Positions 1 through 64,000 of a DNA stretch of 64,000 nt are shown here, in pieces. This DNA comes from a virus. Taxonomy: Duplodnaviria; Heunggongvirae; Uroviricota; Caudoviricetes. A program made the translations under genes and the position numbers. The notes under the pieces were generated by a model. That model searched no databases. It was not told the origin of the DNA and worked only from the letters and a program-made list of their open reading frames with translations. Positions within the stretch are counted from its first letter, which is position 1; each line of letters begins with the position of its first letter. The stretch lies in the IMG/VR virus record IMGVR_UViG_3300043418_000226; one strand, given 5' to 3'.

Positions 1-911
1 ATGATTTATGGAGATTATTTAAACAACAAGAAGCTTGTTTTTGGACGGCTGAAGAGATTGACTTAGGTCAAGACGTAACAGATTGGGAAAATAAATTAAA
101 TGAAGATGAAAAACATTTTGTTAAACATGTATTAGCGTTTTTCGCGGCGTCTGACGGTATTGTAAATGAAAATTTAGCGATGAATTTTGTTAATGAAGTA
201 CAGTACACTGAAGCTAAATTCTTTTATTCATTTCAAATGATGATGGAGAATATCCATAGCGAAACATATTCTCTTCTTATTGACACATATATCAAAGATA
301 AAGAAGAACAAAACAAATTATTCAACGCAATTGAAACGATTCCCGCAATTAAAAAGAAAGCGGATTGGGCCATTAAATGGATTGAATCTGATTCATTTGC
401 AGAAAGATTAGTTGCGTTTGCTGCAGTTGAAGGTATATTTTTCTCAGGTTCATTTTGTTCAATATTTTGGTTAAAGAAACGTGGATTAATGCCAGGTTTA
501 ACGTTTTCAAATGAACTTATTTCTCGTGATGAGGGAATGCACTGTGATTTTGCTTGTCACTTATTTAATGAACACATTGAGAAAAAAGTAAGTGAAAAGA
601 AAATTAAAGAAATTATTTGTGGGGCATTAGAAATCGAAAAAGAATTTATTTTAGAAGCACTACCGGTTCGTTTAATTGGAATGAATTCGGATTTAATGGC
701 ACAATATCTTGAATTTGTAACCGATAGATTATTAATGGCTTTGGGTTGTTCTAAAGTATACAATTCAGAAAATCCTTTTGATTTTATGCAAAATATTGCA
801 TTACAAGGTAAAACTAACTTCTTTGAGAAGAGAGTTGCTGAGTATCAAAAAGCGGGAGTTAATAATGTGGCTGAAGATTTAGATTCGGCATTTGGTGAGG
901 TAGATTTTTAA
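1..911 (+). CDS. nrdB: Ribonucleotide reductase class Ia beta subunit (5'-truncated by window edge)
   Basis: Frame is open from base 3 ([21 protein letters not shown]...[13 protein letters not shown]), upstream of the listed Met at 180. Di-iron motifs [19 protein letters not shown]; C-terminal KTNFFEKRV. Confidence 0.97.
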
Positions 912-924
912 TAAATAAACAAAT

Positions 925-3342
925 ATGAAAGTAAAGAAAAGAAGCGGTTCCTTAGAGGAAATGAGATACGATAAAATCACAAGAAGAATTAGTGTTTTTT
1001 GTGATGATTTAAATTTAGAATATATTGACCCAACATACGTTACCCTGAAAGTTACTCAGGGTATCTATGATGGAATTTCAACAACAGAGTTAGATGTATT
1101 GGCGGCAGAAACTGCTGCGTCGATGGTAACTACACATCCTGACTATGCAAAATTAGCAGGTAGATTGGCGGTTTCAAATCTACATAAAACGACACCAAAG
1201 AAGTTTTCACAATCGATAAAAGAATTACATTCATTCATCGAACCAAAAACAGGAAAAGAGTCGTCATTAATCGATACCGACATTTACCATTTTGTTATGG
1301 CTAATAAAGAGGTTATTGACGGAGCAATTCAACAAGAAAGAGATTTAGAGTTTGATTACTTCGGTATTAAAACTTTGGAACGTTCTTACTTATTAAAAAT
1401 TGGTAACCGTATTGTTGAGAGACCTCAATATCTTTATATGAGAGTGGCTGTTGGTATTTGTAAAGGTGATGTTGAAATGGCATTGAAAATCTATAATGAT
1501 TTATCGGAACATTTTTACACACATGCGACCCCAACATTATTTAATGCGGGAACTAAAAGACCACAAATGTCTTCTTGTTTTTTAATTGGAAACAAAGGCG
1601 ATGACATTGATGGTTTATTTGAAACTTTAGGTGACGTTGCAAAGATTTCTAAGTGGGCCGGAGGAATTGGGTTACACGTACATGATGTAAGGGCTAAAGG
1701 TTCTTATATTAAAGGAACAGGCGGGGAATCTGACGGTTTATTACCAATGATGAAAACTTATAATGAAGTTGCACGTTGGATTAACCAAGGTGGTAAACGT
1801 AAAGGTTCATTTGCGGTTTATCTTGAACCATGGCACGCTGACATTTATGAGTTTATTGATTTAAGAAAAAATCATGGTAAAGAAGAAATGAGAGCGAGAG
1901 ATTTATTCTTAGCAATGTGGACACCTGATTTATTTATGGAACGTGTTGAACAAGATGGTGATTGGACACTATTCTCACCTGACGAAGCGCCTGGATTATC
2001 GGATACATATGATACACCCGAAGACAAGGCGTTTACGAGATTGTATGAGTCATACGAACAACAAGGTTTAGGAAGAAAAGTAGTCAAAGCGAGAAAATTG
2101 ATGGATGCGATTTTAACCGCACAAATTGAAACGGGAACACCTTACATGTTATATAAGGACCCTGCAAACTACAAATCAAATCAAAAGAACTTGGGTACAA
2201 TTAAATCTTCGAACTTATGTACGGAGATTATTGAATACTCATCACCAACTGAACAGGCCGTTTGTAATTTGGCATCTATCGCATTACCAAAATATATTGT
2301 TAATGGGGAGTTTAGTCATGAATTACTATTTGAAAGAACTTACCAAGTGGTAAAGAATTTAAATAATGTAATTGATTTAAATTTCTACCCAACCGAAGAA
2401 ACAAAACGTTCAAACTTTAAACATAGACCAGTTGGTTTAGGTATTCAAGGTTTGGCCGATATTTTTTGTATTTTAGGTTTACCATTTGAAAGTGAAGAGG
2501 CCGATAAGTTACAAACTGAAATTTTTGAAACAATTTATTTTGCGGCATTAACATCTTCAAAAGATTTGGCCAAAGAATTCGGTCCTTATGAGTCCATAGT
2601 TGGTTCACCAATTGAAAAAGGAATCTTCCAATTTCAAATGTGGAACAAAACAGATAAAGATTTGTCAGGAAGATGGGATTGGAAATCATTAAGAAAAGAA
2701 GTAATAACTAATGGTGTTAGAAATTCTTTATTAGTTGCACCAATGCCAACCGCATCTACGGCACAAATATTAGGTAATAACGAAGCGTTTGAACCGTTTA
2801 CAACAAATTTATATTCGAGAAGAACATTAAGTGGTGAATTTATCATGATTAATAAACACTTAGTTAATGACTTACTTAAATTGAACATGTGGAATGATGA
2901 CATTAAAAAGAAACTAATCATGGATAATGGTTCGGTTCAAAATATTCCTGAAATCCCAACTCAATTAAAAGAAGTTTATAAAACTGTTTGGGAAATGTCA
3001 CAAAAAAGAATTTTACAAATGGCAGCAAATCGAAGTGTATTCATTGACCAATCACAATCATTAAATTTATTTATTGACAATGTGACTAAACCTAAATTAT
3101 TGGCCGCACATTTATTTGGATGGAAATTAGGGTTAAAAACGGGAATGTATTATCTAAGAACTCGTTCGGCGGTGGACGCCCTTAAAGGTTTAGGTATCGA
3201 CTTATCAACGAATAAATCAATTGAACAACCGATAACGACACCTTCAAATAATCCAATTATTAGTGAAAATACACCTGAAGTAGAAATGACTAACGAAAGA
3301 CCCACCGATTCTCCATTTGAATGTGAGGGTTGTGGATCATAA
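925..3342 (+). CDS. nrdA: Ribonucleotide reductase class Ia alpha subunit with N-terminal ATP cone
   Basis: ATP cone (VKKRSG...YDKITRRI), ATPTLFNAGT, SSCF, catalytic SNLCTEI, CNLAS, APMPTAST, KTGMYY, C-terminal CEGCGS. No intein-sized insertion. Confidence 0.98.
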   Translation: MKVKKRSGSLEEMRYDKITRRISVFCDDLNLEYIDPTYVTLKVTQGIYDGISTTELDVLAAETAASMVTTHPDYAKLAGRLAVSNLHKTTPKKFSQSIKELHSFIEPKTGKESSLIDTDIYHFVMANKEVIDGAIQQERDLEFDYFGIKTLERSYLLKIGNRIVERPQYLYMRVAVGICKGDVEMALKIYNDLSEHFYTHATPTLFNAGTKRPQMSSCFLIGNKGDDIDGLFETLGDVAKISKWAGGIGLHVHDVRAKGSYIKGTGGESDGLLPMMKTYNEVARWINQGGKRKGSFAVYLEPWHADIYEFIDLRKNHGKEEMRARDLFLAMWTPDLFMERVEQDGDWTLFSPDEAPGLSDTYDTPEDKAFTRLYESYEQQGLGRKVVKARKLMDAILTAQIETGTPYMLYKDPANYKSNQKNLGTIKSSNLCTEIIEYSSPTEQAVCNLASIALPKYIVNGEFSHELLFERTYQVVKNLNNVIDLNFYPTEETKRSNFKHRPVGLGIQGLADIFCILGLPFESEEADKLQTEIFETIYFAALTSSKDLAKEFGPYESIVGSPIEKGIFQFQMWNKTDKDLSGRWDWKSLRKEVITNGVRNSLLVAPMPTASTAQILGNNEAFEPFTTNLYSRRTLSGEFIMINKHLVNDLLKLNMWNDDIKKKLIMDNGSVQNIPEIPTQLKEVYKTVWEMSQKRILQMAANRSVFIDQSQSLNLFIDNVTKPKLLAAHLFGWKLGLKTGMYYLRTRSAVDALKGLGIDLSTNKSIEQPITTPSNNPIISENTPEVEMTNERPTDSPFECEGCGS

Positions 3343-3361
3343 AGAATAAAACCCTTAAATT

Positions 3362-3405
3362 AAAAATCGTAACATTTATAGAAATATGGTGTTACGATTT
3401 TTTTT
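3362..3405 (+). terminator. Intrinsic terminator after nrdA
   Basis: AAAAATCGTAACA (3362-3374) pairs with TGTTACGATTTTT (3390-3402), followed by a T run. This implies the ORF-track start at 3386 is spurious. Confidence 0.75.
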
Positions 3406-3431
3406 GTTTATTATCATTTTAGTATTGTTTA

Positions 3432-3438
3432 TATTTAT
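3432..3438 (+). promoter_or_regulatory. TATTTAT motif (candidate late promoter), first of at least 11 copies before structural/late genes
   Basis: Also at 5770, 13950, 16775, 20401, 35301, 40086, 41845, 48653, 49424 and 52150, with variant TATTTAC at 19849. Each lies 4-63 nt upstream of a start codon. Confidence 0.6.
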
Positions 3439-3442
3439 AGGT

Positions 3443-3895
3443 ATGGCGGTAAAATACGGAATTGATTTTCCATTCAGAGACAGTTTAGAGGGTCATTACT
3501 TAAAAATGACAACAACACCCGAAAGAGAGGTGAGAGCAGACCTTATACATCTTCTTTTAACAAAGAAGGGTAGTAGGTACTTTTTACCCGATTTTGGTAC
3601 AAGATTATACCAATTCATCTTTGACCAAAACGATATGGTAACATTTGGTTTAATTGAAGACGAAATTAGAGAATCGGTAAAAAAGTATATTCCTAATTTA
3701 GATTTAACAAAAATTGACGTAATGTCGGCAGAAGATGACCCTGACCAAACAAGGACGTTCTCACAAGATGAGGATGAAAGATTGTTCAGAGTATCAGAAA
3801 ACTCAACAAAACCACATACTGCGGTGGTAAAAATAGAATACACAGTGAATAATGGAGCGTTTACAACTTCAGACTTTATAATATTAAACATTTAA
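3443..3895 (+). CDS. Baseplate wedge protein, T4 gp25/P2 W-like
   Basis: GIDFPF...VRADLIHLLLTKKGSRYFLPDFGTRLYQFIFD is the gp25/GPW signature. Start reassigned to ATG 3443, after the terminator and the TATTTAT motif. Confidence 0.88.
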   Translation: MAVKYGIDFPFRDSLEGHYLKMTTTPEREVRADLIHLLLTKKGSRYFLPDFGTRLYQFIFDQNDMVTFGLIEDEIRESVKKYIPNLDLTKIDVMSAEDDPDQTRTFSQDEDERLFRVSENSTKPHTAVVKIEYTVNNGAFTTSDFIILNI

Positions 3896-3896
3896 G

Positions 3897-5729
3897 ATGG
3901 CAAAAAAGATATCATACGCAACCAGAGACTTTGCGGGATTAAGACAAGAATTGGTTAACCTAACAAAAGAATATTATCCTGACTTGGTAAAAAACACCAA
4001 TGATGCATCAATATTTTCGGTGTTATTGGATTTAAACGCGGCAGTTGCGGACAACTTACACTTTCATATTGATAGAGTTTGGCAAGAAACAATGTTAGAT
4101 TTCGCCCAACAAAGACAATCTCTTTTTCATATTGCAAAAACATACGGTATTAAAATACCGGGTAATAGACCGTCAGTAACATTAGTTGATTTTTCAATTA
4201 ATGTACCTGTTAGGGGAGACAAAGAAGATGAGAGATATTTGGGTAACATTAAAACAGGTGCACAAATATCGGGAGGCGGACAAGTATTTGAAACTATCGC
4301 TGATATCGACTTCTCGAATCCATTTAATGATAAAGGAGAACCAAATAGACTTAAAATACCAAATTTTGACGCAAATAATACTTTAGTTTCATATACAATC
4401 ACAAAAAGAGAGGCGGTAGTTAATGGGGTTTCAAGAGTATATAGAAGAGTAATCACTGAATTAGACCAAAAACCATTTTTAAAATTATACTTACCTGAAC
4501 AAAATGTGTTAGGTGTTTCATCAATTATACACAAAGAAGGTACTTCATTTGGAGCAAACCCGACCACAAGTGAGTTCATGTCAACAACAAATAAATGGTA
4601 TGAGGTAAAGTCATTAATTCAGGATAAGGTTTTTATACCAGATGCGACATCAGTATCTGACCAAGATAATTTCAAAGCGGGAACATACAAATCGGTAACA
4701 AACAAGTTTATTAGTGAATATACACCTGAAGGTTATTTTTCATTAACATTTGGTTCAGGTAACGTTGAACCACTCGATAACTTAGACAACTATATGACAG
4801 ATTCACTTAAAGTGAATTTAGCAAGTTATTTAAATAACACATCATTAGGTGCCATTCCTAAAGCTAACTCTACTATATTCATAAAATATAGAATTGGAGG
4901 GGGTAAAGACTCGAATTTAGGGGTTAGTGTTATTAATAGTGTGGATAATGTAGAATTTGACGTAAGTGGTCCTAATTCGTCTTATAACACTCAGGTGATA
5001 CAATCACTTAGGGTAACTAATATAACACCTGCAGTGGGTGGTGCCGACCAACCTACGATTGAAGAATTAAGAAACATGATTTCATATAACTTTGCGGCTC
5101 AAAATAGGGCGGTAACTTTAAATGATTATAAATCGTTAATTGAAACAATGCCATCTACGTTTGGCGCACCGGCAAAGGTAAATGTTATGGAGGAAGATAA
5201 TAAAGTTAGGGTTAAATTATTATCTTATGATGATAAGGGTAACTTAACTGACATCGTTTCCAACACATTAAAGAATAACATTATTAATTACCTTTCCGAA
5301 TATAGAATGATTAATGATTACATTGACATTGCAAGTGGAGAAGTAATCGATTTATCTTTACAAATGGATTTAATTATAGACAAAAATGAAAATCCTACCG
5401 ACATTATTAGAACCGCAATTAAAAATACAACAGATTTCTTTGCAATTGAAAAAAGAAAAATGGGGGACCCTTTATTTTTAGGAGATTTAATTAGAGAAGT
5501 GGGAACAATAAATGGAGTGGTTAACGTTGTTGATATTAGAGTTTTTAATTTAATTGGAGGTAATTATTCGTCATCTGAAGTTGCACAAAGTTATAAAGAC
5601 CAAAACACTAAAGAAATTCAACAATCTGACATGACTATTTTTATGAAGTCGAATCAAATTTTTCAAATTAGATTCCCAAATGTAGATATCAAGGTGAGAA
5701 CTAAAACTTTAGGAACGACTACATTTTAA
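3897..5729 (+). CDS. Baseplate wedge protein, T4 gp6/P2 J-like
   Basis: N-terminal YATRDFAGLRQEL; YRIGGG..SN; AVGGADQPTIEELR...AQNRAVTLNDY; directly follows the gp25-like gene. Confidence 0.9.
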   Translation: MAKKISYATRDFAGLRQELVNLTKEYYPDLVKNTNDASIFSVLLDLNAAVADNLHFHIDRVWQETMLDFAQQRQSLFHIAKTYGIKIPGNRPSVTLVDFSINVPVRGDKEDERYLGNIKTGAQISGGGQVFETIADIDFSNPFNDKGEPNRLKIPNFDANNTLVSYTITKREAVVNGVSRVYRRVITELDQKPFLKLYLPEQNVLGVSSIIHKEGTSFGANPTTSEFMSTTNKWYEVKSLIQDKVFIPDATSVSDQDNFKAGTYKSVTNKFISEYTPEGYFSLTFGSGNVEPLDNLDNYMTDSLKVNLASYLNNTSLGAIPKANSTIFIKYRIGGGKDSNLGVSVINSVDNVEFDVSGPNSSYNTQVIQSLRVTNITPAVGGADQPTIEELRNMISYNFAAQNRAVTLNDYKSLIETMPSTFGAPAKVNVMEEDNKVRVKLLSYDDKGNLTDIVSNTLKNNIINYLSEYRMINDYIDIASGEVIDLSLQMDLIIDKNENPTDIIRTAIKNTTDFFAIEKRKMGDPLFLGDLIREVGTINGVVNVVDIRVFNLIGGNYSSSEVAQSYKDQNTKEIQQSDMTIFMKSNQIFQIRFPNVDIKVRTKTLGTTTF

Positions 5730-5783
5730 AATGTTTTTTAGTTATAATAGTAGAAAATCTCCGGGTTTCTATTTATTATAAGA

Positions 5784-8700
5784 ATGATGCAAAAACATAG
5801 AATTTCGACAGACATCGGTAAAGACCAAAGGGTAACCGTTGAACTAAAACAAGATTACGATTTACTTGAGATTTTATCATTAAAATTCTCACAGAAAGAG
5901 GCGTATACATCGTTATGTGCCGACTATGGTGTGGTTTGTGGTAGAATAAGTGTTAATAATGGGTTTGGAATTCCAAACGCCAGAGTTTCCATATTTGTAC
6001 CCCAAACTGATAAACATGCAACTGATCCGGTTATTTCTGCACTTTATCCATTTACATCTGTAACTGATAAAAATGACGCAGGTTATAGGTACAATCTTTT
6101 ACCTGCAAGACAACAACATGGTGGACATGAACCTACAGGAACGTTCCCTGACCAAACTGATATTTTATCAAGAGAAGAACAATTAGAAATATACGAAACG
6201 TATTATTCATATACGGTTAAAACAAACAGTGCCGGTGACTTCATGATTTGGGGGGTGCCGCTTGGACAACAAACAATACATGTTGATGTTGACTTATCCG
6301 ATATTGGATGTTTTTCTTTAAGACCGGATGATTTTATTCGACAAGGTAAGGGTGTGGATAATTTCAAATCAACATACCAATATAAATCATCTACAGATTT
6401 AAATACATTACCACAAATTGTTTCATTTGATAAAACAATTGAAGTATTCCCATTTTGGGGAAATGTTGATTTGTGTGAAATTGGTATTACAAGAACTGAT
6501 TTTGATTTATCCGACAGAGGTATAAAAATTGAACCTAAAGCATATTTCTTAGGTTCTGTATTTTCGGACCAAGGTAAAAATTCAGTTAATAAAAATTGTA
6601 CCCCACACGGCACAATGGGTCAAAAATGTAGTTTAATTTCTGAACCGGCAATTATTGAGGTTTTACGTTTTACGTCACATAAAGACGACCAAAATCGACC
6701 AATATTAGAAACATACGAAATACATGAGGACATAGGGGATGACGGAGCATTTGTGTTACCGTTACCTATGAATATGGAATATGAATACACGAATGAATTC
6801 GGTGAGTTGGAAGTTACCAACGACCCAAATAAAGGTATACCGACTTCGGCATGTTATCGATTCAGAATTTCAGTTAAAAACCAATCATTAGGTAGGACCC
6901 GAGCAACTGCAAGTTATTTAATTCCAAACATTAGAGAATACAATACAAGTGATTTAGAAATTGAAAAATCATATGCGTGGTCAACCAATTGGAGCGATTA
7001 CCCAACAGATGCGTTGTCTGATGATATGATTTTTAATAATGTCTATGGTAGTTTTTATCCACAAGACTATTTTTATAGATTTAATTATAATAAAGTATAC
7101 GGAGTATCGTCATTTTTAGGTTCTTATTTCTCAAGTGGGGGATTAAATAGACACACTTATTTAGGTATTAAAGAAATTTCACCTAAGGAAGAGGAGGATT
7201 GTCAAAATAGTGTGGTAACTCCACCTATAAATTGGGCAATACAAAATTTTAACTTTTTAATATTATTGGCAATTATAATTAATATATTTGAAAAGTTAAT
7301 CTATTATGCGTTCATCGCTGCTGTCCAAGTATTGATTTATCCATTCCAATGGATGTTTGAAAATTTTAAAATTCACATCAGGGCGTTTGGTAGAACCATA
7401 TTTTCTTGGGAACCGTTTGATTTTCTTGACAGTAAAGTTATTGAACCATTACAAAATTTTGGTACGGTTCGTTTAGGTATTGCAATATATCCCGAATGTG
7501 AAACGTGTGATAATTTGGACTACACAAATACACCACCGGATACGAATCTCGACCCTTCAACTACTTATGTCGCTGTTATGTCAGGAACCGCCACATTCCA
7601 GCCATATCTTAATAGTTGTTTTCCAAACGATGATGAATCTACAGTATACCTTAAATTACCATACCCATCGCAAGATAATTACCCGAGTACGTGTCCAACA
7701 GTACAACCTTCAGTTGGTGGTACTTTTATTAACACAATAACAGACGATTTTACGGGTAAATACGTAATTAAGTTTCTAAGAACCGGTAAATTTTCAAATT
7801 TTAACTTAGATAAAAAACAATATGAAGATGTTGGACCGGACGTTTATTTTCTTTTAGATTCACAACGATTATCATACACTTCAAACGGTGAAGGTCCTAG
7901 ACAATATGAAGATTATGTAATATATGATAGCACACAACGTTTAATTAGCGGACAAAGTGGAGGTGGAGTTACAAATAGTGAATTAGAGGGAGGATGTCAA
8001 CAATATGTAACCGTTTATGATGAGTCTGCGGTTTATGGAACATATTGTACTTCAGACCCAAACACACAATATAATACATTAAGAACCACAGATATTCAAG
8101 GTTTTGGAACACAAAATTCTGTTAGTTGTTCTGGTGGTAAAATAAAAGTCGGTCAAGTAATTGGGCACGATAATAACCCATGTGGTTCTTGCGCGACTAA
8201 AAGTGGGTTTTCAGAATTTAGATATGGTTTATTTACGATTATTCCTGCTGCGAATACTGACAACTGGGGTAATAATTTTAAGGCAATTACCGAATATGCA
8301 AATAGAAAATTAGTTGCTAAACTATTCTGTGAAGGTGTATCTAACTATTCATTTTTAGATAATTGGTTAACAGGTTCACTTTATTTCTTTCCATTTAAAC
8401 AAAAAGTTAGATGGGATAATGAAGCAATTTTAGATTTAAATTACGCACATACTAGATATTGTCATGACTTAGTTTATTTTAAAATAGGTACCGTTGAAAG
8501 TCCCGATAAAAGATTTTATTATCGTTCAGCATATACAAATAACGGAGATACATTCAGTGTCGAGAGAGGTACTTTAGGTCATCCAACAACCGTGGTTGAT
8601 TTAGGTCCAAGAGACGAGTTTATTAAAGAAATCTGTATTGACCCATCGTTAGACCCAAACTGTTCTGTTGTTAGGAATATTGGTCCAACATCATATCAAA

Positions 8701-9632
8701 ATCATAAAGAAATGTTAGGCCTTTATATCAATTATAGACTTGATACTTTAAACGGCGGAGGAACTTATAAAGATTTCTTTAAAAATAACGGATTTAACTA
8801 TTCGTTACCTAACAAAATGGACGGTCACGTTTTAAATGGAGATATTTTACAATTAATTTCAATTAATAATGAGGCGGGAATTGAAGAGTTCGATTTACAA
8901 AATAGGGATTATGGGGTATATAATCCACAAATTTTAGATAATGAAGAATTCCCAACGTTATTAGATGGTGGACCAATTCCAATTAATTTATTTTTAGATC
9001 CAGGTGAGGGATATAGAGTTAGGTCATGTTTAAACGAGCCAGGTAGACTTACCGAAGCGTCACAAAAAGTTCCGTTTTATTTATGGGATAAAAAAGGTAC
9101 GGGATTTGGTAGTGGATTTGACCAAGCTTGGGATTATCCGACAACAATTACTCAACCATTACAAGGAATGACATATGGATATAAATACAGTGGTGACACA
9201 ACACATCCTTATGTCCTATTTCCAATGTCAAAAGATTATTCAGGTGACGTTATCACCATTAGTAATATACAAGTGGGGGATTTCGATTTTGAAATTGTAG
9301 ATACTACAGACGTAAGATCACTTTATTCAATGCAAGAGGAAGGTTTTAGAGTTTTAGTGGTTACAAGTGGCACAATTACATCACCTATATCAGGAACGTT
9401 ATATACGAGAGTTGGAAACGCTTTACTTAATAGTACATCAAATTGGTCTTCACAACAATGGAATAATGATGTGGATTTTATTGTAAAACCAACATCAACA
9501 AATTACAATGGTAATAAACAAATTCTGTCGACACCATTTTTATTTTATTTTGGACTGAGACCCGGTAAAACTGCGGTTGATAAATTTATTGAAAGATTTG
9601 GGCCAAAAGGGGCCTTCCCATCAGCTGAATAA
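5784..9632 (+). CDS. Large baseplate-region structural protein with N-terminal prealbumin/carboxypeptidase-regulatory-like fold and an internal hydrophobic segment
   Basis: GVVCGRISVNNGFGIPNARVSIFVP...TNSAGDFMIWGVPLGQQTIHVDVD; hydrophobic stretch FLILLAIIINIFEKLIYYAFIAAVQVLIYPF; Cys-rich; baseplate operon context; TATTTAT upstream. Confidence 0.55.
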   Translation: MMQKHRISTDIGKDQRVTVELKQDYDLLEILSLKFSQKEAYTSLCADYGVVCGRISVNNGFGIPNARVSIFVPQTDKHATDPVISALYPFTSVTDKNDAGYRYNLLPARQQHGGHEPTGTFPDQTDILSREEQLEIYETYYSYTVKTNSAGDFMIWGVPLGQQTIHVDVDLSDIGCFSLRPDDFIRQGKGVDNFKSTYQYKSSTDLNTLPQIVSFDKTIEVFPFWGNVDLCEIGITRTDFDLSDRGIKIEPKAYFLGSVFSDQGKNSVNKNCTPHGTMGQKCSLISEPAIIEVLRFTSHKDDQNRPILETYEIHEDIGDDGAFVLPLPMNMEYEYTNEFGELEVTNDPNKGIPTSACYRFRISVKNQSLGRTRATASYLIPNIREYNTSDLEIEKSYAWSTNWSDYPTDALSDDMIFNNVYGSFYPQDYFYRFNYNKVYGVSSFLGSYFSSGGLNRHTYLGIKEISPKEEEDCQNSVVTPPINWAIQNFNFLILLAIIINIFEKLIYYAFIAAVQVLIYPFQWMFENFKIHIRAFGRTIFSWEPFDFLDSKVIEPLQNFGTVRLGIAIYPECETCDNLDYTNTPPDTNLDPSTTYVAVMSGTATFQPYLNSCFPNDDESTVYLKLPYPSQDNYPSTCPTVQPSVGGTFINTITDDFTGKYVIKFLRTGKFSNFNLDKKQYEDVGPDVYFLLDSQRLSYTSNGEGPRQYEDYVIYDSTQRLISGQSGGGVTNSELEGGCQQYVTVYDESAVYGTYCTSDPNTQYNTLRTTDIQGFGTQNSVSCSGGKIKVGQVIGHDNNPCGSCATKSGFSEFRYGLFTIIPAANTDNWGNNFKAITEYANRKLVAKLFCEGVSNYSFLDNWLTGSLYFFPFKQKVRWDNEAILDLNYAHTRYCHDLVYFKIGTVESPDKRFYYRSAYTNNGDTFSVERGTLGHPTTVVDLGPRDEFIKEICIDPSLDPNCSVVRNIGPTSYQNHKEMLGLYINYRLDTLNGGGTYKDFFKNNGFNYSLPNKMDGHVLNGDILQLISINNEAGIEEFDLQNRDYGVYNPQILDNEEFPTLLDGGPIPINLFLDPGEGYRVRSCLNEPGRLTEASQKVPFYLWDKKGTGFGSGFDQAWDYPTTITQPLQGMTYGYKYSGDTTHPYVLFPMSKDYSGDVITISNIQVGDFDFEIVDTTDVRSLYSMQEEGFRVLVVTSGTITSPISGTLYTRVGNALLNSTSNWSSQQWNNDVDFIVKPTSTNYNGNKQILSTPFLFYFGLRPGKTAVDKFIERFGPKGAFPSAE

Positions 9633-11413
9633 TGGAAGAAAGTAAAAAAATATTATTACCTAGTAAAAAATTTACGAAGGCACCCGAAGAAGAACTTAAT
9701 ATTAGATTAGATTTGGAAACGTCTGAATCATTAATGAGAATTGGTGATAAGGACATAATATTGGATGTTGCCGAATTGTTTAATAAAGAAAGAAACGAAA
9801 GTAAAAACTACAAAATCTACGGAAAAATGAGAATGGTTTTCCGTAATATGTATAGCGGTTCTTCTGAGTATTCATATATCGAAGAGAGACTTTATCTTAA
9901 TGGTGACGGGAGTGATAATAACTTCAACGGGTTTTTACCATATGATGAGTTCGCCTTCCTAAGAAGAGATTCGTATCGAGAGGTTAATATCCCAAACGCG
10001 GGAAGTACATTAGGTACATTTACCCAAAATCTACATTTCTCCGGTTCAACAAGTCATAGAACAATTACCCCAATAACGGCCCCATATCAAAATTGGAATC
10101 TTTATTTGAGTTATGCATACGACAGTGACGACAATTTCCCAATTGAATATACGTTGAATGATGGGACAACTGCCAAAATCAAAAAATCGTTTACATCAAA
10201 AGATGGGATACCATTTAGGGTGACGAATAACGGAAAGTGGTATACATTAACGTCACCGGTTGAACACGGAATGAGTGAAGGTGAATACATTACTATATCG
10301 GGAAATACATTACTAAACAATATTGATTTAAAAACAAAAACATTTTACATCAATAGTGTTGGAGATGAGATTTACAATTCTGAAAAATATGTAATAAACA
10401 TATTGAAAACACAATTTAAAAATGGTTACACACTATCAAGCGATGTCATTATATTAGGTAAAAGATGTTTAGATGTTAATAATATTGAAGATTCTACATC
10501 AAAATATTATGTACATAAAAATAAAACTTTGACAAATATCGATGGATACATTATGGATCAAATTGGTTTTGAAACTCCAATATTTGAAGATGAAAAAAAA
10601 ATATTATTTGAAAATAGTGCGGGTGTTAATGACATGATTGTTGAAAGAAATCGAATGGAATCTGTTCTATACGATTTTAAAGAACCTTTAATTTTAACAG
10701 GATTAACAAATAATTTAGGGTTTACACCAACTGAAGTTTTCTTAACTACAATTTTTAGAAATGGAGACGGTTATTTTAATTATCCACCAAAAGTTGGTTA
10801 TAAATTTAATTTTCATAATACTTGGATTGATGACCATTTTGATGGACAATCAGCAATTGAAACTGGATTAACCGGTACAACAACGTTTACAGGTGTAGGT
10901 GGATTTACATTTACCGGCGGAACGGACATACCTATGGGAACTATATTAATCGGAGCATTTATTGAGTATAACCCTAAAGAAATGAAGGAAAGGACAATAA
11001 GTGAACCTTTTCACAAATTAACAATTAGAAAAGATATATTAGACCATAGTCAAGATACTGATGTGATTAATTTTAGAGGTGCAACAAGCACAAATCCATT
11101 TGGAATATATTATCAGGCACATCATAAAATTAAACTAAGGGAATTATCGCCATATACTGAAACGGCAATAACAAATGACATTTATAACCTACCGGAAAAT
11201 ACAAACTACGATTCAACGGAGAAAGTTTGGAGATGGAGAGACTTATATGACCATGGTTATGTGGACGTTGATGGATTTGGTACAAATTTTCCTTTTATTA
11301 ATGGACAACATTACGTTAAAAATGATTTTAATTTCTATTTAAGAAATGAGAGGTTTTATAATAATAAACAAGATGGAATTACAAACTTCAACAATAGAAA
11401 AATAGACTGTTAA
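9632..11413 (+). CDS. Putative virion structural protein (baseplate/tail region)
   Basis: 593-aa ORF coupled by TAATG overlap within the baseplate operon; contains a TSPVEHGMSEGEYITISG beta-hairpin type motif. Confidence 0.55.
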   Translation: MEESKKILLPSKKFTKAPEEELNIRLDLETSESLMRIGDKDIILDVAELFNKERNESKNYKIYGKMRMVFRNMYSGSSEYSYIEERLYLNGDGSDNNFNGFLPYDEFAFLRRDSYREVNIPNAGSTLGTFTQNLHFSGSTSHRTITPITAPYQNWNLYLSYAYDSDDNFPIEYTLNDGTTAKIKKSFTSKDGIPFRVTNNGKWYTLTSPVEHGMSEGEYITISGNTLLNNIDLKTKTFYINSVGDEIYNSEKYVINILKTQFKNGYTLSSDVIILGKRCLDVNNIEDSTSKYYVHKNKTLTNIDGYIMDQIGFETPIFEDEKKILFENSAGVNDMIVERNRMESVLYDFKEPLILTGLTNNLGFTPTEVFLTTIFRNGDGYFNYPPKVGYKFNFHNTWIDDHFDGQSAIETGLTGTTTFTGVGGFTFTGGTDIPMGTILIGAFIEYNPKEMKERTISEPFHKLTIRKDILDHSQDTDVINFRGATSTNPFGIYYQAHHKIKLRELSPYTETAITNDIYNLPENTNYDSTEKVWRWRDLYDHGYVDVDGFGTNFPFINGQHYVKNDFNFYLRNERFYNNKQDGITNFNNRKIDC

Positions 11414-12687
11414 TGGAAATTTTAAGAAAAGATGAAGATTTAAGTATTGTTATTAATAAAGAACAAGATTTTCAAACAAATTTAGGGTGGCAAGAAAATA
11501 TGGTCCAATTTGAAGATGAGGTACTATCTAGTATTATCAATCCAATTGAGAACTATGAAACAGTTCGTTACATCCATTCACCGTATACATGTTCGGGAGG
11601 GGTAACCCAAACCGATATTTGGTTTTATTTTTATTTTATTGACAACTATAATAGTTACAATAACGGGTTAGATTATAATTTAGTCGGTATTACCTCAGAA
11701 GAAAACGCTAAAATGTTAAAACAATCGACCGAGAGTTTTTTCAGATTAGAATTTTTTAAAACCCCAAACGATGAGGTACCAACAAGAATAAATCGTAAGT
11801 TAGTTTTTGCTAAAAATTTATCATTACCATTGGGTGAGAAGTTTTTCTATACTCCACTTAGGGATTACGTACATTTACCTGTTTTTAAAGGTTCGAACGT
11901 TGAAAATAAAGAAAATATGTATCTTTTTTGGTTCCAAGATGATTCTGTATTATCTGAAACAACACTAACGGGAAATACGTTTTGGGTAACCGCTAAATTT
12001 TTCAACGCAAAAGATGGAAACATAATTGATTTCGTTAATTCCAATTTCTCAAGTACACATGAAATTAATGAAAGTGATGACATGTACTATAAAGTGGTTA
12101 TCGATAAATCAGATTATTCATATCAAGTTTCGGGATTTACGGGAACAGTTGGAAATAGAACAGGGACAAGGTGTAACCCAATCGTTTTTTATGAAAAAGG
12201 AGGTACATCACCTATATCACCAACACCAACCCCGACGATTACGAATACACCAACACCGACAGTTACACCCACACCATCTGTAACCCCAACTGTTACAATG
12301 TCACCATCGGCAGGTAGTAGTGGAGGTGCGGGTAATTTTGTTTTTGTTGATTTTTATTTTTCATTAAGTTATGGTAATGTGGGCACCATGGACATTTATA
12401 AAAATGGTACATATGTTAGAAGACTTTCATTTGACGGAGAAAATACACAAGTTAGGATGAATGTTGGGGACACATTTTATTGTCAATTAACACATAATGT
12501 TCGTTATAATGTCGATGATAGGGGAACGATAAGTTCTTTAGTTAATGACTACGTAGTTGATTATAGGTCAACACCAGGTGGAACATTACCAACATATGCA
12601 ACATCTGACCTTAATACAATTGTTGACGGTAATACTTATAGTGTATACGGGGCGTGTGGCGGTACCGAAAATTTAATGGCAATTTAA
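11413..12687 (+). CDS. Putative structural protein: conserved-looking N domain, PT linker, variable C domain
   Basis: TAATG coupling; short Pro/Thr tract (about 12205-12310) followed by a beta-rich C-terminal module. Confidence 0.55.
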   Translation: MEILRKDEDLSIVINKEQDFQTNLGWQENMVQFEDEVLSSIINPIENYETVRYIHSPYTCSGGVTQTDIWFYFYFIDNYNSYNNGLDYNLVGITSEENAKMLKQSTESFFRLEFFKTPNDEVPTRINRKLVFAKNLSLPLGEKFFYTPLRDYVHLPVFKGSNVENKENMYLFWFQDDSVLSETTLTGNTFWVTAKFFNAKDGNIIDFVNSNFSSTHEINESDDMYYKVVIDKSDYSYQVSGFTGTVGNRTGTRCNPIVFYEKGGTSPISPTPTPTITNTPTPTVTPTPSVTPTVTMSPSAGSSGGAGNFVFVDFYFSLSYGNVGTMDIYKNGTYVRRLSFDGENTQVRMNVGDTFYCQLTHNVRYNVDDRGTISSLVNDYVVDYRSTPGGTLPTYATSDLNTIVDGNTYSVYGACGGTENLMAI

Positions 12688-12695
12688 AACAATAA

Positions 12696-13934
12696 GTGAG
12701 AAAAGTAAGATATAACATAAAACGAAAACACATTCCTAATGTTAAGTTAGTTTCACTAACGGGCATGACTTGGTATGATGCGGAAAATAATGTTATTTCT
12801 TGGGGTGATACTATCAATACGTCACCTAACACCGGTACTACAATTTTTAATATTTCGGGTAGTACTGTTCCTTCAGGTTATTATATATGGGGCACACCTA
12901 TAAGTGATAGTTGGAATTTAATTTCAGGTACTGAATCACAAATTAATTCACAAATATATGATGACCATCAGTTACCACTTTATTTAGAATCATCTGTTGA
13001 TGAATACGGACCGATGGTTGATTTTGATGGTAATATTGCCTATGATAAAAATCCGGTTGCGGTTAACTTCTCATATGACATTATTTGTAATGAAGTTACA
13101 CTTACAGGTACCACAAACACAAGTTTATTAAGAAACATTGGAGACATCATATTTACCGTACATTGGGGAGATGATACAACGGACCCAATTAGTGCAAATG
13201 GTGTTGTAAGTCACTTTTATGGTACAAACGGAGAGAAAAATATAAAGATAACGTTAGATGCGCCATGGGTAAATGAACAAGTAATTAAAACGTTAGTTAT
13301 AGATTGTCCTGCGTTTGTTACACCAACACCAACTCAAACACCAACAGTTACACCATCAGTTACTCCAACTCAAACACCTACAAATACCGTTACACCAAGT
13401 GTGACCGCAACTGTTACACCAACAGTAACGGTTACTCCATCGGTGACGCCAACAATTAGTGTTACACCAACAATTACAAATACACCAAGCGTTACTGTAA
13501 CTATGACACCTACAGTGTCACCATCACCATCAGTTACACCAACACAAACACCGGCATTGTCTGCAACACCTACGCCAACTGTCACTCGAACACAAACACC
13601 TACACCAACGGTAACCGCAACAAATACGCCAACAAACACTGTTACACCTACACCAACCCAAACCCAAACACCAACGGTAACGCCAAGTATGACCGCTACG
13701 GTAACTGCAACGGCCACACCGACGGTTACGCCAACACAGACACCAACAAATACCGTTACACCAACAGTTACACCTAGTCATACGACTACCCCAACACCGA
13801 CGGTGACACCAACTTCAACACCAGAGGCTTGTGATATGAATTATGAAATTGTAATTTACAATGAAGGAATCATAACAGAAAATGGTCAAGACTTTATTGG
13901 TGATGAAAATAATGATATTATTATTGAAGAATAA
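12696..13934 (+). CDS. Structural protein with PKD-like domain and long PT mucin-like tract (GTG start)
   Basis: FTVHWGDDT...SHFY...IKITL is PKD-like; about 170-aa T-x dipeptide repeat; acidic C-terminal tail [20 protein letters not shown]. Confidence 0.6.
13316..13823 (+). repeat. Pro/Thr (TPT, TVT, TQT) low-complexity coding repeat
   Basis: Thr or Ser at every second residue; ACN-CCN codon periodicity. Boundaries approximate. Confidence 0.95.
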
Positions 13935-13960
13935 AAAATTAAAGAAAAATATTTATAAAA

Positions 13961-15115
13961 ATGAGCAGTATAGTAAGAGTTTCGGAATTAGGTCAAGTGA
14001 CAGGTGTAACACCTAATTCACTATTTCTAACATCATATGGTGAAAGTAATCCAAGACAATCAAAATATATCACAAAACAAGATTTATTGGGACAATATGC
14101 TACGACAGGTTCAAATACTTTTCATGGAGACCAATTTTTTAGCGGATCATTAAACATTTCCGGAACAACGATATTAGGTGGTAACATTGTTCCATTATCA
14201 CCAAGAGGTGCATCGTTAGGAACTTTGGAATTACCATTTCGTGATATCTTCGTATCGTCAGGATCAATTAATATTGCATCGGACGTGTCAGGGTCACCTA
14301 ATACTAACATCTCAAACAATCAAGGTAACTTATTGATATCTGCAGGTGGTTTGAGATTGTTGGGTTCCGCGTCATTCGTTGCTCAAACGGGGTCATTTAA
14401 TTACATTAGTGGTTCATTAAAACAAGTGGGTAATTATATTAGGGTTGGAGACACTATATTAAATGGAAATCAATCAGTTACCGGTTCATTACAAGTTAGC
14501 GGTTCCACTATTCAAATTGGTAATAACACATTATTGGGTAATACGACATTGAGTGGTAGTGTCGCGGTTAGTGGTTCAATGGATATTAACGGTAATCTTA
14601 ATATATTAAGTGGTTCCGGTTTATATGTTGCAGGCCAAAAACAATTCAATTATGGGTTATTTTATTCTATTCAAAACCAATCAGGTTCGGCAAATACAGC
14701 ATATGCTATGAAATACAGTGTTAATGGCGTTCATAATGGAATATCTATTGTAAATAATGGAAGTGGATTCCCAACAAGGATTACTCCACAAAATTCCGGA
14801 TTATATAATGTTCAATTTTCAAATCAATTAGGGAACACAACAAATACGAATATTACTTTCGATGTGTGGTTTAGACTTAGTGAAACTGATATACCAAATT
14901 CAAATACCAAATTTAGTTTAATTAAATCGGTGGGTTCGGGGTTATATTCTGTTGCGGCATTAAATTTTTTAACACAAATAAATACCGGTCAATATTTGGA
15001 AATTATGTGGAGTTGTGACGCTTCAACAGGTGTATTCGAAACTGTCGGTACACAGTCAACACCAACTAGACCTGTAACACCTTCAATCATATTAACGGTA
15101 ACACAAGTGGCTTAA
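13961..15115 (+). CDS. Fibre/spike-like protein with SGS beta-repeats and C-terminal C1q/BclA-like domain
   Basis: YATTGSNTFHGDQ motif shared with the fibre at 49454; repeated h-SGS-h; C-terminal SGLYNVQFS.Q...DVWFR...GQYLEIMW resembles a C1q/BclA-CTD jelly roll. Confidence 0.6.
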   Translation: MSSIVRVSELGQVTGVTPNSLFLTSYGESNPRQSKYITKQDLLGQYATTGSNTFHGDQFFSGSLNISGTTILGGNIVPLSPRGASLGTLELPFRDIFVSSGSINIASDVSGSPNTNISNNQGNLLISAGGLRLLGSASFVAQTGSFNYISGSLKQVGNYIRVGDTILNGNQSVTGSLQVSGSTIQIGNNTLLGNTTLSGSVAVSGSMDINGNLNILSGSGLYVAGQKQFNYGLFYSIQNQSGSANTAYAMKYSVNGVHNGISIVNNGSGFPTRITPQNSGLYNVQFSNQLGNTTNTNITFDVWFRLSETDIPNSNTKFSLIKSVGSGLYSVAALNFLTQINTGQYLEIMWSCDASTGVFETVGTQSTPTRPVTPSIILTVTQVA

Positions 15116-15133
15116 TTTTTATTAATAGATAAA

Positions 15134-16729
15134 ATGACAACAATAAGATTATATAGTACATCAGGAGCATATGACGGATATCATGCAGATATCGTGTTTC
15201 ACCCGTTTTCGGGTGGTACCGAAGTTAATGTTGCGACTAATGTTTTGATACCTTATTTTTGGACAACTGATTATTATTATGGAACATTTGATTTTATATT
15301 TTATGAAATTGTAAAGACATGTCATTTAGACATCGTCCCACCTACACCAACGCCAACACAAACACCAACACAAACACCGACAAATACTGTTACACCAACA
15401 GAGACACCAACACAAACACCAACGAGTTCGGTTACGCCAACACAAACACCAACGCCAACGAATACCGTTACACCAAGTATGACGGCAACTGTTACGCCAA
15501 CAGAAACACCGACAAATACGCCAACGAATACCGTTACACCAACAGAAACACCGACAAATACGCCAACACAAACACCAACAAATACCGTTACACCAACAGA
15601 GACTCCAACAGAGACTCCAACAAACACACCAACAAATACGCCAACAAATACGGTAACCCCATCGGTAACGGCAACGGTAACCCCAACGGTTACTCCGAGT
15701 CATACGCCAACTCAAACACCAACAAGTACAGTAACACCAACAGTTACTCCATCAGTTACCGCAACACAAACACCTACCAATACGGTTACCCCATCGGTAA
15801 CCGCAACAGAGACACCAACAAATACACCTACGAGTACGGTAACACCATCGGTAACCGCAACAGAGACACCAACAAATACACCTACAAGTACTGTAACACC
15901 AACTGTTACCCCATCGGTAACCGCAACAAATACGCCAACAAATACACCAACAAGTACAGTAACCCCAACACAAACAGCTACTCCAACGCCAACGCAAACC
16001 CCAACGAACACTGTAACGCCAACAAATACGCCAACAAATACACCAACAAATACACCAACAAATACTGTTACACCAACAGTGACCGTAACTCCAACGCCAA
16101 CTCAAACGCCAACTCAAACGCCAACACAAACACCTACACAAACACCTACAAATACGGTTACACCAACACCTACAGTTACACCATTATGTGTAAGTGTCGT
16201 TACCGCAACTGAAATTTTAGATCCATTTAATGTATGTAATTTCACGATTACAGCATTTGACCCAACACCGACGCCGACGCCATCAATAACACCAACAAAT
16301 ACAGTAACACCAAACGGAACCCCATTACCCCCACCTAATACCATTACCCGAAGTGGAGGTGCATGTGGTCCTAGTCAAATACAATCTGATTACGTAATAA
16401 CAGGTAATATTGGTGACGTTATTGTACTTAAAGGAGAATTCGGTGGGTCATTTAACGGAAGTTCAAACGGGTCGTCAGCCTCAATTACAATAGGAACGAA
16501 TACACAATCCACCTCATGTTATTATAGTGGTACCGCCAATTTTAACTTGAATCCAACATATACATTTACTATGACAGGTTCAACACAAATTGTGCATGTA
16601 AGTGCTGTTATTTACGAGGCATCTGAAACACTTACAAATGTAACAATCACAATTGTAAGTGTTAATGGTACACCTAGTAATGTCTTTGAATATGGATGTA
16701 GAGGTAATAGTACTGGAGGACCATGTTAA
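15134..16729 (+). CDS. Mucin-like PT-repeat protein with small N and C domains
   Basis: About 280 aa of T-x repeat flanked by short Cys-containing beta domains. Confidence 0.7.
15338..16182 (+). repeat. Longest Pro/Thr coding repeat tract
   Basis: TPTNTPT/TVTPS units with internal near-perfect DNA duplications (for example 15791-15830 vs 15845-15884). Boundaries approximate. Confidence 0.95.
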
Positions 16730-16786
16730 TAAAAAATGATAATAAGAATCACATAAGATTAAAAATAAAAATAATATTTATAATAA

Positions 16787-17482
16787 ATGTCAATTACTAA
16801 AACAATAAAAGCAACTTCGGCCGGTTCTAATACGGGACCGTTTACTATTTATCACGATTCCATTACCATTGGTAATGTACTTGTGAGTGGTGTAACAAGG
16901 AGTAGTTTATTGGATGGTGTAGTTGTTAGTAATATTCCTGACACAACTAATACAATCATAGTTCAAAGTAATGGTGAATGTACAAATAGTGAAAGTTTTT
17001 CAATTTTTTCACCTGTTTCAGGTTTAACTTGGTCAACCTCAACAAATACCGTTGGACTTGCCGGTTGTACCGATGCGGGATGGGAAATTACAAATAGTAA
17101 TTTAGATATTAAATTTAAGGTATCCGATTCACAGAATTGTGGTGGAACATGTTCAGCAACTCAAACAGGTGTGGCAACCGCAACAATAACGGTTGGACCC
17201 GCGAATACATATTTACATGTAGATTTTAACGGATTAGGTGAAAGACAAGATTCAAACTACGATAAAATAACATTTAAATTAGATGGTACTCAAATTGCAG
17301 ACGCACATGCGCCAGGAGGTGGATTAGGATGTTTAATGGGACCAGTTGTTAAAGCGTACCAAGTAACTGGACCGTATCTATTGTTAGCGAATACGGTACA
17401 CACATTAAGAATAGATTTTACCACGGTAGATAGTTTATATCACGTAGGTTCATTCTATCAAGTAAATTTAAGTTTTACATAA
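16787..17482 (+). CDS. Accessory surface-type beta protein, Cys-paired
   Basis: N-terminal AGSNTGPFTIY...GVTRSSLLDG...IIVQSNGECTN module resembles the N-terminus of the next gene; TATTTAT 5 nt upstream. Confidence 0.6.
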   Translation: MSITKTIKATSAGSNTGPFTIYHDSITIGNVLVSGVTRSSLLDGVVVSNIPDTTNTIIVQSNGECTNSESFSIFSPVSGLTWSTSTNTVGLAGCTDAGWEITNSNLDIKFKVSDSQNCGGTCSATQTGVATATITVGPANTYLHVDFNGLGERQDSNYDKITFKLDGTQIADAHAPGGGLGCLMGPVVKAYQVTGPYLLLANTVHTLRIDFTTVDSLYHVGSFYQVNLSFT

Positions 17483-17495
17483 AATAAAAAAATAA

Positions 17496-19775
17496 ATGAG
17501 GTATTTTAACGTAAAAATAGAGGTTGGGGTTTCAAATAGTGTTTTTAGTATATACTACAATACTATTGATTCAAGTCACTATGCGTTAATTTTTAACTTA
17601 ACGGGAAGTACATTAAATGCCACAGGTTTAACATATACACAATTAACAACTGGAAATGGGTTGATGGTTGAGGTACCTGATAGTGCTACATCACTTATTT
17701 TAGATAGTTCACCTGCCGCGTTTTGTACGAATATATTCCCATATAACGACCCAACCTATACGATTTATGTTGGTGGGCCGACACCGACACCAACACCTAC
17801 ACAAACCGTTACCCCATCAGTTACGCCGACACTTACACCAACCAACACAGTTACGCCGTCGGTTACTGCAACACAAAGCCCAACACCATCAGTAACGGCA
17901 TCCGTGACCCCAACACTTACACCATCAGTTACAGCAACACAAACACCTACTCTAACCCCAACAAGTTCTGTAACACCAACTGTTACACCATCAGTTACTG
18001 CGACACAAACGCCAACAAATACGCTTACACCATCAGTAACTGCATCGGTAACGCCAACAAATACGGTAACACCAACTGTTACACCATCAGTTACTGCGAC
18101 ACAAACGCCAACAAATACGCTTACACCATCAGTAACTGCATCGGTAACTCCAAGTGTCACACCAACACAAACACCAACACAAACCCCAACGCCGTCACCT
18201 ACTTTACCGGCACTTACAGTTATTGTAACGTCATTTAGTCAACAATCATGTTATAATATAAATGATGGTTCGTTTACGTTATCAGCATCGGGAGGTAATG
18301 GTGCACCATTTGAATATTCTAAAGATAATATTACTTGGCAATCATCCGCAACGTTCACCGGATTATCTGCAAGTTCTTATACTGGTTACGTTAGAAATAA
18401 CAACAGAATTGGAACGGTTTCAAGTGTTGCTGTTGGTAATACAACAAGAAGTGCACCTACAGGTACTGTCACGTTTGGTGCGGTTACATGTAATGGAGGT
18501 ACCGACGGTACAATTACGATATCTGGTGTTTCAGGTGGACAAGGAGCACCATTCTCCACTAAACTTACAACATCGGCGGGAGCGGTGGTCTATGGATATA
18601 CAACCTTAGTTGGATCGACGAGAACGTATTCATCATTAACCGCAGGTTCATATATTGTTTACATAAAAGATTCAACATCTGTAGAATGTAGTAGTACGTT
18701 CGCGGTAACTGTCACACAACCAAGTGTGGTTGGGGTTACATTATCGGGAGGCATTACTTATCCAACTTGTTATAATACTAACAATGGTTCACTTACCGTT
18801 GCAGGTTCAGGAGGTGTAACACCATACACATATAGTGTTGATGGAGGAACATATCAATCAAGTGCCACATTTACATCATTAAGTCCGGCATCACACACAT
18901 TCCGTGTAAAAGATGCTAATGGATGTGTTTCACCGACACCATACACAACAGATTTAACTGTTACCGCACCTAACGCAACAATTACAGTGGCATCTAATGT
19001 GAGTTGTAATGGAGGTTCTAACGGTTCAATTACCGCATCGAGCCCATTCGGAGGACAAAGTGGCGCATATACAGTTGCAATTGATAACATTGGAGGAACG
19101 TACTTCTCATTCCCTAAAACATTCTCAAGTTTAACTGCGGGTTCACATAACATTTACGTAAAAGATATTAATGGTTGTATTGCTTCGTATAGCTCAGTTG
19201 TTACTCAACCTACATTAAATGTTGCAAGTATAACGAATGTTGTTGGTTCTACATTAGGTAATAATGATGGTTCATTAACGTTAACGTCATCAGGTGGAGT
19301 GTTTAACAAAACATATCGACTATATAAAGATACGGCATCACCTTACACAACGGGTTGTGGTGATACATTAATTAATACATATACCAATATCACTTCAGGT
19401 TCACCTTCTGTAAATGTAACGGGTCTTTCATGTGGATTCTATTGTCTTGAAGTTACCGACGCAAATGGTTGTGTTGTAAATAGTGGATTAATTGAAGTTC
19501 CATGTCCGGCAACAGGTTCATATTACCCATTCACTATTATGGGTTCTAACGTTATTTCTAACGCATGTGGAGGTGGAGGAACAAGTACCACAATCTACTC
19601 AAATAATCCAAGTGTTGTGGTTTTAACTAATGGTAACACATACTATAATTCAAATGGTACTCCATTTACTGGATTGTCATTTACTTATTGGGCAGATAGT
19701 AATACGTGTTTATACGGGTCATTTAACGGAGTTGGAGTATTCAATAGTCAAGGAACATGTAGTCCATGTGCATAA
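17496..19775 (+). CDS. PT-linker protein with about 5 SprB-like repeats (adhesin-like)
   Basis: Repeats of C...NDGSxTxxxSGG..P(F/Y)xYS.D...QSSATFxxLxxxxYTxxVKDxxGC match the Bacteroidota SprB repeat pattern. Confidence 0.75.
17970..18148 (+). repeat. 83-nt perfect direct repeat (96-nt period) inside a PT tract
   Basis: 17970-18052 is identical to 18066-18148 (GTAACACCAACTGTTACACC...GCATCGGTAAC). Confidence 0.9.
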
Positions 19776-19872
19776 TTTAACACATTAGTTCACTTCCCTT
19801 TATTTAGAATATATTAATCCTTATATTATTTAAAAAATAATCTAAGGATATTTACTAGTATATTAAAAAATT

Positions 19873-20394
19873 ATGTCTGATTCGTTTGGTAGTATGTCGT
19901 TTTTTGTTCCATCTTTCCCAAAAGAAGGACAGTCCCTGTCGGGTATAACTCAAAATTATTTAACTGATTTAGATTATACACCACACACTGGTACAACTAC
20001 ATTCACAGGTACAACATATTTTACGGCGATTGGTCAAAGTAAAATTTCTGAACTTAAAAAATACGGGTCTAATGATTATAGTGGAGTAACTATTAATATG
20101 GATGGCACAAGTGGGTACACGATAGATAATATTACCTATTTAGACTATCCCGATGGTCACACAATTTACACTGGAAATACTTCAGGTTTTACTCAAGAAT
20201 CAATAATTAATAATGTTTTAACAAGAAACGAACATTTCTTAGGATTCGTCGAACAACCAAGAGTCTATTCGGACATTTTTGTTGAAAGGGGTAAACAAGG
20301 AGTTATGGAGGTTAATTTAAGATTGGGTGAAATTGATAATATGGGAGAATTAAGTATCTACGGGAATGGATATTATAACGTTAAAAAACAATAA
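19873..20394 (+). CDS. Structural protein, possibly the detached C-terminal half of the 12696 gene
   Basis: 173 aa, rich in [ST]GxT, with conserved-looking end SDIFVERGKQGVMEVNLRLGEIDNMGELSIYGNGYY; preceded by its own AT-rich intergenic region containing TATTTAC. Confidence 0.55.
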   Translation: MSDSFGSMSFFVPSFPKEGQSLSGITQNYLTDLDYTPHTGTTTFTGTTYFTAIGQSKISELKKYGSNDYSGVTINMDGTSGYTIDNITYLDYPDGHTIYTGNTSGFTQESIINNVLTRNEHFLGFVEQPRVYSDIFVERGKQGVMEVNLRLGEIDNMGELSIYGNGYYNVKKQ

Positions 20395-20419
20395 GATTTA
20401 TATTTATTAATAAAAAAGA

Positions 20420-21337
20420 ATGGCAGTAGGATCATATGGTATTATAAGACCGGCAGACGTATCACCCGCAGACGTAGATATATTTTATCACCACGTTTCG
20501 GGTAGAACATCAACATCAGAAGTTACGTTAAAGAAATTAACGGCAACAGACGTATTAACACCCGTTTTTCATAATGAAAACACGACATTAGAACCAACCG
20601 CACAAAATGTTGAGATTTTAGGTGGTTTATATAATCTAAAATTAAAGGCAGATGATTTTTCTGAATTAGGAATTTACACTTTACATATAAGACCTAAACA
20701 AATTAGAACTGCAATCACTGATTGTGGTGTGTTGGCTTCGTTACCATCAGTTAGAGGTTTAATCGTTGATATCTCAACAGTAACAGAGGGAGATAGAAAT
20801 AAATTTACACCACAAGGATTGGTTGGGTATAGAGTTGAATATTTGAATACCGCCAATAATCAAAAAGTACCTAATTTTTATAGAGTAGTTACATCTTCTT
20901 TTTATTGTAAACCAATTGTCTCAAATTTAACAAATACAACCGATAAGGCGATTCGTTATCAATATACTGACCAAACGTCTAATTTAATGTTTTTAACTGT
21001 AACGCCAAGTTCGTCACCGGCAAGTAGACCAAACGTGGTTCCTTTTATTGGTGAACCCGGTCAAAAAGTAATATTAACAAATACCTATTTTAATCCAACA
21101 ACGATTGAAATCGAAATGGTAGAACACGACGCGTCTACATTAGCACATGCACTTTACGGTAATCAAACTAAGGCAACTACTCCAGGTATCTACACAATTT
21201 ACGATAATAACAATAACATCTATAAACAATACAACTTATACGAAGTTAAAGACCAATTTAATGAAACACTTTACGAGGTTCGTGAGGAAAGAGATAATAT
21301 TGATGAAACTTTAAACTTAGATAACATAACAGGATAA
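20420..21337 (+). CDS. Conserved-looking baseplate-region structural protein
   Basis: 305-aa ORF, TATTTAT upstream, coupled by TAATG to the gp7-like gene. Confidence 0.55.
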
Positions 21338-24300
21338 TGGCAGTAGTAAAACACAAAGTACCAAGTCAACTTGGAAATGCGGGTGGAACGTTTAGTGATA
21401 GTTTAGTCGGTAACCAGATTACTGATGGTACTAGTCAATTGACCAATACCAACTTCGCCATTGATAAAGTTATACCTGAAAAAGACAGTAAGGATTTTAA
21501 AACTTCTCCATTTTCAGATTTTTTCACTTTAGACACTTTAAAGGAAGAAGTTGATGCTCCGACTACAAAAGATGGAGACCCAACTAAAAATGAAAAAATT
21601 AGATTTAAAGGAGGTAAAGATGATGCGAATAAATCATTATTCGGTTCATTAAAACAAAGATTACAAGTCTCAATCGGAAAAATTATTAATAAGTTCCCTG
21701 CGGGGATATTGGTAGATGGGACATCACCGACCAGTATTGTTGAAAATACTGCGGAAAATATCACATACGATTCAATAACAAAAACCACACAATTCAGTGT
21801 TAATCAAACGTTATTATTCAATCCATTCGATGTTGTTTTAGTGAAACCACAAAGTAACACATTGTTGGTGACAGATAATGGTATTAGAAATCTTTATTCT
21901 TCATATACAAAATATGTTTTAGATTTCAACGGTAATACATTTGATGTTATAATATATAGTGAACCTAACACTGGTGGTGACATTTATTTTAAAGTTAAAG
22001 GAAATCCGTTTATTGGATTAACAAACGTTACTGACAATTTTTTAATAAGACCAAGTGATGCGATTACCGAAGAATTCTTCAACAATTTGGATGATTTGGA
22101 AAGTCTATTATTAAATCGTGAAACAAATCCAAAATACACTGCAACATTTAAAGTACCAAGAGAAAGTTTTGATAAAACATCTACGGATTTAACTGACATT
22201 GAAGTTAGTTGGCCAGTATCAAGAGATGGTTGGAATTTACAAATCATCGGTTTAGGTTATGATGAATATCTTTATAATTTAAGTGCAATTGCAGATGAAA
22301 TCGACGACTATAAATCAAACTTAGTTGTTAGATTTTTAACGGCCCCTCAGTTATTTGAATTCGATACTGAAGAAAAGAAAGGTGAAACTATATTTCAATT
22401 ATATGGTCAAAATTTTGACAGAGTAAAAAAATACATCGATAACATTGCATTTATGAGAAATGTTAGTTATGACGGTGTTAATAACGTACCTGACATTTTA
22501 TTAAAAAATCTTTCAGAAACATTAGGGTTATCAACGGTTAATTTATTCGATGAAAAAACATTAGAAGACACACTATACAGTAGACAAGATGCAAAATATC
22601 TTGGAATACCAATCGGTAAAACGTTAATCGAGTCTGAACATGAATTTTATAGAAGAATTTTAGTAAATTTAGCCCACCTCTTTAAATCAAAAGGTACACG
22701 TTCATCAATTGAATTCTTTTTGAAATTTTTAGGTGCACCTGAACCAATTATTAATATTAATGAATATGTTTACAATGTAAAATCACTTCCAAAATCTTTG
22801 TCAGTACAAGATGATTTATATAATTTAATACAAGGTAATAAAACAGACACCGTTGTTACAGGATTTACAGAAAGTACATACACATATTTAACAGGTATAA
22901 CAACCGGTTCGACAACCTTAACAAGAACGGACTACCCTATTGATGAAAATAACTTACCAAGAAAAGTAACAAATATTGGTAGTGATATATTTTTCCAAAA
23001 AGGTTCAGGTTGGTATGATTTAACATTAGACCATAGGTCACCAACAGTTATTGATACCGATAAATCTAACGGAACTTTTATTAATAATGAATTTGTTTTA
23101 ACTGGTAGAACAAAAACAATTAAAACAAAACCAAAAGATTTCACTTATGGTGAAGACTATTTCGATAATTTTAGAACGTTACCGGGTTTAGATTACGGTT
23201 TTGAACTTGAATCAAAAATAGATAACAATAAAGTTAGTGTTACTAATAATGAAAATGATTCTAAATTAATTTTAAATAGAAAAAACATTACAGTTCATTT
23301 AGATTCTGCAAATGCGGTTAATTATGACATTTACAGACAATCAAGAAACTTAGGAACAAGTGGTGCAACTTTTGGTAGTTTAACACCACAAAGTGAATTC
23401 TCATTTGCAGAATATCTTGGTAATGTATTGAGTAAAACGATAAAAAATTCAAGTACTGTAAAATATAAAAACAATTATATTGATTTAGAAAATGTTTATT
23501 CTGATTACATAAATCAAATTACAAATAGTGGATATACTCCATATAATTTTATTTCAGTAACTGAATTTGTTAATAAAATGAGCCCTTATTGGGTTCAGGT
23601 ACTTGACCAATTTATACCGGCAACGACATTATGGACGGGCGGTAATTTAATTCAGAATAATAAATTCAGTAGGTCAAAATACAAATATAGAAAACCATGC
23701 CAATTATTTGAAATGGTAGATGACGTTTACCCTGAACCAAGTTTTTCAACATTTCTTGATGAAATATTAAATGATCCGGATACTGGATTCCAAACATTAT
23801 TAGGGGATAATGGTAAAGATGGTTATTTTAAATTAATGCCATTATTCAAAATAGATGGGATAAATTATTCAGGAACAACAAGTGATTCGTCAACATATGC
23901 ATTATTAAGTGGTTTTACATCACATACTGGAACAACAGTTGAAAACGCTAAATTATATTACGTTTCAGGAGATACTAATTGTATGGAACCGATACCAACC
24001 ACAGGTACCACAACACCGGGATTTGACGCATATTGTATTGATGAGGTTACTTTGAAATATTTGTGGAAGAAGGCAATTGTTGGGACTATAAATTATGTAA
24101 ATAATAATTCGGGTTATACAAGAAATAGTGTAGGTAAAGATAACACGTATGGTGAACAAATTGGGGTATCCTCAATAACGGGTGCAACAGTTACTGAAGA
24201 TATTTTATCCTATGAATTTTTCTATGATAAAGACGGAAAAGAAAAAATAAGATTCAAATCTTTCAAATACGGAACAAATAATTGTACGGTGATGAAGTCA

Positions 24301-25233
24301 TTTGATTTCCAAATCGCATTACCTATCAATTTTGATGCGGTAACGCCAACCCCAACACCTACACCGACACAAACCCCAACACCTACACCGACACAAACCC
24401 CAACTAACACCCCAACTAACACTCCAACACCATCGGTGACGGCATCGAATACGCCAACACCATCGGTGACGGCATCGAATACGCCAACACCATCAGTAAC
24501 TCCAACAATTACACCAACTAACACAGAAACACCAACTAACACACCTACCAATACAATGACACCGACGCCAACCCCAACTGACGACCCACCGGCACCATCC
24601 TCAACGCCGTCGGCCACACCGGCACCACCATATTGCCCATCATTCTCGGACTTTAGTCCGGCATTGAGTAATGGAAACATAACTATGACACACATATATT
24701 ATGGGACATGGGCTTCTAACCAAATTTACTATAATGGACCTGTTGCAACTACAGTAACATTAAAATGGTACGCCTCAGGTCAGTCATCATATCCGGGAAC
24801 GGTAGACATAACAACACCTTTATATGAAAACGCCTACTCAACCACACTTAATTTAAGTCCAGGTTCAAGTTTTAATTTAATAGGTGGAGGAATTAACGAA
24901 TCTGAAATTAATTATTCTGTTACCGTGAATGCAAAGGCGTTTACTTGTAGTCTTGAAACTCCGACACCATCACCGACACCGACACTAACGGCGTCACCAG
25001 TAATAACAAATTATTTAATCATGGATTGTATAACGGAAGAGAACTTTAACATTGAAAAAACATATGTTAAATTTGTTGGTGATGTGATTGAATATAAGGT
25101 TGGGGTACCGGGAACCGGAAGTAAAAGATGTGGAACAATTATAGATGAAAACTTCGTAGGTACTGCAGATGCGGTATTCTTCAGTTCAATCGATAGAGAT
25201 TGCGGTGACACTATACATTGTCCAACTATATAA
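21337..25233 (+). CDS. Baseplate wedge protein, T4 gp7/P2 I-like, with C-terminal PT linker and variable domains
   Basis: [14 protein letters not shown]...[29 protein letters not shown] matches the Tail_P2_I/gp7-type core; PT tract about 24340-24630 includes 24-nt and 30-nt tandem duplications. Confidence 0.7.
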
Positions 25234-25257
25234 TAAAAATTAAATAATAATTAAAAT

Positions 25258-27342
25258 ATGAGCTTTTTAAACAGTAACAATTCCGAATATCTTTCAGCAA
25301 GAATAACTCAAAAGGGTAGAAACGCCATTGCTAAAGGTGATTTTAAAATAAGTTACTTTACAATTGGAGATTCCGAATATAACTACGATTCTTTATTTTC
25401 AACAATCGAACAAGGGGTATTAACACCATTCGATAAAGATAGTCAAGTAAAATATCCATTGAAATTAGATAACACTAATATCAGTGGAACAACGATTTAT
25501 GGTATTCCAATTGTTGCCAGTGAACCCGAGACAATTAGAAATGTTATGGGACCTGCCGGTTTTGTTTCTGAATATAAGACATATAATTTAAGTGCAAATA
25601 CAGGAACAACTATTGAATGTTTAACAAATGAAATGGATATTACGGAGTTGGATGGTACGTCTCAAATCACAGTTCCAATTTCTACGGGGACAACATATCA
25701 AGATTGTGGGTACATTACTATTGTTTTTAATACCTTCGATACATCAGGAGTTTCACCATTAATTTCGGGAGTGACAAATAGTGTAATATATAAAATCACC
25801 GGAGTTACAACGGGGTCAACAACTGAAACGTTATTTTTAGATAGAAAAACACCTGATTTTACGGGACTTAGTGGTTCGGTTAGTGTTGTTTGTAATAGTT
25901 GTGAGATGGAATTTGACACTTCTGGTGACGTTGATACAACTTGTCTACCACAGTTACCTGACACCGATGCACAACATAATCCATGGACTCTAAATGTTGT
26001 TTGGGGACAAAAACCAATAGGTTTTGACGTAAGCGGTACTGATGAATCGTTATCTGGATTTACAAGTACCAAATACACATCAACAAAAGAGTTTTTAGGT
26101 TATGGAACATCTGGAGGTCAGGTTACAAATACGGGAACGACATATACAAATACGTTTGATGAAGTTATTACGTTAACTCCTGAAGAACAAAAATGTATTG
26201 CAATAATTCATTATTCAGAAATTGGAGACATAGTAAATGACCCAGACAGATTTTTTAAATACGATGATTACATCAGCACAGCAACTGGTAATACGATTAC
26301 TGCCGACAATAGTGACGATTTTGAATTTTTTGAGGTTCATATTCCTTTTTTAGAATACCATAGAAATACAGGTAACACATTAGGAGCAATTTTCCATATG
26401 AGTGAATCAAATAAAACAATTATATCAAGTGTTAATAATGGACTTCACATATCATATAGAGATTTATTAGATGAACAAAATTTACCAGTTGGTAAAGTGT
26501 TTCAAAATAATAAAATAATTGTATTCGATGACCAAGAAATAGTTGCGGCATTAGATTATAAATCAAATAGGAGATATACGTTACCGGCACCTAAAATTAG
26601 TTTAGTACCTACAGACACAAATGCATCGAATTCAATAATGAGTGGAACTACAGGACAAACAATGTTTGTAACATACGCTTTTGAATATGTTGGTGACACA
26701 TCTTTGAATGGTTTGCCTTGTAATTATTTCACAAAAATCACTGGTACAACTACACCATCAAACGTAACCATTAAATTTGATACAGATGAATTCCAAAATT
26801 TAAAAACAATTTTTGGAGAAGTTACCGATGGATTTATTGCAAGTAAATTTCACATATTAGCACAAAGAATTGATGAAACTGATAGTGATAACCTACCTAA
26901 CCCTAACAATTGGGTTAAGATGAACTACACAATTGAAGCGGGTGGCGATAACTCTTCATTAATCGACCCAATTGGATTAAGAGATGTTACATTTACAATT
27001 GACAAAAACAAATACGATAACGGTACAATTTTCGATTTGAATACACATTTAGGTGATGTTTATACGGGTTCAACAACTTTACCACAATTTGGTGACGAAC
27101 AACCGTTTGCTGGAAGTGTTAAATTAGTTAGGGCAACTGATATTGAAGAAATGAAGTTTTTCATTAATTTACCGTCAGGTAAATTCTCAACATCACAAAA
27201 CCCAACATTTGTTTCAGGTAATCCAAAAATAACTGAGGTGGCATTACTCAATTCAAATAAAGACGCTTTGGTCATGGCAAAAACAAGTAAACCAATTACA
27301 AGAACCGGTACACAGGTATTCGCCGTTAAACTTGATTTCTAA
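25258..27342 (+). CDS. Baseplate/tail-collar protein (DUF3751/gp8-like termini)
   Basis: N-terminal ARITQKGRNAIAKG..KISYFTIGD and C-terminal ITEVALLN....LVMAK..KPI.R are typical of tail-collar/fibre-attachment proteins. Confidence 0.6.
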   Translation: MSFLNSNNSEYLSARITQKGRNAIAKGDFKISYFTIGDSEYNYDSLFSTIEQGVLTPFDKDSQVKYPLKLDNTNISGTTIYGIPIVASEPETIRNVMGPAGFVSEYKTYNLSANTGTTIECLTNEMDITELDGTSQITVPISTGTTYQDCGYITIVFNTFDTSGVSPLISGVTNSVIYKITGVTTGSTTETLFLDRKTPDFTGLSGSVSVVCNSCEMEFDTSGDVDTTCLPQLPDTDAQHNPWTLNVVWGQKPIGFDVSGTDESLSGFTSTKYTSTKEFLGYGTSGGQVTNTGTTYTNTFDEVITLTPEEQKCIAIIHYSEIGDIVNDPDRFFKYDDYISTATGNTITADNSDDFEFFEVHIPFLEYHRNTGNTLGAIFHMSESNKTIISSVNNGLHISYRDLLDEQNLPVGKVFQNNKIIVFDDQEIVAALDYKSNRRYTLPAPKISLVPTDTNASNSIMSGTTGQTMFVTYAFEYVGDTSLNGLPCNYFTKITGTTTPSNVTIKFDTDEFQNLKTIFGEVTDGFIASKFHILAQRIDETDSDNLPNPNNWVKMNYTIEAGGDNSSLIDPIGLRDVTFTIDKNKYDNGTIFDLNTHLGDVYTGSTTLPQFGDEQPFAGSVKLVRATDIEEMKFFINLPSGKFSTSQNPTFVSGNPKITEVALLNSNKDALVMAKTSKPITRTGTQVFAVKLDF

Positions 27343-27380
27343 GCTTTACATTTATCTGATTTTAATTTAACTTTTGGAAT

Positions 27381-28016
27381 ATGAGTATAGATGTAAAAAT
27401 TGACGTAAAATTTAAGAATAAGCCAAAAATTTTAGGATTGGATATTTCAACTAAAACAATTGGATGGGCCCTTTTTGATATATCAGGGTCTAAATTATTG
27501 GAGCTAACTCACTTTTCTCCAAAAATTAAACCTCAACCGGAGGATAAAATTGAAGAATTGATTAAGAAGGCAGATGCGTTCAAGAAACAATTAGAAGACT
27601 ATAAAGATGTTGGGATTACTCGTGTTATTATTGAGGAACCGTTGTTACAGTCAAATAACATCTATACTGTGGGTACGTTATTAAGATATAACACATTAAT
27701 TCTTAAGGCGTGTTATGATGTATTAGGGGTTTTACCTACATTTATTTCAACATACAATTCAAGAAAACATGCGTTTCCTGATTTAGTTGGTCCAAACGAT
27801 AAAGGACGTAATGTGTTGTTTGGTGGTTATCCGAAAGATATAGATAAAAAACATGTAATTTGGGAACACGTTAATAGTGTTTGTCCCGATATTAATTGGT
27901 TATACGGAAAGACCGGAGCACTTAGAAAGGAAAACTACGATATGGCAGACGCCGCTTGTTGTGTAATTGGATACGTTAACATGACTAAATTAGAAAATAC
28001 AAAAAAACAACAATAA
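27381..28016 (+). CDS. RuvC-like Holliday junction resolvase
   Basis: RNase H-fold acidic motifs ILGLDISTKTIGW, IIEEP, DMADA. Confidence 0.8.
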   Translation: MSIDVKIDVKFKNKPKILGLDISTKTIGWALFDISGSKLLELTHFSPKIKPQPEDKIEELIKKADAFKKQLEDYKDVGITRVIIEEPLLQSNNIYTVGTLLRYNTLILKACYDVLGVLPTFISTYNSRKHAFPDLVGPNDKGRNVLFGGYPKDIDKKHVIWEHVNSVCPDINWLYGKTGALRKENYDMADAACCVIGYVNMTKLENTKKQQ

Positions 28017-28055
28017 AACATTTCCATTTGTGAAAATTTTATTGTATAATTAAAA

Positions 28056-28128
28056 TAGGACGGGACATGTAGTAATACATGTTTAGTTGGTGTGAAAGGG
28101 GGAGTGGTGTTCCCCTTTCTTTTTTTTT
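28056..28128 (+). ncRNA. Candidate small structured RNA (GNRA hairpin plus terminator)
   Basis: TATAAT at 28045-28050; hairpin GGACATGTA-GTAA-TACATGTTT (28063-28084); strong terminator downstream; GC-rich island in an AT-rich intergenic region. Confidence 0.35.
28094..28128 (+). terminator. Intrinsic terminator
   Basis: GAAAGGGGGA-gtggtg-TTCCCCTTTC followed by T9. Confidence 0.85.
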
Positions 28129-28177
28129 ATATCCTACCACATTTTTTTTTCTCACATTTTTTTCTTATTATTATACC

Positions 28178-29119
28178 ATGGTAAATCAGAAAGTTGATTA
28201 TTCGGGTGTAGTTGATATCTTAGAAGATATCTTAGGTGAACCAAAACTTCACAATGACTACAAAGGACAAATATCCTTTGATTGTCCCGTGTGCTCGTAC
28301 GACATTAAAGAATTGGACCACGGAGACGGTAAAGGTAATTTAGAAATAAACTACCACAATAGCGTGTTTAAGTGTTGGTCATGTTCTGAAACTCACGGAA
28401 CCCATGGGTCACTTTATAAATTAATAAAGAAACACGGCAACAAGAAACAACTTAAGAAATACGAAATTTTAAGACCCGACGAGAATGAAGAAAATTCAAA
28501 ACGAACATACAAACAAGTCAAATTACCAAAAGAATTTATTGCATTTAAAGACGTTTCTGCCGGTTTAAAATTAACTCCACAATATAGACAAGCATACAAT
28601 TATATTAAAAAACGAAACATTACAGAAGAAATGTTAGTTAGATATAACATTGGATTTTGTTATACCGGTGAATATGAGAATAGAATAATCATACCATCAT
28701 ATGATGAAAACAAATACTTAAATTATTTCATTGCAAGGTCTTATTTAGTAAAGACAAAATTAAAATATAAAAATCCCGAAGCTCAAAAAGAAATCATCAT
28801 ATTCAATGAATACCTTATTAATTGGGATGAAACGGTTTATATTGTTGAAGGGGCTTTCGATAGTATATTCATACCAAATTCAATACCTATGTTGGGTAAG
28901 TTTATGAGTGAACACCTATTCAATAAATTATATGATAATGCGAAAAAAATCATAATAATATTAGACCCTGACGCTTACGGTGACCAAGAAAAATTATACC
29001 ATAAATTAAATTGTGGTAAATTAATGGGTAAAGTATGGTCACTTAAATTAGAAGGAGATAAAGACATTGCAGATATCCAAGGGGACATCAGTGGATATAA
29101 AATAAAACAAATTGATTAA
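28178..29119 (+). CDS. DNA primase (Zn-binding plus TOPRIM)
   Basis: CPVC...CWSC zinc finger; YIKKRNI, RIIIP, KYKNP; TOPRIM IVEGAFDS...LDPDA..D. Start moved to ATG 28178 because the track start at 28079 crosses the terminator. Confidence 0.88.
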   Translation: MVNQKVDYSGVVDILEDILGEPKLHNDYKGQISFDCPVCSYDIKELDHGDGKGNLEINYHNSVFKCWSCSETHGTHGSLYKLIKKHGNKKQLKKYEILRPDENEENSKRTYKQVKLPKEFIAFKDVSAGLKLTPQYRQAYNYIKKRNITEEMLVRYNIGFCYTGEYENRIIIPSYDENKYLNYFIARSYLVKTKLKYKNPEAQKEIIIFNEYLINWDETVYIVEGAFDSIFIPNSIPMLGKFMSEHLFNKLYDNAKKIIIILDPDAYGDQEKLYHKLNCGKLMGKVWSLKLEGDKDIADIQGDISGYKIKQID

Positions 29120-29120
29120 C

Positions 29121-29978
29121 ATGAATTTAAACGACATCTCATTAGAGATTAAAGACCTATTAGAACAAAGAAGGAAAGAACTTGAATTAACATTTATTGA
29201 AGATTCACACATTTATTACATGAAAGATTTAGACGGGACGGTTAAGAAAAATTTCCCTTCTGTTTCTAAAATTGTACATAAATTTCATAAGTTTTTTGAT
29301 GCGTCGGCAATGGCATTAAAGATGTCAGGTGGTGACCCAGTGGCACAACAAAAATTATTAGCAGAGTGGAAAATGGCAGGTGATTTATCTACCAATATGG
29401 GTAGTAGAGTTCACTACGAATTAGAAAAAGATACTATCGGTAGATTCGGTAACTACAAAGACGTTAGACAACCTATATTCGAAATTAACGACGAACAACA
29501 ACGTAAGAGTGACAATATGATTAAGGCCGGAAAAGAGTTCCTTGATTTAATGTTAGAACGTGGTGCGGTCTTATTGGACACAGAAGCGGTACTTGGTGAC
29601 CCCGAAGAACAATACACAGGACAACCGGATAAAATATGGTTAATGATGAATAAACAAAAAGATAATTTTGGGTTTGTAACCACAGATTGGAAAACAAACC
29701 AACCAAAAAATTTCGAAGTCCATCATTACACCGGTAAACTATTCCCACCGTTTGATAATTTTCACGATAATGCGTTGGGTCATTATTACCTACAACTTCC
29801 CTTATATGGTAGGTTATTACTTAAAATGTTAAAAGGTACAAAATTTGAAAATACAAAATTATTGGGAAATGTTATTGTTTTATTAAAAGAAGATGGTACC
29901 TTTGTCGAATATAAAGTTCCACCACAAATCAGTAGTACGATTTTAACGATGGATTTAAAAAACTATATTAAGAGATGA
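29121..29978 (+). CDS. PD-(D/E)XK exonuclease
   Basis: PSVS...GSRVH...E...GQPDK...DWKT...YYLQLPLY pattern of phage PD-(D/E)XK nucleases. Confidence 0.8.
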   Translation: MNLNDISLEIKDLLEQRRKELELTFIEDSHIYYMKDLDGTVKKNFPSVSKIVHKFHKFFDASAMALKMSGGDPVAQQKLLAEWKMAGDLSTNMGSRVHYELEKDTIGRFGNYKDVRQPIFEINDEQQRKSDNMIKAGKEFLDLMLERGAVLLDTEAVLGDPEEQYTGQPDKIWLMMNKQKDNFGFVTTDWKTNQPKNFEVHHYTGKLFPPFDNFHDNALGHYYLQLPLYGRLLLKMLKGTKFENTKLLGNVIVLLKEDGTFVEYKVPPQISSTILTMDLKNYIKR

Positions 29979-30793
29979 TAAAAAAAATTATACACATTGC
30001 CGACTTACACATCCGCACATTTCAATTACATGAATTATATCGTGAACAATTTGAAAAACTAATTGATGAAGTTAGCACACTATCAACTAAATGGATAGAA
30101 GAAGGTTTAAAATGGGAAGAGATTAGAATTGTAATCGCTGGCGACATTGCGCACCAGAAAATTAACATTTCAAACGAGCAATTGTTATTAACAAGTTGGT
30201 TTTTAAACGAACTATCAACTTACGGTAAAGTTGTTATCATACCGGGTAACCACGATTTCTTAGAAAATAATATTCAACGTATTGACAGTATTACCCCAAT
30301 TGTTGAATTAATAAACAATAAGAACATCTCATATTACAAAGATAGTGGTGTGTATGAAGACGAAAACATTAATTGGGTCGTTTATTCATTATATCAACAT
30401 AATGTTAGACCCGATTTTGTAAAAGAAGAAGGTAAATTTCACGTTGGATTATTCCACGGACCTATACAAGGACTATCAACTGATATGGGGTTCACATTTG
30501 AAGATGCATACGACCAATTAAATTTTGTTGACTTAGACTTGTTATTATGTGGTGATATTCATAAACGACAAACATTCACATTACCCGGAGGAGGTAAAGG
30601 CGTTATGATTGGTTCTTTAATACAACAAAATTTTGGGGAAACAGTTAAACATCATGGTTACGGAGTTTATGATGTTATTAAAGACGAATATGACTTTATT
30701 GATTTACAAAACGACCAACCATTTCTCCATTTTGAAATAACAGACATTAAAGATATTGAAAATGGAAAAGAAGTTCACCTTAACCTTGGATAA
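29975..30793 (+). CDS. Mre11/SbcD-like nuclease (metallophosphoesterase domain only)
   Basis: IADLH, AGDI, PGNHD, FHG, GDIH, GSLIQQNFGE; ends soon after the catalytic domain (272 aa). Confidence 0.9.
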   Translation: MIKKIIHIADLHIRTFQLHELYREQFEKLIDEVSTLSTKWIEEGLKWEEIRIVIAGDIAHQKINISNEQLLLTSWFLNELSTYGKVVIIPGNHDFLENNIQRIDSITPIVELINNKNISYYKDSGVYEDENINWVVYSLYQHNVRPDFVKEEGKFHVGLFHGPIQGLSTDMGFTFEDAYDQLNFVDLDLLLCGDIHKRQTFTLPGGGKGVMIGSLIQQNFGETVKHHGYGVYDVIKDEYDFIDLQNDQPFLHFEITDIKDIENGKEVHLNLG

Positions 30794-31292
30794 GGAATTT
30801 ATTCAATTCTGTGAGTTAAATAAAATTACCGACATTAATAAAAAAGCAACGGAAACCTTCAATCGAGGGTTTTCTTTGTTAAAATACGGTGAAACTCCAA
30901 ATGGGGTAACTAACGTTACGGAAAAGATAGTTGAAAAGGTCATAGAAGTGCCCGTTGAAGTTATTAAGGAAAAGATAGTAGAAAAGATTATTGAGGTTCC
31001 CGTTGAGGTTATAAAAGAAATAAGAGTCGAAGTACCAGTTGAAATTATTAAAGAAGTTTTAGTAAAAGGGGACACTAAGGTGGTAACTAAAGAGGTTATT
31101 AAAGAAGTCCCTATTGAAAAGGTTATTTTCGACACATCTAAAGAAATGGCTAAAGATAAAGAAATTGAAACTTTAAAAATTGAAAACGATAAATTAAAAT
31201 CTGATTTAGATAAAATCACTTCCTCATTAAATAAATTTAACAAGGGTACGTTCATGAAGAATAGTGATTTAGGTTCACTATATAGTGAATAA
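30762..31292 (+). CDS. Hypothetical protein with EKIVEVPVEVIKE repeats and C-terminal coiled coil
   Basis: Several V/I-E-V-P-V-E units (articulin/alveolin-like composition). Confidence 0.65.
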   Translation: MEKKFTLTLDKEFIQFCELNKITDINKKATETFNRGFSLLKYGETPNGVTNVTEKIVEKVIEVPVEVIKEKIVEKIIEVPVEVIKEIRVEVPVEIIKEVLVKGDTKVVTKEVIKEVPIEKVIFDTSKEMAKDKEIETLKIENDKLKSDLDKITSSLNKFNKGTFMKNSDLGSLYSE

Positions 31293-31342
31293 TTTGGTAT
31301 TACGGGATTTTTTCTCTATATTATCCAAAACAATATAAACAT

Positions 31343-31663
31343 ATGGTAACATTATTTCTTTGGATTTTTATTGCATATGGATTTACGTCCATTCTTGTAT
31401 GGGGAAGTATTTTCGAAAGTACAAGAGCGTTCATCGCAAGAAAATCAAAATTTTTTGGTACACTAATCAGTTGTACATTATGTACCTCGACATGGGTGGG
31501 ATTCTTTATGTCGATTGTACTCGGTTCACCTTCACAAACAATATTTACCGCACATGATTTACCATGGGTGGTTTGTATATTCTTTGATGGAATGTTTACC
31601 GCAGGAGCCGTTTGGGCTATAAATGCTGTCGTCGAGTTTTTCGAGGAGAGTAGGATTAAATAA
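31343..31663 (+). CDS. Small membrane protein, DUF1360-like
   Basis: Three hydrophobic segments and an LISCTLCTSTWVG CxxC..W motif. Confidence 0.6.
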   Translation: MVTLFLWIFIAYGFTSILVWGSIFESTRAFIARKSKFFGTLISCTLCTSTWVGFFMSIVLGSPSQTIFTAHDLPWVVCIFFDGMFTAGAVWAINAVVEFFEESRIK

Positions 31664-31669
31664 AATTTA

Positions 31670-32245
31670 ATGGCAAAATTAAAACGCACAAGTTATGATG
31701 ACACACTTGTAAGAGAGTTCATCATCAAATTTTGTGATGAAAAATGGTCCATGAAACTTAAATCTAATGATGAATTATATAAAATCGACTTGTTAGGGGT
31801 TGACGATTTATTGTTAGGGGTTGAGGTTGAACATGGAAAATGGGAAGGAAATTTTTGGGAGAATGACAATTATTCACTAATTTCGGAGCAGAAATTCAGA
31901 ACAATTAATATTCCCGGTAGAAAAGAAAAGTATTTTTTACCCGAAAACACTGTAAGAAGTAAAGTAACTGACAATTTAAGTTACCAAAAAAACATCTTCA
32001 TGAGAACCAATAAAGATTTTACACAAGTGATTGTAATAAGGTCAAATACGGTTAGGGATAAGAATAAAATGGTTAGAACACGATTCCAACCAAAGAACAG
32101 TAATGAAGTTGAAAATTGGTTATCTTTTAGACGTGAAGACGTTGAAACATACACATTAATCGACGGAACTTTTGTTTTAGAGCAAGTAGAAAAAACTAAC
32201 ATATTAAAAAAATTATGTCGCAGACTAACCCATTTATTAAAGTAA
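31670..32245 (+). CDS. Putative restriction-endonuclease-fold protein
   Basis: IDLL-x(7)-GVEVE resembles a D...ExE variant of the PD-(D/E)XK core; overlaps Rad50 by 31 nt. Confidence 0.4.
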   Translation: MAKLKRTSYDDTLVREFIIKFCDEKWSMKLKSNDELYKIDLLGVDDLLLGVEVEHGKWEGNFWENDNYSLISEQKFRTINIPGRKEKYFLPENTVRSKVTDNLSYQKNIFMRTNKDFTQVIVIRSNTVRDKNKMVRTRFQPKNSNEVENWLSFRREDVETYTLIDGTFVLEQVEKTNILKKLCRRLTHLLK

Positions 32246-34557
32246 CGTGGCAAGACGTTCCTGAAAATTTTACACCTGAGAAAATCAGAAGAGTAAAGTC
32301 ATACTTTCAAGAAAAATATAAATCTAAGAATGTACAAGTGATAACAAAAACATTATCACAAGTGCAAGACACGAGATTAAAATCATTGGAAGTATCGGAC
32401 AATATCCTTGACCAAGAATACCAAAAAACATTAATGAAAGATTTCATCAAAGAAAATGAAATTAACATTAAGTGGGAACTTGTTGATAGATTAGACAGTA
32501 AAGTAAATGCTCAGATTGACAAACTTAACGAAAATAAAGTTCGTTATAATAAGTGGTCAATTAAAAAAATTAGTTTCTCAAATTTTCTATCATTCGGTGA
32601 AGATAACGTTATTGACTTCACTAATTTAGACGGTATTACCGTTGTTGAATCCACACCCAAAAACTTTGGAGGTAAATCAACATCAACGGTGGATCTTCTA
32701 ATGTTCCTATTTTTCAATTCAACAACCAAAACTAAGACTAACTCTGAAATCTTTAACAGATTTACGGATAAAGATGAGGTTAGTGTTACTGGTGAGATTA
32801 CAATTGACGGAGACGATTATGTAATTGAAAGAAAAACATTAAGAAAGAAATCAAAATCTGGTGACTATACTGTAACCAATAAATTGGAATTCTATAAAAA
32901 GAAAGACGACGGTACAATTGAGAACTTATCCGGTGAACAAAGAAGAGAAACCGAAGCGTTTATCGCATCGGCAATTGGAACCCAAGAAGATTTCTTATCT
33001 ACCATATTAACCACCGGTTATAATTTGGAGGAATTAATCGAATCTAAACCAACCGCGCGTGGACAAATTTTAACAAAGTTTTTAGGTTTAGAAAGTTTAA
33101 AAGCCAAGGAAGAAACCGCAAAAGAAATTTACAATGATTGGAGTAGAAAACTAATCTCCAACACTTATAATACTTCTCAATTAACTTTAGATAACGAAAA
33201 ATACACAACAAGCATTAACGATTCAAATGAGACAATAAAAGAGTTGAACGTTGCATTATCGGATTTTGAAAAAGAATTGAAAAGATTGGAATCAAGAAGG
33301 GATGAAGTTTTATCCTCACGTAATAATGACGTTGATAAAGAATTAATCAATACCAATCCTACATTACTTGAAAGAGAAATTGCCGATTTAGAAAAACTAA
33401 AATTAGCAAGTAAAGTTCAGTCTAATGAGATTAAAGTTGTTGAACCTTCAAAATATTACGACGAAGAAGACCATGGACAACTTAAGACGGAAATGGGAGA
33501 ACATTCCGCAAATATATCTGCATCTAAATTTGTCATCAAAGAAAAAGAAAAATTAATTACTCAATTAGTGGAAGGGGTAAACTGCCCAACATGTCATAGA
33601 CCGTTAGACCAAGTTGACCACACTGATGAAATAAATTCTTTGAAGAAAGAGGTTGAAAATTTACAAACGGAAATCGATAAGGACGAAATCACTTTAGGTA
33701 AATTAAAAACAAAATCTGATGAATTCGATACCTTGAAAACAGAATTTGACGTTTACGAAAGAAACAAACTTCGTAAAGAAAGATACGAATTAGAGGTTGA
33801 ACAAAAACAATTAGATATTAATATTAAACAACTACGTTTAGATAGATACGAAGATAATAAAAAGAAACTTGAAGAAAATCAGAAGATTGATGCTGAGGTA
33901 ATGGCGTTGAGAACTAAGTTAGAAACCGTAAATGGTGACATTAGACAATCAACCACCAACATTGAAAAACATGTAGGGAACATTGCAAACATGAAAGAGA
34001 AGATTTCTATCAATGAAGATTTAATGAAGAAAATTAAATCGGAAGAAGAATTATTGGCCGTGTTTAAAATCTACCTTACAATTTACGGTAAAAATGGTAT
34101 CTCTAAAGTTATTCTTAAAAATATGGTTCCACTGATTAATCAGGAATTATATCGTTTATTAGTTGATAGTTGTCACTTTATTTTAGAGATGAATATTAAC
34201 GATAGAAACGAAGTTGAGTTCGTAATGATTGATACGGAAACGAGAGTAATAAAACCTTTAAATTCAGGTTCAGGTTACGAAAGAACGATATCGTCATTGG
34301 CACTTAGAAGTGTATTGACCAAGATTTCATCTTTACCAAAACCAAACATTGTTGTAATGGATGAGGTGTTTGGTAAAATTGCCGATGAAAATTTAGAAAT
34401 GGTTGGTGAATTTTTCAAAAAAATTAAGAATTACTTCGAACATATCTTCGTTATATCACATAATTCTTTAATACGTAACTGGTCGGATAACCTTTTTATG
34501 GTTAAAAAAGAAGAAAATGTATCATCTATCGATTATATTACCACAAAAATTTCTTAG
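32215..34557 (+). CDS. Rad50/SbcC-like ATPase with extra N-terminal domain
   Basis: WSIKKISFSNFLSFG begins about aa 114; Walker A TPKNFGGKST; zinc hook CPTC; signature GSGYER; Walker B VVMDEVFG; H-loop VISH. Confidence 0.92.
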   Translation: MSQTNPFIKVTWQDVPENFTPEKIRRVKSYFQEKYKSKNVQVITKTLSQVQDTRLKSLEVSDNILDQEYQKTLMKDFIKENEINIKWELVDRLDSKVNAQIDKLNENKVRYNKWSIKKISFSNFLSFGEDNVIDFTNLDGITVVESTPKNFGGKSTSTVDLLMFLFFNSTTKTKTNSEIFNRFTDKDEVSVTGEITIDGDDYVIERKTLRKKSKSGDYTVTNKLEFYKKKDDGTIENLSGEQRRETEAFIASAIGTQEDFLSTILTTGYNLEELIESKPTARGQILTKFLGLESLKAKEETAKEIYNDWSRKLISNTYNTSQLTLDNEKYTTSINDSNETIKELNVALSDFEKELKRLESRRDEVLSSRNNDVDKELINTNPTLLEREIADLEKLKLASKVQSNEIKVVEPSKYYDEEDHGQLKTEMGEHSANISASKFVIKEKEKLITQLVEGVNCPTCHRPLDQVDHTDEINSLKKEVENLQTEIDKDEITLGKLKTKSDEFDTLKTEFDVYERNKLRKERYELEVEQKQLDINIKQLRLDRYEDNKKKLEENQKIDAEVMALRTKLETVNGDIRQSTTNIEKHVGNIANMKEKISINEDLMKKIKSEEELLAVFKIYLTIYGKNGISKVILKNMVPLINQELYRLLVDSCHFILEMNINDRNEVEFVMIDTETRVIKPLNSGSGYERTISSLALRSVLTKISSLPKPNIVVMDEVFGKIADENLEMVGEFFKKIKNYFEHIFVISHNSLIRNWSDNLFMVKKEENVSSIDYITTKIS

Positions 34558-34573
34558 TTTAAAAATAATCACA

Positions 34574-34581
34574 TATATTTG
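34574..34581 (+). promoter_or_regulatory. Bacteroidota-type -7 promoter box (TAnnTTTG)
   Basis: TATATTTG 20 nt upstream of clpP. Degenerate TAnnTT(N) boxes after T-rich tracts precede other non-structural genes (about 31318, 37129, 43199, 43689, 45676). Confidence 0.55.
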
Positions 34582-34601
34582 TACCATAAAATAAATTAAT
34601 T

Positions 34602-35273
34602 ATGACACCAAACGATTACAAAGGTTTCGGTCTTTTTGCTAAAGACCATGGTATTAGTTCGTTGAACTTAGATTACCACATGAAAAAAATTGAAAGTAGT
34701 ATGACACCATATGTTCTTGAAGAAAGACAAATGAATGTCACACAAATTGATGTGTTCTCTCGTTTAATGCTTGAAAGGATTATTTGGGTTGCCGGCGAAG
34801 TCAATGACCACATGTCTACCGTTGTTCAAGCTCAATTAATGTTCTTGGATAGTTTAGATAACAATGACATCACGATGCATATCGATAGTCCGGGCGGTTC
34901 AGTTAAGTCAGGACTTTCAATGGTTGATGTTATGGATTACATTAAATCAGATATTAGAACAATTAACACGGGTATGGCGGCATCGATGGGGTCTGTACTG
35001 TTAGGTGCGGGAACCAAAGGTAAACGAGGGTCTTTAAGATTCTCACGTACCATGTTACACCAATCAAGCGGTGGATTTAGAGGTAACATCCAAGACGCCA
35101 AAATCGACATGATTGAATGGGAGAAATTAAATAACACATTATTTGAACTTTTGGGTGATTATTGTGGTAAAACTGCGGAAACAGTTAAAAATGACGCATC
35201 GAGAGATTTATGGTTATCGTCAGACGACGCATTGGCGTATGGTATCATTGACGAAATAGTTAAGAAAAAATAA
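34602..35273 (+). CDS. clpP: ATP-dependent Clp protease proteolytic subunit
   Basis: DVFSRL..ERII, IDSPGGSV, catalytic AASMG, MLHQ, RDLWLS...YGIIDEI. Confidence 0.95.
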   Translation: MTPNDYKGFGLFAKDHGISSLNLDYHMKKIESSMTPYVLEERQMNVTQIDVFSRLMLERIIWVAGEVNDHMSTVVQAQLMFLDSLDNNDITMHIDSPGGSVKSGLSMVDVMDYIKSDIRTINTGMAASMGSVLLGAGTKGKRGSLRFSRTMLHQSSGGFRGNIQDAKIDMIEWEKLNNTLFELLGDYCGKTAETVKNDASRDLWLSSDDALAYGIIDEIVKKK

Positions 35274-35321
35274 GATTTGGTTGATTCTTGTTTGTCTTTA
35301 TATTTATAATAAAAACTAAAT

Positions 35322-35657
35322 ATGAAAACAAACAAGACTACAATCCTATTAGTTTTGATTGCTTGTTTAGCGGCGTATATTATTTTTCAGAACCAAGGTA
35401 TTAAAACTGACGTGGAAGGATATAATGCAAAAATCGATTCAATTCAACACGAAGTTGATTCGGTTTACACCGTAAACAAAGAAATAGACAATCAAATCGA
35501 AAAAGTTGATAATCGTATTATTAACGTCGATAAAGACGTTGAAAATGTGACTAAAAACATAACTATTATTAAAAACAGCACAGATGAAAAAGTTAATACT
35601 ATTACCACTATTGGTAATGTTGAGCTTGAGCAGTTATTCTCAAACAGATACAACTAA
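35322..35657 (+). CDS. Membrane-anchored coiled-coil protein (i-spanin-like)
   Basis: N-terminal TM segment then heptad coiled coil; TATTTAT upstream; 3' end overlaps the next gene by 74 nt. Confidence 0.5.
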   Translation: MKTNKTTILLVLIACLAAYIIFQNQGIKTDVEGYNAKIDSIQHEVDSVYTVNKEIDNQIEKVDNRIINVDKDVENVTKNITIIKNSTDEKVNTITTIGNVELEQLFSNRYN

Positions 35658-36000
35658 ACAGGACACAACTAAGGTAATATTACCAACAAGGGTGGCTAGA
35701 TTAGCTTTCCAAGATTTACTTCGTTATGACGGCACAAAATTGGAGATTGTTGAGTTGAATAAAGTTATTGGATTAAAAGACCAACAAATTACTTTATACA
35801 AAGAAAAAGACACTCTTAAAACCCAAAAAATTGGTAATTTAGAGTTAATCATTACAAAAAAAGACCAACAATTTGATTTAGAAAGAGAGAAATCGGAAAG
35901 TTTATTAAAAGAACTTAAATCTCAAAGAATGAAAACATTTCTTTATAAAATTGGTTCATTCGTTGCGGTGATATCGACATCTTTATTATTATTAAAGTAA
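35584..36000 (+). CDS. Secreted coiled-coil protein with C-terminal membrane anchor (lysis-accessory candidate)
   Basis: Signal peptide MKKLILLPLLVMLSLSSYS|Q (Gln after cleavage, typical of Bacteroidota), coiled coil, hydrophobic C-terminus. Confidence 0.5.
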   Translation: MKKLILLPLLVMLSLSSYSQTDTTKQDTTKVILPTRVARLAFQDLLRYDGTKLEIVELNKVIGLKDQQITLYKEKDTLKTQKIGNLELIITKKDQQFDLEREKSESLLKELKSQRMKTFLYKIGSFVAVISTSLLLLK

Positions 36001-36636
36001 ATGAAAAAATATCTTGATATTCGTAATGTCGTTATATTAATATTATTGGTAATTGCCCTTTTGGAGTTTGTTAACCCAAAAGGGTTAATACCAAACAGAA
36101 CAGTATACGTTCCAAAAATTGACTCAATACCATATGCCGTACATGATACCATTCCGGTTGATAGTTTAGTAGAAGTTGAAGTTCCGATAGAAGTTGAGGT
36201 CCCTTATGAAGTTAAAGTACCCACATATATTGCTGTTGACACAAATAACATTTTGAAAATGTATTATGTTAAAATACCATATAAAGATGTTTTAACGTTA
36301 CCTAATAACCTCGGGACAGTTTCAATAACTGATACAATATCACAAAATAAGGTTACCAATAGAAAATTTGTTAGTAACATCAAACAAAAAATAGTTAGAG
36401 ACACAATATATCAAAAAGAACCATTTAAAACACAATTTTTTTATGGATTTGATGGTGGATTTAATAAAGATAACGTCGTTTCCCATCTTGGATTGGGTAT
36501 GATTCTTAAAACAAAAGACGACAAGTTATTCCATTTAGGTATCGGTGTTGCAAATAGATTAATTGACAACACAAATGGAACATTTATTCCATATCTTAAT
36601 GGAGGTGTTTATTGGAAAATTGGAAAAAAGAAATAG
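36001..36636 (+). CDS. Membrane protein with C-terminal amphipathic beta-strands
   Basis: N-terminal TM; HDTI/RDTI motifs; terminal YLNGGVYWKI resembles an outer-membrane beta-signal. Confidence 0.5.
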   Translation: MKKYLDIRNVVILILLVIALLEFVNPKGLIPNRTVYVPKIDSIPYAVHDTIPVDSLVEVEVPIEVEVPYEVKVPTYIAVDTNNILKMYYVKIPYKDVLTLPNNLGTVSITDTISQNKVTNRKFVSNIKQKIVRDTIYQKEPFKTQFFYGFDGGFNKDNVVSHLGLGMILKTKDDKLFHLGIGVANRLIDNTNGTFIPYLNGGVYWKIGKKK

Positions 36637-36662
36637 TTTTAACCCTTTACTAGCGTTCTAGT

Positions 36663-37106
36663 ATGAAAACATTTATATTATTTTTATTCGGTATGTTTGA
36701 AGACCATGAAGACATTGAGTTCTTCTGTACTGAAATATTAGGTGATACCCCATCTATCAATAAGGTTAGGTACGTGATTGAAAATTCACAAAACGTAATT
36801 GTAATTTTCGATTCCGAAGAAGACCATAAAACCCTATCAACTGAACTTTTTTCAGTATTATCAGATGACAATATCAAGTTTTACTTTATATTCGATCGAG
36901 ATAGTTTAGTAACCGCACACCTACCAAAGGAAGTGAGAGATTTTATTTTTAAACCAGCAACTAAAGATAAAATTCTAAGTATTGAATATCAAAAAACAGA
37001 CAATCCAATATTGGATTTAGACCAACTTTTAGAAAAAATCAAAAAAAAGGGAATAGATAGTCTTACCCCCGAAGAAAAAAACTTCTTAGATAATTTTGAT
37101 TATTAA
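36663..37106 (+). CDS. Hypothetical protein with C-terminal DUF6576-like motif
   Basis: LDLDQLLEKIKKKGIDSLTPEEKNFL. Confidence 0.55.
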   Translation: MKTFILFLFGMFEDHEDIEFFCTEILGDTPSINKVRYVIENSQNVIVIFDSEEDHKTLSTELFSVLSDDNIKFYFIFDRDSLVTAHLPKEVRDFIFKPATKDKILSIEYQKTDNPILDLDQLLEKIKKKGIDSLTPEEKNFLDNFDY

Positions 37107-37163
37107 GAATATTTTACTTATCTTTACCAAACAAGTCCGATTATATAATATATAAATTACACC

Positions 37164-37976
37164 ATGAAGAAATCCGTTATTATTAACACCGAGGAAATTA
37201 ACCAATACATTAAGGATATTCGTAAGATTCCGGTGATTACACACGAGAGACAAGAGGAAATTTTTATTCTATTAAAGAATAAAAAAATCACCAAAGAGGA
37301 AAAGAAAAAACTATTCGACGAATTAGTGGTTGGTAACTTAAGATTTGTTATTTCGGTTGCTAAAATGTACCAAAATCAAGGTATGGACTTACTTGATTTA
37401 GTATCCGAAGGAAATATTGGACTTATGAAAGCGGCGGAAAGATTTGACCCATCGAGTGGTTTTAAATTCATATCATATGCGGTGTGGTGGGTAAAACAAT
37501 CGATGATTGCTTCATTAAATGAAAATGCAAGAACGATACGTATCCCATCTAATTTGGTTCAAGAGTTACAAAAACAAAGGAAAACAGAGGTTAGTCCCGA
37601 GGATAATTTTTATCTAACTCAAAGTAACGATGAAAGTAATGTGAATAATTTACCGTACTGTGTCGGTTTATATAAACAAATCAATGAGGATGGGGACCAA
37701 TTAATTGATTTAATACCAAATAAAAATGCGGATAACCCCGAAGACATCTTCAACACACCAGAAGAAATAAAAAAGAAAGTGAATTCAATGTTAAGTATCT
37801 TAGATGACAGAGAAAAAGTTATCATTGAAAGATATTATGGATTGTCGGGTGTTGAATCAAACCTTGACGATTTAGGTGAGGAATTTGGTTGTACAAAAGA
37901 AAGAATAAGACAACTTAGAGATAAAGCAATAAAGAAATTAAGAAACGAAAGTTTCGGATTACTAAATTACCTATAA
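37164..37976 (+). CDS. RNA polymerase sigma-70 family factor, RpoD/RpoS-like, lacking region 1.1
   Basis: Region 1.2 INQYIKDIRKIP; region 2 NLRFVISVAK.YQNQG...EGNIGLMKAAERFD...FKFISYAVWW; region 4 TKERIRQLRDKAIKKLR. Confidence 0.95.
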   Translation: MKKSVIINTEEINQYIKDIRKIPVITHERQEEIFILLKNKKITKEEKKKLFDELVVGNLRFVISVAKMYQNQGMDLLDLVSEGNIGLMKAAERFDPSSGFKFISYAVWWVKQSMIASLNENARTIRIPSNLVQELQKQRKTEVSPEDNFYLTQSNDESNVNNLPYCVGLYKQINEDGDQLIDLIPNKNADNPEDIFNTPEEIKKKVNSMLSILDDREKVIIERYYGLSGVESNLDDLGEEFGCTKERIRQLRDKAIKKLRNESFGLLNYL

Positions 37977-37988
37977 AACAAAAAAATT

Positions 37989-38270
37989 ATGAAAAAATTT
38001 ATTCAAACTAACTTTACTAATATTGTGTTGACAATTGCGGTACTTGGACTTTTAAAAAGTTGTGGGGATGGGAGAGAATTAACTAAAATCAGAAAAGAAA
38101 TTACTGAATTGAAGGATTCAACCTACAGTAAAAAACAACTTGACATTAGATTACAAGTAGAGGGTTTAAAATCTGAAAAAAGAATGATACAATCTTCAGA
38201 TAGAAAAATTCTTGACGTTAATAGACAAACTCAGATTGACGAAGAAATTAAAAGATTAGAATCAAAATAA
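37989..38270 (+). CDS. Small lipoprotein-like coiled-coil protein (o-spanin-like)
   Basis: Hydrophobic N-terminus ending LLKSC|G, then coiled coil. Confidence 0.5.
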   Translation: MKKFIQTNFTNIVLTIAVLGLLKSCGDGRELTKIRKEITELKDSTYSKKQLDIRLQVEGLKSEKRMIQSSDRKILDVNRQTQIDEEIKRLESK

Positions 38271-38277
38271 AATATAG

Positions 38278-39288
38278 ATGAAACATTGGATTAATAAAAA
38301 TTACAAAACACTAATTGTGGCTGCGTTCTTGATTCCTATCATGACCGTTGCTGTAGTGTCGATTTCTCACGTTACTAAATGGTATGGTATATCGAATCCC
38401 ATGTCATGGTCGATTTATTTATCGGTAGGTATTGAAATTGCCGCATTGTCGGCATTAGCGGCAATATCTGCAAACATGGGTAAGAAAGTTTATTTTCCAT
38501 TTGCGGTTGTAACTATAGTACAATTTATTGGTAATATTTTCTTTGCCTATTCATATATTGACATTAACGCAAAATCATTTAAAGATTGGGTTGAATTAGT
38601 TTCTCCGATATTGGAAATTTTTGGAGTTGACCCTACCGACCCTATCGGACATAAAAGATTCTTAGCGTTTTTTGCTGGAGGTATGTTACCAATCATTTCA
38701 TTATCTTTCTTACATATGTTAGTAAAATTTACTGAAGAAGATAGAAAAAGTGAAATCATACATGACATCGATGACAAACTAAACAATAAAGTAGAAGCTT
38801 CTGAAATCATTAGTGAAGTTTCTCGTTTAAGATTATCCGATGAGGATTTAGAAATACTGTCCAAACATTTGGAAAACCCATTACCACCTAATGAGCATTT
38901 AAAAACTGCAGCTAAAAAGTATCAAGAAAAAAATAAATCAGAAGAAATAATCACACCAACACCACAAGTAATCGAGGATACTGTAAGTGAAGAAATCTAT
39001 CCAAGTTTATCTGATGAGGAGATTATGGAAATGAATCAACAGGAATATGAAAGAACTCTTGAAGTACCTGAAGATGAATTTGATGGATTTTTACCTGAAC
39101 CATTTGCAACACCCGAAGAGGTGGAAAAATACAACATTGATGAAATTGCAAAAGTTGAATCAACTGAAAACGATGAACCTATTTATCAATCTGAAACAAA
39201 AGAAATTGATGAAATTATCAATGTTGTTGACACAGCAATAGATGAGAACGAACCAACTAAAGAAGAGGAGGAAGAAAAAAAAAAGTAG
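38278..39288 (+). CDS. Four-TM membrane protein with long acidic cytoplasmic tail
   Basis: Four hydrophobic helices in aa 12-150 (S..H and IEIAAL motifs), then an E/D-rich tail ending GAA AAA AAA AAG TAG. Confidence 0.75.
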   Translation: MKHWINKNYKTLIVAAFLIPIMTVAVVSISHVTKWYGISNPMSWSIYLSVGIEIAALSALAAISANMGKKVYFPFAVVTIVQFIGNIFFAYSYIDINAKSFKDWVELVSPILEIFGVDPTDPIGHKRFLAFFAGGMLPIISLSFLHMLVKFTEEDRKSEIIHDIDDKLNNKVEASEIISEVSRLRLSDEDLEILSKHLENPLPPNEHLKTAAKKYQEKNKSEEIITPTPQVIEDTVSEEIYPSLSDEEIMEMNQQEYERTLEVPEDEFDGFLPEPFATPEEVEKYNIDEIAKVESTENDEPIYQSETKEIDEIINVVDTAIDENEPTKEEEEEKKK

Positions 39289-39575
39289 AAGACGAATATA
39301 ATTTTTCTAATGTAGGTACACATGTTCCGGTTTTTTATAAATTTGGTCCTGGTGTACCTACAGTCATGCCTGACCCCACCCCATCTCCCGAAGTTGACGA
39401 TTTATATTGGGAAAAAGATGATGTTAACCCAAATCATTTAATTTATGATTTAGAAAACGACAAAACAATTATCCCACAGTCAGAAGACGAAATGACCATA
39501 ACACCGACAAATAATTTCGGTCCACAAATTAAAGTGAGAAATGTTAGCGATACACAATATAGAAACAATCGATAG
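39279..39575 (+). other. Putative -1 frameshift site and frameshift extension of the 38278 protein
   Basis: A10G run (39275-39285) contains A_AAA_AAG; the -1 frame is open from there through the 39366-39575 ORF; GAGGAG lies upstream and hairpins downstream. Confidence 0.6.
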
Positions 39576-40158
39576 TCAGAAGTTAAACGTTAGTAAGAGA
39601 AAAACTAAAAAAACTCAAATATTACTTTTTGATACTCAAAGAAGGGTAGATGATTATGTGAACAAAATAAAACACCGTAGAAACGGTAATTATGATGATG
39701 TTCCCCATTTCATAGTTAGTAAATTAGGTATGGTTTATCAATTGTTCGATACAAACCACAACTCAAATACGTTTAATGACCCCAAAATTGACAATAGAAT
39801 GATTAAAATTGCAATTGAGAACTTAGGGTGGTTAAATAAGAATACTATCACTGGTGTCCTTAATAATTGGATTGGTGACCCATATAGGTCTGAACCACAC
39901 ATAAAAAATTGGAGAGGTTATTATTTTTGGGACAAATACAATGAAGATCAACTAAATGTATTGTCTAAATTATGTGATAAACTCTGTACGGACCATAATA
40001 TATTCAAACAAACGGTCCCATCTCAAGGATATATTGAAAAGATATCAAATTTCAAGGGGATTGTATGTAAATCCAACTTTTCAAGTATTTATACAGATAT
40101 AAACCCTTCATTCAATTTTAGGGTATTCTTTAATAATCAAAATGAAAGCGAAAACTGA
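39541..40158 (+). CDS. Amidase_2 (N-acetylmuramoyl-L-alanine amidase) fold protein, probably non-catalytic
   Basis: QILL.DT, PHFIV...G.VYQLFD, IKIAIEN.G, Y.E.Q...L..L, GIV....D.NP; the expected Zn-binding His positions read F/D and K. Confidence 0.7.
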   Translation: MLAIHNIETIDSQKLNVSKRKTKKTQILLFDTQRRVDDYVNKIKHRRNGNYDDVPHFIVSKLGMVYQLFDTNHNSNTFNDPKIDNRMIKIAIENLGWLNKNTITGVLNNWIGDPYRSEPHIKNWRGYYFWDKYNEDQLNVLSKLCDKLCTDHNIFKQTVPSQGYIEKISNFKGIVCKSNFSSIYTDINPSFNFRVFFNNQNESEN

Positions 40159-40660
40159 CTACGACGTAACCAAAAACATGTTAAAAACCATTAGAACTTT
40201 AACAGAGTCTAAATTATCTAATAAAACAATCACCGAACAATCGGAACCGATTACACCATTAATTGATAAAACCGATGAAGAAGAAAACGATAACATCACA
40301 GTAATCAACGATGTTGATGTTAAGTTAGTTTCAAAAGATGAAGCCGACATGATATTATCTGATCAACAAAAAGCTGGTATATCACAAATGATTGACGGGT
40401 TTAGACAACAGGTATCACAAATTGTAGACTTCCGTCCTGGATTCACATTAACACAAGGCCAAATTAGATTAGATGGGTCAATTACTGACTTAGATATTGA
40501 TTTTGTGTTTATTGCGGGTGAAGAGAGTGGGGTTTATATTAATGCTGACATGTTAAAATTAGAACAAGACACAGCTACTATGTTGGAAAAGTTAGCTAAA
40601 TTCGAGGAAACTTATAAAACAGCAATGGAACCATTGATAACATATAGAACAAACAACTAA
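40142..40660 (+). CDS. Hypothetical late protein (possible head-interior protein)
   Basis: TATTTAT 49 nt upstream; N-terminal MLKTIRTLTES / ITEQ motifs. Confidence 0.55.
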   Translation: MKAKTDYDVTKNMLKTIRTLTESKLSNKTITEQSEPITPLIDKTDEEENDNITVINDVDVKLVSKDEADMILSDQQKAGISQMIDGFRQQVSQIVDFRPGFTLTQGQIRLDGSITDLDIDFVFIAGEESGVYINADMLKLEQDTATMLEKLAKFEETYKTAMEPLITYRTNN

Positions 40661-40662
40661 TA

Positions 40663-40902
40663 ATGGCACTAACTGACCAAGATAAAAGAGAAATTGAAAG
40701 AATCACCAAAAAAGAAATTAAAGACTTTATGGATTCTACCCAAGCACATAGAATTGTTGTTAAAACAATTCAGGATGAGTTAGGCACAAGAAAAATTGAC
40801 GATAAAATCGTCGACTTATCAACTAAAGTTGTGGTTGAATTATTTAAAACCCTTTGGCAAAGGAAGTCATTTTGGGAAAGTTCTTTAAAATCGGTTAAAT
40901 AA
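40663..40902 (+). CDS. Small hypothetical protein
   Basis: 79-aa helical ORF coupled to both neighbours. Confidence 0.6.
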   Translation: MALTDQDKREIERITKKEIKDFMDSTQAHRIVVKTIQDELGTRKIDDKIVDLSTKVVVELFKTLWQRKSFWESSLKSVK

Positions 40903-41861
40903 TGGAAAATTTTAGACCAAATATTGAAGATGAAATTGATGAAATACAAAGAACCTCACAAGATTTAAGTAGAGACGAGGGTATTAATGTGTCAGTATCG
41001 GATATTGTGGAAGCCTTTAACGAATCGGAAGAAGAAACGTTAAAACATTCGATTTGGTCCAAATTAGAAAATACCGAATCAAATAAAATAAAAAAAGGAG
41101 ATATTGAGGCGGTTAATAAAATAGCCGAAATGTATCATAAAACTAATCCTAAAATTTTAGTTAGGTCAATAAAAAGTGGGGATTATGATAGACCTTTAAT
41201 ATTAAATTTAAATAATAGATATATTTTAGTTGCCGGTAATACAAGATTATGTACATCGGCGGCACTTGGAGTGTTACCTAAAGTTTTTATTGGTAAAATT
41301 GTTAATATGACAAAGAAAGATTTAGAAGAAATGGTTATGAAAAATAACACATCATGTTGTAAAGGTAAGGAAACTGAAACCACTGAGCAAACCACAGCTG
41401 GGGATGCAGGCTCATTTGAGGGACCAGTATTCAGTGACGTTATTAAAAGACCAATTTCAAAAATACATAACTCAACGATTAAGGAAGAAGAAGAGGTAGA
41501 TGAAGCAACTGACGCAAGTTCGTCGGGTTCATTCGATGTACCTTTATTTGGTAAAACCACAAAAGGAGGTCGTAGAGACCCGTTAAAAATTGATGGTCCG
41601 AGTAGTATATCACAAAGTAGAGCGGTTAAAGATAAAAAATTCCCAAAATGGGGAGGACCAAAAGGTGTTTACATTAAAGTAAAAGAAAAATGTAAAAAAT
41701 TCCCATATTGTAATCAAGGAGATATAAATGCAATTGAATTACTTGAAATAGAGGGTTTAAAAGAAACAATTATCGAATCATCTAAAAAATATGGTATACC
41801 ATATAAAGAAATCGAAAAAATTGTATTAAATGATATAAAAGAGATATTTATTGAGATATGA
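40902..41861 (+). CDS. ParB/Srx-like domain fused to an acidic, possibly processed region
   Basis: PLIL...YILVAGNTRL is ParB-like; duplicated E.T.A...GSF..P motif; CKKFPYC. Confidence 0.55.
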   Translation: MENFRPNIEDEIDEIQRTSQDLSRDEGINVSVSDIVEAFNESEEETLKHSIWSKLENTESNKIKKGDIEAVNKIAEMYHKTNPKILVRSIKSGDYDRPLILNLNNRYILVAGNTRLCTSAALGVLPKVFIGKIVNMTKKDLEEMVMKNNTSCCKGKETETTEQTTAGDAGSFEGPVFSDVIKRPISKIHNSTIKEEEEVDEATDASSSGSFDVPLFGKTTKGGRRDPLKIDGPSSISQSRAVKDKKFPKWGGPKGVYIKVKEKCKKFPYCNQGDINAIELLEIEGLKETIIESSKKYGIPYKEIEKIVLNDIKEIFIEI

Positions 41862-43171
41862 AAGTAAGTGAATTAAACACAATTATTGAAAATACCCTTT
41901 TTAACGAGATTAAGAAGGCAATTCTTAATGAATCTGAAATGGATACTAACGAAACTTACCATGTAACCTGTGAAGGTGAACCGGTAGTGACATGTAAAAC
42001 TGAAGAGGAGGCACAGGAACATGTTGATTTATTAAAAAAAGACCACCCAGGTAAACAATTTATCATTGAAAAAGTAAAATACGAATCACACAATGATATG
42101 TTAGATAAATTGGATGAAATGGGAGAACAATTAGAAGAAAAAGAAAATACAAATATGGAAAATACAAACCCTAAATTTAAATCTCTTGCTGAAGCACTTC
42201 TTCATGCAAAAAATAATGGACATAAAAAGGTTAAGATAAACGGAGAACGTTACGACGTTGACGAATGTTGGAACCAAATGGAAGAAGAAGAACTTTCAGG
42301 TAATCAAGATAAAATCGATGCTAACCATGATGGTAAAATTACCGCAAAAGATTTCGATATTCTTCGTGGTGAGAAAGAACAAAATGAAGAGGAAGAATGT
42401 CAAGAATGTGGTAGTCAAATGGAAGAAGATTTTGATTTCGGTGCGGATGTTAGAAACCTTAAAGTTTCCCCAAACAAAGAAGCCGAAGTTTCCGAAGAAA
42501 AAGAGACATGTCAAGAATGTGGTGGTACCATGAGTGAAGGTAATTGTGATGAATGTGGTAAAAAACTACAGGAATCTAAAAAAAGAACTGTACGTATGAA
42601 TAAACAAGAGTTAGCCGATTACGTTTCTAAATTAGTTAGTGAATCAGTTCCGGGTTTAGATATTACAAAAAGAGCTAACATTGAAAGCGGGAAAGAGAAT
42701 AAAGAAAATTTAAATAATATTGATAAGAAAATAAAAGATTATTTATCTTTTGATGGTAATAGTAATCCTGAGTTCCCTGAACAAAACAACAAAGGTGAAA
42801 AGGCGGTTGTTAATAACACGGACGAAGAAGATATCTTCGTTGCTGACAATAGAGGAAGAGGTTTAGAGAATTTAGAATATGACCATGAACCATCTAAAGC
42901 TTTCAAAGATAGATTAAAATTAGCCATTAACGGTGATGCGAGTATGGGTAACAGTCAAGAGTGGGCTAACGTTGTTCCAACAGAAAACGGTAAAAAACTT
43001 GAGAAAGAGATTGAAAGAAAATCAATAGAAAAGAAAGAAGAACCACGTTATAAAAAAGAACCACAACCAATTAAAGAAGTTAACGAATCTAAAATTAACT
43101 TAGGTAGTGTGGTAAATGAAGAAATCGAAAAGATGAGAAAATTAACATCATACGATAAGAAAACTCAATAA
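41858..43171 (+). CDS. Acidic head-interior/scaffold-like protein with EF-hand loop and CxxC motifs
   Basis: DANHDGKITAKDF EF-hand-like loop; CQECG twice and CDECG; many [ILV]xE sites; TATTTAT 6 nt upstream. Confidence 0.55.
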   Translation: MKVSELNTIIENTLFNEIKKAILNESEMDTNETYHVTCEGEPVVTCKTEEEAQEHVDLLKKDHPGKQFIIEKVKYESHNDMLDKLDEMGEQLEEKENTNMENTNPKFKSLAEALLHAKNNGHKKVKINGERYDVDECWNQMEEEELSGNQDKIDANHDGKITAKDFDILRGEKEQNEEEECQECGSQMEEDFDFGADVRNLKVSPNKEAEVSEEKETCQECGGTMSEGNCDECGKKLQESKKRTVRMNKQELADYVSKLVSESVPGLDITKRANIESGKENKENLNNIDKKIKDYLSFDGNSNPEFPEQNNKGEKAVVNNTDEEDIFVADNRGRGLENLEYDHEPSKAFKDRLKLAINGDASMGNSQEWANVVPTENGKKLEKEIERKSIEKKEEPRYKKEPQPIKEVNESKINLGSVVNEEIEKMRKLTSYDKKTQ

Positions 43172-43221
43172 TATCTTTTTTTTAATTCTTTTTATTCTTA
43201 TATTCTTAATAATAAACGGAT

Positions 43222-43677
43222 ATGGAAAATAAAGAAGGTAGTTTAGAGTTTGTTTCATTAGAAAATTACAAACAACAAATCGATATTTGGTATCGAGCAT
43301 ATAATATAAGTCGTGAAAGAATTGAACTTTTTCACGACTTTCTTGCTTCATTATATGAACTAGTTGACCAAACCTACTTAGGTCCCGAACTATTCGATAT
43401 TGAAGAAAATCAAAAAAATCATTTTACTTGGTGTTGGGATAAAACAATCGACAATTTCTCAAAAGAAAAAATCCACTTTAAAGAGAGAGGTAATCACTAT
43501 GAATACCTTTGGAACTTCTTTCTCGAGGCATATTATTATAATCAATTAGATGGTGTTAAAGTAAGAATTCAAGAGTACTTTATAATACTGTTCGATTTCA
43601 ATTACCGTAAAACAAGATCTGAACTTGATATGTTAACTGAAATATATAAAATATTCGAACAAAACTTGAAAAAGTAA
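43222..43677 (+). CDS. Hypothetical protein
   Basis: 151-aa aromatic-rich helical ORF with a promoter-like region upstream. Confidence 0.65.
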   Translation: MENKEGSLEFVSLENYKQQIDIWYRAYNISRERIELFHDFLASLYELVDQTYLGPELFDIEENQKNHFTWCWDKTIDNFSKEKIHFKERGNHYEYLWNFFLEAYYYNQLDGVKVRIQEYFIILFDFNYRKTRSELDMLTEIYKIFEQNLKK

Positions 43678-43714
43678 AAAAAAATCCCTATATTGATATT
43701 AAAAACTGAATATT

Positions 43715-43894
43715 ATGGAAACCTTACAACAAATAAAGGACCTAGTAGAAAAGATGTCGGTAGACACTCAAAAAGTGTACGTGAAAGGAAATCATAGTGC
43801 ATCTATCAGAGCTAGGAAATATGCACAAGAAATAAAACAACTAATTGCATCATATCGCAAAGAGATATTAACAGAAATTAAAAAACATGATTGA
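43715..43894 (+). CDS. Histone H1-like Hc1-family small protein (not in ORF track)
   Basis: METLQQIKDLVEKMSVDTQKVYVKGNHSASIRARKYAQEIKQLIASYRKEILTEIKKHD; the KGN.SA..RARK...E......RK pattern is that of Hc1/Bacteroidota histone H1. Confidence 0.75.
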   Translation: METLQQIKDLVEKMSVDTQKVYVKGNHSASIRARKYAQEIKQLIASYRKEILTEIKKHD

Positions 43895-44066
43895 GCAAAT
43901 TAAATTATATCTTTTTATTTTGAGTATTGTTTACTCATTAAGGTTTATTGTTGAATTTTCATTAAAGTTTTTTCAAGAATCACCGGAACCAATAAAGATT
44001 GATAACATAAATCGAGTGTTCCTATACCTAACAATATCCTACATCATAACCTATTTTTTAATTTAA
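43887..44066 (+). CDS. Small two-TM membrane protein (not in ORF track)
   Basis: MIEQIKLYLFILSIVYSLRFIVEF...RVFLYLTISYIITYFLI, 59 aa; fills the gap in the operon. Confidence 0.6.
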   Translation: MIEQIKLYLFILSIVYSLRFIVEFSLKFFQESPEPIKIDNINRVFLYLTISYIITYFLI

Positions 44067-44072
44067 AATTAC

Positions 44073-44546
44073 ATGTTTGAAAATATACGAGCACTAAGAC
44101 CACACTTCCATTCATTGAGGGAAATTGAAGGTAATATAAGTCTTGACATTAAACTTCCACTAAGTTGGAGATACGAAGATATTGTTAAACCGTATCGTTC
44201 ATTAAAAATGAAAGTACAAGATAAAAACGAGAAGTATACTTTACTATCGTTAGTTGCTAACGGTACACAGGAGGGATATGACGTTTCATTTGCATGTGCA
44301 TTGGAAATCATTACCATCAACAAGGAAGAAGAAGAAAAACAAAAACTTTTCCAATTAAAAGTTAAAGAATTACAAGAATTATTCAAGAAAGAATCTTTGA
44401 ATAAATTAAAAGACATAAATCTACTGGAAGACTATGGACAAGAGATTACAGCAAGCGATGGAACTCCTGAAGAAGGAAATGGAGAAGGACCAATCGGAGA
44501 TTCAGAATCAGAAACTGAAGATGATAGAGGAACTGAAGAAGATTGA
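44073..44546 (+). CDS. Hypothetical protein with coiled coil and acidic tail
   Basis: 157-aa ORF; its tail overlaps the next gene by 113 nt. Confidence 0.65.
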   Translation: MFENIRALRPHFHSLREIEGNISLDIKLPLSWRYEDIVKPYRSLKMKVQDKNEKYTLLSLVANGTQEGYDVSFACALEIITINKEEEEKQKLFQLKVKELQELFKKESLNKLKDINLLEDYGQEITASDGTPEEGNGEGPIGDSESETEDDRGTEED

Positions 44547-44637
44547 TAAAAATGAAATGTTTAAAACAAAAGAAAAAGTTAAGGTATCTATAGTAGATAA
44601 AATATTAACAATATTAGGATATGGAAAAAAAAGGTGA
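44434..44637 (+). CDS. Small coiled-coil hypothetical protein
   Basis: 67 aa; bridges to the 44621 ORF. Confidence 0.55.
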   Translation: MDKRLQQAMELLKKEMEKDQSEIQNQKLKMIEELKKIDKNEMFKTKEKVKVSIVDKILTILGYGKKR

Positions 44638-44854
44638 ATTATTAAATCAAATCGCAATCATATCTGATTTATTAGAAAAAATAAATGCCGATACCAAATC
44701 AACGACCATTGTCATCGAGTTATCGAAACTTGAATTTGAAAGGGTATTTGAAACCATTCAAAAAAAATATGGTAGGAGAATGGAAAAACCAACAAATAGT
44801 TTTTCTATCACAATGGGTCTGGTAGATGTTATTTTTAATACGAGTAGTGTCTAA
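44621..44854 (+). CDS. Small hypothetical protein
   Basis: 77 aa; converges on and overlaps the minus-strand gene. Confidence 0.55.
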   Translation: MEKKGELLNQIAIISDLLEKINADTKSTTIVIELSKLEFERVFETIQKKYGRRMEKPTNSFSITMGLVDVIFNTSSV

Positions 44855-45479
44855 CCAATTCGGTTCTTTTAAATCCTCTCGCCTCTAACATATCATACAA
44901 TACGTGCCTTTGTTGGGTGGACACGTCCTTTATGTAAATAAAGTTACCCCTTTTTCTGTCCAACAAGTCACCTCTTACAATTTCTAATAGTCTTTGAGCG
45001 TCTGACAAATTCTTATTACCAAAAACCATAATATTATCCTCAACTTGGACAAATAATTTGTTATTTAAGGTGAAAATTTGGGCAATTTCTTTTATTTTAA
45101 GAATGTGTTCCATCATTTCATGATAACGTATTCTTTTTTTAGTGTTAAAATCATATATTAACTCTTCTTGCCAATACGGAATAATTTCCTTAATCCTAAA
45201 TTTATCACCTTCAATCTTAGCCTGTTGATTTCTACCTAAACTATCTTTAACATAAACCACCGAATCCTTATTCCATCTGGTTATTGGAAATATTAACGAT
45301 AATTCAAAAACCAATTCTTGTTTTCTTTTACCCCCCTGTAATTTGACAAACGGAGGTTTTTTTTGGGTTTTAAATTCGCGCCAATATTCATATACAGTAG
45401 TTCTCTGCATACATTTGTACAATACCTTTGTTCTTTTCTTATTACAAAAAAGAACTATAAAATATTTTCCACCTTTCAT
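44835..45479 (-). CDS. Hypothetical basic protein
   Basis: 214-aa ORF with no competing + strand ORF; the only substantial minus-strand gene in the window. Confidence 0.75.
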   Translation of the reverse strand: MKGGKYFIVLFCNKKRTKVLYKCMQRTTVYEYWREFKTQKKPPFVKLQGGKRKQELVFELSLIFPITRWNKDSVVYVKDSLGRNQQAKIEGDKFRIKEIIPYWQEELIYDFNTKKRIRYHEMMEHILKIKEIAQIFTLNNKLFVQVEDNIMVFGNKNLSDAQRLLEIVRGDLLDRKRGNFIYIKDVSTQQRHVLYDMLEARGFKRTELVRHYSY

Positions 45480-45631
45480 ATAAATTTACTTATGAGAGTA
45501 TAAAGTCCATATGCCCCAAGGACAAACCAAACCCCAATCACCCAAATAACAATTTTTTGTGTTGTTTGAACGGTATCAACTAAATCTTCTTTGATTCCGT
45601 TATTTTTCTGTTTACAAGTTTTACATGCCAT
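45476..45631 (-). CDS. Small CxxC plus TM protein (not in ORF track)
   Basis: MACKTCKQKNNGIKEDLVDTVQTTQKIVIWVIGVWFVLGAYGLYTLISKFI; ATGA overlap with the 44835-45479 gene. Confidence 0.6.
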   Translation of the reverse strand: MACKTCKQKNNGIKEDLVDTVQTTQKIVIWVIGVWFVLGAYGLYTLISKFI

Positions 45632-45706
45632 ATTAAAATATATACTATTAATTTGTTTTTGTCAAATTTTTAAGTTATATTTCTTAAAGAACATAAAAAC
45701 GAACAT

Positions 45707-46549
45707 ATGATTAGTTACATTGGCGGTAAAGCACGTATTGGTAAATGGATAGTTCCATTTATCCCAAATGACATCGAAACTTACGTAGAGGGATTCTCTG
45801 GTATGTTTTGGGTATTCTTTAACATGGACTTAGAAAAGTTCCCAAACCTTAAAACAGTAGTATACAACGACTACAACAGATTAAACGCTAATTTAATGAA
45901 ATGGGCAAAACAATACGATATACTTCATGATGAGTTATCAAAATACCCATGTCAACAATTAAATGTTGTGGATACCCCACCCGAATATTCAGTAATGTTT
46001 AAGGAATATCAAAAAGAAGTTTTTAATCCCGATTTGGTAATTACCGAAGAAAATAGTTTAGACGTTGCGGCGAAGTATGTCTATGTGTTAACTCAAGTTT
46101 TTTCAGGTTCTAAACCAGAAACCGCAGCGTACACCGATTATAAAGGAAAGTATCGTTGTAAAGTTCTTATCTTTATGGATAAATTAAAAAATCCAAAATA
46201 TAGAGAACATTTTGATAAATTAACTTTTGTTGAAAACATGGATTTTGCTGACGTAGTTAAAAAATATGATTCACCAAAAACATATTTCTATATGGACCCA
46301 CCATATTGGAAAACTGAGAATTATTACTCAAATCATGATTTTGATGTTAATGACCATACAAGATTAGCTGATTGTATTAAAAACATCGAAGGTAAATTTA
46401 GTTTATCTTATTATGATTTTCCTAAATTATCTGAATGGTTTCCAAAAGATGAATACAAATGGGAACAGAAAGATTTTGCAAAGGCCGCGGCCGCGAGAAA
46501 AGATGGTAAACAGAACTTGGGTACCGAACTTCTAATTATGAACTATTAA
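45707..46549 (+). CDS. DNA adenine methyltransferase, Dam/D12 family (orphan)
   Basis: SYIGGK, YVEGFSG, VYND, catalytic DPPY, ELLIMNY. Confidence 0.9.
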   Translation: MISYIGGKARIGKWIVPFIPNDIETYVEGFSGMFWVFFNMDLEKFPNLKTVVYNDYNRLNANLMKWAKQYDILHDELSKYPCQQLNVVDTPPEYSVMFKEYQKEVFNPDLVITEENSLDVAAKYVYVLTQVFSGSKPETAAYTDYKGKYRCKVLIFMDKLKNPKYREHFDKLTFVENMDFADVVKKYDSPKTYFYMDPPYWKTENYYSNHDFDVNDHTRLADCIKNIEGKFSLSYYDFPKLSEWFPKDEYKWEQKDFAKAAAARKDGKQNLGTELLIMNY

Positions 46550-46559
46550 TAAAAGTACA

Positions 46560-46895
46560 ATGAATTTTATTCCCGAAGTTTTAATTTATATTCAAACTGT
46601 TAAGACCTATTTCAAAAATAGCGAGGATGCTCGAGAATATTTTATTGGAAATTCAAGTGAAGAAGTTTTCTTCCAACATCTTGGTGAAATATCACAAAAA
46701 AATTTTGAAACGAAAGGTGAAGTGATGCTCGACAAAGAACAATTCGAATTATTAAGAAGAACCATCGCAGTCATTACCATTGTACAACAAGAGTTTGTCG
46801 ATGAAGATGAAATAACAAAAGAAGACAAATCATATAATCCGGAGGAGAATATATTCATCGATATGCGAGGTTATGGAAAAATTTGCCTTAACTAA
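46560..46895 (+). CDS. Hypothetical protein
   Basis: 111-aa ORF within the operon. Confidence 0.6.
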   Translation: MNFIPEVLIYIQTVKTYFKNSEDAREYFIGNSSEEVFFQHLGEISQKNFETKGEVMLDKEQFELLRRTIAVITIVQQEFVDEDEITKEDKSYNPEENIFIDMRGYGKICLN

Positions 46896-46931
46896 CTTTA
46901 TTATATTAACAAATTAATCTATTATTACAAA

Positions 46932-47999
46932 ATGGAGACAAAATTACCAAAAGTATACCCAATGTACGATACCGTTTACGGTAATGAAGTACCCACAGAA
47001 CAATATTTTGTTGTATTGTTTGATGAACTACCATCTAAGTTCTCAACCGCATTAAATTACCACCCAACCATAATTGATTATTTTAAATCAAATGGATTTG
47101 TTGAGGAAGTTAACATATACCAATCGAATAGACGATTGGATATGTCATCACAATTAATGTTGGTTAATAAAGAAAAACAAATAATTGTTAGAACCAGTGG
47201 GAACGTCATTAAAGATAAAGACAATTTATTACATATTGATTTTACATATAACGTATTAAATGGTGAATTAAGTTCACAAATTGATTTAGAAAAAATCAAA
47301 GAGTTTGAAAGAACTAAGAAAAAATCAAACATTAATTTAGTTAAACTTGAACATGGTCATATGGACACCGAAGAATTTGATTTGTATATTCCTGAAATGG
47401 ATTTACTTTTAAATTATGGTGAAACATTTTTTAAAATTCATGAAACCATCGTAAAGAGATTAAATTCACCAAGTGATAAAGGAATTATTCTACTCCACGG
47501 TGACCCGGGTACAGGTAAAACATCCTACATCAAATATCTCACGAGTTTAATCCAAGACAAAGATATTTTATTTGTTCCACCATCTATGGCGGAAATGTTA
47601 TCCGAACCTTCAATTATTCCATTTTTAATGGAACATAAAAATTCAATTCTCATCATCGAAGATGCTGAGAGAGTTATTTCAGATAGAGAAGGTAATGGGT
47701 CATCTGCGGGTGTTTCAAATATTCTTAACATAACTGACGGAATTTTGGGAGATTGTTTAGGAATTCAAGTTATTGCGACTTTCAACATGAAAAGAGAAAA
47801 AATTGACCAAGCACTTCTTCGTAAAGGAAGGTTAATTGCCGAACATAAATTTGAAAAATTAAATGTTGACGAAACAAATAAATTATTAAAACATTTAGAA
47901 AAAAATCAAGAAGTTAATGAAGGAATGCCATTAGCAGATATCTATAATATAGATGTTGAATTAATCAAAACACCAAATAAAAGTAAATTAGGATTTTAA
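46932..47999 (+). CDS. AAA+ ATPase
   Basis: Walker A GDPGTGKT, Walker B LIIEDAE, SRH IDQALLRKGRL. Confidence 0.9.
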   Translation: METKLPKVYPMYDTVYGNEVPTEQYFVVLFDELPSKFSTALNYHPTIIDYFKSNGFVEEVNIYQSNRRLDMSSQLMLVNKEKQIIVRTSGNVIKDKDNLLHIDFTYNVLNGELSSQIDLEKIKEFERTKKKSNINLVKLEHGHMDTEEFDLYIPEMDLLLNYGETFFKIHETIVKRLNSPSDKGIILLHGDPGTGKTSYIKYLTSLIQDKDILFVPPSMAEMLSEPSIIPFLMEHKNSILIIEDAERVISDREGNGSSAGVSNILNITDGILGDCLGIQVIATFNMKREKIDQALLRKGRLIAEHKFEKLNVDETNKLLKHLEKNQEVNEGMPLADIYNIDVELIKTPNKSKLGF

Positions 48000-48014
48000 T
48001 AAAAAACAAAAAAT

Positions 48015-48320
48015 ATGGAAAACGTAACAGCAGAAAGAGTAAAAGAACTACAATTAGAAGGAAAAAAATTATTAGTGGACTTTTGGGCCCCTTGGTGTGG
48101 ACCTTGTAAAACATTAATACCAAGATTAGAGAGTTTTGAGGGTGATTACCCAAATGTGTCTTTTCTAAAGGTTAATGTTGATGAAAATAGTGACTATGCT
48201 GTTGAATTGGGTGTACGTGCAGTACCTACGGTAATTATTTTTGACGGTGAAACTGTTGTGAACCGAACGTCAGGTGTAAACGCCGATAATTTCTATAAAG
48301 AAATTCTCTCAAACATCTAA
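48015..48320 (+). CDS. trxA: Thioredoxin
   Basis: VDFWAPWCGPCK, cis-Pro AVPT. Confidence 0.93.
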   Translation: MENVTAERVKELQLEGKKLLVDFWAPWCGPCKTLIPRLESFEGDYPNVSFLKVNVDENSDYAVELGVRAVPTVIIFDGETVVNRTSGVNADNFYKEILSNI

Positions 48321-48324
48321 ACCA

Positions 48325-48597
48325 ATGTCGAATAAAATAATTATTTTTACATTAAACGGATGTGGACACTGTGTACAGTTGAAAGAAAGTTTAACAAAGG
48401 ATAACATCGAATTCACTGAGGTTGAAATAAACTCAAATAAGAAAGTTTGGGACCAAGTTGTATCACAAACAGGTCATAATTCACTACCGACTGTCTTTAT
48501 TAGTCTAAAAGATAGGGACGATGGACCTGTTTTTGTTCCTGGAAGGGACTATAAAGACAAAGATGAAATTATTAATATCATCAAAACTTACATATAA
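48325..48597 (+). CDS. Glutaredoxin/NrdH-like redoxin
   Basis: FTLNGCGHC, SLPTVFI. Confidence 0.85.
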   Translation: MSNKIIIFTLNGCGHCVQLKESLTKDNIEFTEVEINSNKKVWDQVVSQTGHNSLPTVFISLKDRDDGPVFVPGRDYKDKDEIINIIKTYI

Positions 48598-48600
48598 TTT

Positions 48601-48630
48601 AAAAAAGGGATAATTTTAATCCCTTTTTTT
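48601..48630. terminator. Bidirectional-looking intrinsic terminator
   Basis: AAAAAAGGGAT-aatttta-ATCCCTTTTTTT between the redoxin operon and the fibre genes. Confidence 0.8.
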
Positions 48631-48679
48631 ATGCCAAGAAGTATAATAAAAGTATTTATGTAAAAGACTTTACTTTTAC

Positions 48680-49411
48680 ATGGCATTACAAAGAATAAAT
48701 TGGTTACAAATTGACACAGAAGTAATCCCTTCAGGGTCAATTATTAATTTAGGTTCCGAATCAGGTTCTCTGAATTCAATCTATGCCAATAGTTTATACA
48801 TATCAGGACAAACCTTAAACGATGCGATAGAAATTACCGGTTCTAACTTAACAGTAAAAGGTAACTTAACTGTTAAGGGGACAACAACGTCAGTTGAGTC
48901 TAACACAATTGACATTGGTACTAATTTAGTTGAATTAAACGGTCATGGGGAAATATACGCAGGTATATCGGTAAGAGACTCCACAAATCCAAATTTAATT
49001 TCGGGTTCATTACTATGGGATGGAATTAATAATAATTGGATTGCGGGTGCATCTGAACACGAGGAACCAATTGTGTTATTATCACAATTATTACAATTAT
49101 CAAGTTCCATCAGTCAATTAGTTAACGATACCAATATATGGAAACAAATTGGGTCACACTATTATTCAAATAACGATTTAGAATTAACGGGGTCATTAAC
49201 AATAAAAGGAGACTTAATTGTTGAAGGAGGAACCACAATGGTACAAACATCAGATACTAAAGACACTTTAACGGTATCTGGAGCGATGTCGTTAGTTAAT
49301 AATGCCATTAATAATCATTCAGTTTCATCATCCTTATATATCCAAAATTTAGGGTCATTATCAGGAGGAAATGGTAATTCGGTGATAGATTGTGGTGATG
49401 GGTTTTTCTAA
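48680..49411 (+). CDS. Short tail-fibre-like protein (paralogue of the next two genes)
   Basis: LTVKGNLTVKGTTTS...IG.N...LNG...AGI.VRDST.PN..SGSLLWD module also present in 52220; ends VIDCGDGFF. Confidence 0.65.
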   Translation: MALQRINWLQIDTEVIPSGSIINLGSESGSLNSIYANSLYISGQTLNDAIEITGSNLTVKGNLTVKGTTTSVESNTIDIGTNLVELNGHGEIYAGISVRDSTNPNLISGSLLWDGINNNWIAGASEHEEPIVLLSQLLQLSSSISQLVNDTNIWKQIGSHYYSNNDLELTGSLTIKGDLIVEGGTTMVQTSDTKDTLTVSGAMSLVNNAINNHSVSSSLYIQNLGSLSGGNGNSVIDCGDGFF

Positions 49412-49453
49412 TAAAAAATAAACTATTTATATAAAAACAAATAAAAACAAAAA

Positions 49454-52084
49454 ATGGCACAAATTATTAAACACAGAAGAGGGTCGATCGCCTCTTTAAA
49501 AGGTACGACGGCTAGAAATGGTGAATTAATCATTGCTTCTGGGTCTATAAGTAACTTAAACGGTCCTTTTGTATTCATCGGTTCACCCAACTCAACAGAC
49601 GAAGGTGTGGCAGGTGCGTTCAATTCAATCTCTAAAATTTATCAAGGAACCGCAGCACCTACTCTCCAAGTTGGAACCTATGGTTCAATGTTAGACGGTA
49701 CACCGTTTTATGCGACCGGTAACAAATCGTTATATGTGTTAAATAATGACGGAGCTGGTGGTAATAATAAAATGGACTTAACTGGTAACCTTGAAGGTAA
49801 AACTGTTAGTGGTATGACAATTAATACCTTAACAAGTACTAACGTTAACGCAACCACAATTTCAGGTTCTTTTGTTGGAGATGCTGCAGGTCTCTATAAC
49901 ATACCTGCCGGAAATGTTACTGGATTATCTTTAAGTCAAATAGGTAATGGTACTGCAACTGCTTCGATTAGTCAAACAAATGGATTTAGAGTTAATACTG
50001 ACACTATAATTACTGGTTCATTAACTGTTACAGGGGCAATTGTTTCTGCAACTACACCGTTAGTTTCAGGTTCAAGTCAAATTGTACTTTCATCAACAAC
50101 AGGTTATAGTACATATAGTTCATCAGTTGCAACTGCTATCACAGGTTTAAGTTCTTCAGTTACAACTACAGTTAATAGTTTAAGTGCATCAATTGCAACT
50201 ACGGATGCTGCTCAAAATGTCAGATTAGGTTCATTAGAAACTGCCACCGGTAGTTTAAGTGCATCAATTGCAACTACGGATGCTGCACAGAGTGTTAAAA
50301 TAGGTTTATTAGAAACTGCAACAGGTTCACTTAACTCATTTACAAGTTCTATTAACACTACAATCAAGTCTAAACTTAATACAGATGGTGTAGTTTCAGG
50401 AAGTTCTCAAATTGATATTACATCAACTACGGGGTATTCAACATTCAGTTCATCACTTGCATCCACAGACGCTGCACAGAGTGTTAAAATAGGTTTATTG
50501 GAAACCGCAACAGGTAGTTTAAATTCATTTACAAGTTCTATTAATACAACCATTAAAAGTAAATTAAACACAGATGGTGTAATTTCAGGTTCATCTCAAG
50601 TCGACGTGACCTCAACAACAGGTTATTCAACATTTAGTTCCTCAATTGCAACTACAGATGCTGCTCAAAATGTTAGATTAGGTTTGTTAGAAACCGCAAG
50701 TGGTAGTATTAGAAGTGATTTTAATACCTATACCGGTTCTAATGACACTACAAATACTACACAAAATAGTAGATTAGGTTCATTAGAAACCGCAACAGGT
50801 TCACTTAATTCATTTACAAGTTCTATTAACACTACAATCAAGTCTAAACTTAATACAGACGGAGTAATTTCAGGTTCATCTCAAGTTGATATAACCGGAA
50901 CAACAAATTATACAACGTTTAGTTCATCTATATCTTCAAGTATTGGAAGTTTAAGTTCGTCAGTTGCGGTTGTTAACTTGGCACAAACTAATAAAATAAC
51001 ATCATTAGAAACTGCAACAGGTTCACTTAACTCATTTACAAGTTCTATTAACACTACAATCAAGTCTAAACTTGACACTGAAACAGTTGTTTCAGGTTCA
51101 GTACAAGTTATTTTAACAGGTACAACAGGTTATGGCACATATAGTTCATCAGTTGCAACTGCAATTACAGGTTTAAGTTCTTCAGTATCAGCAAGTATCA
51201 ATACTTTAAGTGGTTCGGTGGCAACTGCTTTAAATGGTTTAAGTACAACGACAACCAATTTAAGTTCTTCAATCACCACTACTGTTAATAGTTTAAGTTC
51301 TTCTGTATCTTCAAGTATTGGAAGTTTAAGTTCATCAATTGCAACAACTGACTTAGCACAGAATGGTAGATTAACATCAATTGAAAGTAAAACAGGTAGT
51401 TACGCCACAACAGGGTCAAATGTATTTGTTGGTGACCAAACTTTTACGGGTAGTTTATCAATTAGTCAAAACGTCACAATTGCGGGTAGTTTGGAAATTT
51501 TAGGTGAGGCATCGTATGTACACATATCAGCATCTGTCGTTGAACTTGACGATAATATCATCAGATTAAACGCATATTCACCATTCCAAAGATATGCTGG
51601 ATTTGAAGTTATTGACTCAGGTTCATCTGCAACATCTGCATCTTTAGTTTGGGATTCATTAAACGATTATTGGATGTCAGTTGGTTCTAACGGACAATCA
51701 AGTAAAATGATTGGAATCACGGCGGGAACATATGGTACAGAAGCAAGTTTAACCACTAATAAAATATCAAAAGGAACTGGAGCAAATACAGTTGGGGACA
51801 GTTTATTAAGTGACGATGGTACAACGTTAACATATAACACTAATAAATTCACTGTAGCATCTTCTAACGGAGCAACTTTAATCGCAGGTAACGTTACCGT
51901 TAGTTCGGCGGGTGGAACTGATGGTGGTACAAAAACATCAGCAGTTACATTTAGAAACTCATCTAACGTTTTAGGTTACGTTTCAACAACTGAAACAACA
52001 GATGTACTTGATAGTGTATTAGGATATAAATCATCAGGCGGTGGTTTAGTATTCTCAAGTGTTATTGATGGTGGAAGTTTCTAA
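49454..52084 (+). CDS. Long tail-fibre protein with tandem coiled-coil repeats
   Basis: N-terminal MAQIIKHRRG...GEL fibre head; repeats of RLGxLETATGSLNSFTSSINTTIKSKLNTDGVISGSSQ; ends VIDGGSF. Confidence 0.75.
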   Translation: MAQIIKHRRGSIASLKGTTARNGELIIASGSISNLNGPFVFIGSPNSTDEGVAGAFNSISKIYQGTAAPTLQVGTYGSMLDGTPFYATGNKSLYVLNNDGAGGNNKMDLTGNLEGKTVSGMTINTLTSTNVNATTISGSFVGDAAGLYNIPAGNVTGLSLSQIGNGTATASISQTNGFRVNTDTIITGSLTVTGAIVSATTPLVSGSSQIVLSSTTGYSTYSSSVATAITGLSSSVTTTVNSLSASIATTDAAQNVRLGSLETATGSLSASIATTDAAQSVKIGLLETATGSLNSFTSSINTTIKSKLNTDGVVSGSSQIDITSTTGYSTFSSSLASTDAAQSVKIGLLETATGSLNSFTSSINTTIKSKLNTDGVISGSSQVDVTSTTGYSTFSSSIATTDAAQNVRLGLLETASGSIRSDFNTYTGSNDTTNTTQNSRLGSLETATGSLNSFTSSINTTIKSKLNTDGVISGSSQVDITGTTNYTTFSSSISSSIGSLSSSVAVVNLAQTNKITSLETATGSLNSFTSSINTTIKSKLDTETVVSGSVQVILTGTTGYGTYSSSVATAITGLSSSVSASINTLSGSVATALNGLSTTTTNLSSSITTTVNSLSSSVSSSIGSLSSSIATTDLAQNGRLTSIESKTGSYATTGSNVFVGDQTFTGSLSISQNVTIAGSLEILGEASYVHISASVVELDDNIIRLNAYSPFQRYAGFEVIDSGSSATSASLVWDSLNDYWMSVGSNGQSSKMIGITAGTYGTEASLTTNKISKGTGANTVGDSLLSDDGTTLTYNTNKFTVASSNGATLIAGNVTVSSAGGTDGGTKTSAVTFRNSSNVLGYVSTTETTDVLDSVLGYKSSGGGLVFSSVIDGGSF
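50308..51073 (+). repeat. Dispersed direct repeats within fibre gene
   Basis: 70 nt identical at 50308-50377 and 51004-51073; near-identical copy about 50782-50851; diverged copy about 50500-50570. Confidence 0.9.
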
Positions 52085-52108
52085 AATTGAAAAATAACAT
52101 ATAATTTT

Positions 52109-52135
52109 AAAAGGAGGGTTTAACCCTCCTTTTTT
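52109..52135. terminator. Intrinsic terminator
   Basis: AAAAGGAGGGTT-T-AACCCTCCTTTTT. Confidence 0.85.
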
Positions 52136-52219
52136 ATTTAATTTTTATGTATTTATATGTAGACCTAAATAGGTTATTAACCGTGATATATATCACAAGA
52201 CATTGAGAGAACCATACAT

Positions 52220-55200
52220 ATGGCACAGATAGTAAAACTACGTAGAAGTACGGTGCAGGGTCAAAAACCTGTAAATTCTAATATACAATTAGGTGAATTA
52301 GCAATAAACACCACAGACGGTAAAGTTTTCTTTGCAAAATCAGGGTCTCTCGGACCATCTGTTGAAGAATTAATCTCAACAAATACAATTAACACCGGAT
52401 CAATATCAATTACCGGTATTATTAGTGCAAGTGCCGTGCAGGGGGATGGGTCAAATATAATTAATCTTCCATTATCTGCGGTAACTAATTTAACTACAAT
52501 TTCAGGTTCAATTAATACAAGGTTAGGTTTATTAGAAATATCGAGCGGAAGTATTAGAACCGATTTTAATACATTTACGTCAAGTAATAACACAACAAAT
52601 ACCACCCAAAACAGTAGACTAACTTCTATCGAATCTGTAACAGGTAGTTTTGCCATTACTAATGGTAGTAATACATTCCAAGGAAACCAAACTGCAACGG
52701 GAAATTTAATTGCTAATGTTAATTTAATATCGGCAAATAGTTCAGGTGACGAAGGTGGTGAAATTTTATTATATAAACCACAAACTAACTCAACAATTGC
52801 GGGTACGGGAGTAACCATAGACATATATCAAAATAAATTAAGATTTTTTGAACAAGGAGGTAACGCAAGAGGTGCATATATTGATATAACAACGTTATCT
52901 AACAGTGTTGGAACGAATTTATTAGGTGGTGGAGTGGCATCTTCTGTCGATTATTCTAACATAACAAATAAACCAACATTAATATCCGGTTCATCACAAA
53001 TCACATTTAGTGGTTTAAGTGGAATACCTTCAGGTATTGTTTCAGGTTCGAGTCAAGTACTAAACGGTACGACAATTCATTCGGGTTCATTCTTTAACGG
53101 AATTTCAGTTGTTTCAGGTTCAGGTCAAATTGATATTACGTCAACAACAAACTATTCAACATTTAGTTCATCTATTGCAACCACGGACTTAAATCAAAGT
53201 AACAAGATTTCATCATTAGAAACTGCAAGTGGAAGTATCAGAACTGATTTTAACTCATTTACTTCGTCTAACAATACGATTGAATCCACTCAAAATGGTA
53301 GATTAACATCTATTGAAGGAGTTACGGGGTCAATTGGATTATTAAACACATATACGGGAAGCGCCAACGGTAGGTTAACGTCAATTGAAACTGCAACAAG
53401 TAGTTTAAATACATTTACCTCATCTATTAACACCACGATTAAATCTAAACTTAACACAGATGGTGTTATTTCAGGTTCGAGTCAAGTTTTAAATGGTTCA
53501 GGTGTATGGAGTGGGTCAGCTCAATTACCTACTGGGGTTATCTCAGGTAGTTCTCAACTACCAACAGGTACAGTATCGGGTAGTTCACAAGTCGACATAA
53601 CCGCTACTACAAACTATTCAACATTCAGTTCATCACTTGCATCCGTGGATGCCGCACAGAGTGTTAAAATTTCATCATTAGAAACGGCAAGTGGAAGTAT
53701 TAGAACGGATTTTAATACTTACACCTCTTCAGTAAATACTTCATTATCCTCAATGAATGGTGCAATTGAATTCACTGGCTCAGCGTTAACAGTTAAAGGT
53801 AATCTATTAGTTAAAGGTACAACAACCTCAATTAATTCCACAACAATGGACATTGGTGACAATATCATTCAATTAAACGGAACGGGAGCAACGAATGCAG
53901 GTATAGTAGTTAGAGATTCAACTTCACCTAACTTTGTTTCAGGATCATTGTTGTGGGATACAACAAATGACCAATGGATTGCAGGTCCCCTTGGTACAGA
54001 ACAAAAAATAGTTTTAATTGGGGATTTAAGTTCATTAAACACTTATACCGGAAGTGCTAACGGTAGATTAACAAATTTAGAAACAGCCACAAGTAGTTTA
54101 AATACGTTCACAAGTTCAATAAACACCACCATCAAAACTAAAATGAATACCGATGGAGTAATATCTGGTAGTTCACAAGTATTGAGTGGTACGGGAATTT
54201 GGTCAGGATCGGCTCAACTTCCAAGTGGAACGGTTTCGGGTTCGGGACAAATTGCCTTCGGAGGAATCACTGGTGTTCCGGTTGGTTTAGTGTCAGGTAG
54301 TTCACAAGTATTATCAGGGACCGGAATATGGAGTGGATCGGCACAATTACCTTCAGGGATTGTATCGGGTTCATCACAAGTGACATACGGCTCATTAACG
54401 GCAATTCCTTCGGGAATAGTTAGTGGGTCTTCACAAATTGCATTCGGTTCGATAACAGGTGTACCATCGGGAATAGTTAGTGGTTCATCACAAATTACTT
54501 TAGCAAGTACAACAGGTTTTGGAACGTATATTAACCAGGCGGTTTTAACGTCATCGGCTCCTTCATTTGCAGGTGCCACATTTACCGCAGCGGGAAGTGC
54601 AACTTCGGGTACCATAAATTTACAATCAACTGATTCGTTTATTAGACTATATACCACAGGTGGTACTGCAGATAAACAAAAATGGGACATTAGATCAATC
54701 AGTGCCGCGTCAAGTGAATCTTTTGAAATTAGAACAATAAATGACGCAAATACCGTATTCAGTACTAAGTTCGTTATTAACAATAGTGGAACAATTAAGT
54801 TACCTTATTATTCAACGGATGGGTTTGTTAAATTCAGTTCAAGTAATGGAACCTTAGTTGTTGACACAACCACATATCTTAGTAGTATAACAAGTACTAA
54901 CGTCACAACGGCGTTAGGGTTTACACCATACAACGCAACTAACCCGTCGGGTTATATAACATCTGCAGGTACTGCAGCTAACGTTAGTGGAACAGTTGCA
55001 GTTGCCAATGGAGGAACGGGTGGTACAACAGCGGCAAGTGCTAGAACGAACTTAGGTTTGGTAATTGGTACTGATGTTTTGGCATATAGAACATTTGGAA
55101 CTGCAGCCTCAAATAATACGGGTGATTTTGCATTGTACAATGCAACACATTATGTTGGGACGACGGCAATTGCCGCAAACAGAACTTCAGCTTCACAAAC

Positions 55201-55885
55201 GTTAACAGGAGTATCGATTGACGGTAATGCGGCAACGTCAACACAAGTAACACAAACATTAACAGGGACGAACTCGGCGAATTTACTATATGCCGCAATT
55301 GCGGATAATGACTTTGCAAGAATCCGTGTCGGCGGGGATGCGACAAATGCTGGTTGGTTGGAGTTAGCAACTGCGGATGATGGTACAGAACCAATTTATG
55401 TTAGACAATATACTGGAACATTTGTAACCGCAACAAGAACCGCAACATTATTAGACGGTAGTGGTAACACATCATTTCCGGGAACGGTAAGTGGAGCTAG
55501 ATTATCTTCTTCGGATGGAACCAATGCAATATCAATCGGACAATGGGATGGAACGTACAATAGAATTGAAAGTTCCAATAGACCTCTTTTCCTAACATCA
55601 TATACCACCGCAATTCATTTTGGTATGAGTGGTGGAATAAATTACACAATGAATAGTTCCGGTTTGATACCATCGGCAAATAACACCTATAACTTAGGTT
55701 CCGCAACGTATGGTTGGGCAAACGTTTATACGAATGACTTACATTTAAGTAACATGAATAAACCTGAAGGAAACGATATCGACGGAACAAGTGGTACATG
55801 GACAATTCAGGAGGGAGCTGAGAATCTATATATCATAAACAATAGAAACGGTAAGAAGTTTAAAATTAATTTAGAAGAAATTTAA
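52220..55885 (+). CDS. Long tail-fibre protein (mosaic)
   Basis: MAQIVKLRRS...LGELAINTTDGKVFF head; VSGSSQ repeats; VANGGTGGTTAASARTNLGL; C-terminal LGS....WANVYTNDLHLSN...DGTSGTWTIQEGAENLYIIN. Confidence 0.8.
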   Translation: MAQIVKLRRSTVQGQKPVNSNIQLGELAINTTDGKVFFAKSGSLGPSVEELISTNTINTGSISITGIISASAVQGDGSNIINLPLSAVTNLTTISGSINTRLGLLEISSGSIRTDFNTFTSSNNTTNTTQNSRLTSIESVTGSFAITNGSNTFQGNQTATGNLIANVNLISANSSGDEGGEILLYKPQTNSTIAGTGVTIDIYQNKLRFFEQGGNARGAYIDITTLSNSVGTNLLGGGVASSVDYSNITNKPTLISGSSQITFSGLSGIPSGIVSGSSQVLNGTTIHSGSFFNGISVVSGSGQIDITSTTNYSTFSSSIATTDLNQSNKISSLETASGSIRTDFNSFTSSNNTIESTQNGRLTSIEGVTGSIGLLNTYTGSANGRLTSIETATSSLNTFTSSINTTIKSKLNTDGVISGSSQVLNGSGVWSGSAQLPTGVISGSSQLPTGTVSGSSQVDITATTNYSTFSSSLASVDAAQSVKISSLETASGSIRTDFNTYTSSVNTSLSSMNGAIEFTGSALTVKGNLLVKGTTTSINSTTMDIGDNIIQLNGTGATNAGIVVRDSTSPNFVSGSLLWDTTNDQWIAGPLGTEQKIVLIGDLSSLNTYTGSANGRLTNLETATSSLNTFTSSINTTIKTKMNTDGVISGSSQVLSGTGIWSGSAQLPSGTVSGSGQIAFGGITGVPVGLVSGSSQVLSGTGIWSGSAQLPSGIVSGSSQVTYGSLTAIPSGIVSGSSQIAFGSITGVPSGIVSGSSQITLASTTGFGTYINQAVLTSSAPSFAGATFTAAGSATSGTINLQSTDSFIRLYTTGGTADKQKWDIRSISAASSESFEIRTINDANTVFSTKFVINNSGTIKLPYYSTDGFVKFSSSNGTLVVDTTTYLSSITSTNVTTALGFTPYNATNPSGYITSAGTAANVSGTVAVANGGTGGTTAASARTNLGLVIGTDVLAYRTFGTAASNNTGDFALYNATHYVGTTAIAANRTSASQTLTGVSIDGNAATSTQVTQTLTGTNSANLLYAAIADNDFARIRVGGDATNAGWLELATADDGTEPIYVRQYTGTFVTATRTATLLDGSGNTSFPGTVSGARLSSSDGTNAISIGQWDGTYNRIESSNRPLFLTSYTTAIHFGMSGGINYTMNSSGLIPSANNTYNLGSATYGWANVYTNDLHLSNMNKPEGNDIDGTSGTWTIQEGAENLYIINNRNGKKFKINLEEI

Positions 55886-55922
55886 TATAGATTTTTACAA
55901 TAAAAAACATTATAATAAAAAT

Positions 55923-56654
55923 ATGCCATTATACATTAAAAATAATCAAGTTATTAGTTCGAATGATATCACCAGTGGTGGAACTTCTATAGGAAAAGTT
56001 AATCGCGATGGGTTAATTTTACATTTAGATGCGGGTCATTCGGATTCATATTCTGGTAGTGGTAGTACTTGGTATGATTTAAGTGGTACGGGTAATAATG
56101 TTACCATAACGGGCCCTACATGGACAACTATCGGCGGAGTAACATCGTTTAATTTTAACGGTAATGGACAATACGTTAGTAAAACGGGACTTTCATTGTT
56201 CCCAACGACTCAATTAACATATGAAGTTTGGTTATACCCTGCCGCTAGTGACACACAGGCCGATGATAGAGGATGTGTAATTCAGACTGGTGGTGGAAAT
56301 GCGGCATATATGAGTTTTAATAAAACGAATAGGTATATGTCAAATTATTGGTATAATCACTTACCCGAAGGTTATCACGAATCTAATGGGCCGTCTGCTA
56401 GAAGTGCGTGGCACCATTGGTGTGCGGTTTGGGATAATAAAAGTGTACATCAATGGGTTGACGGAACATATAATGTTGTGAAAAACGTATACGGAACATC
56501 AACTGCCAATACGAATTTATGGATTGGGAATGAAGGCGGGGGTTCTAGACAATTTTCGGGAGCCATCGCGGTTGTAAGAATTTATAATAGAGGATTAAAC
56601 GGTTATGAGGTTTACGAAAACTTTCGAGCTCAAAGAGGACGTTTTGGAATATAA
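55923..56654 (+). CDS. LamG/concanavalin-like lectin domain protein
   Basis: GLILHLDAG..DSYSGSGSTWYDLSG...W.H...W...VDG...F.G.I..VRIYNRGL...E. Confidence 0.85.
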   Translation: MPLYIKNNQVISSNDITSGGTSIGKVNRDGLILHLDAGHSDSYSGSGSTWYDLSGTGNNVTITGPTWTTIGGVTSFNFNGNGQYVSKTGLSLFPTTQLTYEVWLYPAASDTQADDRGCVIQTGGGNAAYMSFNKTNRYMSNYWYNHLPEGYHESNGPSARSAWHHWCAVWDNKSVHQWVDGTYNVVKNVYGTSTANTNLWIGNEGGGSRQFSGAIAVVRIYNRGLNGYEVYENFRAQRGRFGI

Positions 56655-56662
56655 ATAAAATT

Positions 56663-57466
56663 ATGGGAATAAAAATAGGTAGTAATACATTATCGGGAAT
56701 TAACTTTAATACGTTAGGTGAAAACATTGTACCAAATGTCGTCACTGACGGTTTAGTGTTATGGTTAGATGCTGGTAACGGAGCTTCATTCGGTAATGCA
56801 GACACATACTATGATTGTGGATACGGATGTCAATATTACTCAACAAATCCCGGTTGTACAAATTGTAATACCCAATGGAAAGACATGTCCGGATATGGGA
56901 ACGATGCAACATTATACAATGGAGCATACGTTAGTTACGACACAAATAGTGGTGGAGGTTCAGTATATTTCGATGGGGTCAACGACAACGCTAGACAATC
57001 GAATACCACATTTAATAGGGTAAATGGTGATGAAATGACGGTTTCTGTTTGGATGAGACCAGGTAGAAATGGGGGGCAATATCAAGATATCATTGTTAAT
57101 CGTTCGGATAGTTTGTATAATTGGATGTTATACCAACACACAACGGATGGGTCAATACAATTACATGGTTCAGCACAAAATAAATCATCATATATTCCAA
57201 CATTAAATGTTTGGATAAACGTATCGGCAACGGTAACATCTGGAGGTGTTTACACTTTATATGTTAACGGAGTTGTTCAACAAACAGTGAGTGGCTATAC
57301 ATATGCAGGAATGTCCCCAAGTTTATTATGTATCGGTTGTTTTGGAACGACAATTTATGAACCATATTTAGGTTACGTCTCTTCCGCAATGATTTATAAT
57401 AGATCCTTAAGTGCAAATGAAATTTTACAAAATTTTAATAACGGAAGAATTAGATTTGGAATATAA
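56663..57466 (+). CDS. LamG-like lectin domain protein with Cys-rich insert
   Basis: VTDGLVLWLDAG...WKDMSG...YFDGVND...YVNG...IYNRSLSANEI; insert CGYGC...GCTNC. Confidence 0.85.
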   Translation: MGIKIGSNTLSGINFNTLGENIVPNVVTDGLVLWLDAGNGASFGNADTYYDCGYGCQYYSTNPGCTNCNTQWKDMSGYGNDATLYNGAYVSYDTNSGGGSVYFDGVNDNARQSNTTFNRVNGDEMTVSVWMRPGRNGGQYQDIIVNRSDSLYNWMLYQHTTDGSIQLHGSAQNKSSYIPTLNVWINVSATVTSGGVYTLYVNGVVQQTVSGYTYAGMSPSLLCIGCFGTTIYEPYLGYVSSAMIYNRSLSANEILQNFNNGRIRFGI

Positions 57467-57469
57467 TAT

Positions 57470-59113
57470 ATGTCAGTAATTTTTAAAAAAACAAATATGT
57501 TACCCGTCGAACAATGGACAATTGGTTCAGACGGTGTTGGTGATTTTAATGCAAATGGTAGTGCGGGTGAAAATGCGAGAATATTAGGTACCGACCCATT
57601 TGGTAATAGTGCTATCGTTTGGCAATCACAACCAAATGGAAACGGTAATGACGACGGTGGTTGGAATTGTAATTCGTTTACTATAGATGAAAAAAAATTA
57701 TATCGTTTTTCCGTATGGGTTAAAAGAGTATCATCAACGACTAATGGTACTTCTTATTTTGGGTTAAATGCAAGTGCAAATCCCGTGGGGATATCGGGAG
57801 GTTCACAAATGGGTAACCCATATTGGGATTGTCGAAATATTGGTTCATTTACACAAGACGTATGGTATCTGTTGGTGGGTCACGTATTTCCATCTGATTA
57901 TACCGGCGGACTTACAGTACATCCAGACACCGCAATATATACAACATCGGGGTATAACACGGGTATTGGTTTTTGTAATATTGGTAGTGATTTAAAATGG
58001 TATCCTGGAACCACTTACGCAAATCACCGAGCATATCATTATTATTGTAATGATAATACTTCTAGAATACAATGGTATGAACCAAGAATGGACCTATGTG
58101 ACGGTTCAGAACCAAAAATAAGTGACTTACTTGCAAATAGTAGAAACATATTAAGTTCAAGTTCAGTAACCGTTGAAGGTGCCTCAATTAAAAATCAAAA
58201 AATTATTGCAAGTGGGGGTATCATTACAGATTTTGGTGAATGGAGAGTACATAGATTTAATAGTAGTGGTACATTTACTTTAACGTCTTCAGTTGGAACA
58301 TCGTTACCTGTCGATTACCTAATCGTTGCCGGTGGCGGTGGTGGTGGAATGGACATGGGCGGCGGAGGTGGCGGCGGAGGAGTTTTAAATGGTAAAACTA
58401 TTTTAACACCGGCATCGTACACAATCACCGTAGGTGGTGGAGGTACAGGTGCACCTGCAGCAGGAACGAACGGACAAAATACCAATCACCAATATAATAT
58501 ATCGGCAACTCAAGGAGGTAACTCATCTTTTAATGGACTAACAGCCGTTGGTGGTGGGTACGGTGCAAGTTCATATTATGGTTACACTCCAAACTATGGA
58601 TACCCTGGTAGTGGTGGTAGTGGTGGAGGACCTAGCGGATATAGTGATGGTAGTACCCGAAGTGGAGGTACAGGAACTTCAGGTCAAGGAAATAATGGCG
58701 GAGGTGGTGGTGGTCAATACTACTCAGGTGGTGGCGGTGGAGCCGGTTCCGTTGGTACAAGTTCAACAAATAGACCTGATGGAGGTTCGGGAAAATTAGT
58801 ACCAATATTAGGACGACCATTCTATTGGGGCGGTGGTGGAGGTGGAGCATCGTATTCATTAGGTACTGGCGGTTATGGTGGTACCGGTGGCGGTGGTGGC
58901 GGTGCTGTCGGTGTAACAACAGGTGGACAAAATGGAGTTGCTTGGGGAGGTAACGGCGGTGGTGGATCACCAAACTCACAAACTAACACGCCAGGTGGAG
59001 ATGGAGGAACGAACACCGGTGGAGGAGGTGGTGGAGGTTCTCACTATAATGCAAATAATAAAGGAGGTAACGGTGGAAGTGGTATCGTTATCATTAGATA
59101 TAAAATAAAATAA
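57470..59113 (+). CDS. Tail-associated protein: carbohydrate-binding-like N domain plus glycine-rich domain
   Basis: KLYRFSVWVKR module; ASGG...HRFNSSGTFT...DYLIVAGGGGG...GGNGGSGIVIIRY glycine-rich domain. Confidence 0.8.
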   Translation: MSVIFKKTNMLPVEQWTIGSDGVGDFNANGSAGENARILGTDPFGNSAIVWQSQPNGNGNDDGGWNCNSFTIDEKKLYRFSVWVKRVSSTTNGTSYFGLNASANPVGISGGSQMGNPYWDCRNIGSFTQDVWYLLVGHVFPSDYTGGLTVHPDTAIYTTSGYNTGIGFCNIGSDLKWYPGTTYANHRAYHYYCNDNTSRIQWYEPRMDLCDGSEPKISDLLANSRNILSSSSVTVEGASIKNQKIIASGGIITDFGEWRVHRFNSSGTFTLTSSVGTSLPVDYLIVAGGGGGGMDMGGGGGGGGVLNGKTILTPASYTITVGGGGTGAPAAGTNGQNTNHQYNISATQGGNSSFNGLTAVGGGYGASSYYGYTPNYGYPGSGGSGGGPSGYSDGSTRSGGTGTSGQGNNGGGGGGQYYSGGGGGAGSVGTSSTNRPDGGSGKLVPILGRPFYWGGGGGGASYSLGTGGYGGTGGGGGGAVGVTTGGQNGVAWGGNGGGGSPNSQTNTPGGDGGTNTGGGGGGGSHYNANNKGGNGGSGIVIIRYKIK

Positions 59114-59116
59114 AAC

Positions 59117-59482
59117 ATGGCACATTTTGCACAGATAGACGATAATAACATTGTGACACAAGTATTAGTGGTACCCGATGAACAACAATATAGAGGTCAG
59201 GATTATTTATCAAACGATTTAATGTTAGGTGGAAGATGGGTTCAAACTTCCTATAATGGTAACATGAGAGGAATGTTTGCGGGAATTGGTTATAGTTACA
59301 ATCAAGATTTAAATACTTTCATATCCCCAAAACCATTCCCATCTTGGATATTAAATAATAATTTAGGTATATGGGAATCGCCAATTGAAAAACCAAACGA
59401 CGAAGAAGGAAAAGTATGGATATGGGATGAAGAAAATCAACAATGGAATCAAGAAGATTTACCAACACCAATCATTTCGTAA
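59117..59482 (+). CDS. Conserved partner of glycine-rich tail proteins
   Basis: MAHFAQID..NIVTQVLVV...WVQTSYN...R..FAGIGYSY....FI.PKPFPSW.L...W..P...P....W.WDE. Confidence 0.75.
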   Translation: MAHFAQIDDNNIVTQVLVVPDEQQYRGQDYLSNDLMLGGRWVQTSYNGNMRGMFAGIGYSYNQDLNTFISPKPFPSWILNNNLGIWESPIEKPNDEEGKVWIWDEENQQWNQEDLPTPIIS

Positions 59483-59510
59483 TTCAATTTTTTTTTCGTA
59501 TCATTGTACA

Positions 59511-60251
59511 ATGAATAACATTGGATTTGGTATATTTTGTTTTGGTGAAAACTATTATTATCGGGGTACTTTTGAAAAAATTGATAAGATTTTGGAAGAA
59601 GGTTACCCCGTTTATATATTAACAGAATCATCCGAAATATTCGAAGAGAAATATACCAACAAACAAATACAGTTAATACCGTATACTCGAGAAATTAAGT
59701 CTTACCACGATAAAATGATTCTCCCAAAACACATCCTTAAAAATCACGATATTAGTATTTTAATAGATGCCGACACACATATTACCGATTACACATTTTT
59801 AGAACAATTAAAAGAATATCCTTTTAAAAAGGGGATTACCTATGTCGATACTTTATTAAACCATTCCGCGAAACGTGAATTTATTAGGGAATTAATTAAT
59901 AACAACCAAGAATGGAAATTATATAACGAATCGGCCGAAAAAATATGTCCTTCTTATTCTAATTTTGAAACGATATGGGAATATTTCTTAGTTGTTAATA
60001 AGGAAGGTTTCGATAGTTTAAATTTTTATAAAATATACGAGAAATTACAACTTATAAAGGAGTACTCTGATTTAGAATACAATAAAAATGTTATTGGCGC
60101 CGGTGAAGGAATTACTATTCAGATTAGTTCCAATTTATCTAACACAACAATACAAAAAGACTTAAATTTATATGAAATAATTAAAGATAAGATGTTAAGT
60201 GTCAGTAGAAGACACACACCACATCATCTTTGGCCAAATTGGATGAAATAA
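59511..60251 (+). CDS. Putative GT-A fold glycosyltransferase
   Basis: Beta strand GFGIFCFG..Y, VYILTE, and ILIDADT (DxD motif); start reassigned to ATG 59511. Confidence 0.5.
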   Translation: MNNIGFGIFCFGENYYYRGTFEKIDKILEEGYPVYILTESSEIFEEKYTNKQIQLIPYTREIKSYHDKMILPKHILKNHDISILIDADTHITDYTFLEQLKEYPFKKGITYVDTLLNHSAKREFIRELINNNQEWKLYNESAEKICPSYSNFETIWEYFLVVNKEGFDSLNFYKIYEKLQLIKEYSDLEYNKNVIGAGEGITIQISSNLSNTTIQKDLNLYEIIKDKMLSVSRRHTPHHLWPNWMK

Positions 60252-60979
60252 TGGTAAACGAAGAATACATAAAGAAATTTATTACAACAAATGATGGAGA
60301 ACCGGTTCCATATCGTTGGACACACGGTGCAACCGATTTACACGTAGGTGATGGAATTATGGTATATTCACTCATCCAACAACTAAGAGCTAAACAGTGT
60401 GTCTGTATTGGGTCCGGAGGTGGGTTTATACCACGTATCATAACACAAGCAAGAGTTGACCTTCACAAACAAGGAATTTTTGAGGGTGATAGTGACTTTA
60501 ATTGGGGTGACATCGGCGCAACTTATGTTGTTGATGCGTGTAACGGTGTTGGAGGACCTAATGATTTGGAAAATGAAGAATCGTTTTATAGAACACACTT
60601 TTTCCCACGTTTTATTAAATCAACATCCGAAGAGGCGTTCCATGATTTTTTTGTTCGTCAGGACATTAAAATTGATTTTCTTTTTATTGACGGTGACCAC
60701 TCATATGAAGGAGTAAAAAAAGATTTTGAACTATATTCAACTATATTATCAGATAATGGTATAATAGTTATACATGATACTGATGAAAAATACGAAGAAA
60801 CGTTAATTGTTTCTGAAGACGCAAAAAAAGACCACTACAGATTTGACGGACCATCTAAGTTTGTTAAAGAATTACAAAAAAACCCTAACTATAATTTGAT
60901 TAATTTGTTTAATTTTCGTATATTATCAACAAAACCAACCTCAAGTGGTTTAACGATAATAAACAAAAAACATGATTAA
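60251..60979 (+). CDS. Class I SAM-dependent methyltransferase (Methyltransf_24-like)
   Basis: CIGSGGG, FLFIDGDHSYEGVKKDF, GIIVIHDT; TAATG overlap suggests the start is 60251. Confidence 0.85.
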   Translation: MVNEEYIKKFITTNDGEPVPYRWTHGATDLHVGDGIMVYSLIQQLRAKQCVCIGSGGGFIPRIITQARVDLHKQGIFEGDSDFNWGDIGATYVVDACNGVGGPNDLENEESFYRTHFFPRFIKSTSEEAFHDFFVRQDIKIDFLFIDGDHSYEGVKKDFELYSTILSDNGIIVIHDTDEKYEETLIVSEDAKKDHYRFDGPSKFVKELQKNPNYNLINLFNFRILSTKPTSSGLTIINKKHD

Positions 60980-61829
60980 ATTAGTTACGGTTGTCGGTCA
61001 CGGGACCAATTTATTACCACACTTTATTAAACATTACTTACAATATGTTGATGAAATTTATATTGTGGCATATATTACCGACAACTCCCCAAATTTAAAG
61101 AATGAGATATTAAACGTAACTCACAATTACAAGAATGTGGTTATGTGTGACGTTGTAAGGGACCGTAGTTTTGATTGGAATAAAGTAACACAATTATATA
61201 ATCAAGTTAAATTAAAATATCCAAATGATTGGTGGGTTGTTGCGGATATTGACGAACTACAATTGTACCCAAACAATGATTTAAAATCTTTAATATCCGA
61301 ATGTGATAAAAATGGATGGGATTTAGTAAGAGGTGGGTTTATAGATAGGGTCGGAATAGATGGGGAATTTCCTGAAATAAAAGAAGATATTTCACTATTC
61401 GAACAATTCCCAAATGCCGGTTTTTTTAGATACCCATTAAGTAATGCGTGTCCAAATAAGGTATGTGTAATGAAAGGCTATGTAGAAATTACGTCGGGCC
61501 AACATTATGCTAAACTTAATGGTCAAACAACTTGGAGATGGCAGGGATGGAACCACCCACTAATTGCTCCACATAACTTATACTCGGTTCAGGTACACCA
61601 TTTTAAGTGGGATAAAACATGTATAGATAGAATTAAGTCTGTCGTGGACGTAAATGAAGAATATGCGTACTCAACTGAGTACGAAATTATGTATAAAAAT
61701 TTAAGAAAACATCGATATAAAATTGACATAAATAATCCCGAATTTCAATTTGAAAATGGTAAAAATGTGTCCACATTTGATGGATATAAAAATTGGAATA
61801 AATTAATAAATAAAATAGTATCAATATGA
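60972..61829 (+). CDS. Glycosyltransferase, GT2/GT92-like (Glyco_tranf_2_4 type)
   Basis: LLPHFIKHY..YVDEIYI...WWVVADIDE...NK...GQH...VHHFKW. Confidence 0.75.
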   Translation: MIKLVTVVGHGTNLLPHFIKHYLQYVDEIYIVAYITDNSPNLKNEILNVTHNYKNVVMCDVVRDRSFDWNKVTQLYNQVKLKYPNDWWVVADIDELQLYPNNDLKSLISECDKNGWDLVRGGFIDRVGIDGEFPEIKEDISLFEQFPNAGFFRYPLSNACPNKVCVMKGYVEITSGQHYAKLNGQTTWRWQGWNHPLIAPHNLYSVQVHHFKWDKTCIDRIKSVVDVNEEYAYSTEYEIMYKNLRKHRYKIDINNPEFQFENGKNVSTFDGYKNWNKLINKIVSI

Positions 61830-62020
61830 CAACAGAAGAAAAAGAAGCTTTAGAACTAAGAAAAGTGAAGGCGTTAGAAAAAATTGCGAACTCAGTAGAC
61901 GCATTAACAATATGGTTTGAGGAAGTAGATAAAACCGAATGGAGTGAAAGAATTCAATATTACCTTTCCGAATGGCATCGAACATCAATAAAATCAAAAG
62001 AGGAACCATTAAATGAATAA
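61826..62020 (+). CDS. Small hypothetical protein
   Basis: 64-aa helical ORF overlapping both neighbours. Confidence 0.6.
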   Translation: MTTEEKEALELRKVKALEKIANSVDALTIWFEEVDKTEWSERIQYYLSEWHRTSIKSKEEPLNE

Positions 62021-63428
62021 TAAACCTAAATTAGGTGTTATTGTACCCTATAGACATAGGGAACCACAATTACCTGAATTTATCGATAGAATAACGGAAC
62101 ACCTAAATAAACAAGATATCCCACATGAGATTATTATCGTTGAACAGGACGATGGGAAACAATTTAATCGTGGAATGTTATTAAACATAGGATTTAAACA
62201 ATCAAAACAAATGAGATGTGACTATGTGGTATTTCATGACGTTGATATGTTACCGTTAGATGTTGATTATTCATATTCAGAAGTACCCTTACATTTGGCA
62301 ACCAATTTTGAAGGGGAAAAAAAGGTAGTTTTTGACGAATATTTCGGAGGTGTTACAATGTTTCCATCTAAACTATTTGAAAAGATGGACGGATATTCAA
62401 ACAAATATTGGGGGTGGGGTTACGAAGACACTGACTTATTGTTTAGATGTAAACAATACGAAATACCACTTAATACACAGAAAATAAAAAACCAAGGAAG
62501 AAAAGGAAAGGCACTTAGATTTTATGGTAAGAATTCAAAAGTAATTTGTGATAACATAATTGATTTCAACTCAAATGCGACGTTCTTTATATCATTCAAT
62601 CCCGATGACGTGGAATTTAATCATTTGAAACCGTCCGACGAATTTACTGTGTTCAGTATACCGGGATACGACTTTGCAATTTGTTTTAACTCATTTTTAA
62701 GATATAATTTCTGTATGTTTGACAATAAAATGGAACCATTTTACGTTAATTCAAACATTAAAACAAACTATAAAACAAATATGGTTGTTACTCTTGATAG
62801 GTTAGATAACATTATTAAAGTATACCAAGATGGGGTTTTTATAGGTGAAACCAGTGGATTTAGAAAATTATATTTTTATAAAAAAGAACCTAAATTTTAT
62901 TTGGGAGTAGGAAAACCAGATAGGGAAGAAACTCAGAATTATTATAGAGGTACGATTGACTCGTTTGCATATTTTGATGACATCTTAAGCGAAAAAGAAA
63001 TATTCGAAATCTCATCAAATTCAACTAATTTATTGAGTAATAATTTTGGTAATTATAAATCGTCACGTTCATTAAAAACTTACTACGATGCCAATCATAT
63101 TAGTAACTATAAACTAATTGATTTATCGGGTAATCATAATGACGGTGTAATAAAAGATTGTGCAATTCAAAATGAAGAATACGACGAATATAAAGAAATA
63201 AAAATACCGTTTAGAAGAGTATCAAAATTCCAATCGTTACCACACGAAGAGAATGGATTTTTAGGTAATAAATGGAAAGACCAAGCAACAAGATGGAACC
63301 AATTAAGGTATCAGAATGAAGTTTACAAAAATAATTTAATCGATAATGACGGAATGTCAACATTGAAATTCACACTCCATGGTAAAACCAAAGAGGGGAA
63401 TGTAACAACACTTAACGTAGGTTTATGA
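62013..63428 (+). CDS. GT7 (beta-1,4-galactosyltransferase family) glycosyltransferase with inserted LamG domain
   Basis: VIVPYR, FNRGMLLNIGF, FHDVDMLP, FGGV, WGWGYED; LamG YQDG...LG...YRGTIDSFAYFDDILSEKEI; GT7 tail resumes ...LPH...N..RY...DGMSTLKF. Confidence 0.88.
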   Translation: MNNKPKLGVIVPYRHREPQLPEFIDRITEHLNKQDIPHEIIIVEQDDGKQFNRGMLLNIGFKQSKQMRCDYVVFHDVDMLPLDVDYSYSEVPLHLATNFEGEKKVVFDEYFGGVTMFPSKLFEKMDGYSNKYWGWGYEDTDLLFRCKQYEIPLNTQKIKNQGRKGKALRFYGKNSKVICDNIIDFNSNATFFISFNPDDVEFNHLKPSDEFTVFSIPGYDFAICFNSFLRYNFCMFDNKMEPFYVNSNIKTNYKTNMVVTLDRLDNIIKVYQDGVFIGETSGFRKLYFYKKEPKFYLGVGKPDREETQNYYRGTIDSFAYFDDILSEKEIFEISSNSTNLLSNNFGNYKSSRSLKTYYDANHISNYKLIDLSGNHNDGVIKDCAIQNEEYDEYKEIKIPFRRVSKFQSLPHEENGFLGNKWKDQATRWNQLRYQNEVYKNNLIDNDGMSTLKFTLHGKTKEGNVTTLNVGL

Positions 63429-64000
63429 GTCATAAATTAGGTATCTGCATACCGTATAGAAATAGAAAAGAACATATTGATAGATTAATTCCACATTTAT
63501 CGAAACATTTAGATAATCAAGGAATTGATTATAAATTCTATGTCGGACATCAAGTAGATGATAAGTTATTCAACAGGGGAATGATGAAGAATATTGCTGC
63601 ACAATATGCATTTAACGATGGATGTGACTACATTGCATGGCACGATGTGGATATGTTACCAAATTTAGAATGTGATTATTCATATCCTGAAGAAACCCCA
63701 TTACACATTGCGACTAAACTATCAAAATATAATTACGGATTAGGTTATGACCAATATTTTGGTGGGGTAGTTTTATTTACAAAAGAACAGGTAGAAAAAA
63801 CAAACGGTTATTCCAACGAATATTGGGATTGGGGACAGGAAGATGATGATTTATTTTGGAGAGCTTATTATGAAGGTTATACAACTGGTGAAGTATTCAA
63901 AACGTACGAAAATAAAACAGTGGCAAATTTTAATGGTAACGACTCAAGTTTAGTTATCCCAACCAATCGGGAAATATCGTCCTGTTTACACAATGACCAT
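63425..64000 (+). CDS. Second GT7 glycosyltransferase (3'-truncated by window edge; not in ORF track)
   Basis: MSHKLGICIPYRNR...HQVDDKLFNRG...DYIAWHDVDMLP...YFGGVVLF...WDWGQEDDDL, then ANFNG..S suggesting the start of LamG. Confidence 0.88.
   Translation, partial: MSHKLGICIPYRNRKEHIDRLIPHLSKHLDNQGIDYKFYVGHQVDDKLFNRGMMKNIAAQYAFNDGCDYIAWHDVDMLPNLECDYSYPEETPLHIATKLSKYNYGLGYDQYFGGVVLFTKEQVEKTNGYSNEYWDWGQEDDDLFWRAYYEGYTTGEVFKTYENKTVANFNGNDSSLVIPTNREISSCLHNDH

Follow-up and report, generated by a model that had tools for sequence, protein, structure and literature searches.

The membrane-protein locus and its neighbours

Within the window, the whole 64-kb stretch of phage DNA that was analysed, a zero-frame ORF (38278..39288; this and all other features described here are on the + strand) encodes a 336-aa protein, the short isoform, in which N-terminal membrane helices are followed by an acidic tail ending EEEEEKKK. 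The ORF terminates GAA AAA AAA AAG TAG. These codons contain an A10 run (39275..39284), which is the proposed slippage site and the sole A/T run of at least 10 in the window, and the zero-frame TAG stop (39286..39288) lies 1 nt past the run. An A_AAA_AAG heptamer is in phase at 39279-39285, and GAGGAG (39265..39270), 8 nt upstream of the heptamer, resembles a Shine-Dalgarno (SD) sequence. From 39279 the -1 frame reads KKVEDEYNFSNVGTHVPVFYKFGPGVPTVMPD... and is open without a stop to 39575. The -1-frame extension (39285..39575; 96 codons plus stop) would be the C-terminal part of a 432-aa long isoform. It spans the 77-nt gap between the zero-frame stop and an ATG at 39366, with which the 39366-39575 ORF begins.

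All coordinates given in the original prediction were correct. The heptamer and the GAGGAG that it placed before the stop were present, as was a perfect 11-bp inverted repeat (39311-39321 / 39352-39362), and the -1 frame does join the 39366-39575 ORF across the gap. The two isoforms that it proposed, of 336 aa and about 430 aa, agree with the 336 aa and 432 aa given by the frames. A weak hairpin proposed at 39286-39309 did not emerge as a distinct element, as the minimum free energy structure pairs only 39270-39276 with 39302-39308.

The membrane domain (residues 1-160; 38278..38757) is highly conserved, with 89% mean column identity in an alignment of 10 lineages, and it matched no Pfam, PHROG or PDB fold. 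In an AF2 model of the continuous homologue L018, helices were placed at residues 2-35, 41-64, 69-93, 99-113 and 122-162. Mean pLDDT of this model was 58.5, its C-part was disordered, and a Foldseek search with it against the PDB returned nothing at E <=0.001. A TacA/DUF1778-like segment (residues 173-217; 38794..38928) matched only the C-terminal, toxin-binding half of this antitoxin family (Pfam TacA1, 27.2 bits with the cut-off at 21; positions 36-80 of an 80-position profile; 27.0 bits for L018). The segment had weak PDB matches to 1y9b, AtaR and KacA, and a Foldseek match to 7ak9_C had 59% identity over 27 columns (E 7.1). The N-terminal ribbon-helix-helix DNA-binding part of DUF1778/TacA was not matched, the match being confined to the second half of the profile, and no acetyltransferase family that would correspond to a partner GNAT toxin was detected among the 52 window ORFs scanned. 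Apart from TacA1, searches for protein function in PHROGs, Pfam and the ESM Atlas yielded nothing but "hypothetical".

The extension carries the motif LYWE..DD.NPN..IYDLEN..IIP and a basic end, RNV....R..R. It is predicted to be disordered, and its counterpart in L018 was modelled with low pLDDT. Some features are reminiscent of a holin, in that the gene adjoins the Amidase_2 gene and the long form ends basic; yet the protein is 336-432 aa long and its membrane domain is unusually conserved. No match to holin families was found for it in PHROG or Pfam.

The downstream gene (39541..40158) encodes a PGRP-type N-acetylmuramoyl-L-alanine amidase, and the amidase fold originally attributed to it was recovered by Pfam (Amidase_2, 28.3 bits; cut-off 26). 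The conserved ATG of this gene falls within the final 35 nt of the extension. Translational coupling to the amidase was considered and found no structural support, the 111 nt around the amidase start being unstructured (z +0.36). Upstream of the membrane-protein gene, a small ORF (37989..38270; 93 aa), whose product contains a Cys and is hydrophobic at its N-terminus, may encode a lipoprotein, and tblastn matched it in 19 of 45 related loci. No DNA match to annotated phages was found. The only protein match among them was to LR756500.1, an unannotated 462-kb uncultured phage, and the extension had no match in that set. SprB repeats and SD-poor starts in the window point to a Bacteroidota host; a scan of genome contigs for the host turned up a single contig of 2.2 kb, assigned to an Emticicia MAG, which is a weak indication.

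Conserved run and conserved -1 relation among relatives

One A10 run was observed in the window as compared to 6.1 expected from its composition, and at least one such run occurred in 99 of 100 shuffles. This count is below the compositional expectation, and the presence of the run is therefore not significant by itself. It is the conservation of the run, as seen in comparisons across relatives, that goes beyond chance. All 45 loci found in the first round have A10 or A11 at the homologous spot, and their 299 kb contain no other A/T run of at least 10 except for one extra in-frame A10 in the L026 lineage. The distinct genes that share this membrane domain number 55, and 43 of them are frame-shifted (A10 in 34, A11 in 8, A9 in 1). 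The remaining 12 comprise one gene cut by a contig end, six with an in-frame A9 or A10 run and five compact genes (235-266 aa) without a run. Five further distinct genes have another N-terminal membrane domain with the same tail, an A10 run and a -1 extension. Together with the 43, these make up 48 distinct frame-shifted relatives from viral contigs, which carry A10 (39), A11 (8) or A9 (1) and need the same -1 shift. Run length is therefore 9 to 11 in every one of the 48 and never 7 or 8.

A conserved slippery site plus stop had been proposed as something to look for in homologues, and it was found: the run is present in all 48, with the zero-frame stop 0-12 nt after it (0-4 nt in 44). Homologues that were always continuous, or always without the extension, had been named as evidence against recoding, and neither pattern was seen. 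Both halves were detected in 27 related loci, and in all 27 the C part is in the -1 frame, a relation that is constant though the tail before the run differs by hundreds of bases. In a midpoint-rooted tree of sigma, membrane domain and amidase, the outgroup consists of the no-run type plus the single in-frame A9 gene L113, and in-frame-run types are scattered over at least four positions within the frame-shifted clade.

Substitution patterns were used to assess the coding character of the extension. Differences between the window and L001 are distributed 7/5/32 by -1-frame codon position over the extension and 3/1/9 over the 27 codons before the window ATG at 39366. By the latter pattern, the stretch ahead of this ATG is under coding constraint in the -1 frame. 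No -1-frame ATG follows the run in 24 of 28 frame-shifted loci of the first round, which argues that the extension needs the shift. Naturally continuous versions also occur (L018, L026, L053, L057 and P0088), and these show, as judged from their reading frames, that the long form is a real protein.

Elsewhere in the window, Lys tracts of at least 3 contain AAG in 10 of 10 cases, and the AAA share of Lys codons is 83.6%. Four related phage records (287-336 kb; CheckV completeness 86-100%) contain only 1 to 6 A10 runs. By these counts, long A runs are selected against elsewhere in these genomes. Six other A10 runs among the matches listed were inspected as candidate recoding sites, and none was flanked by long ORFs on both sides.

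Ribosomal signals and the hairpin 5' of the run

The dnaX/IS3 architecture consists of A_AAA_AAG, an upstream SD-like element and a 3' stem, and the site in the window had been predicted to be "dnaX-style". This part of the prediction was not supported. GAGGAG is just two Glu codons and was judged to be no conserved stimulator, and neither the SD, the 3' stem nor the identity of A_AAA_AAG is conserved. An in-phase slippery heptamer is present in the window and, as A_AAA_AAN, in 48 of 48 frame-shifted relatives. The last in-phase heptamer is A_AAA_AAG in only 5 of the 48, and AAAAAAT in 22. SD-like 4-mers within 20 nt upstream were absent from 18 of 30 distinct junctions, and an SD core precedes only 3 of 49 window ORFs. 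These SD-poor starts fit a host of the SD-blind Bacteroidia type; Bacteroidia ribosomes are described as SD-blind in excerpts of PMC7797042.

No conserved 3' stem was found in 60-nt downstream folds of 30 junctions. Their z-scores, obtained like those of the 5' folds from shuffles that preserve only mononucleotide content, ranged from -2.4 to +1.3 and centred about 0, with only 3 of the 30 below -1.5. In the window, the inverted repeat forms a hairpin with an 11-bp perfect stem (39311..39362), 26 nt 3' of the run (111-nt fold, -28.1 kcal/mol, z -2.52). This hairpin is clade-specific: L001 retains it by way of a double change (ACA>ACT and GGT>GGA), and L004 and L035 have no equivalent. A classic 3' stem-loop stimulator stands 5-9 nt after the heptamer. 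As a frameshift stimulator the window hairpin was rejected, since its 26-nt spacing is too far and it is unconserved beyond the closest relative, L001.

A hairpin was also sought directly 5' of the run. With dG <=-4.5 and a stem end <=1 nt from the run, it was found in 26 of 42 distinct contexts, as compared to 3.4% of the control windows taken from these genes (123 of 3612), a statistic that ignores shared ancestry. The stem sequences differ between lineages. A set of eight in a common register was picked by hand; all of its 56 cells pair, and two of the seven pairs are changed on both sides. The same geometry, with the hairpin abutting the slippery site on its 5' side, is described for the slippage stimulator of Roseiflexus IS630 in excerpts of PMC5009743. 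The window itself lacks this hairpin, the best fold of the 32 nt upstream reaching -1.3 kcal/mol (z -0.16), and so does its closest relative. The strongest pointer to RNA polymerase at the level of the family is therefore not applicable to the window.

Origin and meaning of the frame change

The A10 site is, on the conservation described above, very probably a genuine programmed recoding site. A DNA-level cause, by which the tract would be phase-variable in replication or A10 would be a miscall of a continuous A11 gene, seems very improbable, even though homopolymers are mutable and two run-length variants, P0088 (+1A, continuous, junction EDEKKKLETP) and P0066 (-1A), both from short contigs, occur among the 120 best protein-cluster representatives of a search with 4493 hits among 8000 candidates scored. 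The 48 distinct frame-shifted sequences come from many assemblies and need the same +1 base, including the 8 that have A11. Where identical loci were recovered from different, independent assemblies, as many as 12 per group, all are A10, and a metagenome scan permitting A8 to A13 found exactly A10 in 11 of 11 further contigs of one lineage. Read off the list of matches, 115 of the 120 best representatives end at the Lys run, and no mix of in-frame and out-of-frame states within one lineage was found in assemblies with the run. Homogeneous DNA at the run is supported at the level of assemblies, and by the same comparisons the A10 run is not the homopolymer assembly error that the original prediction had itself raised. 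It is even harder to credit two independent genes or a decaying gene, with the 39366-39575 ORF read from its own ATG or left untranslated and the run incidental. The window does have an ATG at 39366, and part of the conservation could be borrowed from the amidase frame where the amidase start overlaps the end of the ORF. Against this stand the loci in which that frame is without an ATG, the 3/1/9 pattern upstream of the window ATG, the natural continuous versions and the -1 relation that persists across variable tails.

A shift by the ribosome, through tandem tRNA-Lys re-pairing on A_AAA_AAG/A_AAA_AAA or through poly(A) sliding, with the adjacent stop pausing ribosomes, is a possible though unlikely explanation. 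Sliding of E. coli ribosomes along successive AAA codons is reported in excerpts of PMC4363877. In the window the classic A_AAA_AAG comes immediately before TAG, some in-phase A_AAA_AAN with a nearby stop is kept in all 48 relatives, and a stop so close to the run is a placement known also from some ribosomal shift sites. The junction peptide would be identical for ribosomal and RNA polymerase slippage, and a translational shift may contribute at A10. However, the known ribosomal stimulators are unconserved: the SD-like motif is often absent, the genome is SD-poor, downstream folds have z about 0, and the efficient A_AAA_AAG is found in few relatives. The run is never shorter than 9, though tRNA slippage needs merely a heptamer. 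A hairpin that abuts the run on its 5' side would lie within or behind the ribosome in unfolded form, and a hairpin at this place is not among the known -1 stimulators.

Between these accounts we lean, by a little, towards programmed slippage at A10 that is mainly transcriptional. Both a run of hybrid length (A10) and a conserved run with out-of-frame coding, as looked for in transcriptional slippage, were found. As to the original interpretation, recoding into isoforms of 336 aa and about 430 aa stood, its alternative of "A10 slippage" fits best, and the dnaX-style mechanism was not sustained. In the transcriptional account, the phage DNA would stably keep the gene split over two frames, and standard reading would give the 336-aa membrane protein with a stop at TAG 39286-39288. 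With one A more in the message (A11 instead of A10), or after an equivalent -1 shift, reading would go on into 39285-39575 and yield a 432-aa protein with an additional 96-residue disordered tail. The most likely source of the extra A would be stuttering of RNA polymerase at the run, since the whole 9-10 bp RNA:DNA hybrid is taken up by ten A:U pairs. In most relatives, though not in the window, stuttering appears to be helped by a small hairpin in the nascent RNA that adjoins the run on its 5' side. Excerpts of PMC5009743 give the RNA:DNA hybrid as 9-10 bp and slippage as efficient in vivo at 9 A or T. We infer that the shift takes place at transcription, and that both isoforms would be made and used at some ratio. 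E. coli RNAP is described in excerpts of PMC6260861 as being more prone to slip on poly(T) than on poly(A), where it needs >7 A. This preference counts against slippage on an A run; the figure is from E. coli RNAP, maybe not the polymerase reading this gene.

A broader joint reading is doubtful. In it, a portable cytoplasmic tail module (TacA-like toxin-binding helix, acidic linker, hairpin-tuned A10 stutter site and short-motif tail) would have been grafted onto two unrelated membrane anchors, and stuttering would fix the tail-less/tailed ratio of a membrane-tethered antitoxin mimic. Since the tailed frame ends over the amidase start codon, stuttering would meter amidase translation too. If true, this would be an error-rate-based rheostat coupling anti-defence and lysis in SD-blind hosts.

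The site can be compared to several known systems. It resembles E. coli dnaX and IS3 in the A_AAA_AAG of the window, the GAGGAG 8 nt upstream and the set of short plus long products; here, however, SD, 3' stem-loop and heptamer identity are unconserved, run length is conserved and the host type appears SD-blind. According to excerpts of PMC5009743, Thermus thermophilus dnaX likewise has a homopolymer of hybrid length (a 9-residue run) with nearby stops in the other frames, and two isoforms (tau and gamma) with a common N-terminus, but its long form is the unslipped product, which matches the minority in-frame lineages and not the window. Roseiflexus IS630 has a stem-loop directly 5' of its slippery motif, as do 26 of the 42 relatives here, whereas its T5C5 loses a base, A10 here would gain one, and the window is without the hairpin (excerpts of PMC5009743). 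In Shigella spa13/spa32, as excerpted from the same source (PMC5009743), slippage appends a C-terminal extension, and the end of its coding sequence runs into the start of the following gene, the counterpart here being the amidase ATG; in Shigella this alters expression of the following gene, whereas here no sign of coupling was found and the start region is unstructured (z +0.36).

Excerpts of PMC4256274 describe C. rodentium tssM1, with an A11 run and a long form made by slippage at about 20-25%, and Y. pseudotuberculosis tssM3, with an in-frame run and a short form made by slippage. The likeness is that a membrane-protein gene is interrupted right after A11 or A10 and that an extra A in the mRNA restores, or here would restore, the C-terminal part, whereby one gene yields two length variants. 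Both arrangements are also present here, in the frame-shifted lineages and in the in-frame L018, L026, L053 and L057. The tssM genes belong to a secretion system, whereas the present gene family belongs to phages. Such a site is given as uncommon among tssM genes in the excerpted text (PMC4256274), and here it is conserved across dozens of divergent lineages. The tssM1 stop lies 28 nt after the run as compared to 0-12 nt here, and a 5' hairpin is added in most relatives here.

No earlier report of this phage site was found in the literature searched, a scope that left out subscription journals and bioRxiv supplements. Known programmed frame changes in phages are nearly confined to tail-chaperone genes and a few capsid genes, where they are attributed to the ribosome; the original prediction had remarked on the departure from the tail-chaperone context, and the recoding here does concern a membrane-protein gene. 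The very abundant family from large freshwater phages (287-336 kb) has a differently built site, with a hybrid-length A run, usually a 5' hairpin, a membrane-protein gene beside a cell-wall amidase and a host group whose ribosomes are SD-blind. Gene callers truncate the protein, as 115 of the 120 best database entries stop at the Lys run. The relatives form a natural series (A9, A10 or A11, with or without the hairpin, in or out of frame) for the tuning of slippage by run length and hairpin. The purging of long A runs elsewhere in these genomes is an indirect pointer that slippage may be a real cost in this system.

Anatomy of the site and the use of long A runs

The membrane-protein ORF at 38278-39288 (+ strand) ends GAA AAA AAA AAG TAG. 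Its end contains a run of ten A's (A10, 39275-39284), overlapped by the slippery heptamer A_AAA_AAG (39279-39285), and an SD-like GAGGAG motif lies upstream (39265-39270), all on the + strand. There are 77 nt between the TAG stop and the ATG at 39366, and no stop interrupts the -1 frame between the run and 39575. When one A is inserted into the run in silico, the product grows from 336 aa (standard reading) to 432 aa. When all coordinates were re-read, this anatomy agreed with the original prediction of a dnaX-style -1 frameshift, or A10 slippage, lengthening a membrane protein. The 11-bp inverted repeat that it described (39311-39321 / 39352-39362, + strand) is also present and folds as a hairpin.

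By composition alone the run is unsurprising: dinucleotide shuffles of the window predict 6.1 A10 runs and one was found. Elsewhere, long runs of A are avoided. In the window AAA accounts for 83.6% of Lys codons, but all 10 other tracts of at least three Lys codons include AAG, for which rough arithmetic gives a chance of ~0.416^10 = 1.5e-4. Four related phage records (287-336 kb, CheckV completeness 86-100%) carry 1 to 6 A10 runs each, and none of the six non-homologous runs inspected in them has long ORFs on both sides. Besides the A10 site, the longest intragenic A run of the window is an in-frame A9 at 10593-10601 (GAA AAA AAA ATA), inside a 593-aa ORF (9632-11410). Two T9 runs 13 nt apart (28120-28128 and 28142-28150) lie just inside the 5' end of the ORF at 28079-29116.

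Conservation of the run and of the extension frame

Two scans of viral contigs gave 45 related loci, all of them with A10 or A11 in the corresponding position. These homologous runs are the sole A/T runs of at least 10 in 299 kb, except that the L026 lineage has a second A10, likewise in frame. A -1 shift is needed in 40 of the 45 loci, and the run is in frame in the other five (L018 and L027; L026, L028 and L032). Wherever tblastn detected both halves (27 loci), the C-terminal part lies one base back from the N-terminal part. A wider scan with a membrane-domain profile added 80 loci, and removal of duplicates left 55 distinct genes. Among these, 34 are frame-shifted with A10, eight with A11 and one with A9; six carry their run(s) of A9 or A10 in frame, five are compact (235-266 aa) without a run, and one is cut by a contig end.

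In a midpoint-rooted tree of sigma factor, membrane domain and amidase (53 of the 55 genes), the type without a run forms the outgroup together with L113, a single gene with an in-frame A9. Genes with in-frame runs occupy at least four places within the frame-shifted clade, and A11 arises in at least five. The A11 runs look like substitutions beside the run rather than length changes, because A11 genes need the same shift. In one A11 lineage (L102, L104, L105 and L106) the -1 extension is much shorter (33-34 aa) and stops directly after an IYWE.DD motif, just upstream of the amidase start. In the compact relative L113, 26 nt separate the A9 (3677-3685) from the stop. Here the +1 frame stays open for 208 codons and runs through the downstream amidase, so that deletion of one A would join membrane protein and amidase in a single product.

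Homopolymer error was a stated worry of the original prediction. Both an assembly artefact and phase variation of the run are unlikely, since identical genes recovered in up to 12 independent assemblies have A10 every time. A metagenome scan that accepted A8 to A13 ahead of the lineage-specific flank returned 15 stretches; four were unrelated A8 matches, and all 11 belonging to the family were A10.

The extension appears to be made as a continuation of the upstream protein, a reading based on the absence of start codons, the pattern of substitutions, continuous genes and database proteins. No -1-frame ATG follows the run in 24 of 28 frame-shifted first-round loci. Between the window and L001, its nearest relative, differences at -1-frame codon positions 1/2/3 number 7/5/32, and 3/1/9 in the 27 codons ahead of the window's ATG. 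Natural continuous genes align across the junction, with KKK in the same column, and across the C-terminal motifs. Among the best 120 of 4493 protein-database matches (8000 candidates scored), 115 stop at the Lys run by reading of the list. P0088 corresponds exactly to the L009 lineage read through with +1A, and P0066 is a -1A form; among the remaining relatives, the stop has been lost in one and two are of other types.

A further five distinct genes, with an N-terminal membrane domain of unrelated type, share the TacA-like segment, the acidic linker, the A10 run and the -1 extension. The conserved unit is therefore the tail together with its slip site, a module portable between membrane anchors. 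These genes come from nine loci, including L035, L036, L038, L042 and L045, where the ORFs end at an A10 run near 2895-2999. The replacement domain starts MNNNWLKYLVA... and has several TM helices and a coiled coil.

Probable slippage, transcriptional or ribosomal

Slippage of RNA polymerase at the run is the explanation towards which the comparisons lean, if only by a little. The conserved feature is run length, which is 9 to 11 in all 48 frame-shifted relatives and never 7 or 8. PMC5009743 gives a hybrid of 9-10 bp and efficient slippage in vivo at nine A or T, in agreement with these lengths. Counting against a purely transcriptional reading, E. coli RNA polymerase reportedly favours poly(T) (PMC6260861). 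A ribosomal shift is possible but doubtful. Homologues keep a slippery site and a stop, the pairing that the original prediction proposed to look for: an in-phase slippery heptamer is present in every case (last heptamer AAAAAAT in 22, AAAAAAA in 16, AAAAAAG in 5 and AAAAAAC in 5; n=48), and the zero-frame stop hugs the run at 0-4 nt in 44 of 48. Sliding of ribosomes on AAA repeats is also reported (PMC4363877). However, the genome hardly uses SD sequences, and Bacteroidia ribosomes are described as SD-blind in PMC7797042. The dnaX-style architecture fared poorly, as neither the SD-like element nor the downstream fold is conserved. SD-like 4-mers are missing in 18 of 30 distinct junctions, and 60-nt downstream folds are no better than shuffles (z -2.4 to +1.3; below -1.5 in 3 of 30). 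The site differs from the dnaX/IS3 ribosomal class in two defining features. All explanations other than RNA polymerase slippage and a ribosomal shift are improbable.

If RNA polymerase slips here, the site would work in the manner of poly-A slippage in tssM1, Thermus dnaX and Shigella spa13, with a Roseiflexus-type 5' hairpin added in most relatives. Such a hairpin (-4.5 kcal/mol or better, 3' arm ending at most 1 nt from the run) was found in 26 of 42 distinct frame-shifted contexts, and in 123 of the 3612 control windows drawn from these genes. Its geometry is that of the Roseiflexus IS630 slippage stimulator (PMC5009743). Stems vary between lineages (CATCATC/GATGATG, CATCTTC/GAAGATG, CATCATT/AATGATG, CTTCC/GGAAG, CTTCGTCA/TGACGAAG and CTTTATCTG/CAGATGAAG). 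In eight sequences of one register, a subset chosen for that register and so biased by selection, 56 of 56 cells pair and two of seven pairs changed on both sides. The window, L001 and a further locus, L052, are among the 16 of 42 contexts without a 5' hairpin. No published description of the site was found in the open-access literature.

Phage context and the two forms

The window comes from a large phage of myovirus-like type. Its products include ribonucleotide reductase, baseplate proteins of the gp25 and J types, ClpP, a sigma-70 factor, Dam methylase and thioredoxin, and all but one of its 55 ORFs of at least 90 aa are on the + strand. Gene order is kept in every related locus examined (g211, g147, sigma factor, small ORF, membrane protein, Amidase_2, g172, g79). 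Amid the structural genes, a 759-aa protein (17496-19772) carries the SprB repeat, a Bacteroidota gliding-adhesin repeat; it hints at the host and may serve in host recognition. This protein suggests a Bacteroidota host, as does the near absence of SD cores (3 of 49 ORFs). The only genome match, a small contig binned to Emticicia, points weakly the same way.

The protein order is membrane domain, TacA-like segment, variable acidic linker and run. The membrane domain is modelled with four to five helices and has 89% mean column identity in an alignment of 10 lineages. The extension is predicted to be disordered, carries the motif LYWE..DD.NPNQIIYDLENNKTIIP in most lineages and ends in a basic stretch in all. 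At 39541-39575 its end overlaps the conserved Amidase_2 start by 35 nt, and its R-N-V (AGA AAT GTT) holds the amidase ATG; some of the conservation of this basic end could thus reflect the amidase frame. The overlap is also seen in relatives, the compact type without a run included. No structural support was found for a coupling role between extension and amidase.

In lineages with the run in frame, slippage by one base at the main run leads to a stop within 0-3 codons, and therefore both arrangements can yield both forms. The frame-shifted arrangement resembles tssM1 and the in-frame arrangement tssM3, where both forms are likewise possible (PMC4256274). The TacA-like segment (38794-38928; Pfam, above the gathering score) corresponds only to the C-terminal toxin-binding half of DUF1778/TacA; the RHH part is absent, and no GNAT toxin gene lies within the window. 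As far as we infer functions for the two forms, this domain content suggests that the protein may act as a membrane-tethered antitoxin mimic against TacT-like toxins of the host.

What the first reader, a model, noticed from the sequence alone, without database searches (positions are those of the whole stretch)
59511..64000. Candidate phage-encoded virion O-glycosylation ('phage proteoglycan/mucin') system
Seen: directly after the fibre/LamG genes is a coupled cluster of a DxD GT-A-like protein, a SAM methyltransferase, a GT2/92-like enzyme and two GT7 enzymes. The same window has five structural genes with long Pro/Thr mucin-like tracts, and its baseplate proteins carry a dispersed [S/T]-G-x-T motif. 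Established: GT7 is the largely eukaryotic beta-1,4-galactosyltransferase family; beta4GalT7 extends Xyl-O-Ser at Ser-Gly sites of proteoglycans. The 63425 N-terminus (HKL...P.R.R...PH...QVD..FNR...DYIAWHDVDMLP...DYSYPE..PLHIA) follows the beta4GalT7 motif pattern as I recall it. Inference: the phage builds a methylated O-glycan on its own tail/baseplate proteins, which could shield, hydrate or rigidify them, or mimic host or algal glycans.
Basis: partly seen in the sequence, partly recalled or inferred. Interest (0 to 1): 0.85.

Follow-up and report, generated by a model that had tools for sequence, protein, structure and literature searches.

The report
Phage glycan-building cassette beside fibre genes
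A large uncultured aquatic phage carries, right behind its putative tail-fibre genes, a tightly coupled set of sugar-adding and sugar-methylating enzymes that is conserved in many related phages; it probably decorates phage proteins with a tailored glycan, but the target is unproven and the proposed link to Pro/Thr tracts does not hold.

Summary
Window 59511-64000 encodes six translationally coupled genes:
- a GT-A-fold protein with an invariant DAD motif;
- a Methyltransf_24 methyltransferase;
- a GT2_4 enzyme;
- a conserved 64-aa helical protein;
- two paralogous GT7 (beta4GalT-like) enzymes. In the first, a LamG jelly-roll interrupts the catalytic domain. The second is cut by the window end; full-length relatives carry the same insert.

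The MT-GT2-s64-GT7-GT7 core, followed by an N-terminal-twitch radical SAM gene, keeps its order in 55-58 of 65 IMG/VR loci. The GT7-LamG protein has 1842 metagenomic 90%-identity clusters and no isolate-phage homologue.

The five Pro/Thr-tract proteins and the [ST]GxT enrichment are also real.

- The enzymes are soluble.
- Near-complete cassette-bearing phage genomes encode no lipid-carrier priming, flippase or polymerase genes.
- The cassette shares a promoter-like motif with structural genes.
- The nearest bacterial GT7 genes sit beside OGT-type protein glycosyltransferases.

These points favour a cytoplasmic protein acceptor, most plausibly virion proteins. However, four near-complete cassette-bearing genomes have no PT tracts. 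A syntenic relative keeps PT tracts but carries a different glycan island. beta4GalT7 is not favoured over beta4GalT1.

Earlier notes of this scan on the same genome described the same island.

The parts
59511..60251 (+). U246: 246-aa GT-A-fold protein with an invariant DAD motif. It is a candidate retaining glycosyltransferase and a variable member of the cassette, present in 21-22 loci.
   Evidence: No Pfam or PHROG hit. Alignment A2 shows D86, A87 and D88 invariant. The AF2 model has pLDDT 89.5. Foldseek gives GT6, GT8/LARGE1 and UGGT catalytic domains at E about 1e-6 and TM 0.45-0.52.
60251..60979 (+). SAM-dependent methyltransferase (Methyltransf_24), probably a metal-dependent sugar O-methyltransferase. 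It is the most conserved cassette gene. A TTG at 60230 is an alternative start.
   Evidence: Pfam PF13578, 51.7 bits. Found in 55 loci. Mean column identity is 68%, with invariant D147/H150 and H175/D176/D178. The start overlaps the stop of U246.
60972..61829 (+). GT2-like GT-A glycosyltransferase (Glyco_tranf_2_4).
   Evidence: 28.4 bits against a cut-off of 27.5. 22 of 23 homologues match the same family. Found in 57 loci. No PDB sequence relative.
61826..62020 (+). s64: a 64-aa protein whose central ~45 residues are highly conserved while both tails vary. Function unknown.
   Evidence: tblastn finds it in 58 loci at 58-77% identity. No family hit. ATGA overlap with GT2 and an 8-nt overlap with the next gene.
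62013..63428 (+). GT7L-A: a beta4GalT-like (GT7) catalytic domain interrupted by a LamG/ConA-like jelly roll of about 240 aa. The N-terminal catalytic part is about residues 1-160, the LamG insert about 161-395, and the C-terminal catalytic part about 396-471.
   Evidence: Pfam GT7N 73.8, GT7C 55.9 and Laminin_G_3 30.8 bits. The PDB profile matches beta4GalT1 and beta4GalT7 in two stretches that flank the insert. AF2 pLDDT is 92.4. Invariant D76, D78, W133, W135, E138, D139 and H411.
63425..64000 (+). GT7L-B: the second GT7 paralogue, cut by the window end at residue 192. Full-length relatives are 465-491 aa with the same LamG insert.
   Evidence: Pfam GT7N 66.8 and GT7C 72.5 bits. B copies in relatives carry GT7N+GT7C+Laminin_G_3. 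The A and B clades are reciprocally monophyletic. Each whole phage genome searched has exactly two adjacent GT7 genes.
52109..52157 (+). Terminator-like hairpin (52109-52133) followed by the promoter-like motif TATTTATA (52150-52157). This is the probable start of the transcription unit that runs through the fibre, LamG and cassette genes.
   Evidence: No further intergenic gap longer than 37 nt lies between 52220 and 64000.
52220..59482 (+). Upstream structural-type genes: a 1221-aa Ser/Thr/Gly-rich putative fibre, two Laminin_G_3 proteins, a Gly_rich_2 protein and a phrog_7759 protein.
   Evidence: Pfam and PHROG hits for the LamG, Gly-rich and phrog_7759 genes. The 1221-aa protein has no family hit.
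11413..25233 (+). Block of putative baseplate or tail proteins. Five of them carry long Pro/Thr tracts (11413-12687, 12696-13934, 15134-16729, 17496-19775, 21337-25233).
   Evidence: The structural role rests on context and weak PHROG hits.
9632..27342 (+). Four proteins enriched in [ST]GxT: 9632-11413, 19873-20394, 21337-25233 and 25258-27342.
   Evidence: In the G001 homologue of 25258-27342 there are 18 motifs against 1.5 expected, and 8 of the 14 window sites fall in the same alignment columns.

Best explanation
The region is the conserved head of a phage-encoded, host-independent glycan assembly line that works in the infected cell's cytoplasm.

Proposed pathway:
- A variable first transferase starts a sugar chain on an acceptor. 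Here it is the DAD-motif GT-A protein U246. In another lineage it is a probable GT-B protein.
- A GT2-like enzyme and two paralogous inverting GT7 (beta4GalT-like) enzymes extend the chain.
- A Methyltransf_24 enzyme O-methylates it.
- Downstream enzymes (radical SAM, sugar-nucleotide and other tailoring enzymes) supply and modify unusual sugars.

Each GT7 carries a LamG lectin-like domain inserted just before the loop segment that bears the conserved His. It probably docks the enzyme on its acceptor, either glycan or protein.

The most likely acceptor is one or more phage structural proteins made at the same time (fibre, LamG or baseplate proteins). That would give a glycosylated virion, as in mycobacteriophages and giant viruses.

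Shown: the gene content, folds, catalytic motifs, coupling, conservation and context. Inferred: the order of steps, the sugars and the acceptor.
For: 1. Family and fold of each enzyme, with conserved catalytic residues.
2. All junctions overlap.
3. The same gene order holds in 55-58 loci, always directly behind fibre-type genes, in two divergent lineages. One of these has a Peptidase_S74 fibre.
4. The promoter-like TATTTATA motif has 63 of its 119 copies in the 2.6% of DNA that is intergenic. It precedes fibre, LamG, U246, MT and s64 genes alike.
5. No TM segment or signal peptide in any cassette protein.
6. No Bac_transf or Glycos_transf_4 in the 3 cassette-bearing genomes searched, and no Wzx or Wzy in the 5 searched, all 95-100% complete.
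7. One complete genome with the cassette has no ThyA-family hydroxymethylase. No Tet_JBP was found in three, though that control was silent.
8. Bacterial GT7 relatives (36-41% identity):
- In 15 Azospirillum/Roseomonas loci they sit in a conserved GT10 - unknown - TPR+GT41 (OGT-like) - GT7 array.
- They lie beside GT41 in 5 more MAG loci with other gene orders.
- A. brasilense polar flagellin carries an O-linked Rha/Fuc/Gal/GlcNAc glycan (PMC3958885).
9. Precedents:
- Courthouse has MCP - TylF O-MT - GT - GalT.
- Soluble chlorovirus GTs and MTs build capsid glycans (PMC9614988).
10. A syntenic relative has a different glycan island at the same post-fibre position, as expected for a surface glycan under diversifying selection.
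Against: - There is no direct evidence of a glycan on any protein.
- The fibre identity of the window's two large proteins is inferred.
- The position next to fibre genes could simply mark a recombination-prone accessory region.
- Comparable glycan islands of T4-like cyanophages are usually read as host-surface modification (PMC12801897).
- The phage genomes have no GT41, so the bacterial GT41-GT7 partnership is not reproduced.
- The enzymes are not orthologous to the mycobacteriophage ones. Only the N-terminal GT-A core matches: hhalign probability 85% over 69 columns. The MT and GT2 show no match.
- The whole island is far more elaborate than any known virion glycosylation system.
Confidence: 0.45

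Rival explanations
1. Host envelope remodelling. The island makes or alters a host surface glycan (LPS O-antigen, capsule, S-layer or pilus/flagellin glycan) during infection, for example to block superinfection or grazing. The phage enzymes would feed into host lipid-carrier and export machinery.
For: Large glycan islands in T4-like cyanomyoviruses are interpreted this way (PMC12801897). Relatives carry sugar-nucleotide enzymes: epimerase/dehydratases, an RmlC-like protein, DegT and a cytidylyltransferase. G017's replacement island has LPS-type families GT25, GT10 and GT11.
Against: The phage genomes searched encode no priming phosphoglycosyltransferase (3 genomes), flippase or polymerase (5 genomes). 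All cassette proteins are soluble. The cassette is coupled to structural genes and shares their promoter-like motif. These are large phages with no sign of lysogeny in the window.
Confidence: 0.2
2. Another cytoplasmic acceptor. The cassette glycosylates host or non-structural phage proteins (for example to disable a host function), builds its chain on the small s64 protein, or makes a free glycosylated metabolite or natural product.
For: The bacterial GT7-GT41 linkage points to protein acceptors in general, not to virions. s64 is the best-conserved small gene and sits inside the cassette. Twitch radical SAM, aminotransferase and TPP enzymes are typical of natural-product sugar tailoring.
Against: No scaffold-forming or export genes were seen in the loci. 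s64 is helical, with its core conserved rather than a leader/core layout. The cassette's position and promoter type match those of structural genes.
Confidence: 0.15
3. A beta4GalT7-like enzyme extends Xyl-O-Ser at Ser-Gly type sites, building a proteoglycan- or mucin-like methylated O-glycan on the PT tracts and [ST]GxT sites of baseplate proteins.
For: GT7 membership is solid, and beta4GalT7 is the top Foldseek hit by a small margin: 33% vs 29% identity, E 1e-13 vs 3e-12. The PT tracts and the [ST]GxT enrichment are real. Motif sites are conserved in one homologue.
Against: The profile search does not separate T7 from T1. Four 95-100% complete cassette-bearing genomes lack PT tracts. G017 keeps PT tracts with a different island. 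The motif-rich baseplate protein has no detectable homologue in two cassette-bearing genomes, and only a marginal one in a third. Fibres beside the cassette are not motif-enriched. No xylosyltransferase-like gene was identified.
Confidence: 0.06
4. DNA hypermodification. The transferases glycosylate modified bases in phage DNA to evade restriction, as T-even phages do.
For: Phage GTs classically act on DNA (PMC9614988, PMC12619734). The protein that replaces U246 in the second lineage has, by language-model features only, an AGT-family cluster among its nearest named clusters. Radical SAM enzymes occur in some base-hypermodification clusters (own knowledge).
Against: GT7 enzymes extend sugars, not bases. 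They carry a LamG lectin insert. The cassette includes a Methyltransf_24 methyltransferase, probably a sugar O-methyltransferase, and many sugar-tailoring genes. The complete genome G001 has the cassette but no ThyA-family hydroxymethylase. No Tet_JBP was found (weak because the control was silent). Linkage is to late-type genes.
Confidence: 0.06

Closest known systems
CAZy family GT7: beta-1,4-galactosyltransferases (beta4GalT1, beta4GalT7)
   Same: Both Pfam GT7 halves score above their cut-offs. DVD, FNRG, YFGG and WGWGxED are invariant. The sequence profile hits beta4GalT1 and beta4GalT7 at E about 1e-43. The modelled catalytic core superposes at rmsd about 1.9 A over about 155 residues.
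   Different: The phage enzymes have no N-terminal membrane anchor or stem. A LamG domain of about 240 aa splits the catalytic domain before the His-bearing loop. They occur as an adjacent paralogue pair inside a phage operon. The residue aligned to the donor-specificity Tyr of beta4GalT1 is Phe (alignment; the role of that Tyr is from my own knowledge). The subfamily (T1 vs T7) is unresolved.
Mycobacteriophage virion O-glycosylation cassettes (clusters O, F and J; Freeman et al. 2023, as cited in PMC11600133)
   Same: An O-methyltransferase gene is followed by tandem glycosyltransferase genes embedded among virion structural genes. Courthouse has MCP - TylF O-MT - GT - 'galactosyl transferase'. 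[quoted passage not shown]
   Different: The enzymes are not orthologous. Only a remote GT-A core match links GT7L to Courthouse gp17 (tblastn E 0.05; hhalign 85%). The MT and GT2 show no match. Here there are LamG inserts and a large downstream tailoring island, and the neighbours are fibre rather than capsid genes.
Autonomous glycosylation machinery of giant viruses (chlorovirus PBCV-1 A064R/A061L/A111-114R; Megavirinae fibril glycosylation clusters)
   Same: Virus-encoded soluble GTs, sugar methyltransferases and sugar-nucleotide enzymes build unusual methylated glycans on structural proteins in the cytoplasm (PMC9614988, PMC10117803).
   Different: The hosts are eukaryotic, the virus realm is different and the GT families are different. 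GT7 is not mentioned in that review. No structural data exist for the phage.
Cell-wall/LPS gene islands of T4-like cyanomyoviruses (P-SSM2, S-SCSM1, S-SCSM2R)
   Same: Large myoviruses carry many GTs plus NDP-sugar epimerases and RmlC in one region. The function is untested (PMC12801897).
   Different: Those islands hold GT1/2/10/11/25 families and Kds genes and are read as host-surface modification. No GT7-LamG pair, N-twitch radical SAM array or fixed MT-GT2-s64-GT7-GT7 core is reported there. The G017 island found here resembles them more.
Bacterial GT10 - TPR/GT41 (OGT-like) - GT7 clusters of Azospirillum
   Same: These are the closest cellular relatives of the phage GT7 catalytic domain (36-41% identity). 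They are soluble and sit in a multi-GT operon.
   Different: They have no LamG insert, a single GT7 and a GT41 partner that the phages lack. Their function is also untested. The link to the Fuc/Gal/GlcNAc flagellin glycan (PMC3958885) is my inference.
Polypeptide GalNAc-transferases (GT27): GT-A catalytic domain plus lectin domain
   Same: A GT-A enzyme with a beta4GalT-like 'Gal/GalNAc-T motif' is joined to a carbohydrate-binding domain that steers it to (glyco)protein substrates (own knowledge). This is a working analogy for the LamG insert.
   Different: The lectin there is a C-terminal ricin-type domain, not an inserted LamG. Those enzymes are retaining and lie in the Golgi lumen. No homology beyond the GT-A core was tested here.

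Membership tests
CAZy GT7 / beta4GalT-like | Both Pfam halves (Glyco_transf_7N, Glyco_transf_7C) above the gathering score | tested here: met
   62013-63428 scores 73.8 and 55.9 bits. 63425-64000 scores 66.8 and 72.5 bits. The cut-offs are 27 and 23.
CAZy GT7 / beta4GalT-like | DxD metal/donor motif (DVD) and the WGWGxEDD small-loop motif | tested here: met
   D76, D78, W133, W135, G136, E138 and D139 are invariant in 39 sequences covering both paralogues. They align to the same motifs of beta4GalT1.
CAZy GT7 / beta4GalT-like | GT-A fold superposable on solved beta4GalT structures | tested here: met
   The model has pLDDT 92.4. The top 29 Foldseek hits are beta4GalT7 or beta4GalT1, rmsd 1.7-2.7 A over about 155 columns for nearly all.
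CAZy GT7 / beta4GalT-like | Metal-binding His at the hinge of the long flexible loop | tested here: inconclusive
   H411 is invariant and lies 14-17 residues before the segment that aligns with the C-terminal part of beta4GalT1. The His itself falls outside the aligned stretch.
CAZy GT7 / beta4GalT-like | Type II membrane topology with an N-terminal anchor and stem (eukaryotic members) | tested here: not met
   The protein starts at the catalytic domain. The maximum 19-residue hydropathy is 1.19, against 2.56 for a membrane-protein control.
CAZy GT7 / beta4GalT-like | Transfer of Gal or GalNAc from a UDP-sugar in beta1-4 linkage | not testable with these tools
   This needs an enzyme assay.
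beta4GalT7 subfamily (proteoglycan linker GalT-I) | Clearly closer to beta4GalT7 than to other GT7 subfamilies | tested here: inconclusive
   The profile gives T1 152.5 bits and T7 149.3 bits. Foldseek gives T7 E 1.3e-13 at 33% identity and T1 E 3.4e-12 at 29%. No tree with CAZy references could be built.
beta4GalT7 subfamily (proteoglycan linker GalT-I) | Xylose-specific acceptor pocket and a partner xylosyltransferase | not tested
No xylosyltransferase-like gene was recognised in the loci.
Phage virion O-glycosylation system (mycobacteriophage type) | O-methyltransferase plus tandem GT genes inside the structural gene module | tested here: met
   The window order is putative fibre - LamG - ... 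- GT - MT - GT - s64 - GT7 - GT7.
Phage virion O-glycosylation system (mycobacteriophage type) | Homology of the enzymes to the characterised mycobacteriophage enzymes | tested here: not met
   MT vs gp15 gives no match. GT2 vs gp16 gives probability 0.3%. GT7L vs gp17 gives 85% over 69 columns only.
Phage virion O-glycosylation system (mycobacteriophage type) | Glycans demonstrated on virion proteins | not testable with these tools
Und-P-dependent surface polysaccharide locus (O-antigen/capsule type) | Initiating phosphoglycosyltransferase (Bac_transf or Glycos_transf_4) | tested here: not met
   0 of 3 near-complete cassette-bearing genomes have one, while the controls ring in 9 and 12 of 14 genomes.
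Und-P-dependent surface polysaccharide locus (O-antigen/capsule type) | Wzx flippase and Wzy polymerase/ligase | tested here: not met
   0 of 5 genomes for PF01943 and for PF04932, while the controls ring in 13 and 9 of 14. ABC-type export was not tested.
Phage DNA glycosylation (T-even type) | A pathway making hydroxymethylated bases (ThyA-family hydroxymethylase or TET/JBP) | tested here: inconclusive
   PF00303 is absent from the complete genome G001 but present in G002 and G003. PF12851 is absent from all three, but its control did not ring anywhere.

The most novel reading that the evidence does not exclude
A widespread clade of uncultured aquatic jumbo phages coats its own tail fibres or other virion proteins with an elaborate, host-independent glycan. 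Two LamG-inserted GT7 enzymes nucleate the chain. Downstream radical SAM, methyl-, sulfo- and acyl-transfer enzymes tailor it. Related phages swap the whole island at the same post-fibre position, much as bacteria swap O-antigen loci, which would create 'virion serotypes'. This would be the bacteriophage counterpart of giant-virus glycosylation, and a new use of the GT7 fold with a built-in lectin specifier.
Probability: 0.35. Interest if true: 0.85.

Novelty: new variant of a known kind. Interest (0 to 1): 0.62.

Why it matters
Virion glycosylation by phage-encoded enzymes is so far documented only for mycobacteriophages, and autonomous viral glycosylation mainly for giant viruses.

This cassette is abundant: 1842 protein clusters at 90% identity, on contigs of up to 335 kb. 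It is strictly ordered, and the papers I could search do not describe it.

If its product sits on the virion, then many environmental jumbo phages carry a self-made sugar coat. That coat could affect adsorption, stability, grazing or recognition by host defences.

The GT7-LamG architecture would also be a compact, soluble, bacterially expressible beta4GalT-type enzyme with a built-in targeting domain, of interest for glyco-engineering.

The finding also shows that GT7 is not confined to eukaryotes. In Azospirillum it is partnered with OGT-like enzymes, which gives a testable candidate pathway for flagellin glycosylation.

Tried and rejected
- Isolate phages. Neither DNA nor protein search found a relative of the cassette in 50,697 records at E 1e-5. 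At E 1 only remote mycobacteriophage GT hits appeared.
- T4-type late promoter. TATAAATA is not enriched on the coding strand. The reverse-looking motif TATTTATA is the enriched one.
- Sigma-70 promoter and terminator scans of 48000-64000 were at background.
- s64 as a RiPP precursor. I rejected this because the helical core is conserved, the tails vary and there is no Cys.
- LamG insert as a recent copy of the neighbouring LamG virion genes. BLASTP gives no significant similarity.
- PDB sequence relatives. The GT2_4 gene has none. U246 gave one chance-level hit, E 0.097. The MT gave one weak hit, E 0.064, to a 'methyltransferase domain protein'.
- NCBIfam gave nothing for the cassette genes.
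- No Rfam family or tRNA lies in the region.
- GT41 in the phages: absent.
- 'Moraphage' paper (PMC12619734). I could not test whether this is the same lineage, because that paper lists no IMG/VR identifiers.
- A tree against CAZy GT7 subfamilies was not possible, because eukaryotic reference sequences could not be brought in by reference.
No whole genome is held for the window.

Full report
WHAT IS THERE

The window is part of a large uncultured phage with GC of about 32%. It encodes RNR and baseplate-wedge genes. It has no near relative among 50,697 isolate phage records.

From 52220 to the window end all genes lie on the + strand with gaps of at most 37 nt. The order is:
- a 1221-aa Ser/Thr/Gly-rich protein. 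It has no family hit, so 'fibre' is an inference;
- two Laminin_G_3 proteins, a Gly_rich_2 protein and a phrog_7759 protein;
- then the cluster named in the finding.

U246 (59511-60251) has no sequence-family hit. Its 16-sequence alignment keeps an invariant D-A-D. Its model (pLDDT 89.5) has a GT-A fold closest to retaining GT6/GT8/GT24 enzymes.

The methyltransferase is Methyltransf_24. It is the best-conserved gene, with conserved acidic/His clusters that suggest a metal-dependent O-methyltransferase (the functional reading is inference).

The third gene matches Glyco_tranf_2_4 only just above threshold, but 22 of 23 homologues match it too.

Between it and the GT7 genes lies a 64-aa protein, s64. 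Its central ~45 residues are highly conserved across the loci.

All five junctions overlap, which points to translational coupling. None of the proteins has a hydrophobic segment.

THE GT7 PAIR

Both GT7 proteins pass the Pfam cut-offs for both halves of the family. A profile of 39 phage sequences hits beta4GalT1 and beta4GalT7 at about 1e-43. The match comes in two stretches that flank residues ~154-424.

The AlphaFold model (pLDDT 92.4) shows a beta-sandwich in that interval. Foldseek matches its catalytic part to beta4GalT7/T1, and the insert to LamG/ConA-like lectin folds.

DVD, WGWGxED and a His just after the insert are invariant in both paralogues, so both look active.

The second gene is truncated by the window. 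Its full-length relatives have the same three-domain layout. The A and B copies form reciprocally monophyletic clades, so the duplication predates the spread of the cassette.

The insert evolves faster than the catalytic parts (47% vs 64% identity within A copies) but is never lost in this clade. It is not a recent copy of the neighbouring LamG virion genes.

The claimed specific likeness to beta4GalT7 is not resolved: T1 and T7 score alike.

DISTRIBUTION AND CONTEXT

A viral-contig scan returned 65 loci. In 55-58 of them the order is MT - GT2 - s64 - GT7 - GT7, followed by a radical SAM gene and then a ~245-aa protein. The radical SAM gene matches NCBIfam N_Twi_rSAM at 352 bits.

The protein database holds 1842 clusters of the GT7-LamG protein, none informatively named.

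Downstream, relatives carry more radical SAM paralogues, NAD-dependent sugar epimerase/dehydratases, an RmlC-like cupin, a DegT aminotransferase, TPP-enzyme subunits, a cytidylyltransferase and several proteins with SGNH-type N-terminal motifs (judged by eye). This agrees with earlier first-reader notes on the stretch beyond this window.

Two contexts exist. Type A, as in the window, has Ser/Thr-rich large proteins, LamG paralogues and often U246 upstream. Type B has SbcC, a very large protein that in one cluster carries a Peptidase_S74 fibre chaperone domain, a DUF5977 protein and a 327-397-aa protein in place of U246. By language-model features only, that last protein resembles GT-B transferases.

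So the cassette follows fibre-type genes in both lineages, and its first transferase varies.

TESTS OF THE PROPOSED SUBSTRATE

The five PT-tract proteins and the [ST]GxT enrichment are real. In one baseplate homologue at 53% identity the motif is again about 12-fold enriched, and 8 of 14 sites share alignment columns. The motif is therefore under constraint, whether structural or otherwise.

Comparative genomics nevertheless separates these features from the cassette.

Counts of a PT-tract DNA pattern in whole cassette-bearing contigs:

| Type | Contigs | PT-pattern hits |
|---|---|---|
| A | six | 67, 89, 39, 32, 81, 3 |
| B | four (95-100% complete) | 0, 0, 0, 0 |

Conversely, contig G017 is syntenic with window genes 28079-48680 at 42-81% amino-acid identity and keeps 34 PT hits. 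After its large fibre-like proteins it carries a different glycan island: GT2_5+GT2, GT25, GT11, an FkbM methyltransferase, GT10, DegT, GDP-mannose dehydratase and an epimerase. It has no GT7 and no N_Twi_rSAM in its 100-kb fragment, including the 68 kb downstream of the baseplate gene.

The motif-rich baseplate protein has no detectable homologue in two type B genomes and only a marginal one in a third. The fibres beside the cassette are not motif-enriched.

It is not met for 'some glycan island'.

WHICH ACCEPTOR CLASS?

Against a lipid-carrier surface polysaccharide. The near-complete cassette-bearing genomes searched encode no initiating phosphoglycosyltransferase (3 genomes), Wzx or Wzy (5 genomes), while the controls ring. 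All cassette proteins are soluble.

Against DNA. One complete genome lacks any ThyA-family gene. No TET/JBP was seen, though that is a weak negative. GT7 enzymes extend sugars.

For co-expression with structural genes. The octamer TATTTATA has 63 of its 119 copies in the 2.6% of DNA that is intergenic. It lies 11-30 nt before fibre, LamG, U246, MT and s64 genes in relatives. In the window it lies before 13961, 16787, 35322, 49454 and 52220. The last copy follows a terminator-like hairpin. That it is a late promoter is inference.

For protein acceptors. A scan of prokaryote genomes found LamG-less GT7 genes (36-41% identity) in real bacterial chromosomes.
- In 15 Azospirillum/Roseomonas loci the order is GT10 fucosyltransferase - unknown - TPR+GT41 (OGT-like, 295 bits) - GT7.
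- GT41 homologues also neighbour GT7 in five other alphaproteobacterial MAG loci with different gene orders.
- To my knowledge all characterised GT41 enzymes glycosylate proteins.
- A. brasilense polar flagellin carries an O-linked glycan of Rha, Fuc, Gal and GlcNAc (PMC3958885).
- The phages themselves lack GT41.
- In SAR11 single-cell genomes the GT7 gene stands alone beside his genes, which is uninformative.

PRECEDENTS

[quoted passage not shown] 2023). Courthouse has MCP - TylF O-MT - GT - galactosyl transferase. These enzymes are at best remotely related to the ones here.

Chloroviruses and Megavirinae build structural-protein glycans, some of them methylated, with their own enzymes; the chlorovirus GTs are mostly predicted soluble (PMC9614988, PMC10117803).

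Large glycan islands in T4-like cyanophages are known but untested, and are usually ascribed to host-surface change (PMC12801897).

VERDICT

The best reading (confidence about 0.45) is a conserved, autonomous, cytoplasmic glycan-assembly cassette. Its product most likely ends up on phage structural proteins, and the LamG inserts act as acceptor-docking modules.

The thing is a new variant of a known kind, namely virus-encoded glycosylation. Its enzyme architecture and cassette are undescribed in the papers I could search. They are common in aquatic metagenomes, so the finding is worth bench work.

Earlier notes of this scan on the same genome had already flagged the island and the LamG insertion. 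I tested these claims independently.

Noticed in passing
window 13950-13957, 16775-16782, 35301-35308, 49424-49431, 52150-52157 (+ strand reading TATTTATA); loci L001-L058: The octamer TATTTATA sits 11-30 nt upstream of many structural-type genes. In the loci, 63 of its 119 copies fall in the 2.6% of DNA that is intergenic. It is probably this phage clade's (late?) promoter. T4's TATAAATA is not enriched on the coding strand.
   Followed up: partly
window 61826-62020; 58 loci: A 64-aa protein (s64) with a highly conserved two-helix core and variable tails is always wedged between the GT2 and GT7 genes. It has no family hit and its function is unknown; it could be an adaptor, chaperone or acceptor.
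   Followed up: partly
G017 = IMGVR_UViG_3300042691_035814 (L151-L154), about 63-77 kb of that contig: A relative syntenic with window genes 28079-48680 carries a completely different glycan island at the same post-fibre position: GT2_5+GT2, GT25, GT11, FkbM MT, GT10, DegT, GDP-mannose dehydratase and an epimerase. The site behaves like a swappable glycan locus.
   Followed up: partly
L168-L170, L172, L175-L178, L181-L186, L212 (Azospirillum/Roseomonas genomes); L162, L166, L180, L189, L196: Bacterial GT7 genes lie in a conserved GT10 - unknown - TPR+GT41 (OGT-like) - GT7 array. This is a candidate pathway for a Fuc/Gal/GlcNAc O-glycan on a protein such as the glycosylated polar flagellin of A. 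brasilense.
   Followed up: partly
L199-L201, L205, L206, L209 (Pelagibacteraceae single-cell genomes); L201:7986-8765: SAR11 genomes encode a solitary soluble 259-aa GT7 enzyme. In L201, the one locus annotated, it lies between histidine-biosynthesis genes and a TRAP transporter, so GT7 is present in one of the most abundant aquatic bacteria.
   Followed up: no
L059-L065 (small IMG/VR contigs), e.g. L064:10058-18879: SU10-like podophage contigs carry a LamG-less GT7 gene before the terminase gene. They also carry a GT11 fucosyltransferase-like gene and an Anp1-like GT directly after the SU10-type major capsid protein gene. This is another case of eukaryote-type GT families embedded in a phage structural module.
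   Followed up: partly
L155-L158 (contigs binned into Pelagibacterales, Flavobacteriaceae [248 kb], Flavobacteriales and Anaeromicropila MAGs): The whole MT-GT2-s64-GT7-GT7-rSAM cassette occurs on contigs filed under bacterial MAGs. These are most likely phage contigs carried along by binning. At best they are weak host hints.
   Followed up: no
window 25258-27342 and its homologue L067:1501-3576 (G001): [ST]GxT is about 10-fold enriched in both proteins, and 8 of the 14 window sites share alignment columns at 53% overall identity. The motif is under constraint, but its role (turn structure or modification site) is unknown.
   Followed up: partly
L071, L072 (IMGVR_UViG_3300046787_000445, 3300020044_007096): Two short IMG/VR contigs encode a 95%-identical copy of the 25258-27342 protein. 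They are the closest relatives of the window's phage seen here.
   Followed up: no
relatives, directly after the second GT7 gene (e.g. L026:13361-14794): The first downstream gene is an N-terminal-twitch radical SAM (NCBIfam NF033640, 352 bits). In some loci it is fused to 700-940 aa, and it is followed by an unannotated ~245-aa protein (clusters 8/9). G014 has four such rSAM genes in a row.
   Followed up: partly
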